DNA from: a virus
Direction: 5' to 3' (one strand)
IMG/VR virus record: IMGVR_UViG_3300037423_000863
DNA length: 46,378 bases
In this document: positions 1 to 46,378 of the stretch, piece after piece
How positions within the stretch are numbered: position 1 is the stretch's first letter
Layout of the letters: every line of letters starts with the position of its first letter
Translations under genes and position numbers: made by a program
Notes under the pieces: generated by a model
Told to the model about the DNA's origin: nothing
Seen by the model: the letters and a program-made list of their open reading frames with translations, nothing else
The model's database searches: none

Positions 1-127
1 GCCCAAATGGGCGTCCGATCTGTCGGATAGTGTCGGCCGATGACGAACGCAGCTCAGAGCGAAACCGCAGTTTTCTGCCGTCCGATGTGTTGGCCGACGC
101 GGCGGAAACGGGTGACGGGACCACCAT
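1..127. repeat. terminal direct repeat, copy 1 (identical to 46252..46378)
   Basis: Read directly: gcccaaatgggcgtccgatctgtcgg...gggaccaccat occurs at both ends. The window begins and ends exactly on it. Confidence 0.95.
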
Positions 128-160
128 CATCGTCTGAATACACGGCTTCGCTTCAATCGC

Positions 161-203
161 AAAAAACCCCGCCACAACAGAGAGTTGGGCGGGGTTTCTC
201 TTT
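161..203. terminator. bidirectional rho-independent terminator
   Basis: aaaaaaCCCCGCCacaacagagagttgGGCGGGGtttctcttt: a 7-bp GC stem flanked by an A6 run and a T-rich run. It lies between the convergent int/rmf-like operon (+) and gene 252..482 (-). Confidence 0.7.
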
Positions 204-227
204 GGCCGACAAGACGACCAACACCGA

Positions 228-250
228 AAATTGGGCGCTAAATTGGGCGC
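228..250. promoter_or_regulatory. two tandem AAATTGGGCGC repeats (candidate integrase arm-type sites)
   Basis: AAATTGGGCGC at 228..238 and 240..250. Related AAATGGGGCGC at 46237..46247 and AAATGGGCG at 46256..46264 (= 5..13). Confidence 0.35.
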
Positions 251-251
251 A

Positions 252-482
252 TCAGGCTGTAAGACCTTTGACTGCCCACATGACCGCTTCCTCGACTTTC
301 GTTCGAGCAAGGGCCGCCTCGCGCGGCGATTTCTGTGCGACATGAAGACCGCAGAGCTGAAGCAACTCCTCGCCCTTGTCCTTGATGGCGACCATCGCCG
401 CCTTCTCTGCTTCGCTCAGGACGCGATACTGATGGCGCACCGTGTTGTTCGCCGTTCGGTCGTCTGACGCGCTGTCGACCAT
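252..482 (-). CDS. small phage protein, 76 aa; possible N4 gp49/Sf6 gp66 (Acb2-like) family
   Basis: Internal ATG at 482 of tracked ORF 252..761. Sequence MVDSASDDRTANNTVRHQYRVLSEAEKAAMVAIKDKGEELL...ALARTKVEEAVMWAVKGLTA. The upstream 93 codons of the tracked ORF are Arg/Ser-rich shadow overlapping gene 502..773. Family call is from motif memory only. Confidence 0.55.
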   Translation of the reverse strand: MVDSASDDRTANNTVRHQYRVLSEAEKAAMVAIKDKGEELLQLCGLHVAQKSPREAALARTKVEEAVMWAVKGLTA

Positions 483-501
483 CTGCGCTTCGTCCGCCAC
501 G

Positions 502-773
502 TCAGCCGCCGATGTGCCGAGCGATGTTGATGATCGCGTTCTCCACAGCGACCTTCGCCGCCTCAACTTCATGCGAGAAGCTGAAGCTGTTGAGGATCGA
601 ACGAACGTGGCCCAGGTTGCCGATGACAGCGATCGCATCGGTTTCGACAGTCGAGAAGACTGCCTTCGCTGCGCCGACGACATCCTGCGCCACGGCTTCG
701 GCCTTCGTTTCAGCTGCCTCTGCGGCGCCGCCAATGGCCTTGCCGACAGACAGCACTGCATCTTCTAGTCCCA
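502..773 (-). CDS. hypothetical protein, 90 aa
   Basis: ATG at 773 preceded by cAGGAGcacccagca. Sequence MGLEDAVLSVGKAIGGAAEAAETKAEAV...NIARHIGG. The longer tracked ORF 502..1014 is shadow upstream of this ATG. Confidence 0.6.
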
Positions 774-802
774 TTGCTGGGTGCTCCTGTTTTTGTAGCG
801 GC

Positions 803-846
803 GGAAACAAAAGGCCGAGCCAGTGCCGCAACGCCAGCTCGGCCTT
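803..846 (-). terminator. rho-independent terminator after the lysis cassette
   Basis: Minus strand reads AAGGCCGAGC-16 nt-GCTCGGCCTT followed by TTTGTTTCC (arms at 811..820 and 837..846). Confidence 0.65.
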
Positions 847-862
847 GAACAGTTGCAAGGCG

Positions 863-1030
863 TTACTTCGCCTTGGTCTTGGGGATGCCGCTGCCGCCCT
901 TGATCCCGCCGCCGTAGCCGCCGCTCGAGCCCGTCGATCCGCCGACAGGCGGGTGGGCGCGCATGATGCGGTAGACGACGAAGATGACGATGGCTGCGAT
1001 TGCGATTGCAGCAAACTGGCCTGCGTTCAT
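863..1030 (-). CDS. small membrane protein, 55 aa (below ORF-track cut-off)
   Basis: AAGGAGAAGaacccc ATG. Sequence MNAGQFAAIAIAAIVIFVVYRIMRAHPPVGGSTGSSGGYGGGIKGGSGIPKTKAK: one TM helix plus a Gly-rich basic tail. Confidence 0.55.
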   Translation of the reverse strand: MNAGQFAAIAIAAIVIFVVYRIMRAHPPVGGSTGSSGGYGGGIKGGSGIPKTKAK

Positions 1031-1068
1031 GGGGTTCTTCTCCTTCTCTCTGCTTTAACAGTCGGGGT

Positions 1069-1530
1069 TCAGCCGTCCGCGAACAGGCTGACGATGGCGT
1101 GGAACAGATGATCCTTGAGCTGCTGATGCTCGGGCAGCCGGTGATACGGGACCAAGCAGGGGTGCTTCAGCGAGCGATGGCACTTGACCGGCCCGTAGGT
1201 GTAGCCCTGAGCGATCTTCGTCCGGCACCAGCTCCGATGCAGCGCCTTGGGCGTCAGGTGCGGGTTGGCTCGCAGCAGGCGGACGCCTTCGATTGCTGAC
1301 AGCTTCACGCCCGGCTCTGCGTTGTTCCAGCTCCGATGGCTGAAGTCGCCGTGACTGAGGCAGAAGGCGCGGTTGGCTTCGTGAGCGATCCGGGCAATCT
1401 CCACGTCCTGCAGCCCGTGGAAGCGGCGCGGCTGCGGCGCTGCGTCCGGCATGAAGAAGTAGCGATGCAGGGACGCGCCCAGCATCAGGCAGGCGATCAT
1501 GACTGCGAGGATCGCGAAAGCGTCGCTCAT
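1069..1530 (-). CDS. membrane-anchored RyR-domain protein
   Basis: N-terminal TM segment MSDAFAILAVMIACLMLGASL. RyR-type motif IARIAHEANRAF...KIAQGYTYGPVKCHRSLKHPCLVPYHRLPEHQQLKD. ATGA overlap with the spanin stop. Confidence 0.6.
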   Translation of the reverse strand: MSDAFAILAVMIACLMLGASLHRYFFMPDAAPQPRRFHGLQDVEIARIAHEANRAFCLSHGDFSHRSWNNAEPGVKLSAIEGVRLLRANPHLTPKALHRSWCRTKIAQGYTYGPVKCHRSLKHPCLVPYHRLPEHQQLKDHLFHAIVSLFADG

Positions 1531-2081
1531 CGGGGTTGCTCCTGTTTCTGAGGAAGCGCGGGCTGGGCAGCCTGCAGCTTGTCGTGCTGCTCTATTGTGC
1601 TTTGGACTTTGGCGCGGAGCCGGTCGTGGTCTTCGGCGAAGTCGAGGAGAACGGAGAAGGGCAGAGCGATAAGCTCGGGCCGTTCTGGATCAGACACCGG
1701 ACCCACGGGAGCATTTCCGGCGACGCCGGCTCCGTCGCGTCGAACGGGAGCGGCGGGGGCGGCGTAGGGGCATACTGCCTTACCTGGGCCGCGCAGCCGC
1801 AGGTCATCAGCATCGCGGCTAATAGCGCGCATCTTTTCATCGTTCTTGCTCCTGATCTTGGCCGTGACCTTGGCCGCGTTCGTCTGGATTTTCTGGACGG
1901 CCGCGAGGACATGTTGCGCTTCGCGTTCCTCGCCCCGCTTCTCAGCGGCGGCGATCTGCCCGTGATACCAATGCAGGCCGCCAGCGAAGGCGGCGGCAAC
2001 GGCGATCGCGATGGCAATGTAGAGCCAATACTTCTTAGCGAAGCCCAGCAGCTTCGCGCCGAGCGAGATTTCTTCGATCAT
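1527..2081 (-). CDS. i-spanin (Rz-like)
   Basis: N-terminal TM (YWLYIAIAIAVAAAFAGGL), then charged coiled-coil-like sequence. Sits directly after the holin (ATGA overlap). Contains an embedded lipoprotein ORF. Confidence 0.6.
   Translation of the reverse strand: MIEEISLGAKLLGFAKKYWLYIAIAIAVAAAFAGGLHWYHGQIAAAEKRGEEREAQHVLAAVQKIQTNAAKVTAKIRSKNDEKMRAISRDADDLRLRGPGKAVCPYAAPAAPVRRDGAGVAGNAPVGPVSDPERPELIALPFSVLLDFAEDHDRLRAKVQSTIEQHDKLQAAQPALPQKQEQPR
1592..1840 (-). CDS. embedded o-spanin (Rz1-like lipoprotein), 82 aa
   Basis: +1-frame ORF inside the i-spanin. AGGAGcaagaacg ATG. MKRCALLAAMLMTCGCAAQ signal/lipobox-like, then Pro-rich PTPPPPLPF. Confidence 0.5.
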   Translation of the reverse strand: MKRCALLAAMLMTCGCAAQVRQYAPTPPPPLPFDATEPASPEMLPWVRCLIQNGPSLSLCPSPFSSTSPKTTTGSAPKSKAQ

Positions 2082-2386
2082 GGCTTGCTCTCCGCATCGA
2101 CTTCGATGCTGCGCGTCCCGTCAGACAGCTTGGTGTTCAGCTTCCCGACCGGGCCGCCGACGAGAAGGCCGACGATGACGATGGTTGTGTTCAGGCAGCC
2201 CGCAGCCGCAAGCCCGGCGAGGATGTAGAGCTGGGTCGGCTGCAGGCTTGGAGCCCAATGGCCGAAGACGACGACGAACGAAGCGACGAGAACCCCGATG
2301 CCGAACGCGATCCCAGCCGCGCCGGCGGCCATGCCGTAGGCGTAGCGCTGGCCTTGCTCGAACGTGGTCGGACGCGGCAGGCTCAC
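2078..2386 (-). CDS. holin (putative, 2-3 TM segments)
   Basis: GTGA overlap with the endolysin stop. Hydrophobic stretches GMAAGAAGIAFGIGVLVASFVVVFG, LYILAGLAAAGCL and TIVIVGLLVGGPVG, then a charged C-terminus. Confidence 0.55.
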   Translation of the reverse strand: MSLPRPTTFEQGQRYAYGMAAGAAGIAFGIGVLVASFVVVFGHWAPSLQPTQLYILAGLAAAGCLNTTIVIVGLLVGGPVGKLNTKLSDGTRSIEVDAESKP

Positions 2387-2994
2387 CGCCAGCCGCCCTC
2401 ATCCAGAGCGTTCTGGAAGGCGATTGCGTAGCCCGCGATGAGCTGCGCCCGGTCGACGCCGTTGATGATCCGGCGGGCTTCAATGAATTCCGTCTGCCCG
2501 GCCGGGCGCGTGTCCGGCAGGAAGGCGTCGAAGCCGTAGCCCGTGAACACGCCTTCATCCATGCCGCGGCGGAGTATCTTCGCGGCGACATCGGGCCGAA
2601 GCGCCAGCTCAGGATGATCCTCGAGCGGCAGGCCGAGCTTCGCGCCCAGGTTCTGATAGTTGGTCCGGCCGGTGAGTTGGACATAGCCGCGCCCGCAGTA
2701 GAGCGCTCCATCACCGGGCCTCACGTTGCCTAGGCGCTTGGCGACATCAGGGCGGCTGCCCTTGATGTCATACATGCGCGTGAAATAGGCCGGGCCCCCG
2801 CACTCGGTAATCGGCTGCATCGTGTGCGCCGTTTCGTGATAGGCGGTCGCCAGCGCGTAAGCGACGTGAGCGATGGGCTCGCTCTGCATGGCCGCGAGGA
2901 TCGCGTTGCAGCCGTCGACTTCGCCTTGCGAAAGGGCTGGCTGAAACAGCGCGACCCTAATATCCGAGTAGAATAGCCCCGGCGCTTGAAGCAT
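2383..2994 (-). CDS. endolysin, glycoside hydrolase family 19-like
   Basis: Motifs AYHETAH and YCGRGYVQLTGRTNY. Start at ATG 2994 is preferred (AGGAGCC 8 nt upstream) over ATG 3021. Confidence 0.8.
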   Translation of the reverse strand: MLQAPGLFYSDIRVALFQPALSQGEVDGCNAILAAMQSEPIAHVAYALATAYHETAHTMQPITECGGPAYFTRMYDIKGSRPDVAKRLGNVRPGDGALYCGRGYVQLTGRTNYQNLGAKLGLPLEDHPELALRPDVAAKILRRGMDEGVFTGYGFDAFLPDTRPAGQTEFIEARRIINGVDRAQLIAGYAIAFQNALDEGGWR

Positions 2995-3054
2995 AAGGTG
3001 TTGGCTCCTGTCTGTCGGCATGGCCTACAACTTCCGACAAACTGGCGCAACCCT

Positions 3055-6000
3055 TTAGTGTCCGCGCTTCTTCCTTTCGACCGGGCCAAACATTCTATCC
3101 AGCATGTGATCGTAAGCGGTCGGGCCGCTCTTGACCTTCTTCCCGTCCGGTCCAAGCGAGCCCTCTTTGGGCCCGACGATGGCCTTGGCCGCCTTCTCTG
3201 CAGCAATCGGGCCGGTGAGCGTCGCCGTGGTCATGCCGCCCAAGGCACTCAGGATCGGGCCGCCCGGAACCGACGAGACGGCAGCACCGATGGCAGGGGC
3301 GACCGCGAAGTTGTAGAGCCCAGCGACCGCGTGGTATTCGGCGGCGTTGGTCTTACGGCTCTGCTGCGGTGCGCGGACGAACGGAATTCGCGACGCCTGT
3401 GGCGAGTAAGAAGGCGTCGGCAAAGCCTTCACGATGCTGACAAGGTTCGTTGCGTCCTGACCGGCATAGGCTCCCGCACCCAGCGACAGGGCCGGATCGC
3501 GGTTGAAGCGCAGCCCGTCCGCCGCGTTGATGTAGTTGTCGAACAGGCCGAGCGAGAACGTGCGGCTCGCCGCCAGCGCCGCGTTGTTCTTCCACCAGGT
3601 TCCTTCTTTGTCCCATTCCTTCTGACGGTCGGGGTTCCAGACGTATTCACGGCTGATGCTCGACATGAATTGCTCAAGGTAAAGCACAGCGGCGCTCAGG
3701 GCCGTTCCCGCCGTCATAGCGCCCAGCAGCAGCCATTGATGGTCCCGAGCCAACCGCGTCCCGCGCTTGAGGTTGCGCTTCAGCAGATGGCGATAGGCGG
3801 CCTGAGAGAAGCCGGTAATTGAATAGGTCGCATAGGACGCCAGCGGGTTCCGGCTCAGTGGCGCGACTTCCGCCGAACCCGGCTTCTGGATCGTCATGAA
3901 GTGCAGCCGGTCCAGAGCAGTGTTGTAGTCGAAGCCTTCCGGTCCCTGCAGCCACTCGTCGGACGGCAGCGCGCCGTTCAAGTCGACAATCTGCTTGGCG
4001 AAGGTCTTCGGGTCGCGGATGCCCAGCTCGCGCATCAGGTTCTCGGCTTCCTTGCCGCGATCCCCTCCATCGACAACGCGATGGGCCATGTCATTGATGA
4101 CGCTGCGACGCCCGACATCGGCAACAGCGGCGTCGGAAACCGCCGTGAGGAAGGTCAGGCCGCTATTGCGAAACAGGCCGCCGGCGAGCCTGTCCCAGCG
4201 GGTCGGGGTGTCGGCGGTCGTTCCGAAGCGATCCAGCGCGCTGAAGTGCTCGAGCAAGTGGTGGCGGATGAAGCCCTGAGCCCGCGCCCATTCCATCATT
4301 TCGTGGCGCTGACCTTTAATCAGGATGCCAGCCCAAGTCTTCGCCAGCGCCTGAGCGCCATGCAGCACGTTGCCGGTCACAACGCCGAGCGTCGACGGTT
4401 CGAAGGTCGACAGCGTGAACGCGCGACCCAGCATTGCCAGCGCGCCTTTGACCCTCAGGAAGCCCAGCGCGTAGTTGACGCCCGGATTGGCGAGGAAGCC
4501 GGTTCGCCTGTAGCGCCCGGACATCCGGTCGACCAACTTCCAGACATAATCGCGGTCCTGAGCCGGGACGCCCTCGCGCGCCATTTGATCGTCCAGCTGC
4601 TGCGCGATCGTCTTTGCGCTTTTCTTCGTGCCAGCGGGTCGGCCGAAGCGCCGGTTCCATTCCGCGCGACGCACCGACTGATGAATGTAATGCACCAACG
4701 ACGAAACCGGGCTGGGATTATAGAAGTCGCGCAGCAGCTCGTCCGCTTCAGCGGGCAGGGCGCGCGGCTTCTCGGAGCTGGGTAGCTTGGTGGTGGGCGT
4801 GTAGTCGGCGAACGTCTCTTGATGCAGGATCGCGTCAAGGTAGTTGTGAGCCGACTGCTGCGCGAAGGCGGAGCGGACATCATCGAACATGTCCGAGACA
4901 AGTCCGGCAATGTCCCCTTCTTCGCCGTCCTCCGCGCGCATCGCCTTCCGCAGCTCTTTATAGCCGTCGATCTTGTGCTGCAGCGCGATGTCGGCAAAGT
5001 CCTGCAGCTTCTCAGGGTCCGCTGCGATGGTTTCAGCGTCCGGGCCCACGTCGCGGTCAAACGCGATTTCATAGACCTTCGTGGCTTGCTCGGTGAATTT
5101 GTGCGGATCGCCAGCCACCAGCTCGCGGTCGGTCTGCCGGTTCAAATAGGCGGAGTCGCGCACATAGCCGATGTCCAGCCCGGCAGCGCGCTGGCTATAC
5201 CAACTGTTATTGAACGCCTTCCTAATGGCGCTGGCGAGAGGCGACAGCCCCATGTCGTCAAAGTTGGGGCTTTGGTCTTCCCGCAGCGTCAAGAGCTTCG
5301 ACAGCGTGTCGTTCTGTTCCCGCGTCAGCTTCGTGTAAACAAACCTGCTGGCGCCGACCTTTTCCAGCTCCGCAAAGACGGGGTTCAGCGCGGCGTTCGT
5401 CTGCATTTCAACGGAGCGCTCCCAAACCCGGCTGACATGGCGCGTCCCGCCCAGGTCAAAAGCAAAGTGGTCATGGATGGTGAGCGCAGCCTTCGACCCC
5501 CAACGGTCGGCGACCATTTTCACGCCATCTGCAGCAGCGGAAAAGCCGAGCGAACGCAGGTTGTTCATCTTCTGCATCGCCGTCATCGGATCTGCAGCGC
5601 GACGCGACCGTTCCTCTTTGTCGACCGCGCGATTGTGAAAAGCCGCGTCCACAGCGTCGAGGTCCGGCGCGATCAGCCGCGACAGGATGTTGCGCGCCTT
5701 GCCGCCTGAGCGCTTCACAGCCGCCTTCTGTTCGGGCGTCGCGACATCGTTGAACCCGGTCGCTTCGGCGAGGCTGGGATCGCCGTGCGCGTCCAGCATG
5801 TTCTCAGCGGCCAGCGAGTTAATCAGCGTCTGGAAGGCGTCGAAGATGCGGGCCCGCTCCTCATCCTTCGGGAAGGTGAGCTTAAAGCGTTCCTCGCTGT
5901 CCGACAGATAGGCGTCGTTGCCCTTGCCGACGAACTCGCTGCCGAGCCCTTCGTTCGCGAGTTTGAACCCGATCCACGCTTCGAAGGCGCGGGCGAGCAT

Positions 6001-9000
6001 TTCGGTCGGGCGCGTCCAATAATCGCCGTCCGCGCCGCCCTTCTTGTTCATGGCGTTCGCGCCCTGCCAATAGCGGCTCTTTTCCTTCGCCCGGCTGCGG
6101 CCGGAAAGGATATTGTCGATTTGGGTCTGCAGCGCGGTCTTCTGCTTGTCCGACTTGGTTTTCTCAATCTGAGCTCGCAGCCGCATGATCTTCAGCGCGA
6201 TGTCCGAACCGTCGAAGAACATCGTGTTCATCAGGTTCACGAATGCCTCTTGCACGTTCCTCGGCTGGAAGTCCGCGCCCTGATCGCGCACCAATCCCGA
6301 CAGGCCGCGCGCCTGCTCGTCCGACACACGGTCCAGCAGGTAATAGTCGAGTGCATGGCCCCATTCGTGGCTGAAGCTGTTGGAGCGCTTCGGCAGCGTG
6401 ATTTCCGCCTGCCCGTGGTTGTAGGAGCCAAGGAAGCTCGCCTTGCCGATGAGCTTCAGCTTCAGCGACCCGCCGAGCGAGAGCGCCTTGGGCGCGATGC
6501 CCAGCACCTTCGCCATCCCCTGCAGCGTCTGATGCGCGTCTAGCAGTTGGTCGATCGCATACTGCAGCGGCATGGACGGGGCGACGGCGACCTTGATCCC
6601 CGTGAGCTTGTCCAGCGCGTCGATCAGCAGCTTCGCCTTCCGCTTCGGCGGCAGGAGGTTGAATTTCTCCTCAGTCAGCCCGAGCGCTTGGATCGCGCTC
6701 GAGTAAGCCGACTGCCGGTTTGTGAACGATGCTTCTTCGAAGGTCGGCTGATAGGCGCCGCGGTCGGTCTTCTGATGAGTGTCGACCGACTGCGGCGCTT
6801 CAGCGTCGCCTAGAAGCTCGTCAGGGGCGGCGGTGGGGGTGGCGTCCCGCCCACGTTCGTCGGCGGCGGCGTCGGCGTCGGGGTTGGCGTCGGCGTCCCC
6901 CCGAAGAAGTGGCCGTGATGCCTGTGAGCCAATCCGAACAGGTCGAACAGGCTCCCGAACATGTCCGGCCTCTGAGCCCGCCATGCGTCGACCGCCGCCT
7001 TCCAGCCGTCGAGGTTGCCCTGATAGTCCTTGATCTTCGGGTGCGCCGTGATCCACTCGCCCAGCGGCCCCATCATGCTCATTACTGAGCCGCTGCCCGG
7101 AGCTGCCGGGGTGCCCGGAGCTGCTGGACCGCCCGGAGACGCCGGGACGGTCACGGTCGTCCCGCTGTTGAGGCTGTTCGCCACTGTGTCGCGCAGCTTC
7201 TGCCGAAGGTCCGCCGGGTTGGCGTATTGCCCCGGTTGAAGCGGAACCCCCGGCCCCGCGAAGATCGTTGGTTCTGCCATTGCCGTTCTCCTTGTCTGCT
7301 AGATGCCCGCCAGCCCGGTCGGGTCGATGACTACCGGCTGCGTTGTCACCACCTTCGGCTGCAGCGCGCTCGCCACTGCCGCCCTCAGGGCCGCGTTGTG
7401 TTGATCCCGGCTCAGGATGGGCGGCGGCGCGACCGGAACCGGCTGCGCCTGTGGCGTCGGCTGAGGAGCCGGTTGCTGATGCTGCGCCTCCATCATCGCC
7501 GGGATGAAGCCCATGCCCGGATTGTGAAGCATTTCCTTTACCGGAGTGTCCTTCTTCATGAGCAGCTGCGGAACTACGCCCAGCATGCCCCGGATTAGGT
7601 CGCCTAGTCCCATTGCCTTGCTCCATATCTAGCAGGGGCGCTTCGCCGCTGCGCTGCTCTAGCAGTCCGTTGAGGATGTCCGCCGGCGACTTGCCGGGGT
7701 GACTTTCGCCGAACATGTCGACGGTCGGCTTCTGCGCCTGAGCTTCGTCGACATAATCCTGCAGGAATTTCGTGACCGCCTTGACGCTGGCAGGGCGCTT
7801 CATGCCGGGCGAATAGAAGGCTTCGATCAGCCGCTCAGTCGTCGGCGACATCTGGCTGAAGGCGTCCTGCTGGCTCAGGATGTCGGCGGGCTTCTCTCCA
7901 CGGTTCCGGGCTTCGGCAACTCGCATGGCTGCGTCGGCGAGGTCGTTGGTGATGTCGTAGTGCTGGCCGATTTCGCCTGACGAGGCTGCCGCGCGCATCT
8001 TCGCCCAGGAGGGAGCCACATTCGCAAGTGAGGACGTGATCGCCCTGATTTCATTGTGGCTGCTCTCCATCAGCTTCTCGAGCAGCTTCGGATGCTCATA
8101 AGCCTTCGCGACTACCGCGTTCTCAATCCGTTCGATGCCCTTGGTCGACAGGCGATCCTTGCTTTCGAGCATGCCGCCGAGGTCGGCAGCCGTGCGGCTT
8201 TTCATGAATTCCGTCACAAAGCCCTTGTTGGCCGTGCTGTTCAGGTCGCCGCCCGCATACTTGCCGAGCATTTCAGGCGTGACGCCATCGGCGTCCGACC
8301 GGGCGCGCTCTACCGGCGACAGCTCTAGCTTGTTGTCGGTGTTGCTCTCGACAACGAACTGCCGCGCTTCCTCGGGCGTCATGTCCTGAGTGACGCGCCG
8401 GATGAGAACCGGGCGATCCATCCCCTCGGTGCTGAAGCCCTGACTTTCAATGAAGCGCTTGTAGGCGTCCGCCTTGTCGGGGTGCGCGTCATAGATGTTG
8501 TTGATCGCGAGCACGCGGCCATTGCCGGACAGAACCGTGTGGTCCGGCGCGACGATGGGCGCACCGCGATCGCTCGAAGGATCGCTGCCCAGCAGCTCGG
8601 GGTCGAACTTGCCAACGATGTCTTGCACCTGAAGCGCGGTCGTGTCTTTGCTGCGGTCGCGGTTCTGAAGGCTGCCGGTTGCCTTGTTGAGCGTCGCCGC
8701 GTCAACGACTTCCATCCGCGTCCGAACCTTGTTGCCCGCCGGGGTGCGAACGTGTTGCTCGCCGTCCTGCAGCGGCTGGGGCTCGCTCGGCTTCGCCGTG
8801 GCAAGGGCCGGAACGTCGCCAGCCGTCCCGGCGGAGCCCGGCCCATTGCCCTCCGCTGGCGCGACACTGGCAACAGGCTCGGGCGCAGGCAGCTTCGGCA
8901 CAGGAGCAGTGGCCGGGCCGCCCGAAGGCTTCGCTGGCACAAGGTCAGCGAAAGGATTGGCTTCAGGCGCCGGGAGCTGCGGCGCTCCATCGGGAGCCAT

Positions 9001-9951
9001 CGGCGCCGCGGTCGACTCCACATCGAAGTCCTGCCGTGCGCCAGTGTCGGAGCCGTTGCCGAACGCGCCGCCAGCGGCGCGAGCCGTGCGCTGCATGCCG
9101 CGAACAGCTGCGTTGCCGCCCGCTTCGAACAGCGTCTGTCCGAGCTTCGTGGGGCGGTTCATGAGCGCCGTGGTTCCGGCCGCAATCGCGATCTTCTCGG
9201 GGTTCAGGTCTTCGCCGGTTGCCAGCTCGCGAGCGGTTTCTTGTCCAGCTCCGAGCGTCGCACCGACTGCCGCGCCTCCGACCGGATGCGCGAGGGTCCG
9301 CGTCAGCAGTGATGCGTCTTCGCCAACGGGCAGGCGCGTAAATCCGGGGCGCATGGTGAGCAGCGAAGGGATTTCACTACCGGCGAAGCTCACGATTGGG
9401 TGCTGCGCCTGTTCCGCCTGTTGCGTTGCAGCGTCTTGCCCGATTGCCTTCTGGACGCCCTCGGGAAGAAGCGAGATAGCTTTCTGCTGCGCCTTGTCCA
9501 CCAGGTAGCCAGCGCCCGCTGCAGAAACCAAGCCGCCCAGCACGGCTGCGAGCCCGTTGGCCGCCGTCCCGATAACAGGGATCGCTTCGACCGGAGCCGT
9601 CAGGGTTCCGGCGGTCGCAAACCCCGCGCCGAACGCAGGAGCTGCTGCGACTGCAGGAGCAACGGCGCGCTCGGCTGAGTGAAGCAGGGTGCTTGCACGG
9701 CTGGGGCGCGGCTGCGTGTCTTTGCCTGTAATGAGGTCGCTAAGGGTGATTGGTTTTGTGCCGAACAGGTAGTCGGTAACGCGATCAATGACGCCGGGCC
9801 CCTCATCGGCAGCAGGCTTCGCCGCGACAGGCTTGCCGCCCTTCGGCACAAGGTCCGCGAACGCATTGGACGAAGCCACAGGCTTCGGCTGCGGCGCCGC
9901 AGGAGCGGGCCGGTTGCCGGGGATCAGATCATCGAACGGGTTCGTTGCCAC
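3055..9951 (-). CDS. giant virion-associated polyvalent-protein ORF (ParB-like N-part, HExxH zincin C-part); continuity across 6810..7613 uncertain
   Basis: Uninterrupted 2,298 codons from GTG 9951 (TAGTG overlap with the upstream gene). LQNRDRS...LSGNGRVLAI (ParB/Srx-like) near 8500..8680. SFSHEWGHALDYY near 6350..6380. Gly/Ala-rich hydrophobic segments at both termini. The central segment looks non-coding in this frame. Confidence 0.55.
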   Translation of the reverse strand: MATNPFDDLIPGNRPAPAAPQPKPVASSNAFADLVPKGGKPVAAKPAADEGPGVIDRVTDYLFGTKPITLSDLITGKDTQPRPSRASTLLHSAERAVAPAVAAAPAFGAGFATAGTLTAPVEAIPVIGTAANGLAAVLGGLVSAAGAGYLVDKAQQKAISLLPEGVQKAIGQDAATQQAEQAQHPIVSFAGSEIPSLLTMRPGFTRLPVGEDASLLTRTLAHPVGGAAVGATLGAGQETARELATGEDLNPEKIAIAAGTTALMNRPTKLGQTLFEAGGNAAVRGMQRTARAAGGAFGNGSDTGARQDFDVESTAAPMAPDGAPQLPAPEANPFADLVPAKPSGGPATAPVPKLPAPEPVASVAPAEGNGPGSAGTAGDVPALATAKPSEPQPLQDGEQHVRTPAGNKVRTRMEVVDAATLNKATGSLQNRDRSKDTTALQVQDIVGKFDPELLGSDPSSDRGAPIVAPDHTVLSGNGRVLAINNIYDAHPDKADAYKRFIESQGFSTEGMDRPVLIRRVTQDMTPEEARQFVVESNTDNKLELSPVERARSDADGVTPEMLGKYAGGDLNSTANKGFVTEFMKSRTAADLGGMLESKDRLSTKGIERIENAVVAKAYEHPKLLEKLMESSHNEIRAITSSLANVAPSWAKMRAAASSGEIGQHYDITNDLADAAMRVAEARNRGEKPADILSQQDAFSQMSPTTERLIEAFYSPGMKRPASVKAVTKFLQDYVDEAQAQKPTVDMFGESHPGKSPADILNGLLEQRSGEAPLLDMEQGNGTRRPNPGHAGRSSAAAHEEGHSGKGNASQSGHGLHPGDDGGAASATGSSADATGAAGSGRAAAHPEPGSTQRGPEGGSGERAAAEGGDNAAGSHRPDRAGGHLADKENGNGRTNDLRGAGGSASTGAIRQPGGPSAEAARHSGEQPQQRDDRDRPGVSGRSSSSGHPGSSGQRLSNEHDGAAGRVDHGAPEDQGLSGQPRRLEGGGRRMAGSEAGHVREPVRPVRIGSQASRPLLRGDADANPDADAAADERGRDATPTAAPDELLGDAEAPQSVDTHQKTDRGAYQPTFEEASFTNRQSAYSSAIQALGLTEEKFNLLPPKRKAKLLIDALDKLTGIKVAVAPSMPLQYAIDQLLDAHQTLQGMAKVLGIAPKALSLGGSLKLKLIGKASFLGSYNHGQAEITLPKRSNSFSHEWGHALDYYLLDRVSDEQARGLSGLVRDQGADFQPRNVQEAFVNLMNTMFFDGSDIALKIMRLRAQIEKTKSDKQKTALQTQIDNILSGRSRAKEKSRYWQGANAMNKKGGADGDYWTRPTEMLARAFEAWIGFKLANEGLGSEFVGKGNDAYLSDSEERFKLTFPKDEERARIFDAFQTLINSLAAENMLDAHGDPSLAEATGFNDVATPEQKAAVKRSGGKARNILSRLIAPDLDAVDAAFHNRAVDKEERSRRAADPMTAMQKMNNLRSLGFSAAADGVKMVADRWGSKAALTIHDHFAFDLGGTRHVSRVWERSVEMQTNAALNPVFAELEKVGASRFVYTKLTREQNDTLSKLLTLREDQSPNFDDMGLSPLASAIRKAFNNSWYSQRAAGLDIGYVRDSAYLNRQTDRELVAGDPHKFTEQATKVYEIAFDRDVGPDAETIAADPEKLQDFADIALQHKIDGYKELRKAMRAEDGEEGDIAGLVSDMFDDVRSAFAQQSAHNYLDAILHQETFADYTPTTKLPSSEKPRALPAEADELLRDFYNPSPVSSLVHYIHQSVRRAEWNRRFGRPAGTKKSAKTIAQQLDDQMAREGVPAQDRDYVWKLVDRMSGRYRRTGFLANPGVNYALGFLRVKGALAMLGRAFTLSTFEPSTLGVVTGNVLHGAQALAKTWAGILIKGQRHEMMEWARAQGFIRHHLLEHFSALDRFGTTADTPTRWDRLAGGLFRNSGLTFLTAVSDAAVADVGRRSVINDMAHRVVDGGDRGKEAENLMRELGIRDPKTFAKQIVDLNGALPSDEWLQGPEGFDYNTALDRLHFMTIQKPGSAEVAPLSRNPLASYATYSITGFSQAAYRHLLKRNLKRGTRLARDHQWLLLGAMTAGTALSAAVLYLEQFMSSISREYVWNPDRQKEWDKEGTWWKNNAALAASRTFSLGLFDNYINAADGLRFNRDPALSLGAGAYAGQDATNLVSIVKALPTPSYSPQASRIPFVRAPQQSRKTNAAEYHAVAGLYNFAVAPAIGAAVSSVPGGPILSALGGMTTATLTGPIAAEKAAKAIVGPKEGSLGPDGKKVKSGPTAYDHMLDRMFGPVERKKRGH
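6810..7280 (-). CDS. nested +1-frame gene 2, 156 aa, hypothetical (or true 5' end of the zincin protein)
   Basis: AAGGAGAAcggca ATG, 18 nt after the TAG of nested gene 1. Sequence MAEPTIFAGPGVPLQPGQYANPADLRQKL...HRHHGHFFGGTPTPTPTPTPPP... High GC3. Confidence 0.6.
   Translation of the reverse strand: MAEPTIFAGPGVPLQPGQYANPADLRQKLRDTVANSLNSGTTVTVPASPGGPAAPGTPAAPGSGSVMSMMGPLGEWITAHPKIKDYQGNLDGWKAAVDAWRAQRPDMFGSLFDLFGLAHRHHGHFFGGTPTPTPTPTPPPTNVGGTPPPPPPLTSF
7299..7613 (-). CDS. nested +1-frame gene 1, 104 aa, hypothetical
   Basis: GGAGcaaggca ATG. Sequence MGLGDLIRGMLGVVPQLLMKKDTPVKEMLHNPGMGFIPAMMEAQHQQ... About 80% G/C at codon position 3 by hand count, versus about 40% in the giant frame. Confidence 0.6.
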   Translation of the reverse strand: MGLGDLIRGMLGVVPQLLMKKDTPVKEMLHNPGMGFIPAMMEAQHQQPAPQPTPQAQPVPVAPPPILSRDQHNAALRAAVASALQPKVVTTQPVVIDPTGLAGI

Positions 9952-11477
9952 TATACGCCCTGCAGCGGGTGGCCGGTCATCGCTTCAAACCGCGCTTTCA
10001 CCTTGTCAGGGTCCGCGCCCGCTTTGATCGCCGCGAGCGCCTGCTGGGTAACGCTGTCGTTGTTCCGCTTCAGAGCGGTGAAGACTTGATCCACAGCGTC
10101 GGCAGGGTTGCCGCTCTTTTGAAGCAGCTTCGCGGCGCTCGTCCGCATGTTCTGGAACGCGCCTTCAGAAAGCGTCATGTGTTCCGCCGCCGCGCGCTGC
10201 TGGATGAGCTGCGTGATTGTCCCCATGTCCGAGTTGCTGAGTTGCGGCGGCGCCTTGTTGCTCGGTTTGCCCGGAACCGGGAGCCCTTCCACAACGTCGC
10301 GGATGTTGCGCTGTCCACGGTTATAATAGACGTTCAACAGACTGATCCCGGCCTGACGCCCGGCCGCCGGCGAAGCGAAGCGGGCGAAGCCGTTGCCGTC
10401 ATTGCCGACATAGCCTGCCTGAGAGCGAGCGAACGGGCCGTCGACGATGTTGCCCGGATTGTTGTTCTTCGGGTCCGCTCCCTCTGTCGATGCGATCGCG
10501 TCGAAGACCTGAGGGATGTTCTGGCGCGAAAACTGCTGATCCGGGGCGATGCCCAGCCGCGCCTGCATGGCCGCGAGCTTACCATCAACCGCCTGATCGC
10601 TGTTGTTGCCGCCAGCGCTGAAGCGCGGCGTCCAGCCGCCAACGCGCAGGCCGCCAGCACCTACATCGGTTGCATAGCGGCTGTCGCCGCTGGTCAAGTC
10701 CTGACCGCGCACGCGATCCTGATGCTCGAGGTCTTGCCCGCGCATAGTGGTCTTGGCGCTGATGTCCTGACCGCGCTCCGTCGCCGCCGCGCTGATGTTG
10801 GCAACATTCGTCGCTTTGGTGAGGTCCGCCGTGTAGCCCTGCTGCCGAATGTCGTCGGCGCGTCCCGGCGTCAGAGCGAAGTCGGCGCTGGGGCTTACGC
10901 CTTGCGCCGCCATGCCGCGCCGGACCAATCCCTCTCCGCCGCCCATCGCCGTGATCGCGCCAACGATGTCGCCGATGTTCGGGTTCTCCTGCGCCGTGGC
11001 AGCGCTCAGGATGAGCGGGATCATGGCGCGAGCAAGCGAGCTGTCGCTGCCCGTCAGGCCATTTGCGGCAGGGGCAGGGGCGTCAGCCACGACAGCAGCA
11101 GGCGCAGCAGCAACCGGCGCTGCGGCAACGCCGCCCGGAACTGCAGCCGGAACCGCCGTGGTGGCGGCCGGAACCGCCGTGGGGACAGTGGCAGGGGCGG
11201 GCTGCCCCATCGTCGCCAAGATAGTGTCAGCCATCGGGCCGAACGCCCGACGCGCCGCGGTGCGAACCTGCTGATCGCCCGTCTGTGCGCCATAGAGCCC
11301 GGCGTGAGCCCGCGCCTCCTCTGCAGATGCAGAGTAGTTGTCCATCTGCGCCTGCTGCAGCGCCTGCTTCGCCGCCAGCTCGGGATCGCCGAACAGCGCC
11401 TTGCCGACTAGCGACCCAATGACGCCGCCAAGCTGACTGTCGCCGCCGTAGTAGAAGGGGTTTGCGCCACGCGGCAT
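9951..11477 (-). CDS. internal virion/ejection protein, 508 aa
   Basis: Position between small internal proteins and the giant ORF. Three RGQD(I/L) repeats. ASTEGADPKNNNPGNIVDGPF...GFARFASPAAGRQAGISLL motif block. Confidence 0.5.
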   Translation of the reverse strand: MPRGANPFYYGGDSQLGGVIGSLVGKALFGDPELAAKQALQQAQMDNYSASAEEARAHAGLYGAQTGDQQVRTAARRAFGPMADTILATMGQPAPATVPTAVPAATTAVPAAVPGGVAAAPVAAAPAAVVADAPAPAANGLTGSDSSLARAMIPLILSAATAQENPNIGDIVGAITAMGGGEGLVRRGMAAQGVSPSADFALTPGRADDIRQQGYTADLTKATNVANISAAATERGQDISAKTTMRGQDLEHQDRVRGQDLTSGDSRYATDVGAGGLRVGGWTPRFSAGGNNSDQAVDGKLAAMQARLGIAPDQQFSRQNIPQVFDAIASTEGADPKNNNPGNIVDGPFARSQAGYVGNDGNGFARFASPAAGRQAGISLLNVYYNRGQRNIRDVVEGLPVPGKPSNKAPPQLSNSDMGTITQLIQQRAAAEHMTLSEGAFQNMRTSAAKLLQKSGNPADAVDQVFTALKRNNDSVTQQALAAIKAGADPDKVKARFEAMTGHPLQGV

Positions 11478-12202
11478 TAGACAGCTCCCAGCTGCGGAAG
11501 GGTCTGCGAGAATTCGCCGATGCCCGGCCCCGGAAGGAACGACAGCGCCTGCGGGTTGAGCATGTCAGGCGTCACGGTCATTGCTCCGCCGCCGCTCGGC
11601 AGCCCGCTGGCAGCCATCATCGCGGAACCGATTGTTTGCGCCAGCCCGCCAAGGCCGCGAAGCGTCCCGCCCTTGTGCTTCGCAGCGTCCATTTCCGACT
11701 GCAGCACTCCGAGCGAGCCGTTCATGAAACTGCCGATTTGGCCGATGCTCCCGGCGTCTCGGCCCAGCTGGATGTTGTTCGTCTGGAACAGGTCGTTCAT
11801 CCCGCCCAGCGCAGCCATCGCAGCCGCAAGGTTGGACGTGCGCGAGTCCGCCAGCTTGCCCTTCGCTTCCGCATCGGCCTTCACAACCGGGTTCGCCGAA
11901 GCGGAGCCGGGAAGCAGCGGGCCGCCTGAGCTGATTGCTGCAGGCTTCACAGCGCCCATCAGCGCCGCGTCGCGGTTCGCGGTCGCCTTCGCGATCGCAG
12001 TCGGGTCCAACAGCGTGTTCTGCGTCGAATTCAGGCTGTCCTGAAACGCCTGCTGCTGCTGCGCCTTAAAGGCGTTCTGCCGGTCGCGTTCGTTGTTGAA
12101 CGCGGACAGCGTAGCGTTTTCCGCCTTTTTCTGGCCCATGTAGTTGAGCCCGGTGCCAAGCAGCTCGGCTGCGATGGCGGCGACTGCGAGAGGAACGCAC
12201 AT
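11477..12202 (-). CDS. internal virion protein, 241 aa
   Basis: TAATG coupling with neighbours. N-terminal hydrophobic MCVPLAVAAIAAELLGTGL. Assigned by synteny. Confidence 0.45.
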   Translation of the reverse strand: MCVPLAVAAIAAELLGTGLNYMGQKKAENATLSAFNNERDRQNAFKAQQQQAFQDSLNSTQNTLLDPTAIAKATANRDAALMGAVKPAAISSGGPLLPGSASANPVVKADAEAKGKLADSRTSNLAAAMAALGGMNDLFQTNNIQLGRDAGSIGQIGSFMNGSLGVLQSEMDAAKHKGGTLRGLGGLAQTIGSAMMAASGLPSGGGAMTVTPDMLNPQALSFLPGPGIGEFSQTLPQLGAV

Positions 12203-12205
12203 AAG

Positions 12206-12835
12206 CTAGCCCACCACTCGCGACGAACCGCCGCCGCTCGAGAACAGGACAGGGGAGCCGCCGGCGAAGCCTGAGTAACTGTTGGCCGCCCGCGATCCGA
12301 TGCCCGCAATCGTGTTCATGATCCCGACGAAGGCGTTCGCGAGGGGCGAGAAGCCAGCGGGCTGATTGAGGTTCTGCACCTGGCGCAGCGCCGAAGCCGA
12401 AGCCGCGTCCGCGTCGCCGGTCGCGTTCAGCTCCGAGACAAGGTTGCTGCGGGTGTTTTCGACTTGGCTGCGAAGGTCGTTTTCAGAGTTGAGCGCAGCA
12501 TTGGCCGCGTCCAGACGCGCCTGATCGCCGGTCTGCGTGAGCTTCGAGCTTTCATCGTTCGCTGCCGAGCTGTCGAGGTTGCCGGTGCGCGACAGGGCGT
12601 AGATGAGCTGCTTGCGCGCGTCAGATTGCTGCTGGTCAATCTGCGGCGTCGCATACGCCATGTAGTCGTTGTAGCGCTTCTTATAGTAGGCGTCGTTGAA
12701 CCCGCTGAAAGCGCTGTCAATCGAAGCCATCCCGGCTTTGATCTTGTTCTCGCGGTCGACTTCATCCTGACGCTGTTGGTCAGCAATCTGCTGTGCGCTG
12801 TCGTCGCCGCCGCCAAAGAGGGCGCTGAAGCACAT
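12206..12835 (-). CDS. internal virion protein, 209 aa
   Basis: Gln/Asp/Asn-rich helical sequence. Assigned by synteny after the GNAT-like gene. Confidence 0.45.
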   Translation of the reverse strand: MCFSALFGGGDDSAQQIADQQRQDEVDRENKIKAGMASIDSAFSGFNDAYYKKRYNDYMAYATPQIDQQQSDARKQLIYALSRTGNLDSSAANDESSKLTQTGDQARLDAANAALNSENDLRSQVENTRSNLVSELNATGDADAASASALRQVQNLNQPAGFSPLANAFVGIMNTIAGIGSRAANSYSGFAGGSPVLFSSGGGSSRVVG

Positions 12836-13305
12836 TATGGCCTCTCCCAGCTGTAAACGTGGAAGTCCTGACCCTCGCGGCCATAGGCTTTCAGCGTCGC
12901 CTCACGGCGCGCTCCGATTGTTCCTAGCCACCGTTGGACATTGTGATGTCCTTCCATAGACCGGGCCTCCAAGCGGTGCGCTCCCGCCTCCCAAAGCATG
13001 GGAACGATGTCCCTGACGATGAGCCTTGTAACGGGTAATCCGATCTGTTGGAAGTCGTCTGTCGCGAAAAGCCACATAGAAAATACGCCCGGCCACATTT
13101 GCAGGCAGCCAAAGGCGGTGATTGGGTTGTCTTCGAGCCCCGCGACCCAGCCGATATTCCAGCCGAACTTCGTGACGGTGTTGATGAACGACATCATGTC
13201 ATCGTCCGCCCGCGTCGCGAATATCTCCTGACGGTCCAGCTCTCGCATCCGAAGCGCTACCGGCGCGACGAGCTCAGGGCGCCGGTTGATCCTTTCGACC
13301 CACAC
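12835..13305 (-). CDS. GNAT-fold-like virion-module protein (T7 gp13 position)
   Basis: 156 aa. C-terminal AHRLEARSMEGHHNVQRWLGTIGARREATLKAYGREGQDFHVYSW resembles an acetyltransferase-fold C-terminus. Confidence 0.4.
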   Translation of the reverse strand: MWVERINRRPELVAPVALRMRELDRQEIFATRADDDMMSFINTVTKFGWNIGWVAGLEDNPITAFGCLQMWPGVFSMWLFATDDFQQIGLPVTRLIVRDIVPMLWEAGAHRLEARSMEGHHNVQRWLGTIGARREATLKAYGREGQDFHVYSWERP

Positions 13306-14736
13306 TCAGGTCGCCTCCGCCGGTTGGTAGTGCAGGATGATCTTCGACATGCGGGCCGGGCCGTCCGCTTCATTGACGAGCCGCAGCTTCAGGATAGGGC
13401 TGTGCCCCGTCATCCCGATTTGGTCGAGGTTCAAGGTCGTCCCGTTGACTTCTGCGATGATGCTTTCCGCGTCCGGGTTCATGGGATCGCTGTTCGCGTA
13501 AATCTTCCAGCGGCCTTCGCAAACGACATCAATCGCGGTCCAATTCTTGAAGGTCGCGATTTGGCTGGCGTCGATATAGGGCAGGTCCACTTCAACGGTG
13601 ATGTCGTTGTAGGTCTGCCCGTCCGCGCCGCCGAGCAGGAAAAGCCCGTCGCCTGAGCGAGCCCACACGCGACCGTCCAGAACCACGAAGTCGCTAATCT
13701 CGACATCGGTGAATTCGTAGGTCGACCATGCCGAGATTTTGTTGCTCGCGAAGTAGGAGAAGACGAAGCAACGGTTGCCGACTGCGAGCATGTAGCGACC
13801 GTTAAGCGGCTCCATGCAGCCTACCGCCGCGAGCTTTTCCGCGTCCGTCAGGGTCGACAGGTAGTCCAGGAGATATTCGTCAATGGCGGTGCCGACATCG
13901 GCGACGCCCGACTGATTGGAGCTGTCGCGGGCGCGAAGGCTGCGAACCCCGCTGTCCGCGAGGAAGAACACGTCGATGTCGCCGAACGGCACAACCGACT
14001 TCGGCGCATAGGTGCCGATGTTCTCGAGCACCTGCTTCTGGACGTTCTGCAGTGGGTCGGGGTCCAAATACCAAATTTGCACCGCGCGCCGCGCGAAGAC
14101 GGCCATCCAATTCTGATAACGCCCCAGCGCCGTGAGCGCTTCCGAACCCGCCGTTTGGTTCGACATGTTCTTGAAGCCCGAACCGACATAGGTTGGCGGG
14201 TCCGCAGTGTCGTCTTTCCAGTGGGTCGGGGACTCGATCGCGGAGAAGGCAAGGATAGAGCTTTGGATGCAATAAACCTTGTCTTGGTGCGTCAGCAGCC
14301 AGTTGGGCCGCGTCCCGGCGACGTTCGTTGCGCCGCTCCCGGCGTTGAAGTCGGTGACTTGCGCGCCGTTGTAGAAGGCGAGACGCTTCGCCCCGAAGTC
14401 CGCAATGACGAACGGCTTGCCGTCAAAGAATTCGACGCAGACAACGCCCGTCATGGCATTGCCGCCGGGGTCTTGCAGCCGCTGATAGGTCACGCCAGCA
14501 GGAACGCCGGGATCTACAATCGAACCGAAGACGTAGAGAACGCCATTGGTCCCGGCGAAGCCGAAGGTTCCGGCCGGGAGAACGTAGATTTCCTGAAAGG
14601 CGAGCCGCTTTTCTATCTCGCCGCCGCGCGTAATGTGCGCGTTCTTCAAGGTCTGCAGCGAGCCCTGAGGCGACGCGGCAGGCAGCTTCCGGCGGTCCAG
14701 CCCGGCCCGGAAGTCTTCGATAATGACGTAGGACAT
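13306..14736 (-). CDS. tail tubular/nozzle-like protein, 476 aa
   Basis: Assigned by size and position downstream of the adaptor-like gene in a podovirus-type module. No specific motif recognised. Confidence 0.4.
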   Translation of the reverse strand: MSYVIIEDFRAGLDRRKLPAASPQGSLQTLKNAHITRGGEIEKRLAFQEIYVLPAGTFGFAGTNGVLYVFGSIVDPGVPAGVTYQRLQDPGGNAMTGVVCVEFFDGKPFVIADFGAKRLAFYNGAQVTDFNAGSGATNVAGTRPNWLLTHQDKVYCIQSSILAFSAIESPTHWKDDTADPPTYVGSGFKNMSNQTAGSEALTALGRYQNWMAVFARRAVQIWYLDPDPLQNVQKQVLENIGTYAPKSVVPFGDIDVFFLADSGVRSLRARDSSNQSGVADVGTAIDEYLLDYLSTLTDAEKLAAVGCMEPLNGRYMLAVGNRCFVFSYFASNKISAWSTYEFTDVEISDFVVLDGRVWARSGDGLFLLGGADGQTYNDITVEVDLPYIDASQIATFKNWTAIDVVCEGRWKIYANSDPMNPDAESIIAEVNGTTLNLDQIGMTGHSPILKLRLVNEADGPARMSKIILHYQPAEAT

Positions 14737-15452
14737 TAGGGCTGCGTCGCGACGACAGCGATGCGCGGCGGCCTGCCGCGGCGGTCTTCGCCATCAGAAC
14801 AGCCGCCCAGGACGAACCTGTTGTTGCGCCGCTTGGTCACGCGGCCCTGCAGCAGCGTCAAGCGATTGTCCGCCTGTTGCAGCTTCATTTTCGCCTGATC
14901 GTCCGCGCCCTTGCTGGCAAGCAGCTCGGCGGCGGAGAACAGAACGATGAGCTGGTCATCAAGGTCGGCAACGTCGCTGGCGTTCACAAGCGGCTTCAGC
15001 TTGCGGATGCCGCAGAAGCGCAGAAGCGATCCCGTGCTGGCCGGGATGGGCCACACTTCGATTTGCTCTCCGTTTCCCGTGTCTCGCACGTCCCAGCGCT
15101 CCACGGGATCGCTGCGAACGCCCGCGTCGCTGTTGAAGGCCGAGTAATGGCCGAGCGTGATCCCGCGCTCTACCGGCTCCCAAATGCTGCTAACCTGCAC
15201 GTCGACTGTGTTGACGCGCTCAAGGTTCATGTTGTCGGGAACGTCATAGTATCGTTCACCGGCCTGCAGCACCTTGTCGGCTTGAATTTTCAGGAACGGC
15301 CAATCGAATTGGTCATAGAGGCGTTCCTGCACGTCCTGCAGCGTCTCCATGAACAGCGGCGCCATGTTCTGCGACAGCGCCGGGTTGGGATCATAGCGCG
15401 CGGCGATCCGCAGCTTGGTGATTAGCTCTCCAAGTTGGGTGCCGCGCGCCAT
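14736..15452 (-). CDS. head-tail adaptor / tail tubular A-like protein, 238 aa
   Basis: Assigned by position after the capsid block. Coupled to the next gene. Confidence 0.4.
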   Translation of the reverse strand: MARGTQLGELITKLRIAARYDPNPALSQNMAPLFMETLQDVQERLYDQFDWPFLKIQADKVLQAGERYYDVPDNMNLERVNTVDVQVSSIWEPVERGITLGHYSAFNSDAGVRSDPVERWDVRDTGNGEQIEVWPIPASTGSLLRFCGIRKLKPLVNASDVADLDDQLIVLFSAAELLASKGADDQAKMKLQQADNRLTLLQGRVTKRRNNRFVLGGCSDGEDRRGRPPRIAVVATQP

Positions 15453-15464
15453 GTCCCCCCTCCG

Positions 15465-15935
15465 TTAGCCGGCGTTCTCGGCTTCGGCGTCGCCCGCTCC
15501 ATTCTCCCCCTCGGGAGCGAGCGTCACGTCAACCGTGTCCTCGTCGGCGTCCGTCTCATTGTCTTCTACGTTCACGTCCGGCAGGTTCGGCACGGGCTCG
15601 GGAGCCGCCGGAAGGTCGCCGCCAAAGCCGACTTCCGCGAGCGTGGTCGGCAGGCGCTTCATCGCGCCGGGAAACAGCGTTCCGCAGATGGTTTCCCGCT
15701 TCTCGCCAGCCGAGCCGACGAACGCGCCTGCGCCGCGGTCATAGCGAGCCGACAAGCGCTCGAATTCCTGCTGATGGGTCTTGCGAGAGGTCTTCCCGGT
15801 CGGGCGAACGTCAACGACGCAATCGCTCCCGTGGACAGCCTGCAGCACAAGGATTTCGGCGGGCGTAACGCCAGCCTTCGGGACGATGTTGTTGTTATCG
15901 CCTCCCAGCTTCACCATTACGTTTGCGAGTTGCAT
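15465..15935 (-). CDS. hypothetical structural-module protein with acidic tail, 156 aa
   Basis: Follows the capsid gene. C-terminus NVEDNETDADEDTVDVTLAPEGENGAGDAEAENAG. Confidence 0.5.
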   Translation of the reverse strand: MQLANVMVKLGGDNNNIVPKAGVTPAEILVLQAVHGSDCVVDVRPTGKTSRKTHQQEFERLSARYDRGAGAFVGSAGEKRETICGTLFPGAMKRLPTTLAEVGFGGDLPAAPEPVPNLPDVNVEDNETDADEDTVDVTLAPEGENGAGDAEAENAG

Positions 15936-15978
15936 GGATGCTCCTGTTTGTTGCCCGGATCGCTAGGCCGGAAGGTGT

Positions 15979-16006
15979 GCTGCCGGGAGCCGAAGCCCCC
16001 GGCAGC
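15979..16006 (-). promoter_or_regulatory. stable hairpin with cUUCGg loop just after the capsid gene
   Basis: Minus strand reads GCTGCCGGGGG-CUUCGG-CUCCCGGCAGC (11-bp stem with one G-U pair). No U-tract follows. Confidence 0.5.
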
Positions 16007-16017
16007 AGCGGGACCGC

Positions 16018-17061
16018 TTAGGCGACTTCGTAGACGCCGTGGCAGTTGAGCTGGTCGGCGACCATGCCGCCGGTCCAGGTGACGCCCCGATACAGAACGT
16101 ATTGGTCTGCCGGGCGAGCAGGCGAGTGCTGCTTCATGTCCTCGCCGTCCATCACCATCAGGTAAAGGTGGCGCGGGTCGATGAGGAAGGCGCGCTTGGC
16201 AAAGCCAAGGTCGTCCAGCGTCGGATCGTAGACGCAGCGGCCGACGCCACGCATGGAAATGTCGGCCATGCCAATGTCGGTCTTGCCCGAATTGGTGAAG
16301 CCTTCCTGCGTGTAGACGCCCTTCTCGCTGACTTCCAGCTCGAGCGCGTCGATGAAGCCTGAGCCAGCCAGCCACAGGGTCGGCTTACCGCCGAACCGCG
16401 CGAGCTGGCGACGCTCGGAACGCAGCGTCTTCGTCAGCGTCTGATTGGCCGCCGAAGCCGTGATCTTGTCGACGCCGACGAGGGCGCGGTGACGCCACCA
16501 AGCGGTCGTCGCACGGTCAAGGCCGCCGGTCACGCCCACGGCCGGGGTGTCCGTCAGGAAGCTGAGAACGCCCGGAGGCGCCTTCGCGTCCTGAGTGCCG
16601 TCCTGCCAGCAGATGTCGTTGAAAGAACGCGCACCGCCTTCGGTGAGGTCTTCCAGCTTGTCTTCGAACAGGTTCGTGATCGCGGTCACTTCCCGGTCGC
16701 TGTGGTTGGACGTTTGTTCGCCGTTGGTGTCGACGACGCTGATGCCGTCCTTCTTCAGCTCGGTGTGCGTCACGCTGATGCCAGCGTGAAGCTCCTTCCA
16801 CGGGAAGAAGATTTGCTTGTTGTTCGCCGGGTTGACGTAGCCCACGACATCGTTGTGGGTGTAGCCGGCGAAGGCGGAGCTGTAGTCGCCCTTCACGTTG
16901 CGGCGGATGTTGTCCTTGCCGCCGGGGAAGGTCTTTTGGTTCTTGCGGAGCGCGTCGACAAGCGGACGCTCCTGCATGGTCTGCACCAGCGACTGACCCC
17001 GGATGTAGAAGTCGAGCGTGGTGTTGGCGATGTTGTCGAGTTCGGCCTGAGTGAAAGGCAT
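16018..17061 (-). CDS. major capsid protein (HK97-fold type)
   Basis: 347 aa, directly after the scaffold gene. Assigned by typical length, composition and synteny. Confidence 0.8.
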   Translation of the reverse strand: MPFTQAELDNIANTTLDFYIRGQSLVQTMQERPLVDALRKNQKTFPGGKDNIRRNVKGDYSSAFAGYTHNDVVGYVNPANNKQIFFPWKELHAGISVTHTELKKDGISVVDTNGEQTSNHSDREVTAITNLFEDKLEDLTEGGARSFNDICWQDGTQDAKAPPGVLSFLTDTPAVGVTGGLDRATTAWWRHRALVGVDKITASAANQTLTKTLRSERRQLARFGGKPTLWLAGSGFIDALELEVSEKGVYTQEGFTNSGKTDIGMADISMRGVGRCVYDPTLDDLGFAKRAFLIDPRHLYLMVMDGEDMKQHSPARPADQYVLYRGVTWTGGMVADQLNCHGVYEVA

Positions 17062-17074
17062 GGCTCAATTCCCG

Positions 17075-18112
17075 TTAGCTGCGGTTGAGAGCTGCGTTGA
17101 CAGCATCCCTCAACGATGTTGGCGGAGCGTTCTTGATCGGTGCGGATGAGCCTCTTGGGTCGGGAGCGATGGGCTTCTTCGCGGGCAGGACAGCCTTCAG
17201 CTGCTTGTTGACCCTCTCGTAAGCCTGTTCCGCCAGCTTGACCGCTTCCTCGGGGTTGGTTGGAGCCTTGCCCGTTTCCATGACGATCGCGCGGACGGTC
17301 GTTTCGACCAATTCGGCTTTCCGGGCATAATCGGGGTCCGCCGCCTTCGTCCGAGCTTCCCATTCCTGAACCGCGTTCGCGCTTGCTGTCGCGTTCGTTT
17401 CCGCGTTCTGCCTCTCGGTGCGCCGGGTTTCCTCGGTTCGACGCGCTTCGGTTGCTTGGGTCCGAAGCCGCTCATTCGCTCGCGCTTGGGCAAGCTCCTG
17501 GGCCGCTTCTTCGTCCAGCGCCCCGCTGTCGACCCGCTGCTGCAGGTCATCAGGCAGAACGCGGCCTAGCGCATTGTCGAGCACCGCGAGATTGTTCGCG
17601 AAATACTCCCGCACTTCAGCGAGATTGGCCGGGTCGCCGCTTTTGAGCTTCGCCATAATGTCGAAGCCTTCAGCGACTTCCGCAGGCGATAGCCCATGCT
17701 CTTGCATGAAGCCGTCAATCTGACGGAAGCGCCCCGCATCTTCGGCGAAGCCATTGCGCTCGGCGATGACCTGCTTCCAACGTGGGTGTTCATGGAAGGG
17801 CAGCTTGGCGTCGGCTTCAGCTTCGCTTTCCGCGTTGGCTTCGCCTTCCGGTTTGGCCTCTGCTTCGGCTGCGGCTGCAGCTTCTCCCTTGCCCTCAGCA
17901 GCGGACGGGTCTGCTTCCTTCTTGTCTTCCGGCTTGATCGCATCGCGAACAACCGAAAGCAGATCGGGTTTAGCGTCCTGTTCATCCGCAGGCGACGACC
18001 CTGCGGGAGTTGCGTCAGTGGCCTCTACCGTCGCCGCTGCGGCTTGGGTTTCGTCCTCTTTTTCCGCAGTGGGCGACGCTGCGGTTGGTGCGCCCTGAGT
18101 GTCCAACGACAT
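17075..18112 (-). CDS. scaffolding protein
   Basis: Highly acidic, Ala/Glu-rich helical protein between the portal and capsid genes. Confidence 0.7.
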   Translation of the reverse strand: MSLDTQGAPTAASPTAEKEDETQAAAATVEATDATPAGSSPADEQDAKPDLLSVVRDAIKPEDKKEADPSAAEGKGEAAAAAEAEAKPEGEANAESEAEADAKLPFHEHPRWKQVIAERNGFAEDAGRFRQIDGFMQEHGLSPAEVAEGFDIMAKLKSGDPANLAEVREYFANNLAVLDNALGRVLPDDLQQRVDSGALDEEAAQELAQARANERLRTQATEARRTEETRRTERQNAETNATASANAVQEWEARTKAADPDYARKAELVETTVRAIVMETGKAPTNPEEAVKLAEQAYERVNKQLKAVLPAKKPIAPDPRGSSAPIKNAPPTSLRDAVNAALNRS

Positions 18113-18151
18113 AGTGTAGCTGTATGATGTTGTCTGTCGTGAAAATCAACA

Positions 18152-20308
18152 TCAATTCGTCGGGCGGCGATTATCGAAGCCCGGCTGGCCGTTGTCGCGC
18201 TGCTGTCCGGGCTGGGGCGAGTTGTTCTGCCCCTTGTCGCCCTGCTGCGAAGGGTCCGTTTCCGGGTTGCCCGTTCCGGGCTGCGCCGCAGCTGCTGCCG
18301 CGTTGTTGAGCGCTTGGATCGACTGCAGCCCTTCGACAAACGCATCTTCAAGGTCCGCGTCATCGTCGGCAATCTGGATCGCCTTCTTGCCCAGCCATTC
18401 GGGGCTGATGCCGGGGATTTGAACGAGCAGCGGATAGAGCCGTTCGAACTTCGCCGCGTCCGCCGCGGCATTGGGCCGCCCGGAGCTGCCCGCCTTCGTC
18501 TCAAGCCACAGCTCGGCCATGATGTCCTGCCGCGACAGCTCGGGCCACACGGCGCCCGGTCCTGCGATGCTCTTGACCGTTTCCTGTGAGAGATTGCCGA
18601 GCAGCACTTGCCCGGCGGCGCGGAACAGATCGGTCAGCATGTCGTCCAGGTCGTCGCTGTCGAGCCCCAGCGTTCCCTGACGGCTGTTCTCCGCGATGGA
18701 GCTTTCCGTGGCCGTGCTGTTGGAGCCGCCGCCCATGTTGGCTTCGCCGACGCCAGTGGCGCGCTGCATGTCCTGATAGATGGTTTCCGTCTCGTAGAGG
18801 TTCGGATCGACGCCAATCTTCTGAACCGGCGCGAGCAGGTCCGTGACGGGCCGTCCCTTCTCGAGCCCCTTCAGCTCAATGACTGAGTGAGCCGGATAGT
18901 TTTCGAGGGTCTTCACTTCCTCGTCTTCGAAGGAGCCGAACGGCGACGCATACAGAGGTCGGTTTGCGATCCTGTGCTGCCGCTGCGCCTCCTTCGAGCG
19001 ATTGAATTCCTTCTGCGGCGACGTGAGGTTTTCCACGTCGCTGTCCGGGAACAGCCGCCCTTCTTCTTCGATGTCGTTGAAGGTGACGGCGAAGTAGGGG
19101 AAGAACTGTTCGATGAAGACGGCGGGCTCGCACGGCTCCCGCAGGAAGTCGGGATAGCCTTCGCAGACGACAAGCTGCATGCCCGTCCGCTTGTCATAGA
19201 CATGATAGACGCAGGCGAGCCCCTTGCTGCGGTCGGCAATGCGCCGCGTCTCTCCGCCCTCGGGCGAGCCGTCGACCGTCCTGTAAGCGGTGAACTGCTT
19301 GCCGATGTCGACGCCATAAACCTCTTTGACGCGATCGGGCGTCAGCATGATTTCTTCGGCGACCCACTCGCAGTCGACCCAGCCCATCAGCTTCGAAGTC
19401 GAAACGCTGGGGATGATCTTCGTGCTGGCGGGGAAGTCGAACGTCAGCCCCTCGCTGATGAGCTGTTCGGGGTTCGACTGCAGGGCTTTCATCGCAAGCT
19501 GCAGCTCCGCAGCCTCCGCCGAATTGGGATCAGCTTCGCCGTCCGCGATGTCGGCTGACATCCGCCCGATTGCCGCCAAGCGCTCCTGAAACGCGGCGAT
19601 GTCGTTGGTCTGCTTCTCGGACAGCTCCATTGCGCGCTTGAAGCCGAGCTTCACATAGCCGACGCCCGTGGTGCGCGCCCGCCGGATCATCTGCTTCATC
19701 TGCGTTTTGAAGCCGGGGCGGCTTTCTTCGAGATAGTAGCTTGTGCATGTCACCAGCGTCTTGCCGATGCGGTCGATCATCTGTCGCCGCTGCATGCCCT
19801 GCTGGATGTCCTGCAGCAGCGCCTGAGCCGTTGCCGCACCCGCCGCGAGGGTAGCCGCCTGCGCCGGGTTCGCAGCCGCTAGCGCGGGATCAGCGGCGAG
19901 CTGCTGCGCCTGCATCATCTGCTGCTGCGCCTGCATCATCGACTCGAGCTTGCCGTCCCAAAGGGTGAAGTCGAGTTTCGGCCGGCGCTTGAAAATGACA
20001 GTCGGGTTCTTCGCGTAGAGCGAGGAAACGATGACCTTCAGCACCCGCTGGACAAGGTTGACCCGATAGCGGTCGTCGTTCTCCTTCTGCATATACCACT
20101 GCTTGCCGCCCGCGAACTTCATGTTGCGGCGCATCCGGTCGAAGTCCGGCTTCCAGTGCTTGCGGGCTTGGCTGATGTCGTCCAGCCAGCGCTTGACCAG
20201 CGCCTTCGTCGCATCGCTCGGCTCAGGGGTGTCGCGCTGCATCAGCGTCGGGCCCGGCGCCGGGGTCGGGGAAGGGGGCGATGGCTGCAGTGTTCCGTCT
20301 TCGAGCAT
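18152..20308 (-). CDS. portal protein
   Basis: 718 aa immediately downstream of terL. Gln/Gly/Pro-rich C-terminal tail. Confidence 0.8.
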   Translation of the reverse strand: MLEDGTLQPSPPSPTPAPGPTLMQRDTPEPSDATKALVKRWLDDISQARKHWKPDFDRMRRNMKFAGGKQWYMQKENDDRYRVNLVQRVLKVIVSSLYAKNPTVIFKRRPKLDFTLWDGKLESMMQAQQQMMQAQQLAADPALAAANPAQAATLAAGAATAQALLQDIQQGMQRRQMIDRIGKTLVTCTSYYLEESRPGFKTQMKQMIRRARTTGVGYVKLGFKRAMELSEKQTNDIAAFQERLAAIGRMSADIADGEADPNSAEAAELQLAMKALQSNPEQLISEGLTFDFPASTKIIPSVSTSKLMGWVDCEWVAEEIMLTPDRVKEVYGVDIGKQFTAYRTVDGSPEGGETRRIADRSKGLACVYHVYDKRTGMQLVVCEGYPDFLREPCEPAVFIEQFFPYFAVTFNDIEEEGRLFPDSDVENLTSPQKEFNRSKEAQRQHRIANRPLYASPFGSFEDEEVKTLENYPAHSVIELKGLEKGRPVTDLLAPVQKIGVDPNLYETETIYQDMQRATGVGEANMGGGSNSTATESSIAENSRQGTLGLDSDDLDDMLTDLFRAAGQVLLGNLSQETVKSIAGPGAVWPELSRQDIMAELWLETKAGSSGRPNAAADAAKFERLYPLLVQIPGISPEWLGKKAIQIADDDADLEDAFVEGLQSIQALNNAAAAAAQPGTGNPETDPSQQGDKGQNNSPQPGQQRDNGQPGFDNRRPTN

Positions 20309-20312
20309 GGCT

Positions 20313-21929
20313 TTACATTCCTGCGAGGATGACGCGGCGGCGCTCCGCCTTGCGCTGTTGTTCTGAGGCTTTCTTTACCCAGCCGAAGGTTCCGACCTTC
20401 GGCCCTTTCGGCACGTCCTGGGGCGTCGGAGCGCGAAGCATCTTCTCTAGTCCGAGCCCGATGTGAGCGAGCGCGTCCACGAAGTCGTCATGCCGTCCGC
20501 CGGGGAATTTCAGGCACTCTTGCCGGGCGTCTTCCGCCCATGCCGAACCGGCGGGAAAGCGAACCATGCCCATCGCGCAGCGACCGTTGATCGACTGCGC
20601 CCGCTGCTGCTTGTCCGCCGAAGGCGTCTGTTCCCGGATGGTGACATAGACCTTTTCCTCGCGCATGCGCTTCGCGAGGAACGGGCCGAGCGACTTGCTG
20701 ATGTGGCCGTTCTCAGCCCACCACACTAGCGGCTTCCACCGCTTCATCAGCGAAATCATCGCCTCAACCACTTCGTCCGACTTCGCCCGCTTCCACCAGC
20801 AGTCGAGCAGCCAAATGTTGTCATGTTGGTCGACGCCAACGATGAGCAGGCAGGTCTTGTCGTGGGTCTGTTTCGTCCCCACAGCATGATCGCTGGCGGC
20901 GTAAACCCTCAGGTTCTCGCGCGCCGGGCATTGGTTCGCCGAATAGGTCGGCAGATAGTCGGCTTTGAAGAAATCGCCGTCCGCCGGGGTCGGGCGCTGC
21001 TGATAGAGCGCGGAGAAGCCGACAGGGTTGCGGCGACGGAAGCTCTCAAGAAACTCGAGCCCGAACCGCTCAGGCCACAGCGGGGCCCCAATCGGGCGGC
21101 CCAGCACATCGTCTTCCTCGGCGATCGCGGGAATGTTGATGATCTTCCAGCTCGCCGCTTCCTCTGCGTTGTAGTGCGGATTTGCGGGGTCCGTGAGGCG
21201 GCCCACCAGGTCGTCTTCGTGCCACCGCGTCATGATGATGATGGTCGCGCCCGTGTCGCTCATGAGACGGGTCGACGCAGTGTCGTTATACCAATCCCAC
21301 AGCTCTTGACGGATGACGGCGCTGTTCGCTTCGGCTCGATCCTTCAGAGGGTCGTCAATGATGAGGTAATCGGCGCCGCGGCCGGTTGTAGATCCCCCGC
21401 GTCCGACGAAGAAGGCGTTGCCGCCTTGCTCTGTTCCGAGACGATTGGCAGCCTTCGAGCCCTTTTTCAGCGTCGTTCCGGGGAATACCTGCCCGTATTG
21501 GGCGCTTTCCATGATCCCGCGAACGTCGCGGCCATAATCCTCGGAAAAGTCCTGATTGTAGGTCGCGAAGATGATGTGGCGGTAGGGATCGCGGCCCAGC
21601 AGCCAAGCCGGGAACCGGCGGCTTGTGAGCTCAGATTTCCCATGTCGCGGCGGGAAGGTGATAATCAGCTTCAGAAGCCGACCCGCCTCCACTTCCTCGA
21701 GCGCTGCCGCGAGCGCCTTGTGGAAGTATTGGGCGCTGTAGCGCGTCTTCGTCGCATCGTCCGGGAATTCGACGCTCGGCAGCGTGAATTCGGTGAAGTC
21801 GATGAGGCTATCTTTCGCCTTGCGCGACTTCAGGATGCGGTGCGCGGCTGCAATCTCGCGTTCGGCTGCCGCCGCGACTTTCGCCGCCTGCTTGCGTTCC
21901 GCAGCGCTGCCAGAGGCGAGCTGCGCCAC
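20313..21929 (-). CDS. terL: terminase large subunit
   Basis: Walker A-like FPPRHGKS, Walker B-like YLIIDDP, and a C-terminal nuclease-like region. GTG start. Confidence 0.85.
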   Translation of the reverse strand: MAQLASGSAAERKQAAKVAAAAEREIAAAHRILKSRKAKDSLIDFTEFTLPSVEFPDDATKTRYSAQYFHKALAAALEEVEAGRLLKLIITFPPRHGKSELTSRRFPAWLLGRDPYRHIIFATYNQDFSEDYGRDVRGIMESAQYGQVFPGTTLKKGSKAANRLGTEQGGNAFFVGRGGSTTGRGADYLIIDDPLKDRAEANSAVIRQELWDWYNDTASTRLMSDTGATIIIMTRWHEDDLVGRLTDPANPHYNAEEAASWKIINIPAIAEEDDVLGRPIGAPLWPERFGLEFLESFRRRNPVGFSALYQQRPTPADGDFFKADYLPTYSANQCPARENLRVYAASDHAVGTKQTHDKTCLLIVGVDQHDNIWLLDCWWKRAKSDEVVEAMISLMKRWKPLVWWAENGHISKSLGPFLAKRMREEKVYVTIREQTPSADKQQRAQSINGRCAMGMVRFPAGSAWAEDARQECLKFPGGRHDDFVDALAHIGLGLEKMLRAPTPQDVPKGPKVGTFGWVKKASEQQRKAERRRVILAGM

Positions 21930-22136
21930 CTAGCTGACCTTCGTGAACCCGTGCGTGACGAAAAACCAAACGGTTCCGACTGCCGCGATGAAGGTCGACA
22001 GATACTTGACGAACTTCACAACGCCCGTCGCTGTCTGCCACGCTTCGACTAGAGCCTTTGTCGACGCAGTTAGGTCGTCAACCTTCGACTCTAGGCGCTC
22101 GAATTCCTCTTTGGTTACAGGGGCATTGTTACGCAT
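21930..22136 (-). CDS. small C-terminally membrane-anchored protein, 68 aa
   Basis: Coiled N-part, then YLSTFIAAVGTVWFFVTHGF. Confidence 0.5.
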   Translation of the reverse strand: MRNNAPVTKEEFERLESKVDDLTASTKALVEAWQTATGVVKFVKYLSTFIAAVGTVWFFVTHGFTKVS

Positions 22137-22139
22137 GGA

Positions 22140-22493
22140 CTAGGCTCCGCCGAGAGGATCAGCCACAAGGCCGATGTCCCAAGTCTTCCCGCCGGAAGTG
22201 ACTTGGACGTTGCAGGATTTTTGAACTGAGCCAGCCGACAGGCTGAATTTGATGCTCGTTCCGCTGCCGCCGTTGGCGACCGTCGAGCTGGGAACGCTGC
22301 CGGTGAGAACGGTCCAATTCCAGACAACCGACTTCGAGCAGTTGATGGTGTAGCTGGCGCTGGGCGATCCCTCGTCCGAATAGGTGCCCGCGTCAGGAGT
22401 GTAAGTGGCGGCAGCTCCGCCGCCTCCGTCGCCGGTTCCTGTGCTGGTGCTTCCGCCGCCGCCCTTCGCCGCGGCCATGATTACGGGCCGCAT
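22140..22493 (-). CDS. hypothetical beta-rich protein downstream of the fibre
   Basis: TGATG overlap with the fibre stop. Gly-rich N-terminus, then TYTINCSKSVVWNWTVLTG...CNVQVTSGGKTWDIGL. Confidence 0.5.
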   Translation of the reverse strand: MRPVIMAAAKGGGGSTSTGTGDGGGGAAATYTPDAGTYSDEGSPSASYTINCSKSVVWNWTVLTGSVPSSTVANGGSGTSIKFSLSAGSVQKSCNVQVTSGGKTWDIGLVADPLGGA

Positions 22494-23512
22494 CAACCAG
22501 TGATTTCAAATGCCCAATCGCCGCCGCCTTCGTGGAAGGCTGTCAGCTTTTGGCCGGGCGTGAGCGAGAAGTTGATTGTCGATTGGTTCTGCGCGCCATT
22601 CTTCCAATAGCCGCCGGCGCAGGCAACGGTCATGTTGACCGTTCCGCGATTAACCCAAATGCTGCAGTGCCCAGCTGTGGGCCCGGCGCCGAAGGTGATC
22701 GTGCGGTTAGAGCCGCCCGTCATCTTGTTGTAGCAGCCGTTGTGCGTCGCGTCTGCTACGACCTGCGAAGTGCTGAAGCTGTTGACGGCCGTGATCGCGT
22801 CGGCTTTCCCGACTATGTCCGCAGACGTGGCGTATGCGCCTTTCGGCTGATAGGCGGCGTCGGTTTCTGCCTTCGTGTAATAGAGGTCATCGTGATTGTG
22901 CGGGTCAGGCGGAAATGTGGCGGGTATGCCCGTAATCGTTGACCAATCCGCCGCCACGGGAGCGTTGAGCGCGTCCGAAAGGCCGGGGATGTCGGCAATG
23001 GAAGGCGGGCTGGCGACCGTGAACGGAACAGAGCCGCCGACCGTCTGGACCGTGAACTCGGTCCCGCCGCCACTTACAGCTACGTCGCCATAATCCGCGT
23101 CGATCACATTTGCGCCGCCCGGCGAGGGATCGCCCTTCGGGATGCCTAGCGCGACCGTCAGGTTCGGATAAGCGCCCGTGACAGTGGCTGTCGCAGGCGA
23201 TCCCGGCGCCAGCGTCGTTGCTTGAAAGGTGAAGGCCGGGTTTTGTGCGTCCTGCCCCTTGGCCTGAGTGACGACTGCAGCTGCGATCGCGAGCAACACA
23301 TTCTCGTTGAGCGCGTCGACAGTAACGATGTCATTCAAAAGCTGCCCGTCATCGCGCTGTATCAGGACCAGGTTCGCGAGGATGTCCGAAAGCGTGATCG
23401 ACACCGCGCCGAATTCGCTGTCAGCCTTCGTCCCCGGAAGGGGCGCGGATGGGTTTGTGGTCTGAAAGTCCGTGAAGCTGTAGCTCGGGACGTATGGGGT
23501 CGGCTGCGGCAT
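22493..23512 (-). CDS. tail fibre protein
   Basis: WSTITGIPATFPPDPHNHDDLYYTKAETD, a motif common in phage fibres. 339 aa. Confidence 0.7.
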   Translation of the reverse strand: MPQPTPYVPSYSFTDFQTTNPSAPLPGTKADSEFGAVSITLSDILANLVLIQRDDGQLLNDIVTVDALNENVLLAIAAAVVTQAKGQDAQNPAFTFQATTLAPGSPATATVTGAYPNLTVALGIPKGDPSPGGANVIDADYGDVAVSGGGTEFTVQTVGGSVPFTVASPPSIADIPGLSDALNAPVAADWSTITGIPATFPPDPHNHDDLYYTKAETDAAYQPKGAYATSADIVGKADAITAVNSFSTSQVVADATHNGCYNKMTGGSNRTITFGAGPTAGHCSIWVNRGTVNMTVACAGGYWKNGAQNQSTINFSLTPGQKLTAFHEGGGDWAFEITG

Positions 23513-23580
23513 GGTCGTCGTTTATCATCCGAACGTGTCTGTCGCAATAACAGACGTTCGCTTAAATCCGCGAGTAGCCG

Positions 23581-23826
23581 TCAGGCTTCCGGCCACCTTT
23601 CGTCTACGTCGATGTCCTCGCCAAGCTGAGCGAGACGATAGGCAACGATGTGCCCGAAGGTGTCAGGCGCATCCTGGTCCCAAAAATGCGTCCTCGCCCG
23701 AACGACGCCGCTGTGAGCCAACCCTTCGCCCGTTCGGATGATTAGGTCGACAAACTGTTCGGGCTCGACATCGGACGGGAGCCCGCTGCCATCGTGAAGG
23801 GTGTAGCCTTCGGGAATTCCGACCAT
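23581..23826 (-). CDS. hypothetical protein, 81 aa
   Basis: ATG 23826 after GGAAGGTAGGA and the tailspike TAA. Sequence MVGIPEGYTLHDGSGLPSD...GHIVAYRL. Confidence 0.5.
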   Translation of the reverse strand: MVGIPEGYTLHDGSGLPSDVEPEQFVDLIIRTGEGLAHSGVVRARTHFWDQDAPDTFGHIVAYRLAQLGEDIDVDERWPEA

Positions 23827-23828
23827 CT

Positions 23829-26297
23829 TTATCCTACCTTCCAAGCGCCGTCATAATAGACGGGAACCTTATTCGTCCCGCCGCCTGCAGCAGCAGTGCC
23901 GAACGTGTTGACGGTGCAATCCGTGATGAACGAGCGCTGCCCGACAACAGGAGCCGCTGGGAGGTTGGCGAACGTCAGCGCAACTGCGGCCTGCCCATAA
24001 ATCGGCAGGAACGTAAACCCTGCCGAGTAGGCCCATGAAGCGGTCCCGTCAGCGATGTTGTTGCCGGTCCCGGTGGGTCCGCCTGCAGCTGCCGAAGTGC
24101 CCCCGACGATGCAGCGGTAAGACTTGCCCGTGTCGTTCGTAACAAGGTCGCCCAAAACGTAGACGTGGCTTGGGGCCCATGCGGTCGACGCAATCCAGCC
24201 GCCGACCGTGCAGCTCCAAGCGAGCGGCGCGGTCGCAGAGGCGTTTTGGTTCCAGACGATACTGCCCTGCGGGTAGTAGCCGGTCGTCGGCGCCGCGGTG
24301 CCGGGCTCCCATTTCTTGGTGCTTCCCGTGGTTCCAAAGCCGAAGCCGTTGGGGAACGTCATCCGGTTCGCGCCGCACGGATTAGTCGTGTTCTCGAGCG
24401 TGATTGTGAAGGCGTGGAACGGAGCTTGCGCCGAACTCAGCTTGGTAAATACAAGGTCATTATTGGCCCCGGTCGCCAGCCTCATCAGCTGGTGAAGGCC
24501 ATCCCATTCGATGATGCCGCCAAGCCCCTGATTGTTGACGTTATTGCCATACATTTTCACGCTTTGGCCGCCGACAACGCTCGTTCCGACGCCGCCGCCC
24601 TCTTTCGAACCAAAGTTGACGACCCCGGAAATCGTCGTGCCGTTGACCTGCGCTGTCCCTTGTGGGGTGTCGAAGCCGTTCCCGCCGATGCCGCCCCACC
24701 AAATCGAAGGATAGGCAATGTGGTTCGGGTTCTGATCGCCCTCGGTGTAGCAGCCGAAGAAGTTGTTGGTCGCGTTCGGGCTGTCGCAATAGTAGCCGCC
24801 GGCTGAACGGAAGGTCGCACCATTGGCCCATGCGATGATGCCGTTGTAGGTGCCACCCGCGCTGATGTAGTGCCAGCCCTGATTGTGCGCCGTGGTCCCG
24901 GTCGGCGAATTGGTCGAGCACCATACTTCCTGACCGGGGATTACCGAGTAGCGGTTGCCGAGATAGGTGCAGGCAGTCGGGGTCGTGCCAATCGCGCCAT
25001 CCCAGCCGTTCGCCTGCGTCTGACAGGCGATATAGGTGTTCCCAAGGAACGAGCTGTCGAAGATGCCCCAGGTCCGGTTCGACCCCGCGAGAAATTGCTG
25101 AACAAGCCAAACATTAACGTCGCCGCCGTCAACGAAGATACCGCGCCGATTGCGGACAGCGCCGCCGCCAGTGATCCGGCAGGTGTCCGCGATGACGGGA
25201 GCGCTAGCGTTGGCATAGATGCCGTCGCCGGGGAAATCAGTGACCCATACGTTTTCGAGATTGACGAACGCGGCCTTGATCCAAACGCCATGATGCTCGC
25301 TCTCGCCGCCCGCAGTCGTGTAGCCGCCCTTGAGCCACATGTTGCGGAGCGTCGTGCAGGTCGCGTTCTGCCCGTTTCGCCCGGTCGTTACGTCGCCCGA
25401 TGTGTTGTAGCCCTGAATGCGGAAGCCGCTTTTCTGGTCCGGGAAGTCGAGCTTCGTCCCCATCGCCGTGTAGGCCGGGCCAGTGCCTTCGATAAGGCAG
25501 GCCGCGTCCATGATGTCGTCGTCGCCCGCGAACTCGTAAATGTCGCCAGCCGGGAACTTGATGGGCTCGATTGACCGATAGACGCCGGAAGGCGGGATAG
25601 ACCGCGCCCTGAGGGTCGTGAGCATCGCCTGAAACGCCGCCGAATTCGTCGCGCGGTTCAGGCCGCCGTTTGCACCGCGAATGACGCCCCACCATTCGGG
25701 GTTCATCGGCGCGCCGTTTATGACGCGACGCCATGCGCCCTGAGATCCATCAGTGGCTAGGCCGGTCGCCGCAGCAGGAGGTTGGTAGATGCCGTGGTTC
25801 GGGTCCGCCGCGACCTTGGCCGAAAGGTTGCTGCCGTCGAAGACGAAAACGCCCTCTTTGCCGGATGTCGTCAACATCCGAGCCATGCCGTTCGCCGGAA
25901 CAACCAGGGCAAGTGCAGCAAGCGTCGCAAGCGCCGCGGTGCCTGTAGCCGCCGCCGCGTTCGCAGCCGCCGTCAACGCACTGGCAGCTACGGTCGCTTC
26001 GCTCGCAGCCGCCTCTGAGGCCGAGTTGGCTGCCGCTGTTGCACTATCCGCAGCATCCGCTGCCGCGCTCCCCACGCTGTCAGCAGAGGCAGCCGCTTCC
26101 GTGGCGCTCGCAGCTGCTTCGGCTGCAGCGTTGGCCGCCGTGTCAGCCGAAGCTGCCGCGTCGCTGGCCGCCGTTTGCATCGCGGGCAGGCTCGCAGCAG
26201 CCGCCTCCATACGGGAGGCCGTCCCCGGCGCGTCGATGATAGTCGAAATCTGATCGACAGCCTGCTGAAAAACCTCTTTCGCGGTCGTCTCGTCCAT
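23829..26297 (-). CDS. spike protein with Ala-rich helical N-terminus and beta-helix-like body (tailspike or head-spike fibre)
   Basis: 822 aa. About 100 aa of AAxSAxxAAxxA periodicity, then Gly/Asn/Thr-rich repeats typical of right-handed beta-helix depolymerases. Confidence 0.6.
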   Translation of the reverse strand: MDETTAKEVFQQAVDQISTIIDAPGTASRMEAAAASLPAMQTAASDAAASADTAANAAAEAAASATEAAASADSVGSAAADAADSATAAANSASEAAASEATVAASALTAAANAAAATGTAALATLAALALVVPANGMARMLTTSGKEGVFVFDGSNLSAKVAADPNHGIYQPPAAATGLATDGSQGAWRRVINGAPMNPEWWGVIRGANGGLNRATNSAAFQAMLTTLRARSIPPSGVYRSIEPIKFPAGDIYEFAGDDDIMDAACLIEGTGPAYTAMGTKLDFPDQKSGFRIQGYNTSGDVTTGRNGQNATCTTLRNMWLKGGYTTAGGESEHHGVWIKAAFVNLENVWVTDFPGDGIYANASAPVIADTCRITGGGAVRNRRGIFVDGGDVNVWLVQQFLAGSNRTWGIFDSSFLGNTYIACQTQANGWDGAIGTTPTACTYLGNRYSVIPGQEVWCSTNSPTGTTAHNQGWHYISAGGTYNGIIAWANGATFRSAGGYYCDSPNATNNFFGCYTEGDQNPNHIAYPSIWWGGIGGNGFDTPQGTAQVNGTTISGVVNFGSKEGGGVGTSVVGGQSVKMYGNNVNNQGLGGIIEWDGLHQLMRLATGANNDLVFTKLSSAQAPFHAFTITLENTTNPCGANRMTFPNGFGFGTTGSTKKWEPGTAAPTTGYYPQGSIVWNQNASATAPLAWSCTVGGWIASTAWAPSHVYVLGDLVTNDTGKSYRCIVGGTSAAAGGPTGTGNNIADGTASWAYSAGFTFLPIYGQAAVALTFANLPAAPVVGQRSFITDCTVNTFGTAAAGGGTNKVPVYYDGAWKVG

Positions 26298-26311
26298 TCA
26301 GCAGCCCCGGC

Positions 26312-26581
26312 TTAGTAGAGAGCGATGATCTTGCCAGCGGCCACGGTTGTCCCGGTCGCTAGCACTCGAGAGGGACGGACGTTCAGCGTCTGCCCAGCAA
26401 TCACGGTGAAGGTGGCAGCAACGCCATCGTCGCCTTCCAAGGCAACGTCGCCAGCAGCGCCGAAGTAGAGCGCCTTGGGCTTCTTCGCGAGGTCGGCAGC
26501 ATCGCTAGGAACGACAACAGCGAACGTCTCAGGGTTGCTGTGGATGTCGGCGAAACCTTGGAAGTCGTCAGGTGCGGCCAT
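26312..26581 (-). CDS. spike base protein, RcGTA Rcc01079-like (from motif memory)
   Basis: 89 aa: FAVVVPSDAADLAKKPKALYFGAAGDVAL...NVRPSRVLATGTTVAAGKIIALY. Confidence 0.5.
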   Translation of the reverse strand: MAAPDDFQGFADIHSNPETFAVVVPSDAADLAKKPKALYFGAAGDVALEGDDGVAATFTVIAGQTLNVRPSRVLATGTTVAAGKIIALY

Positions 26582-26807
26582 CGGCTAAGGCTCCGTCGCG
26601 TTGGTTGCCGGGTTGGTATAGCGTTGGGTGTTGTCCGACGCAATGTCTGATGCGTGTTGCTACATGTTGGGGGAAGTGGGTTTTCGAAACTGAAAATTGG
26701 TGCGGACGCCCGATAGTTCTTTCGGCGCCGGCTCCTGGGTGGTGGCCGGGGGGCGGGCGCGAGAGTGAGAAGGCCACGGCCGGGGTGCGGCCCAGCCACC
26801 CCACAGG

Positions 26808-26840
26808 GGCGCCCGCTGTGTCAGCTACACAGTGGGCGCC
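26808..26840. promoter_or_regulatory. 14-bp inverted repeat in the 303-nt non-coding gap after terS
   Basis: GGCGCCCGCTGTGT-cagct-ACACAGTGGGCGCC. One position is G-T on the plus strand and C-A on the minus strand. Confidence 0.5.
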
Positions 26841-26884
26841 GCGCTGATTGTGCTGTGAAGACAGCCACCTAGCGGAGTGCTGCT

Positions 26885-27322
26885 CTAGCGATGCGCCCCA
26901 TTCTTGGGCGTCACGTCGATCATCGCGGCGTCTTTCGCCTGCTTGGCTCGCTCAATCACCGCCATCAGCTCCGCCTCATCCATTTCGGCTAGCGGCTTGT
27001 CGCCGTCCTTCTTGTCCGTCTCGGAGCGCTCCGCGATCCACTTGGCGGCCTGAAAGCGGGTCGCAGCAGGCGTCGACTTGTCCAGAAGCTCGTCTAGCGT
27101 CTTCAGCGCCTTCAGCCGTAGCTCGCCTTTCAGCTTCGCATCGCAGCCAGCTTCGAGGGCTCTTTGCACTGCACGGCTGGCGAGGATGATCGTGACGCTA
27201 CTCTCAGGTGAGTAACCGGCTTCTGCCTTCGCGGCCTCTGCATCGGCTCCCCTAAGCATCGCAGCCACAAGCCGCTCCTGCATTTCGGTAAGCCCTTCGC
27301 TCCTCGCTAGCTCCTGTCCCAT
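26885..27322 (-). CDS. terS: terminase small subunit
   Basis: LTEMQERLVAAMLRGADAEAAKAEAGYS HTH-type N-terminus typical of small terminases. First gene of the late strand. Confidence 0.6.
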   Translation of the reverse strand: MGQELARSEGLTEMQERLVAAMLRGADAEAAKAEAGYSPESSVTIILASRAVQRALEAGCDAKLKGELRLKALKTLDELLDKSTPAATRFQAAKWIAERSETDKKDGDKPLAEMDEAELMAVIERAKQAKDAAMIDVTPKNGAHR

Positions 27323-27422
27323 TGCTGCCGATCCCTGTCTGATGGTGTTGGTTGACCTTCCGACACTTTGTCGCTACGTCGCAGGCGACGTTAACAGACA
27401 ACGTCCAACAACGGGAGTGCAT
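27323..27422. promoter_or_regulatory. divergent intergenic region (terS versus small plus-strand gene) with dyads
   Basis: TTGACC at 27353..27358. Inverted repeats GTCGC..GCGAC and GACGTT..AACGTC. Confidence 0.3.
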
Positions 27423-27536
27423 ATGTTCCAGACTGTCATCGTTCTAGGCGGCCTCATCGGCCTTTGCGTCTTCATGGGTGAGCTAGCCGCCAAGCGGGCT
27501 CGCATCCTGTCGGCGCTTCGCCGGGAAGACGCATGA
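27423..27536 (+). CDS. small membrane peptide, 37 aa
   Basis: GGGAGtgcat ATG. Sequence MFQTVIVLGGLIGLCVFMGELAAKRARILSALRREDA. Confidence 0.45.
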   Translation: MFQTVIVLGGLIGLCVFMGELAAKRARILSALRREDA

Positions 27537-27619
27537 GCTGCGCCACCCCTGAGGATGCCACCCGCATCCCATCGCCACTTTGCTCCACCCCTTACCCCCC
27601 TAAAGGGGGGTATAAGGGA

Positions 27620-27694
27620 GGTGGCGCAAGCGACGGGGCCGATCCCGCGCCACCCTGCGCCACCTTGCGCCACCTACAGATTGTCGGTGGCGCA
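27620..27694. repeat. GCGCCACC iteron/operator array
   Basis: Three perfect tandem 10-bp units (27647..27676), bracketed by inverted GGTGGCGC at 27620..27627 and 27687..27694. Further copies near 27539 and 27770. Confidence 0.7.
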
Positions 27695-27810
27695 GCCCTT
27701 TGGAGCCGCGTTCGTCGCGATGCTCCTTTCTTCCTGATGATCCTTGCAGTCGCGCTGATCCAAGCCGCGCTGCGCCATTTCCATTTGATGCACTGAGAAG
27801 GAGAGAGACT

Positions 27811-27981
27811 GTGAAGACCAACCCTGAGAAAGCTCGCGCCGTTCGCGATGCTGCCGACAAGCTGCGGGATGAAGCGACCGACATCGACATCGCTGCCTGC
27901 CAAGCCTTCGTCGATGCGCTGGATGATCTGACCATCGGAGAGACTGCCCGTCTCTACGACATGATCAAGGAGGCGCGCTGA
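27811..27981 (+). CDS. hypothetical early protein, 56 aa
   Basis: GAAGGAGAGAGACt GTG. Sequence VKTNPEKARAVRDAADKLRDEATDIDIAACQAF... Confidence 0.55.
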   Translation: MKTNPEKARAVRDAADKLRDEATDIDIAACQAFVDALDDLTIGETARLYDMIKEAR

Positions 27982-28286
27982 TGGGCCTTCATCCACGCTT
28001 CAATGGTCAGACTGAAAACCGCTTTGCTTGGGACCGTCAGGGTTTCATGCGCCTCAATGGCGTCCTGCTGTCCATGCACACGGATGAAGACGGGCCGCAC
28101 CTTCGAGGGTCGCTGTGGCAGCTGAACCCTGACGCAGCCGACTACATCCCTGTCCGCCAGCTGATCCCGTGCGCGAAGGTTCAGCCGCCGCTGCTGGGCG
28201 TCCGTGGCCGCGCTGGATGGTCCGTGCGCGTCGAATTGGCCGACGCTGAAGCGCTGATCGCTCGGCAGCTCCCCGTCATCATCTGA
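27981..28286 (+). CDS. hypothetical early protein, 101 aa
   Basis: TGATG coupling. ORF-track protein. Confidence 0.55.
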   Translation: MGLHPRFNGQTENRFAWDRQGFMRLNGVLLSMHTDEDGPHLRGSLWQLNPDAADYIPVRQLIPCAKVQPPLLGVRGRAGWSVRVELADAEALIARQLPVII

Positions 28287-28353
28287 CGCGATCTGGCGGG
28301 CCGGTGAGAGCGACCCGCCTAACCGCATCAGCGGACACAGAAGGAGAAGACGA

Positions 28354-28698
28354 ATGAAGCTCTATTACGAACGCGAGCTGGGGCTGTGGCAGCTTCCCGG
28401 TCAACAGACGAAGCGCGCCGAGCGCGTTGATATCCCGACCGACACGCAGGGGCTCTGCATCTTCCTGAACGACCGGCAGACGCCGCTAGAGCCGCCCAAG
28501 CTCGAAGTCGCTAGCGATCTGACGCCTGAGGCTCAGGAGCGCTTGTTTCGCAGCCCCGGCCACATCGTTCGCTCGCCCGCAGCTCCCAGCTACGCCGCGC
28601 AGTCTGTCCAGCTGGACGATGACTTCGACCGGCTGCCGCTCGCTCGCCAGCTCGATCTGGCTGCCCGTGCGATGGAGAACGCGAGGGCAGCGCTCTGA
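28354..28698 (+). CDS. hypothetical early protein, 114 aa
   Basis: GAAGGAGAAGacga ATG. Confidence 0.6.
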   Translation: MKLYYERELGLWQLPGQQTKRAERVDIPTDTQGLCIFLNDRQTPLEPPKLEVASDLTPEAQERLFRSPGHIVRSPAAPSYAAQSVQLDDDFDRLPLARQLDLAARAMENARAAL

Positions 28699-28733
28699 CC
28701 CTGAACACCACCTGGACGAAAAGGAGACATTCA

Positions 28734-29054
28734 ATGCCACGCATCAACTTCAAGACCGACGAAATCGACACCATCGCCAAAGTCGTTGACCGCGTTCAGC
28801 AGCTCGAAGGGCTGCACCTGACCCGCGACGAGCGCCGTAGCCGCTCCGATTGGGTCATGGACTTCTGCGCCGTGCAGAACAGCGACACGCCGCTGGACCT
28901 TCAGCGCATGCTCGAAGCGGATGACAACAACTTCGCTCACGACGCCTTCGGCATCGCGCGGCACCTAGACCGCGACGACAGCAGCCCGACCGGCGGACAG
29001 CTAACCGGCTGCTTCCTGCCCCGCTTCACTCGGAAAGACGCGCTCGCCGACTGA
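28734..29054 (+). CDS. hypothetical early protein, 106 aa
   Basis: AAAGGAGAcattca ATG. Confidence 0.6.
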   Translation: MPRINFKTDEIDTIAKVVDRVQQLEGLHLTRDERRSRSDWVMDFCAVQNSDTPLDLQRMLEADDNNFAHDAFGIARHLDRDDSSPTGGQLTGCFLPRFTRKDALAD

Positions 29055-29139
29055 CGCCCCGAGAGCCCGCTGAGTGCGACAGCGGGCCGACGATGGCGAC
29101 AGCCAGCCGTAGACAACGGCCAACACAGGAGAAGACCGA

Positions 29140-29535
29140 ATGTTCGATTACCGAGACTTCAAGCGCGAGACGATGGAGGCAGCCAACAAAGTCGGCCTCT
29201 ACTGCTCGACACCGCTCCACATCGAATGGCTGACTAGCGATCAGCTGAAGCGCCTTAGGGGCAAGAACATCGTCACGGACGAGACATGGCAATATCGCCT
29301 GCTCGCCAACCGTTCGATACTCGCTGAAATCTCTTACGGCTGGATGATGGGCAAGCCCGTGTTGGGCCTGACGGTCTTCAGCAAGGATGACCCTGAAAGC
29401 GACTTCGACCGCTCCAAAGCCTGCTTCACCATCCCTGAGCTAGTCGAGGCGCTAGAACTGCTGAACGACAGCGACCGCGACCCCGTGGACACTCCCGACC
29501 GCGAGAGTTGGGCAGAAGCGCAGGGCGAAGCATGA
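29140..29535 (+). CDS. hypothetical early protein with acidic C-terminus, 131 aa
   Basis: ACAGGAGAAGaccga ATG. Confidence 0.6.
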   Translation: MFDYRDFKRETMEAANKVGLYCSTPLHIEWLTSDQLKRLRGKNIVTDETWQYRLLANRSILAEISYGWMMGKPVLGLTVFSKDDPESDFDRSKACFTIPELVEALELLNDSDRDPVDTPDRESWAEAQGEA

Positions 29536-29726
29536 CTGCCCGCTTCCACACTCGCAACGGAATGAAGGTGGAGCGGCTTGGCCGTCTCCACCAGCCGCCC
29601 CGCATCCACCGCGCCGGCGGCCTGCCGAGCGCTCGCTACAGCGGCCATTTCCGCTCGCTTCCCGTCGAAGGCTCGAAGGCTTGGCGCGACGCCCAGCCGA
29701 TCCTGAGCCGCATCTTCTCACGCTGA
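29532..29726 (+). CDS. hypothetical basic protein, 64 aa
   Basis: ATGA overlap with the previous stop. High GC3 in this frame. Confidence 0.45.
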   Translation: MTARFHTRNGMKVERLGRLHQPPRIHRAGGLPSARYSGHFRSLPVEGSKAWRDAQPILSRIFSR

Positions 29727-29740
29727 AGGGAACCCAACCA

Positions 29741-31705
29741 ATGAACATGAACCTATTCGACACCACAGCCGCGACCGCCTTGAACGCCGGGCCCGGCCTG
29801 ATCGTTGACAACTTCGCAGGTGGCGGCGGCGCCAGCACCGGCATCGAAGCCGCGCTGGGTCGCGCCGTCGACATCGCCATCAACCACGATGACGAAGCAA
29901 TCCGCATGCACGAGGCGAACCACCCCAGCACCAAGCACATTCGAAACAACATCTGGCAAATTGATCCGGTCGAGGTCACGGGCGGAAAGCCTGTCGAGCT
30001 GGCATGGTTCAGCCCCGACTGTAAGCACTTCAGCAAGGCGAAGGGCGGCAAGCCCCGCGAGAAGTCTATTCGTGACCTAGCGTGGGTCGTTGTGCTGTGG
30101 GCCCAGCGCGTCAGGCCGTCCCTGATCCTGCTAGAGAACGTGGAGGAGTTCAGGACATGGGGCCCGCTGGACGACGAAGGGCAGCCCATCAAGGAGCGCG
30201 CTGGCGAGACGTTCCGCGAGTGGACAGCGCAACTCCGCAAGGAGGGCTACAAGATCCAGTGGAAAGAGCTGCGCGCCTGCGACTACGGCGCGCCGACCAT
30301 TCGGAAGCGCTTTTTCATGATTGCGCGCTGTGACGGGCAACCGATCGTTTGGCCGAAGCCGACGCACGGCAAGCCGGGAACGCCTGCTGTGGAGCGCGGC
30401 GAGCTGAAGCCGTGGCGCACAGCTGCCGACATCATTGATTGGTCGATCCCTTGCCCGTCCATCTTCGAGCGGGAGCGCCCGCTGGCGGAGAAGACCCTGA
30501 GGCGCATCGCTCACGGCATCATGAAGTTTGTCGTCAACAACCCCAGTCCGTTCATCGTGCCTCTGACGCATCAGGGGAACGACGCGCGATGCTACAGCGG
30601 GGATGAGCCGCTTTCGACTGTCACGGGAGCCAATCGCGGCGAGCTGGCGGTGGCAATGCCATTTATTTCGCCGGTCAAGAGCTGGGGCGGTGGCGGCAAC
30701 GAAGCCCGACAGATTGACCTGCCCCTGAGAACGACAACGACGAGCAAGGGCGGCGAGCATGCGGTGATTGTGCCCCATGTCACCAAGTTCCGCTCTGGCG
30801 CGATTGGCAGCGCTGCAGACGAGCCAGTGCCGACAGTCACGGCGAACAGCTTCATCAAGCGCCCCGGCGGAGCTGCGCCGCTCGGCCGCGTCGACGCCGT
30901 GCTGGCACCCTTCAGCAGCTACGCGCAGCAGGGTGGGGGCAATCGCAACATCGAAGACCCGCACCACACCATCTGCGCGAACAGCAAGGATCAAAACTGC
31001 GTGGTAGGCGCAACGATGATCCGATGCGGCAACGGTGAGCGCGAAGGGCAGGAGCCGCGCGCTGTCGACGTTGAAGCGCCGCTACACACTGTCTGCGCCC
31101 AGCGGAACAACCACGGCCTAGTGACCGCCATGCTGGCGCAGTTCAACACCAACCCCAACGGGACGGTGAACCCCGGCCACAGCTGCGAGGAGCCGGTTTC
31201 GACCATCGCAACCAAAGGGCCGCATCAGGCGGTCTGCACATCGCACCTGATGAAGATGCGCGGGACATGCGCCCACGGCCAGCCGGTCGATGAGCCAGCG
31301 CCAACGCTCACCAGCGGCGGCAACCACGTTGCCGAGGTCCGCGCCTTCCTGCTGAAGTATTACGGCAACGAAGACGGCGCGCATGATGTCATCGAACCGC
31401 TGGGCACTGTCACGACGAAGGATCGCTTCACCCTCGTCACGGTGAACATCGGCGGCGAAGACTACGTGATTGTAGACATCGGGATGCGGATGCTGACGCC
31501 GCGCGAGCTGTTCAACGCTCAGGGCTTCCCGCCGACCTACATCATCGACCGCGACGCGCACGGGAACCCGATGACCAAGACGGCGCAGGTAGCCAAGTGC
31601 GGGAATAGCGTCTGTCCGCCGCTCTCAGAGGCGCTGGTGAGCGCCAACGCTCCAAGCCTCATCGGACAGCTCGAACTGCCCGAAGCCGCTGTACGGGCCG
31701 CCTAG
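29741..31705 (+). CDS. DNA (cytosine-5)-methyltransferase, unusually long (654 aa)
   Basis: Motif I DNFAGGGGAS, IV FSPDCKHFS, VI ENVEEF, VIII YGAPTIRKRFF, IX LTPRELFNAQGFP, X GNSVCPP. ATG 29741 is preferred over tracked start 29681. Confidence 0.85.
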   Translation: MNMNLFDTTAATALNAGPGLIVDNFAGGGGASTGIEAALGRAVDIAINHDDEAIRMHEANHPSTKHIRNNIWQIDPVEVTGGKPVELAWFSPDCKHFSKAKGGKPREKSIRDLAWVVVLWAQRVRPSLILLENVEEFRTWGPLDDEGQPIKERAGETFREWTAQLRKEGYKIQWKELRACDYGAPTIRKRFFMIARCDGQPIVWPKPTHGKPGTPAVERGELKPWRTAADIIDWSIPCPSIFERERPLAEKTLRRIAHGIMKFVVNNPSPFIVPLTHQGNDARCYSGDEPLSTVTGANRGELAVAMPFISPVKSWGGGGNEARQIDLPLRTTTTSKGGEHAVIVPHVTKFRSGAIGSAADEPVPTVTANSFIKRPGGAAPLGRVDAVLAPFSSYAQQGGGNRNIEDPHHTICANSKDQNCVVGATMIRCGNGEREGQEPRAVDVEAPLHTVCAQRNNHGLVTAMLAQFNTNPNGTVNPGHSCEEPVSTIATKGPHQAVCTSHLMKMRGTCAHGQPVDEPAPTLTSGGNHVAEVRAFLLKYYGNEDGAHDVIEPLGTVTTKDRFTLVTVNIGGEDYVIVDIGMRMLTPRELFNAQGFPPTYIIDRDAHGNPMTKTAQVAKCGNSVCPPLSEALVSANAPSLIGQLELPEAAVRAA

Positions 31706-31785
31706 CGCGTCCTGTCGCGATGTGCGGGGCGTGGTCAGAGCCGCCCCAATCACCGCGACAGTCGCGGACATCGAAGGAGAGAGAC

Positions 31786-31968
31786 GTGTACGACTACGAA
31801 CGATTGCAAATCGACACACAGAGGGCCCGGATGGGCGATCCCCACGGGCGGCAGTCCGGCAACGATCTAGAGAGGGCGGCCAAGCTCGCGCAGCTTGAGG
31901 AGTTGTGCGACCGGGTAGAAGACCCGGCGGCAGCGTTCATTCTGGCCGAGTTGGTGAGGCTGGCATGA
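31786..31968 (+). CDS. hypothetical protein, 60 aa
   Basis: GAAGGAGAGAGAC GTG, the same leader as gene 27811. Confidence 0.5.
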   Translation: MYDYERLQIDTQRARMGDPHGRQSGNDLERAAKLAQLEELCDRVEDPAAAFILAELVRLA

Positions 31969-32165
31969 CCCACGAAACCCTTTGCGGCTGCGGCGAGTGC
32001 CGCAAGCTCGACCGGCGGTTTCCGCTCGAAGGCCATCAGCTGTCGATGTTCGAGCAGCGCACCCAGCTTGCCCCGACCGAGGGCGAGGCACTAGCGCAGC
32101 TGTTCGAGCTGGCAGGTAAGAGCGCAGCGTTCGACCGCGCCGGACAACGGAGCCTGATGATATGA
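31965..32165 (+). CDS. hypothetical Cys-containing protein, 66 aa
   Basis: ATGA overlap. Sequence MTHETLCGCGECRKLDRRF... Confidence 0.5.
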   Translation: MTHETLCGCGECRKLDRRFPLEGHQLSMFEQRTQLAPTEGEALAQLFELAGKSAAFDRAGQRSLMI

Positions 32166-32341
32166 CCGAAGACGAAAAAATCGAAGTCATCGAAAGCTGC
32201 CTGTATCGGCTCAAGGATCGCGACTATCTGACCGCGCGTCAGGTTCGCACCATTGACGATTTCATGGCTGAAATGGGCCCGGTCGCGCTGGCAGACCTCT
32301 ACGACCTGATCCGCTTCCACGAAGGACCGGAGGAACGATGA
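32162..32341 (+). CDS. hypothetical protein, 59 aa (below ORF-track cut-off)
   Basis: ATGA overlap. Sequence MTEDEKIEVIESCLYRLKDRDYLTARQVRTIDDFM... Confidence 0.5.
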   Translation: MTEDEKIEVIESCLYRLKDRDYLTARQVRTIDDFMAEMGPVALADLYDLIRFHEGPEER

Positions 32342-32424
32342 CACTCCCGCCCCCTTTGCTGCTGTGGCTCCTGTTCCTGGGGCTCATGTTGGGCGCCTAT
32401 GCCGTGAGGCGCCGGACATCTTGA
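32338..32424 (+). CDS. small membrane peptide, 28 aa
   Basis: GGAGGAAcg ATGA overlap. Sequence MTLPPPLLLWLLFLGLMLGAYAVRRRTS. Confidence 0.4.
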   Translation: MTLPPPLLLWLLFLGLMLGAYAVRRRTS

Positions 32425-32503
32425 GACGAAACCAACGGCTTCAACTTGAACAATCGGCCGGGCTCGCGTTATGCAGCCCGGCCACTAACGAAAGGTAAGC
32501 ACA

Positions 32504-32806
32504 ATGAGAGCATTGATCTTCTGCACGGGGACATTCGGGATCGCCGGGATCACGCTGGTTGCCTATCGCATGGCGAAGACAGCGGCGGCCGACTGCCCGA
32601 TGACCTTCATGGATAACCACTGCGTCGAGCAGGCGAACGCGCACCGGGACGCGGTGTTGGTCTACGGACTGAGCGCAATGCTCGCCTTCATTCTCGTCTC
32701 TATGATTGTCATGGCCGCGCTTCGGGTGCGGGGGCGGCAGGGACAGGGGAACGGCTTCAGCTTCCGGTCAGCCAATCGGGAGCGTCGCCACCTGCTGCGC
32801 CCGTAG
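32504..32806 (+). CDS. membrane protein, 100 aa
   Basis: Two hydrophobic segments. The 3' end overlaps the convergent rusA by about 50 nt. Confidence 0.5.
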   Translation: MRALIFCTGTFGIAGITLVAYRMAKTAAADCPMTFMDNHCVEQANAHRDAVLVYGLSAMLAFILVSMIVMAALRVRGRQGQGNGFSFRSANRERRHLLRP

Positions 32807-33236
32807 GGGCTTGAGCGGGCCGGGTCGCCAGCTCGGTAACAACAACGGCGACACCGGCTCGCTCGCCCCATAGTTTCAGCGGCTCTCCCGCCGCCGCTAG
32901 GCTGTCATCAGCCAACACGCGGGCCTTCACCAGCGCATCAAGCACCAGCTTTTCGAGATTGTCCTTGTCCGGCTTCTGAGTGTGCGGCTGGCCCAGCCGA
33001 TCGCGCCCCGAGGCGGGCGGCTCAAACGTGAAAATCATGTCGACCCGAACCGCTGTCGTGAACAGTGGCATGGGATCGCCACGCCCTACCGCGGCAGCGA
33101 AAGCGGCGCGCTCGACCGCCAACCGCCACAGCTTTTCCTTGGGCTTCGCCGTGGTGACGACGCGACCGTTGACGAAGCGGGGCCGGGCCTTGCCTCTAGG
33201 CGTTCCGCGAACGCTGACGGTGAACGGCTCTGTCAT
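32757..33236 (-). CDS. rusA: RusA-family Holliday junction resolvase
   Basis: GTPRGKARPRF ... KPDKDNLEKLVLDALV. ATGA-coupled start at 33236. Confidence 0.8.
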   Translation of the reverse strand: MTEPFTVSVRGTPRGKARPRFVNGRVVTTAKPKEKLWRLAVERAAFAAAVGRGDPMPLFTTAVRVDMIFTFEPPASGRDRLGQPHTQKPDKDNLEKLVLDALVKARVLADDSLAAAGEPLKLWGERAGVAVVVTELATRPAQAPTGAAGGDAPDWLTGS

Positions 33237-33700
33237 CAGAACGGGCAATCCCTCGGCTCGAGTTTCAGGAAGGGGCGCAGCCACGCGGGCGGCAGATGGA
33301 AGGGCAGGGCGTCAGGGTCCGGCTCGACCGGCTCTGGATCGCGCCACTCGTCCCAGCCCCACAGTCGCCGTCCCCAGCGCAGCTGAAGGTTCTCAAGCAG
33401 CGTGACGGCTTGCAGATGCTGGACGCAGAGAGTGTTCGGCGCGGGTCTGCCGATGTCATCGCCGCAGCAATGATCCACCTGGAGCCCGTCGATGTTCAGC
33501 CCGTGGATGTGGACGGCGGCCCAGCGATGGGCGAACCAACGCCTGCCGCCATCCTTGAAGACGCCATAGGTCGCGCTGTTGCCTTGTCCGTTCGACTTGC
33601 CACCGGCCCACAGGACGCATCCCGTGGTTGCATCGAACCTGCACTTGGCAGCGAAGCGCTCTAGCGGAGACGGCGGGACAATCAGCGCGCGGCTCGCCAT
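33236..33700 (-). CDS. HNH endonuclease
   Basis: CVLWAGGKSN..YGVF..WFAHRW..VDHCCG..CVQHLQAVTLLEN. Confidence 0.7.
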   Translation of the reverse strand: MASRALIVPPSPLERFAAKCRFDATTGCVLWAGGKSNGQGNSATYGVFKDGGRRWFAHRWAAVHIHGLNIDGLQVDHCCGDDIGRPAPNTLCVQHLQAVTLLENLQLRWGRRLWGWDEWRDPEPVEPDPDALPFHLPPAWLRPFLKLEPRDCPF

Positions 33701-33909
33701 CAGCTGTCCGCCTCTGCGGGCAGGTCGTCATACAGCTGCGCGTCGATGTCGTCGGCGAGAGCCCCCAGCCAACGGCGCAGCCGGTAGGCATCGGCTTCGG
33801 TGAGCCGCCCATGCTTGGCGAGCTTCGCGACTGACGCGATGCGCTGCCGGATGTAGGCAGTGATCGCATGCCGCTCCTGCGTGGCGGTGCGCGTGACTAC
33901 AGCGCTCAC
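33700..33909 (-). CDS. hypothetical protein, 69 aa
   Basis: GTGA-coupled GTG at 33909. Confidence 0.45.
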   Translation of the reverse strand: MSAVVTRTATQERHAITAYIRQRIASVAKLAKHGRLTEADAYRLRRWLGALADDIDAQLYDDLPAEADS

Positions 33910-34121
33910 GCGATTGCCTTCCGGTCCAGCAGCAGCGCCTGCGCCTGATCGAAACGGATGCGCCAACGGCGAGCCTGCCGGTCGATTGCTGCGTTGATCG
34001 CGCGCTTCAGGTCATGACTTTCGCGCTCCGCTCGCGCCCGCTTCAGGTTGTCGTTGCAGCTGATCGCGTCCGCGTTTTTGACCATCGCGGCCTTGGCTCT
34101 TGTGTTGACTGCGTGTCTCAT
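33906..34121 (-). CDS. hypothetical protein, 71 aa
   Basis: AGGAGAAcgaaccc ATG at 34121. Confidence 0.5.
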   Translation of the reverse strand: MRHAVNTRAKAAMVKNADAISCNDNLKRARAERESHDLKRAINAAIDRQARRWRIRFDQAQALLLDRKAIA

Positions 34122-34324
34122 GGGTTCGTTCTCCTGATTGCAAATCGGTTCCGGCCATCGCGGCACGGGGCGCAAAGCCCGCTGACGAGGCGGGGCATGT
34201 CTTCGCCGCACCGCTCGCACTCGCCGGGCTCGCCGGGGATGAAGGGCGCGGCTCGAGCGCTGGCGATCATCGCGTTGCGCTCCGTTTCTTCGAGCGCTTG
34301 CGCTCGGTCGGCTTCATCAGCCAT
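34118..34324 (-). CDS. TraR/DksA-type C4 zinc-finger protein
   Basis: CERCGEDMPRLVSGLCAPCRD. Confidence 0.7.
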   Translation of the reverse strand: MADEADRAQALEETERNAMIASARAAPFIPGEPGECERCGEDMPRLVSGLCAPCRDGRNRFAIRRTNP

Positions 34325-36578
34325 TGTCAGTCTCCATTTCAGACAGAGTGTTTTGCTTGAGGATCAGGTGGGCCGTGGACGGGTCCAGCACCCAGCGCCC
34401 GGCGGTGACGGCTTTCTTCATCTTCCGCTGTTCGTTGGGGCGCGGCTCGGTTCGCAGCGTCCCGTTGTCGATCCACAGCTTCAACAGCTGGACGATGCGG
34501 CGCTTCGACGGCGCTTCGGTCGCGTCGATCTTCAGGACGTTCGCGATGACATCGCCAGCCCACTGCTTCGACTGCGGATCTAGGAAGTAATCGCCTGAGC
34601 TCAGAACCTTCTGGATGCGGAACAGATGGTCTAGGTCGATGCCGTCCAGCGCGCGGGGCGGCTGCCACGGCGCGACGACGCCAACGCTGTCCGCCTCATG
34701 CACTTCGTTCCCGTTGCCCAGCTCCACGCTCACCAGCTGGAACCAATCGGCCGCGTCGGGGGGAGCCAGGTTGTGCTTATCGTCGCCGACGCTGACGTAG
34801 CTGCGGTGCTTCGACGGATCGAGCTGGAACATTTCCGCCTGCTCAGGGCTCATCCGATTGAGGACGAGAGCGATACGGGCGGCGTTGACCAGCGCACCGG
34901 CTCCGCGAGCTGCGTCGGCTGTGACTTCCTCGCCGCCGAGCTTCTTCGAATGATGGACGAGGACGATCGCACAGTTGCACTCGACGGCGATCCTCGCCCA
35001 CGCCTTCGCTACGGCGTCGATCTTGTTGTTGTCGTTCTCGCTGACGCGGTGCGAGGACACGAACGGGTCGATGATGAGGCAGTCGATGCCGCGCTTCAGG
35101 ATCGCTTGCTTGATGTTCTCCATGACCGGCTCGACAATCATGAAGCCGTTCCGGTCTTCGACTGCCGTGCAGAGCTGCGCCCCGTCCGGGCCGCTGTCGA
35201 CGTAGAGGCGACCCGTTACGTCTTCAACCTTCAGCCCGTGGTGGATCGCAGCAGCGACACGTTGGCGGGCGAGGCTGTCGCCGTCATCCTCCAAGTTCCA
35301 CAGCCAGCAGCGAAGCGGGCCGCCATAGACGGTCTTGCCCAGCAGCTCCCGGCCGGAAGCCAGCGACAGGGACATGGCGACCGTCAGGCTCGACTTGCCG
35401 ATGCCGCCCGGCGCGATCATCGCCGTCACCTTGCCGCGCATCAGCCAGCGCCCCAGCAGCCACGGTCGCGGCGGGATTGTCGTCGGCAGCGGGAAGGTGG
35501 CGGGCGTCGGCTCGAATGATCCCTGAGCTGCGGGTTGTGCCTGCGCCACTTCGACCATCGTTGTCGGGAACGGGCCGTGCTTCGTGATGTCGACCTTCAC
35601 CAGCGCCTGAAACTCGCGCTGCATGCGATCATCCGGCCAAGCCGGGACCATGTGCTGCAGCATCCAGCCGTGGGTGTTGATGAACGCTTGGTCTAGGCCA
35701 ATGCGCCCGGCTCGAGCTTCGCTGATCTGGAAGCCAGCGACCTTCGAGAATTCGCCCCAGCGGTGAAGGTCTTCGCCGCCTTCGTGGATGTCACGATGAA
35801 GCGCCGCCGTCGCCGTGTCGAAGTTCGGCGTGAAGTCCATGACGCCCGGCGCCGGCTCAGGCTTGACCGGCTCCACGCCAGCCATCGGGCGCATATCTTC
35901 GATAATCTCGGCGAGGTCGTCCAAGTTATAGTCGACATCGGCCTTCGCCACGATTTCGCAGCGGGCCGCCTTGCCGTTCTTGGCGTGAACGGTGCCGGGA
36001 ATTCGAACCACTTGGGTCGCCCGGCCAAAGCTGGCGTCGCCGCCGATCTTCTGCGCCAGCTTCTTCCTGAGCGCAGCGACGCGCTCCACTTCCTCGCTCG
36101 GCTCGTTCAGCAGCCAATACAGATGGAGCTTCTTCGTCCCGGCGTCCGTCTTGCCGCCGGATGCGACAATCAGGCTCGGCTGCCCCAGCGCCGACTGAGC
36201 GTAGCTGCGCTTCTCCTCGGTGTTGCCGCTGTCGATGTCGAGGATGATCGCCGTCAGGCTGTGAACCCGGTCGACGGTCGCCTTCTCATCCTTCGCAGCG
36301 TCGCCGGACAGGACGGCGGGAACGATGAACCCGGCGACGTGCCACTGCGCCCAGCGCTTCAGGCTGTCATGAGCTGCGCCCATGAACGCGGGCGGGATGA
36401 TCTTGCGCTCGCGAAACTTCCCCTCCTGGGTCGTTCCTTTCTCGCCGATCCCCAGCAGGCTGATGACTTGGCCCGGCTCGAAGTCGACGTGCCGGAACAG
36501 CAGCTTCAGATAGGCTTCGACTTGCTGCGGATCATAGAGCTGCAGGTTCGCCGGGACCGGCAGGACGGGGCCGCTCAT
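34317..36578 (-). CDS. primase-polymerase (AEP-like) fused to RepA/AAA_25-type helicase ATPase
   Basis: ILDIDSG, SGGKTDAGTKKLHLYW and RIPGTVHAK in the N-part. Walker A APGGIGKSS and Walker B IIDPF in the C-part. ATGA-coupled start at 36578. Confidence 0.75.
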   Translation of the reverse strand: MSGPVLPVPANLQLYDPQQVEAYLKLLFRHVDFEPGQVISLLGIGEKGTTQEGKFRERKIIPPAFMGAAHDSLKRWAQWHVAGFIVPAVLSGDAAKDEKATVDRVHSLTAIILDIDSGNTEEKRSYAQSALGQPSLIVASGGKTDAGTKKLHLYWLLNEPSEEVERVAALRKKLAQKIGGDASFGRATQVVRIPGTVHAKNGKAARCEIVAKADVDYNLDDLAEIIEDMRPMAGVEPVKPEPAPGVMDFTPNFDTATAALHRDIHEGGEDLHRWGEFSKVAGFQISEARAGRIGLDQAFINTHGWMLQHMVPAWPDDRMQREFQALVKVDITKHGPFPTTMVEVAQAQPAAQGSFEPTPATFPLPTTIPPRPWLLGRWLMRGKVTAMIAPGGIGKSSLTVAMSLSLASGRELLGKTVYGGPLRCWLWNLEDDGDSLARQRVAAAIHHGLKVEDVTGRLYVDSGPDGAQLCTAVEDRNGFMIVEPVMENIKQAILKRGIDCLIIDPFVSSHRVSENDNNKIDAVAKAWARIAVECNCAIVLVHHSKKLGGEEVTADAARGAGALVNAARIALVLNRMSPEQAEMFQLDPSKHRSYVSVGDDKHNLAPPDAADWFQLVSVELGNGNEVHEADSVGVVAPWQPPRALDGIDLDHLFRIQKVLSSGDYFLDPQSKQWAGDVIANVLKIDATEAPSKRRIVQLLKLWIDNGTLRTEPRPNEQRKMKKAVTAGRWVLDPSTAHLILKQNTLSEMETDNG

Positions 36579-37024
36579 TGCCACGCCCCCACGCCGAACA
36601 GGTTCTTGTCCTCGGTTGGGTGCTTGTCGGTGCGATCGCGCTTTGGCCGCGACCAGCTGCGCCCTTTCACGGCGGCGATCCAGCGCCAGCCCGCAGCCCG
36701 GACAGACGCGCCGTTCTCGCTGGCAAGCAGGTAGGTTCCAACGCGCTGATAGCCCATCGCGAAAGCGGCCCGTTGGGCGGCTCCGTAGAGCATCGAACAG
36801 GCGTTCTTTGTGCCGTCCGTGCAGAGCCGGGTGACTTCGAGCGTCAAGCCGTCATCGCGCCAGCGAGCGACCGGGCGGCCCACGATGGCGACGCCAACCA
36901 GCTCGCCTTCGCGCTCGACCCCGATGCTGAATTTGTGTCCCTGCGGCGGAACGTGGTGGCGATGATGCTCGGCCACGAAGGCGCTCGCTTCGGCAAAGCT
37001 AACGGGGCGCAGTTGCAGCTTCAC
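36575..37024 (-). CDS. GNAT-fold-like protein
   Basis: VGVAIVGRPVARWRDDGLTLEVTRLCTDGTKNACSMLYGAAQRAAFAMGYQRVGTYLLASENGASVRAAGW. GTGA-coupled start at 37024. Confidence 0.5.
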   Translation of the reverse strand: MKLQLRPVSFAEASAFVAEHHRHHVPPQGHKFSIGVEREGELVGVAIVGRPVARWRDDGLTLEVTRLCTDGTKNACSMLYGAAQRAAFAMGYQRVGTYLLASENGASVRAAGWRWIAAVKGRSWSRPKRDRTDKHPTEDKNLFGVGAWQ

Positions 37025-37293
37025 CGCTTCGCCCACGAATAGAGGTAGCAGGCTTTGGTGTAGGGACCGAACGCGCCGGGGACCGTCATCATCGCCTTGC
37101 AGCGGGTGAGGACGCCCTTCTTCACCAGCCGCGTCAGCCGTGTGTGAACGACCATGCGCGGCAGCCCGCTCGCCTGCACCACTTCGCGGCAGAGGAAGGG
37201 CGGCTGCAATGTGCGCGCCGCCTCTATCACTTCTTCCATCCGGTATGGTTCGTTGATGTAGCCCTCGAGCTGGGCCAGCAAGTCTCTAGCCAC
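37021..37293 (-). CDS. winged-helix DNA-binding protein
   Basis: FLCREVVQASGLPRMVVHTRLTRLVKKGVLTR. Confidence 0.5.
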   Translation of the reverse strand: MARDLLAQLEGYINEPYRMEEVIEAARTLQPPFLCREVVQASGLPRMVVHTRLTRLVKKGVLTRCKAMMTVPGAFGPYTKACYLYSWAKR

Positions 37294-38287
37294 GGGTGCC
37301 GAAGCTCCACGTCTTTTCGTCCATCCCGGCGGCTATGCGGGCATGCTCACTTGCCCAGCAGCGGGCGGCGTAGTCGCAGAACTTGCAGCGGTAGTCGGTC
37401 GACTTGGTGGCAACGCGCGGAAGGTCTTCAGGCTCGGTTGACGTGACGACGCGAACGCCCTTGTCGCTCGCCTCCTGAGCAACGGCGGCGTCGAACGGGA
37501 TCAGCTCCGCATATATCTCGCCAGTGTTTCCGTTCTCCGCAGTGAACAACCCCGGCCAATCGGCCAGCTGCAGATACGCCATGTAGAGCTGCATCTGGAC
37601 GAAATAGACCCACTTCGAAGCGCGCAGCCCCTTGCGAACAAGGTCTTTGAACCCCTTGTCGCCGAGTATCTTGTTCTCCCACAGGCACGGATAGCGGAGC
37701 GGGAACGTCAGGCTGCCGAGGATCAGTTGCGCCGGGCCGCCTCTCACAACCCCGTCCAGGTGGCCGCCGATGCGTCCGCCTGCCGTCATGAATTCGAATT
37801 GCTTGCCGTCCGGGCGCTCGGTGAGAAGGTCGAAGCCAGCGAGCCGCAGGCGCCGCGCCATCAGGTCTTCGCCGCTGTGGCCGCGCTCGAAGATGCGGAG
37901 AGTCCGGCCTTCGAACGGCTCGTCTTTCGGAACCTTGTGGAATTCGAAGCCGAGCTTGCGAAGACATTCCTCGCCCAGCCGGGAGCCGCCGATATATTCG
38001 CGCGGCGGCTGCGCTGCGTTCTCCGCCTGCATCGCCTTGTCAAGCAGCTCCTCGAAGGCCGAAGCAAAAGCCGCGCTCGGGCGCGGCGTGAAGTCCATCG
38101 TCTGCGTCATCGGGCGTTCGTTGCTATTGTCTGTCGCTATTTCAGACAATGCCCCCGGACAAATTTTCTCTAGCTCGCCTTCGCCTTTCTTGCAGACGGT
38201 GCAGTAAGCCAGCCCGCCTTCGCAATAGACGCAGTGTCCGCGATCCCTGCAGCTGATGCCGTCACACTCATAGAAAACATGTTCCAC
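37286..38287 (-). CDS. PD-(D/E)XK (YqaJ/Cas4-like) exonuclease with Cys-rich N- and C-termini
   Basis: GGAGGAAtgac GTG at 38287. N-terminal CDGISCRDRGHCVYCEGGLAYCTVCKK. GHLDGVV...LWENK core. C-terminal CKFCDYAARCW. Confidence 0.65.
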   Translation of the reverse strand: MEHVFYECDGISCRDRGHCVYCEGGLAYCTVCKKGEGELEKICPGALSEIATDNSNERPMTQTMDFTPRPSAAFASAFEELLDKAMQAENAAQPPREYIGGSRLGEECLRKLGFEFHKVPKDEPFEGRTLRIFERGHSGEDLMARRLRLAGFDLLTERPDGKQFEFMTAGGRIGGHLDGVVRGGPAQLILGSLTFPLRYPCLWENKILGDKGFKDLVRKGLRASKWVYFVQMQLYMAYLQLADWPGLFTAENGNTGEIYAELIPFDAAVAQEASDKGVRVVTSTEPEDLPRVATKSTDYRCKFCDYAARCWASEHARIAAGMDEKTWSFGTRG

Positions 38288-38288
38288 G

Positions 38289-38519
38289 TCATTCCTCCCC
38301 AATCGCTTCTCGAGCCCGCTGCGCCAGCGCCGCTTGCGTCTCAGGCTGAAGCTCGTTGCACGTCCCGCAGTAGCGGCTGACGCGCGATCGCAGCGGCGGA
38401 CCAATGCCAAAGCAGGCGTTCGGAGCGCCGCACCCATCGCACCGCGGCGGCTGTGGCGGGTTGACCCCGAACGCCAGCCACGGGCGCGACGGGTCTTCGC
38501 GGCGCGGGCGGCGGATCAT
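38289..38519 (-). CDS. small Cys4 zinc-ribbon protein, 76 aa
   Basis: CDGCGAPNAC...YCGTCNE. High GC3. Confidence 0.55.
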   Translation of the reverse strand: MIRRPRREDPSRPWLAFGVNPPQPPRCDGCGAPNACFGIGPPLRSRVSRYCGTCNELQPETQAALAQRAREAIGEE

Positions 38520-38818
38520 CTTCTGCGCCCCATCATGGCGTCAAACTGCGCCTGCCAATACTGATCCATCCGCGCGTTCATGTAGTCGCCGAAGGAGCCG
38601 AATTGGTGAGGGTCGATATACTGTCCCTGTGCCTGCTGCTGGGCTAGCGCCAACCCATCCAGCCACGGCGATTGCTGCGGCTTCGGCTCAGACTTCGGCA
38701 GCTCGGCTTCGAGCTTGTCCGCCTTCGCCCGTGCGCTCGCCGCTTCGGCCGGAAAGGTGGTCGACTCCGCCAGCGCGCGGAGCTGCTTGATCTTCCGGCG
38801 CTTCGCGTCGTCACTCAT
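38516..38818 (-). CDS. hypothetical protein (DUF2786-like N-terminus)
   Basis: KIKQLRALAESTTFPAEAASARAKADKL. Confidence 0.5.
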   Translation of the reverse strand: MSDDAKRRKIKQLRALAESTTFPAEAASARAKADKLEAELPKSEPKPQQSPWLDGLALAQQQAQGQYIDPHQFGSFGDYMNARMDQYWQAQFDAMMGRRR

Positions 38819-39179
38819 GGTCCTGTCCCTGAGAAGCGCGGGCCTTTAGTGCGGCGGCAGCAAGAGCGAGCGCCGGGGTCGCTGCATCGCTATCGCCGCC
38901 GACCGCGTTGCTGTCATAAACCTCGGCTCTCGGGCCTCGCGAAACGAATGACGTTACGGTCCACGCGTACCCATCCGGGACCAGCGTAAGTGCTGCGTCG
39001 AGATAGGCTTCGGCCCGCAACTTGGCGGTGAAGTCGATAGCCTTGGGCCAAAATCCTGGATCGTCGCGATGGTCAGCTTCGTCGCCAAACACAGCATAGG
39101 CCGCGTCAGACAGAAGCGTTCGCTGATAGTCAGCGTGGCCTTGCTCGCAGCGTTCGGCTAATTCCAGCAGGTCACTCAT
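38811..39179 (-). CDS. hypothetical protein, 122 aa
   Basis: ATG 39179 in an ATGAGTGA overlap. Sequence MSDLLELAERCEQGHADYQ... Confidence 0.55.
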   Translation of the reverse strand: MSDLLELAERCEQGHADYQRTLLSDAAYAVFGDEADHRDDPGFWPKAIDFTAKLRAEAYLDAALTLVPDGYAWTVTSFVSRGPRAEVYDSNAVGGDSDAATPALALAAAALKARASQGQDHE

Positions 39180-39393
39180 GGTCCTGTCCTTTGGGTGATG
39201 CGGTGAGTGCGGCGTCGGCTGTTCCCTGACACGCGGCGAGATGGTCTTGCAGCACATTCACCGCCCACCATGTCAGGCGACCCTTGCGCTCTCTGACGCG
39301 CGTTTCGAACATTTCGATGCCGAGCTTTGAGCCAGCAGAAATCTTCGTTAGCGCTTCCCTCAGCGCATCCTGTTCTGAGCTATCTTTCATCAT
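39172..39393 (-). CDS. hypothetical protein, 73 aa
   Basis: ATGA overlap with the HNH stop. Confidence 0.5.
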   Translation of the reverse strand: MMKDSSEQDALREALTKISAGSKLGIEMFETRVRERKGRLTWWAVNVLQDHLAACQGTADAALTASPKGQDHE

Positions 39394-39761
39394 CGGTTCC
39401 CCTGATATTTGCCCATGCGGGGCAGCTCTTTGCGCGGGATCAGCCGGTAGGGCCGCTGCCCTGAGTGAGCCTGAGCAAAGCGGAATTCGCGCACGATGCG
39501 GCGCACCTGGGACGGGTTCGTGAATTCAGCCCACCAGCGCGGATGTGTGCCGATGAACCAAAACCAATCTTCCGGCGGCAGGTTGTCTTTGAGGAAGTTG
39601 CACTTCTTGCAGCAGCAGACGCGCTTATAGCCCCCGTCGCTTTCCGGCTTCACATGATCCCACGTCAGGGATGTCCAGCGTTCCGGCGTTGGGTGGTCGA
39701 GCTGCCGCTTGCAATAGCAGCAGGTCACGCGCTGGCCGTTCATCATCGGCGGCTTGCTCAT
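39390..39761 (-). CDS. HNH endonuclease
   Basis: CCYCKRQL...WDHVKPESDGGYKRVCCCKKCNFLKDN. ATGA-coupled ATG at 39761. Confidence 0.75.
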   Translation of the reverse strand: MSKPPMMNGQRVTCCYCKRQLDHPTPERWTSLTWDHVKPESDGGYKRVCCCKKCNFLKDNLPPEDWFWFIGTHPRWWAEFTNPSQVRRIVREFRFAQAHSGQRPYRLIPRKELPRMGKYQGNR

Positions 39762-41479
39762 GCCGCCAGCCTCTGCGCGGAGCCTTCGAGGATGCGCTTG
39801 ATCGCCCGCTCGCTCCACTTCCACTGGATGAGGCAGGTCGCCTTATACTTGGTCATGCCGAACGCCTGCATCGGCTGCAGGCGCAGCATCGACAGCTGCT
39901 TGTCTGACGGCGGCTCCGACAGCCAGCGCTTCGTCTTCTTCGCGGCGTCCGCGTCGCCATGCTCGCGAAGGAAGTCGTCTGCGGCTGCCATCGCCAACAG
40001 TCTGTCGCCATTGTCGGCAAGATGCAGCAGCCCGATGTCTTTCCCGCCGCCGATTGCATGCCAGTAGCCGCGATAGGCGATCACTGCCGCCCATGCGTCG
40101 ATGCCCGAAGCCATCGACACCAACCCTTCGAACAGCGTTTCATAGCGGAACGGGCTGTCTGCCAGCAGGTCGACTTCGGTGAGGATGAATTCGGTAAGCT
40201 CGGAGCGCTGCTTCGCTCCGCCCTCGCCACCTTCACCGCCGGCCGCCAGCGGGTCGACCGGATCGCGCGGCCATTCGTAGCCGCAGATTGCACACTCGCG
40301 CATCTGCGCCGGGACCGAGGCGGCGCACTCAGGGCAATCCTTGATCCCGTTGCCCTCTAGGTCGATGTCCTGTTCGATAGAGCCGTGCGTCAGGATCGAC
40401 GTGCCGAAGTCCATGACGATACAATCGTCTTTGACGACGCCCGGATAGCGGCTCGGCTCAACCTTGCGGAGCCCGCGCCCGATCATCTGGATCATGGTCG
40501 ACTTGTAGGAGCTGGGCCGCAGCAGGATGACGCAGCTCGTCGGCTGATGATCCCAGCCTTCCGTCAGAACCGCGACGTTCGTGATAATTTGTAGATCCCC
40601 GCGATCATAGGCGTCGAGGGTCGCGCGGCGCTCCTGTGTCGTCATGTTCCCTTCGACGCAGGCGGCGCGATAGCCCATCTGCCGGAACGTCTCTGCGACG
40701 TGCTGCGCGTGAGCCACAGTCGAACAGAAGATGACGGTCTGCCGCTCGCCAGCGACCTTCGCCCACTCGGCAACGATGCGATCGTTCAGAACCTGCTTGT
40801 CCATGATCGCTTCAACGGCGGTCATGTCGAAGTCGTTGACGGTCTTGCGGACGCCCGCCAGCTCGCCTTGAACGCCAATGTCGACGACGAGGGTGCGCGG
40901 ACGCACCAGCAGCCGGGCTTCGATCAGCTCCTTCAGGCTGATTTGGTCGGACACGTTGTCGACCACGGCGCGGAGCGCTCGCCCGTCACCGCGGCCCGGC
41001 GTCGCCGTCACTAGGAACAGCTTGACGTTCGGGTTCCGCTTCCGCTGGGTGTCGATGATTTTCAGGTAGGACGGCGCGACCGCGTGGTGGCCTTCGTCAA
41101 TGCCGAGGAAGTCGACCGGCGGCATGCCGTCCAGGTTGCGTTGGTTCGCCAGCGTCGCGACCATCGCAAAGGTGCAGTCATATCCCCATTCCTTGCGGTC
41201 GGCTGTGAACAGCCCCGTCGACCGGCGCGGGTTGACCTTCTCGAAGGTTGCCCGGTTCTGCGTCACCAACTCGTCGCGGTGCTGCAGGATGATCCCTGAG
41301 CCGCCTTGGTTCAGGATCGCCCCGGCGGTCGCCGACAGCATGACGGTCTTTCCCGCCCCTGTCGGTGCGACCCCGAGGGTGTTGCCGCGCTGCTCGAGCG
41401 CGGCAACCGACTTGTCAACGAAGACCCGCTGGCGCGGCCTCAACTGCATGACTTGCCTCATCCTCAACGACGACAACAC
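39758..41479 (-). CDS. SF2 DEAD/DEAH-type helicase with internal zinc ribbon
   Basis: APTGAGKTV, GIDEGHH, VTATPGR, QMIGRGLR, CPECAASVPAQMRECAICGYEW. Start uncertain (GTG 41479, ATG 41461 or ATG 41449). Confidence 0.8.
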   Translation of the reverse strand: MLSSLRMRQVMQLRPRQRVFVDKSVAALEQRGNTLGVAPTGAGKTVMLSATAGAILNQGGSGIILQHRDELVTQNRATFEKVNPRRSTGLFTADRKEWGYDCTFAMVATLANQRNLDGMPPVDFLGIDEGHHAVAPSYLKIIDTQRKRNPNVKLFLVTATPGRGDGRALRAVVDNVSDQISLKELIEARLLVRPRTLVVDIGVQGELAGVRKTVNDFDMTAVEAIMDKQVLNDRIVAEWAKVAGERQTVIFCSTVAHAQHVAETFRQMGYRAACVEGNMTTQERRATLDAYDRGDLQIITNVAVLTEGWDHQPTSCVILLRPSSYKSTMIQMIGRGLRKVEPSRYPGVVKDDCIVMDFGTSILTHGSIEQDIDLEGNGIKDCPECAASVPAQMRECAICGYEWPRDPVDPLAAGGEGGEGGAKQRSELTEFILTEVDLLADSPFRYETLFEGLVSMASGIDAWAAVIAYRGYWHAIGGGKDIGLLHLADNGDRLLAMAAADDFLREHGDADAAKKTKRWLSEPPSDKQLSMLRLQPMQAFGMTKYKATCLIQWKWSERAIKRILEGSAQRLAA

Positions 41480-41648
41480 CGACCATGCGCTTCAGCCAAT
41501 GGGCTGCGAGCTGCCTGATCTGCGGACTGACGCCTTCCAACGCCAGCCGCATCATTGTCGTTATTGAGCCTTCTTCCTGATGGGCGGCGTATTCTGCCGC
41601 CGCCCGTTGATACTCGGCCCCCTCCCGGACCCGCGCTTGATGTGGCAC
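41415..41648 (-). CDS. hypothetical small protein
   Basis: GTG start. Moderate GC3. The 3' end overlaps the helicase 5' end. Confidence 0.3.
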   Translation of the reverse strand: MPHQARVREGAEYQRAAAEYAAHQEEGSITTMMRLALEGVSPQIRQLAAHWLKRMVGVVVVEDEASHAVEAAPAGLR

Positions 41649-41660
41649 CCGCTCTAACCT

Positions 41661-42434
41661 TTACTGCTTGGGTGCGTTCGCCTGCTCTAACCAGCCGCCT
41701 GAAGTCTGCTGTCCGCTAGAAGGGGACGACACAGGCGCATTGCCTTGGGTCGCCGCCGCAGTCTCCGCACCGTTCGCCCCCGACTGACCCGCGCTCGCCG
41801 CCGGGGGCTGACCAAAACCCGAACCGTTGCCGAACCCGGATTGCTGGGCGGCATGCCCGCCCTGATTGCCGAACCCGCCTGTCGCAGCAGGAGCTGCGGC
41901 AGCACCACCAAAGCCGTTCGCAGCACCGCCCCCGGTCGGCTGCTGAAGACCATGATCACCCTTGGACAGCCGCTCGAAGCCTTTATAGCCCGATTGGCTG
42001 GCGGGGTTCGGAGTGAGCCATTCCGCTACCCTGTTCTTGTCGTCATGGCCGTCCTTTCCTGCTTCGATCCCGACCTTGATGGCGACCCGCCGTCCGTCCA
42101 GCGCCTGATAGCCCTCAGGTGCAGGCGGCAGCTGATAGCCCGCCGGATTGTTCGGCCCCGCGCCGCCACATTCGAGGATGCGCGTGATCGCGATGGTTCC
42201 CATCTTGCGGAAGCCCTCGGTGTTTCCGTTGAAATACGGATCGCCGATAACGTCCCACAGCTTCCGTCCCGCGTAGGGCTGCCCCTGATCCACGGTCAGC
42301 TCCACGTCCAAATACCGGCTTGGAGTTGCCGAGGTCTTCAGACCCCTAACATTAAGATTTGCCCATACAAGCAAACCCTTGGGAAGTAAGTCAAAATCAG
42401 AGGTTTGGCCCGCGTGTCCGCTGAAATCCATCAT
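41661..42434 (-). CDS. DUF669-like putative ssDNA-binding protein with Gly/Gln-rich tail
   Basis: FDLLPKGLLVWANL... N-domain. Synteny with a Sak4-like ATPase and a helicase. Confidence 0.5.
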   Translation of the reverse strand: MMDFSGHAGQTSDFDLLPKGLLVWANLNVRGLKTSATPSRYLDVELTVDQGQPYAGRKLWDVIGDPYFNGNTEGFRKMGTIAITRILECGGAGPNNPAGYQLPPAPEGYQALDGRRVAIKVGIEAGKDGHDDKNRVAEWLTPNPASQSGYKGFERLSKGDHGLQQPTGGGAANGFGGAAAAPAATGGFGNQGGHAAQQSGFGNGSGFGQPPAASAGQSGANGAETAAATQGNAPVSSPSSGQQTSGGWLEQANAPKQ

Positions 42435-42508
42435 TGCAAGAGGCTCCTTGTCTTACCTAAAGTTAATTGTGGATAAAGTTGGCCGCAAATTACTAACCTT
42501 GACCAACA
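42435..42508. promoter_or_regulatory. AT-rich island containing a perfect DnaA box
   Basis: tgtggataa at 42468..42476 (TTATCCACA on the minus strand). Local GC is far below that of the flanks. Confidence 0.5.
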
Positions 42509-43390
42509 TCAAGTTGCGGCTGGCGCGCTGTATGTCGGCGTGTCGACGCGCGGCCCGTCCTGAATTTTCTTCAGGATCGCTCCAAGGTCCGGCGCTTCGA
42601 TCATGTCGAGTTTGCCGCTGCGATCCTTCGCCGGGACGCCGTAGCCGTTCTGCTGGTGGCAGATGAAGCCGCGCTGCGTCCCGCCCTTGAAGTCGAGGAC
42701 CGGCTTGCCGTTGTCGAAGGCGAACAGCCCGCCGGTAATCACTTGGTCGAAGATGCCGGGCAGCTCGCGCCCCGTCTTCGAGCCTTCGATCTGCGGCAGA
42801 TATTCGACAGCGCCGAAGTCGTCTTTGATCGCTTCGAGGATGCCGACGATGATGGTCGACTTGCCGCTGTGCTGCAGCTGGGTGAGCCAGCCAACCATTT
42901 CCCGGCCCATCAGCCCGTAGGCTCCGCGAGTGTCCGGCTTGCCCGTCTTCTCGCTGAAGGCTTCCGGCTGGCGCTGGGCCCATGCGAAGGCGTGGCGGCT
43001 CGCGACGGTGATGCTGTCGACAAAGATGTAGTCGAAGCCGTCGAACTGCGATCGCGGCCCCAGCACTTGCTCATAGACGGCGAGTTGATCCGCCGCGTAG
43101 GCGCTCCCAGGAGCTGCTGCAGGATCAGCGCCGCCGATGAGACAGGCGAGCGCCCGCGCCAACTCCCACGGATGGACGCCAGCGGCTTCGGCCTGACTGC
43201 GGACATCCAGCGTCGCGCCCTGCCAATCGCCCAGCGCGAGGGTTCCCGCTTCAAGGTCGATCACAAGCGTCTTCGCTGGGTCCAGCGTCCGCGCCTGAAA
43301 GGTCTTGCCCCAGCCGAACGGGGCGAACAGCGCGATGTTGCAGGGCTGCTTCTGAGCTAGGCGTTCTTCGGCGGTGACGATCTTAAGCAA
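42509..43390 (-). CDS. AAA_24/Sak4-like RecA-type ATPase
   Basis: NIALFAPFGWGKT Walker A, FDYIFVDSI Walker B. Confidence 0.7.
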   Translation of the reverse strand: MLKIVTAEERLAQKQPCNIALFAPFGWGKTFQARTLDPAKTLVIDLEAGTLALGDWQGATLDVRSQAEAAGVHPWELARALACLIGGADPAAAPGSAYAADQLAVYEQVLGPRSQFDGFDYIFVDSITVASRHAFAWAQRQPEAFSEKTGKPDTRGAYGLMGREMVGWLTQLQHSGKSTIIVGILEAIKDDFGAVEYLPQIEGSKTGRELPGIFDQVITGGLFAFDNGKPVLDFKGGTQRGFICHQQNGYGVPAKDRSGKLDMIEAPDLGAILKKIQDGPRVDTPTYSAPAAT

Positions 43391-43844
43391 GGGGTTCCTC
43401 CTTTACGAGCGTGACGCTCGGCTCTTTGATTTTGGTGGTGCGGGCCGCGTCGATCCGCTGCGCCAGCTCAGGCGCCGCGGCGGCGATCCCCGCGTAAATC
43501 TTTTCAGGAACGGAGAATTCGATCTTGAAGATTTGGCGAACGCGCTCCCACGGCAGCGTCTGAGCGACGGCCATCAGCGCCGCGCTGTCCCACTTCACTT
43601 CACGGTCGACCTTATACTTGACGGCGAACCCGTCCTGCAGCTCGAGCTTCCCGGAACCATGCTCCTTGCCGAGCTGGCCGAGCGTCTGGACAGCGCTGGC
43701 AGCATAACGGCGGCTAACCTCCGCCTTCACTTCGGCGAGGCGAGCCTTCAGGCTGTCGACTCCTGAGGCGTAGCCCTCTTGAAGTTGCAGCAGGTCTGAA
43801 AGAGTTGCCCGGCTCAAATCGGCCGGGCGCTGGGGTTCGGTCAT
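43383..43844 (-). CDS. hypothetical coiled-coil protein (Gp157-like by synteny)
   Basis: First gene of the recombination block, ahead of the Sak4-like ATPase. Confidence 0.4.
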   Translation of the reverse strand: MTEPQRPADLSRATLSDLLQLQEGYASGVDSLKARLAEVKAEVSRRYAASAVQTLGQLGKEHGSGKLELQDGFAVKYKVDREVKWDSAALMAVAQTLPWERVRQIFKIEFSVPEKIYAGIAAAAPELAQRIDAARTTKIKEPSVTLVKEEPLA

Positions 43845-43859
43845 GTCGCCAAGGGCTCC

Positions 43860-44087
43860 TTATGCGTAGGTTGCTAGGTTCAGATGCTTCTTCGGGAGCT
43901 GGGCGATCCTCATGAGCCAGGTGGCCGGGATCGAGCCGCGTTCGAACCACTTTGCGACGCCCTTGTAAGTAATGGCGTCAACCCCGTGGCGTTGCTGCAG
44001 TAACTCAGTTAGTCGTAGCTGCTGCTGCCTTCGACTCGTGCCTTCCGGCAATAGGGTCGCGTCGGATAGGAGTTTGTCGAGCTGCAT
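43860..44087 (-). CDS. Cro-like HTH regulator
   Basis: ITYKGVAKWFERGSIPATWLMRIAQL. ATG 44087 is preferred over TTG 44135. Divergent from the cI-like gene. Confidence 0.55.
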   Translation of the reverse strand: MQLDKLLSDATLLPEGTSRRQQQLRLTELLQQRHGVDAITYKGVAKWFERGSIPATWLMRIAQLPKKHLNLATYA

Positions 44088-44135
44088 GTTTCGGTCGGGC
44101 TTCCGTTGGTTTTTGTCCGATGTGTCAGGCGACAA

Positions 44136-44201
44136 TGCCGACAGTCTGTAGCAGCGTCAACAGTTACTTGAAAAAATTTTTTCCGACGGTCTGTCGGAAC
44201 T
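44136..44201. promoter_or_regulatory. divergent switch region with operator-like dyads
   Basis: CCGACAGTCTGT (44138..44149), palindrome GAAAAAATTTTTTC (44170..44183), CCGACGGTCTGTCGG (44183..44197). Confidence 0.5.
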
Positions 44202-44225
44202 TTGTCTGATGGGGGGTTGTTTTGT

Positions 44226-44753
44226 ATGACGACAAAGCGTAGTAAGCCCGGCTCCGGGAAGGTGGGGACCAACAAACCCGAAAGAAAAGACATGGCGAGG
44301 AAATCACATTTTGCACTGGCGCCGGCGGACGAGCCGGTAGAGCAACTGACGCCCAACCAGCTGACGAAGCAGGAATTCGGGCGGCGGCTCGCGCGCGTAT
44401 TAGAGGAACGACACATGTCGCAGTCCGACCTAGTGCGCGCCATTGAAGCGAAGACCGGCGAGAAGATGGGCCGGGACGCGATCAGCACCTATGTCAACGG
44501 CAGGAGCTTCCCAACGCCTAAGTCGCTGGGGCTGCTGTGCGAGACGCTGGGCATGACGCGAGACGAGCTTCTGCCGAACGCTTCAATTCAGGCGATCAAC
44601 GACGAGCATCCGGCGCTAGAGCTGCGCGCCGCCGCCGGTCATCCCGGCATGGCGTGGGTTCGCATCAACCGCCTGATGACATTCGAGACGGCGACGAAGA
44701 TCGTCACGCTGGTCAACGAAGAAGACAAGCGGAGCTTCAGCGACAAGCAATGA
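44226..44753 (+). CDS. XRE-family cI-like repressor without a peptidase domain
   Basis: QEFGRRLARVLEERHMSQSDLVRAIEAKTGEKMGRDAISTYVNGRSFP. Start uncertain (TTG 44202, ATG 44226 or ATG 44292). Confidence 0.7.
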   Translation: MTTKRSKPGSGKVGTNKPERKDMARKSHFALAPADEPVEQLTPNQLTKQEFGRRLARVLEERHMSQSDLVRAIEAKTGEKMGRDAISTYVNGRSFPTPKSLGLLCETLGMTRDELLPNASIQAINDEHPALELRAAAGHPGMAWVRINRLMTFETATKIVTLVNEEDKRSFSDKQ

Positions 44754-45067
44754 ACCTGCTGACGCAAGAGGAAGCGGCGGCCCGGCTGCGGAAGTCGGTG
44801 CGAACGGTGGAGCGCCTGCGCCAAGCGGGCGAACTGCCGTTCATCCCCGGCTGCCCGGTCATGATCCGCGAAGCCGACCTAGTTGCGTTCATCGAAAGGA
44901 AGGTCACATGGGCAAAAAGAACGAAGGGCCCCGCCTCAAATGGAACGATGAAACCGGCGTCTATTACATCCACTGGACGGGGGCCAACCGACGCTCGAAG
45001 CGCCGTTCTACGGGCACATCAAATCGTGCAATCGCTGAACAAGTCCTCGCCACGTTCCTCTCGCTAG
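44750..45067 (+). CDS. excisionase-type/MerR-like HTH protein
   Basis: ATGA overlap with the repressor stop. MNLLTQEEAAARLRKSVRTVERLRQAGELPFIPGCPVMIREADLVAFI. The frame runs 160 nt into int. Confidence 0.55.
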   Translation: MNLLTQEEAAARLRKSVRTVERLRQAGELPFIPGCPVMIREADLVAFIERKVTWAKRTKGPASNGTMKPASITSTGRGPTDARSAVLRAHQIVQSLNKSSPRSSR

Positions 45068-46041
45068 GGGCGCAGGCGGAGCGCAAAGCGACGGCGGAAG
45101 GGCCGCTGCTGGTAATGGACGTTATCGGCGATCCTGAGGCTCCTGACGGCGACGATTACTGGCATGAGCATGTCGTTCCCGATGTCGCGGACAAGGGGAG
45201 CGCCCGCGCGGCGATCAAGAAGCTGCTGCAGCACTTCGGGCACCTTGCAGTCGCGGACATCATGCCGCGCGATGTCGACAACTATATCAGCGCGCGGCGA
45301 TCCGGGAAGCTGGGTCGACCGTCCGTCAATCACACAATCTCGAAAGAGCTGTCCTATCTCAATGCCGCGATCGTTCACGCGACGAAGAAGCGGCGACTGA
45401 AGGGCGGCGACGCTCCGTTCATTGCGATGCCGGGAGTGTCCCAGCCGCGCGAAAGGTGGCTCGAGCATGACGAGTTGAACCGGCTCCTGGACGCCGCGCT
45501 TGTTCCGAGCGGGCCGCGAGCTGGACCGGCGAACAAGCTGCCGCGCGTCTATCGCTTCATTGCGCTCGCCTACGGCACTGCGGGCCGAAAGACATCCGTG
45601 CAGGAGCTGCAGCGAAAACAGGTCGACTTGGAGCGCAATCGTATCAGGCTCAACCCTGAGGGCCGCGCGCAGACGAAGAAGAAGCGGGCGACCGTCCCGA
45701 TTAGCGATTGGCTCCGACCGATCCTCATTGCGATCCTAGAGCAAATCCCCGACCGGCCGGACGCCTACCTGCTGGATCATCCCGGCTGCATCTACACAGC
45801 CTTTGACCGGGCAGTGGTCCGCGCCGGGCTCGGCCCTGACGTGACGCCTCACGTCCTGAGGCACACTAGGGCGACGCACATGGCGCAGGCAGGGGCGGAC
45901 CTATGGGACATCGCCGGAATTCTCGGTGACACGCTGGCGACCGTAGAAAAGACCTACGCGCACCATCATCCCGACTATCTGCGGAAGGCGGCCAATGCCG
46001 GGATCGCGGCGCGTCCGCTGCTTCGAGTCGTCAACGGGTGA
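44908..46041 (+). CDS. int: tyrosine integrase
   Basis: GAAAGGAAGGtcac ATG. AGRKTSVQEL, HVLRHTRATHMAQAG, VEKTYAHHH. Confidence 0.9.
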   Translation: MGKKNEGPRLKWNDETGVYYIHWTGANRRSKRRSTGTSNRAIAEQVLATFLSLGAQAERKATAEGPLLVMDVIGDPEAPDGDDYWHEHVVPDVADKGSARAAIKKLLQHFGHLAVADIMPRDVDNYISARRSGKLGRPSVNHTISKELSYLNAAIVHATKKRRLKGGDAPFIAMPGVSQPRERWLEHDELNRLLDAALVPSGPRAGPANKLPRVYRFIALAYGTAGRKTSVQELQRKQVDLERNRIRLNPEGRAQTKKKRATVPISDWLRPILIAILEQIPDRPDAYLLDHPGCIYTAFDRAVVRAGLGPDVTPHVLRHTRATHMAQAGADLWDIAGILGDTLATVEKTYAHHHPDYLRKAANAGIAARPLLRVVNG

Positions 46042-46238
46042 GATTGAGCGAACGGCAATCTGAGCTCAGGGCGCAGGGGCGTCGGGCTTACTATGACGGG
46101 GTAGCGATGGATCGCTGCCCCGTTCGCTTGCGTGACGCGATGCTTTGGAAGGAAGGATGGCTGGCAGCGCAGCAAGAAGTCGACGCCTTCATTGCCCGGC
46201 AAATCGCCGCCGCGGTGGAGCGCAACGCGGGGCGCTAA
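46038..46238 (+). CDS. Rmf/CrpP-fold small protein
   Basis: GTGA overlap with the int stop. RRAYYDGVAMDRCPVRLRDAMLWKEGWLAAQQE fits the GYxAGxxG..CP...W..GW pattern. Confidence 0.5.
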   Translation: MRLSERQSELRAQGRRAYYDGVAMDRCPVRLRDAMLWKEGWLAAQQEVDAFIARQIAAAVERNAGR

Positions 46239-46264
46239 ATGGGGCGCATGCGCCCAAATGGGCG
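46237..46264. promoter_or_regulatory. AAATGGGGCGC / palindrome GGGCGCATGCGCCC / AAATGGGCG (candidate att arm sites)
   Basis: Read directly. Related to the tandem AAATTGGGCGC copies at 228..250. Confidence 0.35.
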
Positions 46265-46378
46265 TCCGATCTGTCGGATAGTGTCGGCCGATGACGAACG
46301 CAGCTCAGAGCGAAACCGCAGTTTTCTGCCGTCCGATGTGTTGGCCGACGCGGCGGAAACGGGTGACGGGACCACCAT
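46252..46378. repeat. terminal direct repeat, copy 2 (circular-assembly overlap)
   Basis: Identical to 1..127. The length of 127 matches a common maximum de Bruijn k-mer. Confidence 0.95.

Follow-up and report, generated by a model that had tools for sequence, protein, structure and literature searches.

Probable insertion of coding DNA, out of register and read through, in the linker of a giant DdrB-like phage protein gene

One open reading frame (ORF) of a virus fills almost 7 kb of the minus strand of a 46,378-nucleotide stretch of DNA (IMG/VR record IMGVR_UViG_3300037423_000863; this whole stretch is referred to as the window). Across one segment of this ORF the coding signal lies in the +1 frame, where two smaller ORFs have start signals of their own. 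The locus therefore raises the question of how a gene can stay open through a segment that appears to code in another register. The original prediction, made from the sequence alone, proposed three models: (a) a giant protein whose linker is overprinted by two genes, (b) recoding at a run of six G residues that fuses the second small ORF to the C-terminal part, and (c) two compensating indels. All sequence statements of that prediction were reproduced on recomputation. The features of the locus are listed in Table 1.

Table 1. Coordinates of the features in and around the segment with the shifted coding signal
Feature	Coordinates	Strand	Description
Giant ORF	3055..9951	-	2,298 codons; GTG start overlaps the stop of the upstream gene; predicted DdrB-like polyvalent virion protein
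DdrB-like ParB domain (PF18763)	8392..8736	-	E=9.1e-30, profile positions 3-120 of 121
Native linker, left flank GLLEQRSGEAPLLDM	7624..7668	-	Aligns with GLLRQRDG... of L002
C4 run	7635..7638	-	CCC_C quadruplet in frame 0, shortly ahead of the TAG in the +1 frame
+1-frame TAG	7629..7631	-	Belongs to a stop-RBS-ATG unit, 15 nt ahead of the ATG of ORF1
ORF1 Shine-Dalgarno GGAG	7621..7624	-	7 nt before the ATG
Insertion core	6899..7621	-	241 frame-0 codons with +1-frame coding statistics; absent from L002 and L003
ORF1	7299..7613	-	104 aa, +1 frame, GGAG-N7-ATG
ORF2 Shine-Dalgarno AAGGAGA	7287..7293	-	Its GGAG lies 7 nt before the ATG
ORF2	6810..7280	-	156 aa, +1 frame, GGAG-N7-ATG
G6 run	6897..6902	-	At the right-hand change point
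Both-frames-coding zone	6810..6898	-	(ACGCCG)n-like; TPTPTP in +1, DADANPDAD in frame 0
RNA hairpin	6747..6804	-	15-bp G+C-rich core 6798..6784 / 6769..6755; -42.5 kcal/mol, z -4.5
RGAYQPTFEEASFTNRQS	6709..6762	-	First conserved motif of the C-terminal module, common to all relatives; module boundary
Zincin-like metallopeptidase region	5806..6369	-	HEWGH 6355..6369; LPD1 (PF18796) 5806..6033

The giant ORF contained no stop codon other than its terminal one, as had been predicted. From its domain content, the encoded protein is predicted to be a polyvalent virion protein of the P1 DdrB type. A ParB domain of DdrB-like type is followed on the same ORF by a zincin with its HEWGH motif at residues 1195-1199 and by a match to LPD1 (PF18796, E=2e-14), and the protein shares 30% identity with P1 DdrB over about 350 aa. 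The surroundings on the same strand include genes for the terminase, portal and major head protein upstream and an endolysin downstream.

The shift of the coding signal from frame 0 to the +1 frame, which had been proposed from a hand count, was also found when computed. Over 7620..6900, frame 0 had a GC3 of 0.50 and a codon-usage log-likelihood of -4.30 per codon with no stops, versus a GC3 of 0.80 and -3.81 per codon with one stop in the +1 frame. The latter value is that of the genuine genes of this phage when read in frame, whereas -4.30 resembles an off-frame reading. The +2 frame had 14 stops over the same interval and 15 over the wider 7635..6802. Antisense coding was ruled out by 3-11 stops in each of the three antisense frames across the segment and by poor likelihood. 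All 23 sliding windows in which an off-frame outscored frame 0 were located inside 7671..6832, and none was found in the rest of the giant ORF, in the giant genes of two relatives or in 20 further genes of the window. The off-frame signal is thus confirmed to be beyond chance and unique to this segment.

The cumulative frame-0 log-odds changed direction at 7621 and 6898, with 241 codons between, and the right-hand change point coincided with the G6 run. The segment's left edge falls within 7636..7621 and its right edge within 6900..6802, an uncertainty of 15-100 nt. From the G6 run to the TAG of ORF2, where both frames had been described as coding-like, the two frames were indistinguishable (6898 to about 6800), and this zone may belong to the ORF2 tail or to a native acidic linker. 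Read in frame 0, the segment (with ...GPEGGSGER and AAAEGGDNAAGSHRPDR among its sequence) contained 6.6% hydrophobic residues versus 26.7% in the remaining protein, and 93% of its residues were G, S, P, A, R, H, D, E, N, Q, T or K, indicating disorder as judged by composition.

When homologous loci were compared, the giant gene was a single unbroken ORF in all four relatives found, namely L002, L003, L007 and OP028995 (Microcystis phage Mae-Yong1326-1). The C-terminal module was 68-74% identical to that of the window in L002 and 58-61% in L003, while L007 and Mae-Yong1326-1 carried the same C-terminal module with different N-terminal modules. In L002 and L003, which bear the ParB domain, the linker between ParB and zincin was 40-53 aa long and had frame-0 statistics throughout. 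The short linker of these relatives, without an off-frame signal, was decisive for interpreting the segment, on sequence grounds, as a 0.72-0.84 kb insertion specific to this lineage and not as an overprinted native linker. ORF1 and ORF2 had no homologue at any relative locus retrieved, L002 and L003 lacked the whole segment, and the insert was seen in no genome other than that of the window. A conserved pair of nested genes, which the original prediction had held to depend on homologues with the +1-frame ORFs, is therefore unsupported.

The host frame was preserved across the insertion. The flanks of the segment are in phase, as they are in the relatives, the segment length is a multiple of three, and its register is the only one of three that is stop-free for the host frame (no stops, versus 3 and 15 in the others). 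With the ORF1 and ORF2 proteins held fixed, the probability of no frame-0 stop was 0.013-0.016 by synonymous resampling or permutation, and it was 0.027 by codon-order shuffling; the expected number of frame-0 stops was 3.2-3.8 on average. In the corresponding off-frame of real genes in the window, 2.1% of the codons were stops, and the longest open run among the 10,232 codons examined was 203 codons. The sole stop-free register, a chance of 1.3-2.7% and a length divisible by three argue that frame-0 read-through is under selection.

The most probable explanation, for which the sequence evidence is fairly strong, is that coding DNA was inserted into the linker of the giant gene and that the host frame is read through, giving a giant protein with a long spacer. 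Foreign coding DNA of 0.72-0.84 kb would have entered where the ParB-like module joins the zincin/C-terminal module, pointing the same way as the host gene and one nucleotide out of register. It would have carried a stop-RBS-ATG junction, the 104-codon ORF, a further RBS-ATG and the 156-codon ORF, in full or for the greater part. Since the insert is in phase and the host frame is stop-free, ribosomes starting at 9951 would read straight through it and produce the full-length protein. The protein would thereby gain 240-280 residues rich in glycine, alanine, serine and arginine and almost devoid of hydrophobic residues, probably a long floppy spacer that is the "wrong" frame of ORF1 and ORF2. 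Such a spacer may be tolerable because the linker at this position already varies among relatives. The window, L003 and L007 each carry N-terminal residues 155-290 and the C-terminal module on a single ORF, from which we infer that the two must share a chain; if so, selection would have kept only a stop-free, in-phase insertion. Model (a) thus fits best in its combination of a giant protein with two +1-frame genes, but its native, overprinted spacer does not hold, as the relatives lack the segment.

Whether ORF1 and ORF2 are used is a separate matter. The two canonical starts described in the +1 frame were found, with GGAG-N7-ATG on each, and these ribosome-binding sites equal the best in the window and are of the Shine-Dalgarno type that this phage uses itself. 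The TAG and the C4 run reported ahead of the ORF1 ATG were both present, and the stop-RBS-ATG unit at ORF1 is similar to the ORF1/ORF2 junction, with 17 of 21 nt identical. The codon usage of both ORFs is on par with that of resident genes, and their peptide sequences include DTPVKEMLHNPGMGFIPAMMEAQHQQ... and IKDYQGNLDGWK. Judging from these signals, the chances that ORF1 and ORF2 are still translated as nested genes through internal initiation appear about evenly balanced.

The strongest competing explanation accepts the same insertion and regards ORF1 and ORF2 as untranslated or useless fossils of the donor, with the giant protein and its out-of-frame spacer as the sole product. This is a serious possibility, although we consider it to have somewhat less than an even chance. 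It is consistent with the missing homologues of both ORFs, with the abundance of low-complexity P/A/T/G sequence in both, and with the poor and uninformative single-sequence AlphaFold model of ORF2 (mean pLDDT, 45); furthermore, internal initiation would face competition from ribosomes that elongate in frame 0. On the other hand, both ORFs have kept an ATG, an ideally spaced GGAG and an intact frame, their codon usage matches that of resident genes, and neutrality should soon have brought stops into 260 codons. A more speculative extension of the insertion reading, which we regard as possible but rather doubtful, is an "intragenic moron," a cassette in a cleavable disordered linker from which the giant protein, ORF1 and ORF2 are all made. 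The giant protein would arise by frame-0 read-through, and ORF1 and ORF2 would arise by internal initiation in the +1 frame.

A donor was sought in several collections. Neither ORF1 nor ORF2 had a domain in Pfam, PHROG or NCBIfam, and no convincing homologue of either was found in any collection searched. ORF2 had no match in a word-indexed collection of 5.8 billion proteins, and its back-translated peptides had none in IMG/VR, GTDB genomes or JGI metagenomes. An exhaustive HMMER search of ORF2 against 1.84 billion representatives returned two proteins, of which P0001 was spurious and driven by repeats, and P0002 was borderline (E=1e-3), with WKAAVDA, GSLFD and GGTPTPTPTPTP in common with ORF2. 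ORF1 had no match in IMG/VR, nor did its N terminus in the word index. The claim that the inserted genes are foreign therefore rests on coding statistics and start signals. The search with the frame-0 segment and its flanks returned nothing, its candidate list being filled by low-complexity words, and exact-product look-ups of the giant protein and ORF2 found none on record. Self-searches of the window by tblastn and blastn revealed no internal source copy of the insert, and tblastx of the insert gave low-complexity noise only. The DNA of the region had no match among GenBank phages, a collection from which the window itself is absent, and the best GenBank phage match to a 6-kb probe was 67.6% identical over 22% of the probe. 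The likeness of ORF2 to the giant proteins (VDAWRAQRP-DMFG / VDEAQAQKPTVDMFG) was at chance level in Smith-Waterman comparisons with shuffles, and an 8-nt direct repeat flanking the segment, GAAGCGCC, was rejected as a target-site duplication (p=0.14). A scan against Rfam detected neither an intron nor another RNA family.

It is very unlikely that the segment is an ancestral native linker which two genes overprinted and the relatives later lost. Sampling is thin, with four relatives known, and linker length does vary between them, which leaves some room for this history. It is opposed by the absence of the segment from both ParB-bearing relatives, at two divergence depths, which would require two independent clean deletions, and by the off-frame statistics of frame 0, unlike those of a long-translated linker.

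Recoding, the second model of the original prediction, is less probable again, and so are compensating errors, as there is no canonical frameshift site and no frame break in the other genes of the window. In the recoding scheme, a +1 slip at CCC_C would give a ParB-only protein ending at the +1-frame TAG, and a -1 slip near the G6 run or near the ORF2 stop, aided by the hairpin, would fuse ORF2 to the C-terminal 1,250 aa. The CCC_C quadruplet in frame 0 does lie two codons ahead of that TAG, the partial heptamers C_GGG_GGG (6903) and A_CCC_CCA (6840) fall within the zone open in both frames, and the strong, window-specific hairpin begins 6 nt past the ORF2 TAG. However, only these partial sites were found, with no canonical X_XXY_YYZ heptamer in the ORF2 frame, and the hairpin is 29 and 92 nt away from them, too far for stimulation; no stimulatory structure is present 5-9 nt downstream of a slip site. 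The G6 and C4 runs are short for transcriptional slippage, and nothing of this arrangement is conserved in the relatives. Recoding would also leave the stop-free frame 0 unexplained, and because frame 0 is open, it is not needed. The homopolymer runs that had been placed at both transitions are present, but their coincidence is weak evidence because G/C runs of at least 4 are frequent here (about 1.1 per 100 nt in this region and 0.54 per 100 nt across the window).

Equally improbable are two compensating homopolymer errors or mutations, the third model, which would separate a ParB gene ending at the TAG, ORF1, and an ORF2 joined in frame with the zincin/C-terminal part: the stop-RBS-ATG junction (7631..7611) is indeed out of phase with the ParB frame by one nucleotide and the G6 run is at the right-hand change point, but two independent errors at short runs, in a region where such runs are common, would have to coincide with about 245 stop-free frame-0 codons (a 1-3% chance), and would part the conserved N-terminal region from a C-terminal module with which it shares one ORF, with the flanks in one frame, in every relative.

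Read as an insertion with read-through, the locus illustrates how foreign coding DNA may in nature be absorbed by an essential giant gene, when the DNA arrives in phase, in a stop-free register and in a length-tolerant linker. A protein segment of 240-280 residues could in this way arise in a single step from other genes read in their alternative frame, and the one-chain architecture of these putatively injected polyvalent proteins seems to be under selection. Gene callers hide embedded ORFs behind the giant ORF, and no searched collection lists ORF1 or ORF2. If the two are expressed, phages would have a new route to acquire accessory genes. Under the intragenic moron proposal, new genes could land in the linkers of giant virion proteins and leave the essential gene unsplit, the newcomers read in the alternative frame would act as a spacer that the zincin may trim, and such an event could be a first step toward new polyvalent-protein modules. 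The system is small and experimentally tractable.

Polyvalent proteins are mosaic, with modules swapped at linkers, and of P1 DdrB only is it known that it goes into the virion, is delivered to the host and undergoes proteolytic processing, which its own zincin probably performs (Iyer et al. 2017, PMC5512222). The giant protein resembles these in that a DdrB-like ParB domain and then a zincin-like metallopeptidase are borne by a single polypeptide, whose gene lies among late/virion genes. Compared with P1 DdrB, it is 2.3 times as long and has an extra C-terminal module of roughly 1,000 aa. In known polyvalent mosaicism the modules are in frame, whereas the DNA added here is out of frame and has its own starts, so that the insert would contribute a spacer and not a domain.

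In out-of-frame remodelled genes, part of a gene comes from other coding DNA read in an alternative frame, and their definition calls for a donor gene family (Watson, Lopez and Bapteste 2021, PMC8788219). The searches with ORF2 in the word-indexed collection and by HMMER found no such family for this segment. In the giant gene, coding statistics and start signals point to an alternative-frame origin of an internal region, and, as in the remodelled genes, this region is disordered as judged by composition. The giant gene differs from them in the length of the region (240-280 aa), in donor ORFs that are intact with their starts, and in being a phage virion gene.

Among overlapping phage genes, ORF1 and ORF2 resemble Rz1 within Rz, since each is complete, has an RBS of its own and lies in the +1 frame inside a phage gene on the same strand. 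Lambda Rz/Rz1 and the overlapping genes of phiX174 are conserved pairs that overprint resident sequence, and both products are proven. ORF1 and ORF2, in contrast, came with an insertion, are missing in relatives and are predicted from sequence alone. Lambdoid morons are situated between genes and have their own promoter and terminator. The cassette is like a moron in consisting of lineage-specific extra genes in a late operon and unlike one in being intragenic, with no promoter-like or terminator-like sites found within 6400..8000. Phage genes may also be split by mobile insertions, such as the homing endonuclease in nrdA of Aeromonas phage Aeh1 and T4 gene 60/39. As in these cases and in inteins, extra DNA lies inside an essential phage gene whose function would be kept. 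Here, unlike in those systems, neither an endonuclease or intein domain nor an intron RNA family was found, and the host gene would be neither split nor spliced but simply read through.

The original prediction described a giant ORF without an internal stop, in which the coding signal shifts for part of the length from its own reading frame (frame 0) to the +1 frame. With a codon-usage model trained on 20 of the window's other genes, frame 0 scored about -3.6 to -3.9 per codon in the segments flanking this part on both sides. Between about 7620 and 6900, frame 0 scored -4.30 (GC3, 0.50) versus -3.81 (GC3, 0.80) for the +1 frame, which is the level of genuine in-frame genes. The third sense frame of this segment contained 14 to 15 stops, varying with the span taken, and the antisense frames contained 3 to 11, indicating that the coding signal belongs to the +1 sense frame. 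The cumulative frame-0 log-odds fell from 7621 and rose again from 6898, 241 codons later. All 23 sliding windows with an off-frame signal lay inside 7671..6832; the remainder of the giant ORF and the other 20 genes had none. Downstream of the G6 run, where both frames had been said to look coding, an (ACGCCG)n-like repeat (6898 to about 6800) scored equally well as TPTPTP... in the +1 frame and DADANPDAD... in frame 0. The observation is of a real feature and holds in every detail.

The N-terminal part of the giant protein carries a DdrB-like ParB domain (PF18763; E = 9e-30), 30% identical to P1 DdrB and P7 Prt by tblastn, and in the C-terminal part, LPD1 (E = 2e-14) adjoins a HEWGH zincin motif. 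P1 DdrB (995 aa) has ParB and metallopeptidase on a single chain. This phage genome of about 46 kb encodes terminase, portal, and major head proteins upstream of the giant gene on its strand and an endolysin directly downstream of it. In the giant gene, every testable feature of a DdrB-like polyvalent protein was found. The domain content, the P1 DdrB match, and the late-gene setting place the predicted product among the polyvalent virion proteins as defined by Iyer et al. (2017). Polyvalent proteins are highly mosaic, and P1 DdrB is cut, probably by the zincin that it carries, to a product of about 76 kDa (Iyer et al. 2017, PMC5512222). The GTG start of the giant ORF shares one base (TAGTG) with the TAG that ends the preceding 508-aa gene, which suggests translational coupling of the two.

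Table. Features of the window and of related loci
Feature	Sequence	Position	Property
Giant ORF	window	3055..9951 (-)	2,298 codons
TAGTG overlap	window	9949..9953	
N/D-P/A-F-x-D-L-V/I-P motifs	window	about 9940..9917, 9865..9842, 8956..8933	aa 4-11, 29-36, 332-339
C4 run	window	7635..7638 (-)	
ORF1	window	7613..7299 (-)	+1 frame, 104 aa
ORF2	window	7280..6810 (-)	+1 frame, 156 aa
G6 run	window	6897..6902 (-)	
Left insert edge	window	7636..7621	
Right insert edge	window	6900..6802	
Hairpin	window	6747..6804 (-)	15-bp core
Low-GC3 ORF	window	42453..42983 (-)	GC3 0.45
Low-GC3 ORF	window	41661..42434 (-)	GC3 0.67
Low-GC3 ORF	window	17075..18112 (-)	GC3 0.66
ORF-poor region	window	26300..29450	about 3 kb
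L002 (with L004, L005, L012)	IMGVR_UViG_3300028041_000001		C-module 68-74% identity
L003 (with L006)	IMGVR_UViG_2718218194_000010		58-61% identity
L007	IMGVR_UViG_3300033072_000588	1640..7519	35-53% identity; C-module without ParB module
L008, Microcystis phage Mae-Yong1326-1	OP028995	1458..8783	27% identity over 97% of C-module; 2,441-aa ORF; annotated peptidoglycan transglycosylase
P0002 gene	L009 (Logan SRR29078113 contig)	8001..9500	499 aa
HNH/NUMOD4 endonuclease gene	L009	5299..5823	near P0002 gene

Relatives in the collections searched were few (L002, L003, L007, and Mae-Yong1326-1). In every one, the giant gene is a single ORF with frame 0 open; the two halves did not occur as separate genes, as had been considered. 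The ParB module of the window is also present in L002 and L003, where only 40 and 53 residues, respectively, lead from the ParB part to the conserved RG(A/S)Y(Q/E)P.F.EASFTNRQS motif. Their giant genes show frame-0 statistics throughout, with no off-frame windows. The window aligns with both on the left (GLLEQRSG...) and on the right (...VDTHQKTDRGAYQP) and has 0.72 to 0.84 kb of extra DNA. Since the segment is absent from L002 and L003, parsimony over two divergence depths argues for an insertion in the window lineage. The proposal of genes nested in a giant linker stands for the unbroken ORF and the ORFs within it, but a nested pair conserved among relatives is not supported. The edges are imprecise because the native linker is repetitive (LL[DEG] motifs, D/A/P-rich) and the flanking 8-mer GAAGCGCC, with copies 843 nt (3 x 281) apart, was not significant (P = 0.14). 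The C-module, of about 1,200 aa and starting at the (R/K)G.Y.P.F.EAS(F/Y)TNR motif, is common to giant proteins whose N-terminal modules differ widely. Because one C-module joins different N-terminal modules, the site just upstream of this motif, where the insert lies, is a recurrent module boundary.

ORF1 and ORF2 were found as predicted, each with GGAG exactly 7 nt 5' of its ATG, equal to the best ribosome-binding sites in the window, and with a +1-frame TAG 15 nt 5' of ORF1. The two stop-RBS-ATG units preceding them are alike at 17 of 21 positions. Neither ORF matched Pfam, PHROGs, or NCBIfam or has a second copy within the window. No relatives were found in IMG/VR, GTDB genomes, JGI metagenomes, a word-indexed protein search, or the part (28.6 kb of 45.6 kb) retrieved from the contig of the closest relative. 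Exhaustive HMMER searching with ORF2 (1.84 billion representatives) gave one spurious match, set aside as repeat driven, and one borderline match, P0002 (library-wide E = 1e-3; pairwise BLASTP E = 0.014, 32% identity across 71 aa, including GGTPTPTPTPTP). On a phage-like contig, the P0002 gene precedes a VanY-like endolysin gene by two genes, a position typical of internal virion proteins; as an ORF2 relative, P0002 is no more than a lead. ORF1 and ORF2 fit the phage in codon usage as closely as the phage's own genes, and their ribosome-binding sites follow the resident style, indicating that the cassette probably came from a phage of similar composition or has long been resident. The odds that the ORFs are translated are put at roughly even.

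The ORF1 stretch NPGMGFIPA plus PAPQPTPQAQP resembles the N/D-P/A-F-x-D-L-V/I-P motif and P/A/Q-rich tract of giant proteins. In the window, where the motif is repeated, and in L002 (aa 45-52), the motif and the tract after it lie in the N-terminal part. Local alignment of ORF1 with L002 scored 66, and the highest score among 300 shuffles was 64, an uncertain result given the low complexity.

Because the flanks are in phase, the insert length is a multiple of three. The host frame has no stop in the actual register of the cassette, versus 3 and 15 in the other two. With the ORF1 and ORF2 proteins held fixed, the probability of a stop-free frame 0 was 0.016 when synonymous codons were resampled from phage usage, 0.013 when each ORF's own synonymous codons were permuted, and 0.027 when codon order was shuffled (mean expectation, 3.2 to 3.8 stops). 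The same off-frame in real window genes has 2.1% stops and a longest open run of 203 codons in 10,232. Together with the one-in-three phase requirement, these odds point to selection for an unbroken chain, at the moment of insertion or later. Such selection would fit the finding that, in the window, L003, and L007, a single ORF holds both N-terminal residues 155 to 290 and the C-module (about 1,250 aa), whatever intervenes. Translated in frame 0, the core insert gives 241 aa (21% G, 14% A, 12% S, 11% R), of which 6.6% are hydrophobic versus 26.7% elsewhere in the protein, with a net charge of about +1, the composition of a flexible spacer. The best reading is that a lineage-specific two-ORF cassette lodged in the linker of the polyvalent protein gene, in phase by length yet out of register, and that host ribosomes would read through it in frame 0.

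Recoding at the segment edges would join the frames by frameshifting or slippage. A frame-0 CCC_C quadruplet lies two codons 5' of the +1 TAG, a common sequence and the sole support for that site. The ORF2 frame has no canonical X_XXY_YYZ heptamer, so the proposed -1 slip at G6 is unlikely; the only strong structure is 92 nt away from the partial site C_GGG_GGG (6903) and 29 nt away from A_CCC_CCA (6840). The G6 and C4 runs are short for transcriptional slippage. They do lie at the transitions, but this coincidence is weak, since G/C runs of at least 4 are common here. Compensating errors or indels at these runs have a small probability: two events at short runs would be required plus a 1 to 3% coincidence of an open frame 0, regions always found on one chain would be split, and no other gene has a frame break. 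An ancestral overprinted linker would require two independent clean deletions in the relatives and clashes with the off-frame statistics of frame 0.

The strong G+C-rich hairpin (-42.5 kcal/mol when folded with its surroundings, 91 nt in total; z = -4.5) starts 6 nt past the ORF2 TAG and straddles the right edge of the insert. Within the giant gene, seven other windows of 60 nt fold equally well or better, and no unusual folding was found at the equivalent sites in L002, L003, and L007 (z, 0.1 to 0.9). Elsewhere, three ORFs with low GC3 (genome, about 0.8) may be miscalled or recently acquired. The ORF-poor region has no ORF of at least 150 aa on either strand and contains three of the seven G/C runs of at least 6 in the window (26748, 27595, 27605); it could be a regulatory/origin region or hold small genes. 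The search for tRNA genes in the whole window found none.

Among known systems, nested pairs of the Rz/Rz1 type are alike in arrangement, but ORF1 and ORF2 lack their conservation. The cassette lies inside a gene and lacks a promoter and a terminator, so it is not a moron, and the segment lacks the slippery site that defines a programmed frameshift. An intein or intron was rejected by domain and intron RNA searches. Out-of-frame remodelling, or out-of-frame lateral transfer (Watson et al. 2021, PMC8788219), is the concept that comes closest. The case would gain in interest if the embedded ORFs prove expressed; compared with those described, the insert is unusually long, its donor ORFs are intact with their starts, and the recipient is a phage virion gene.
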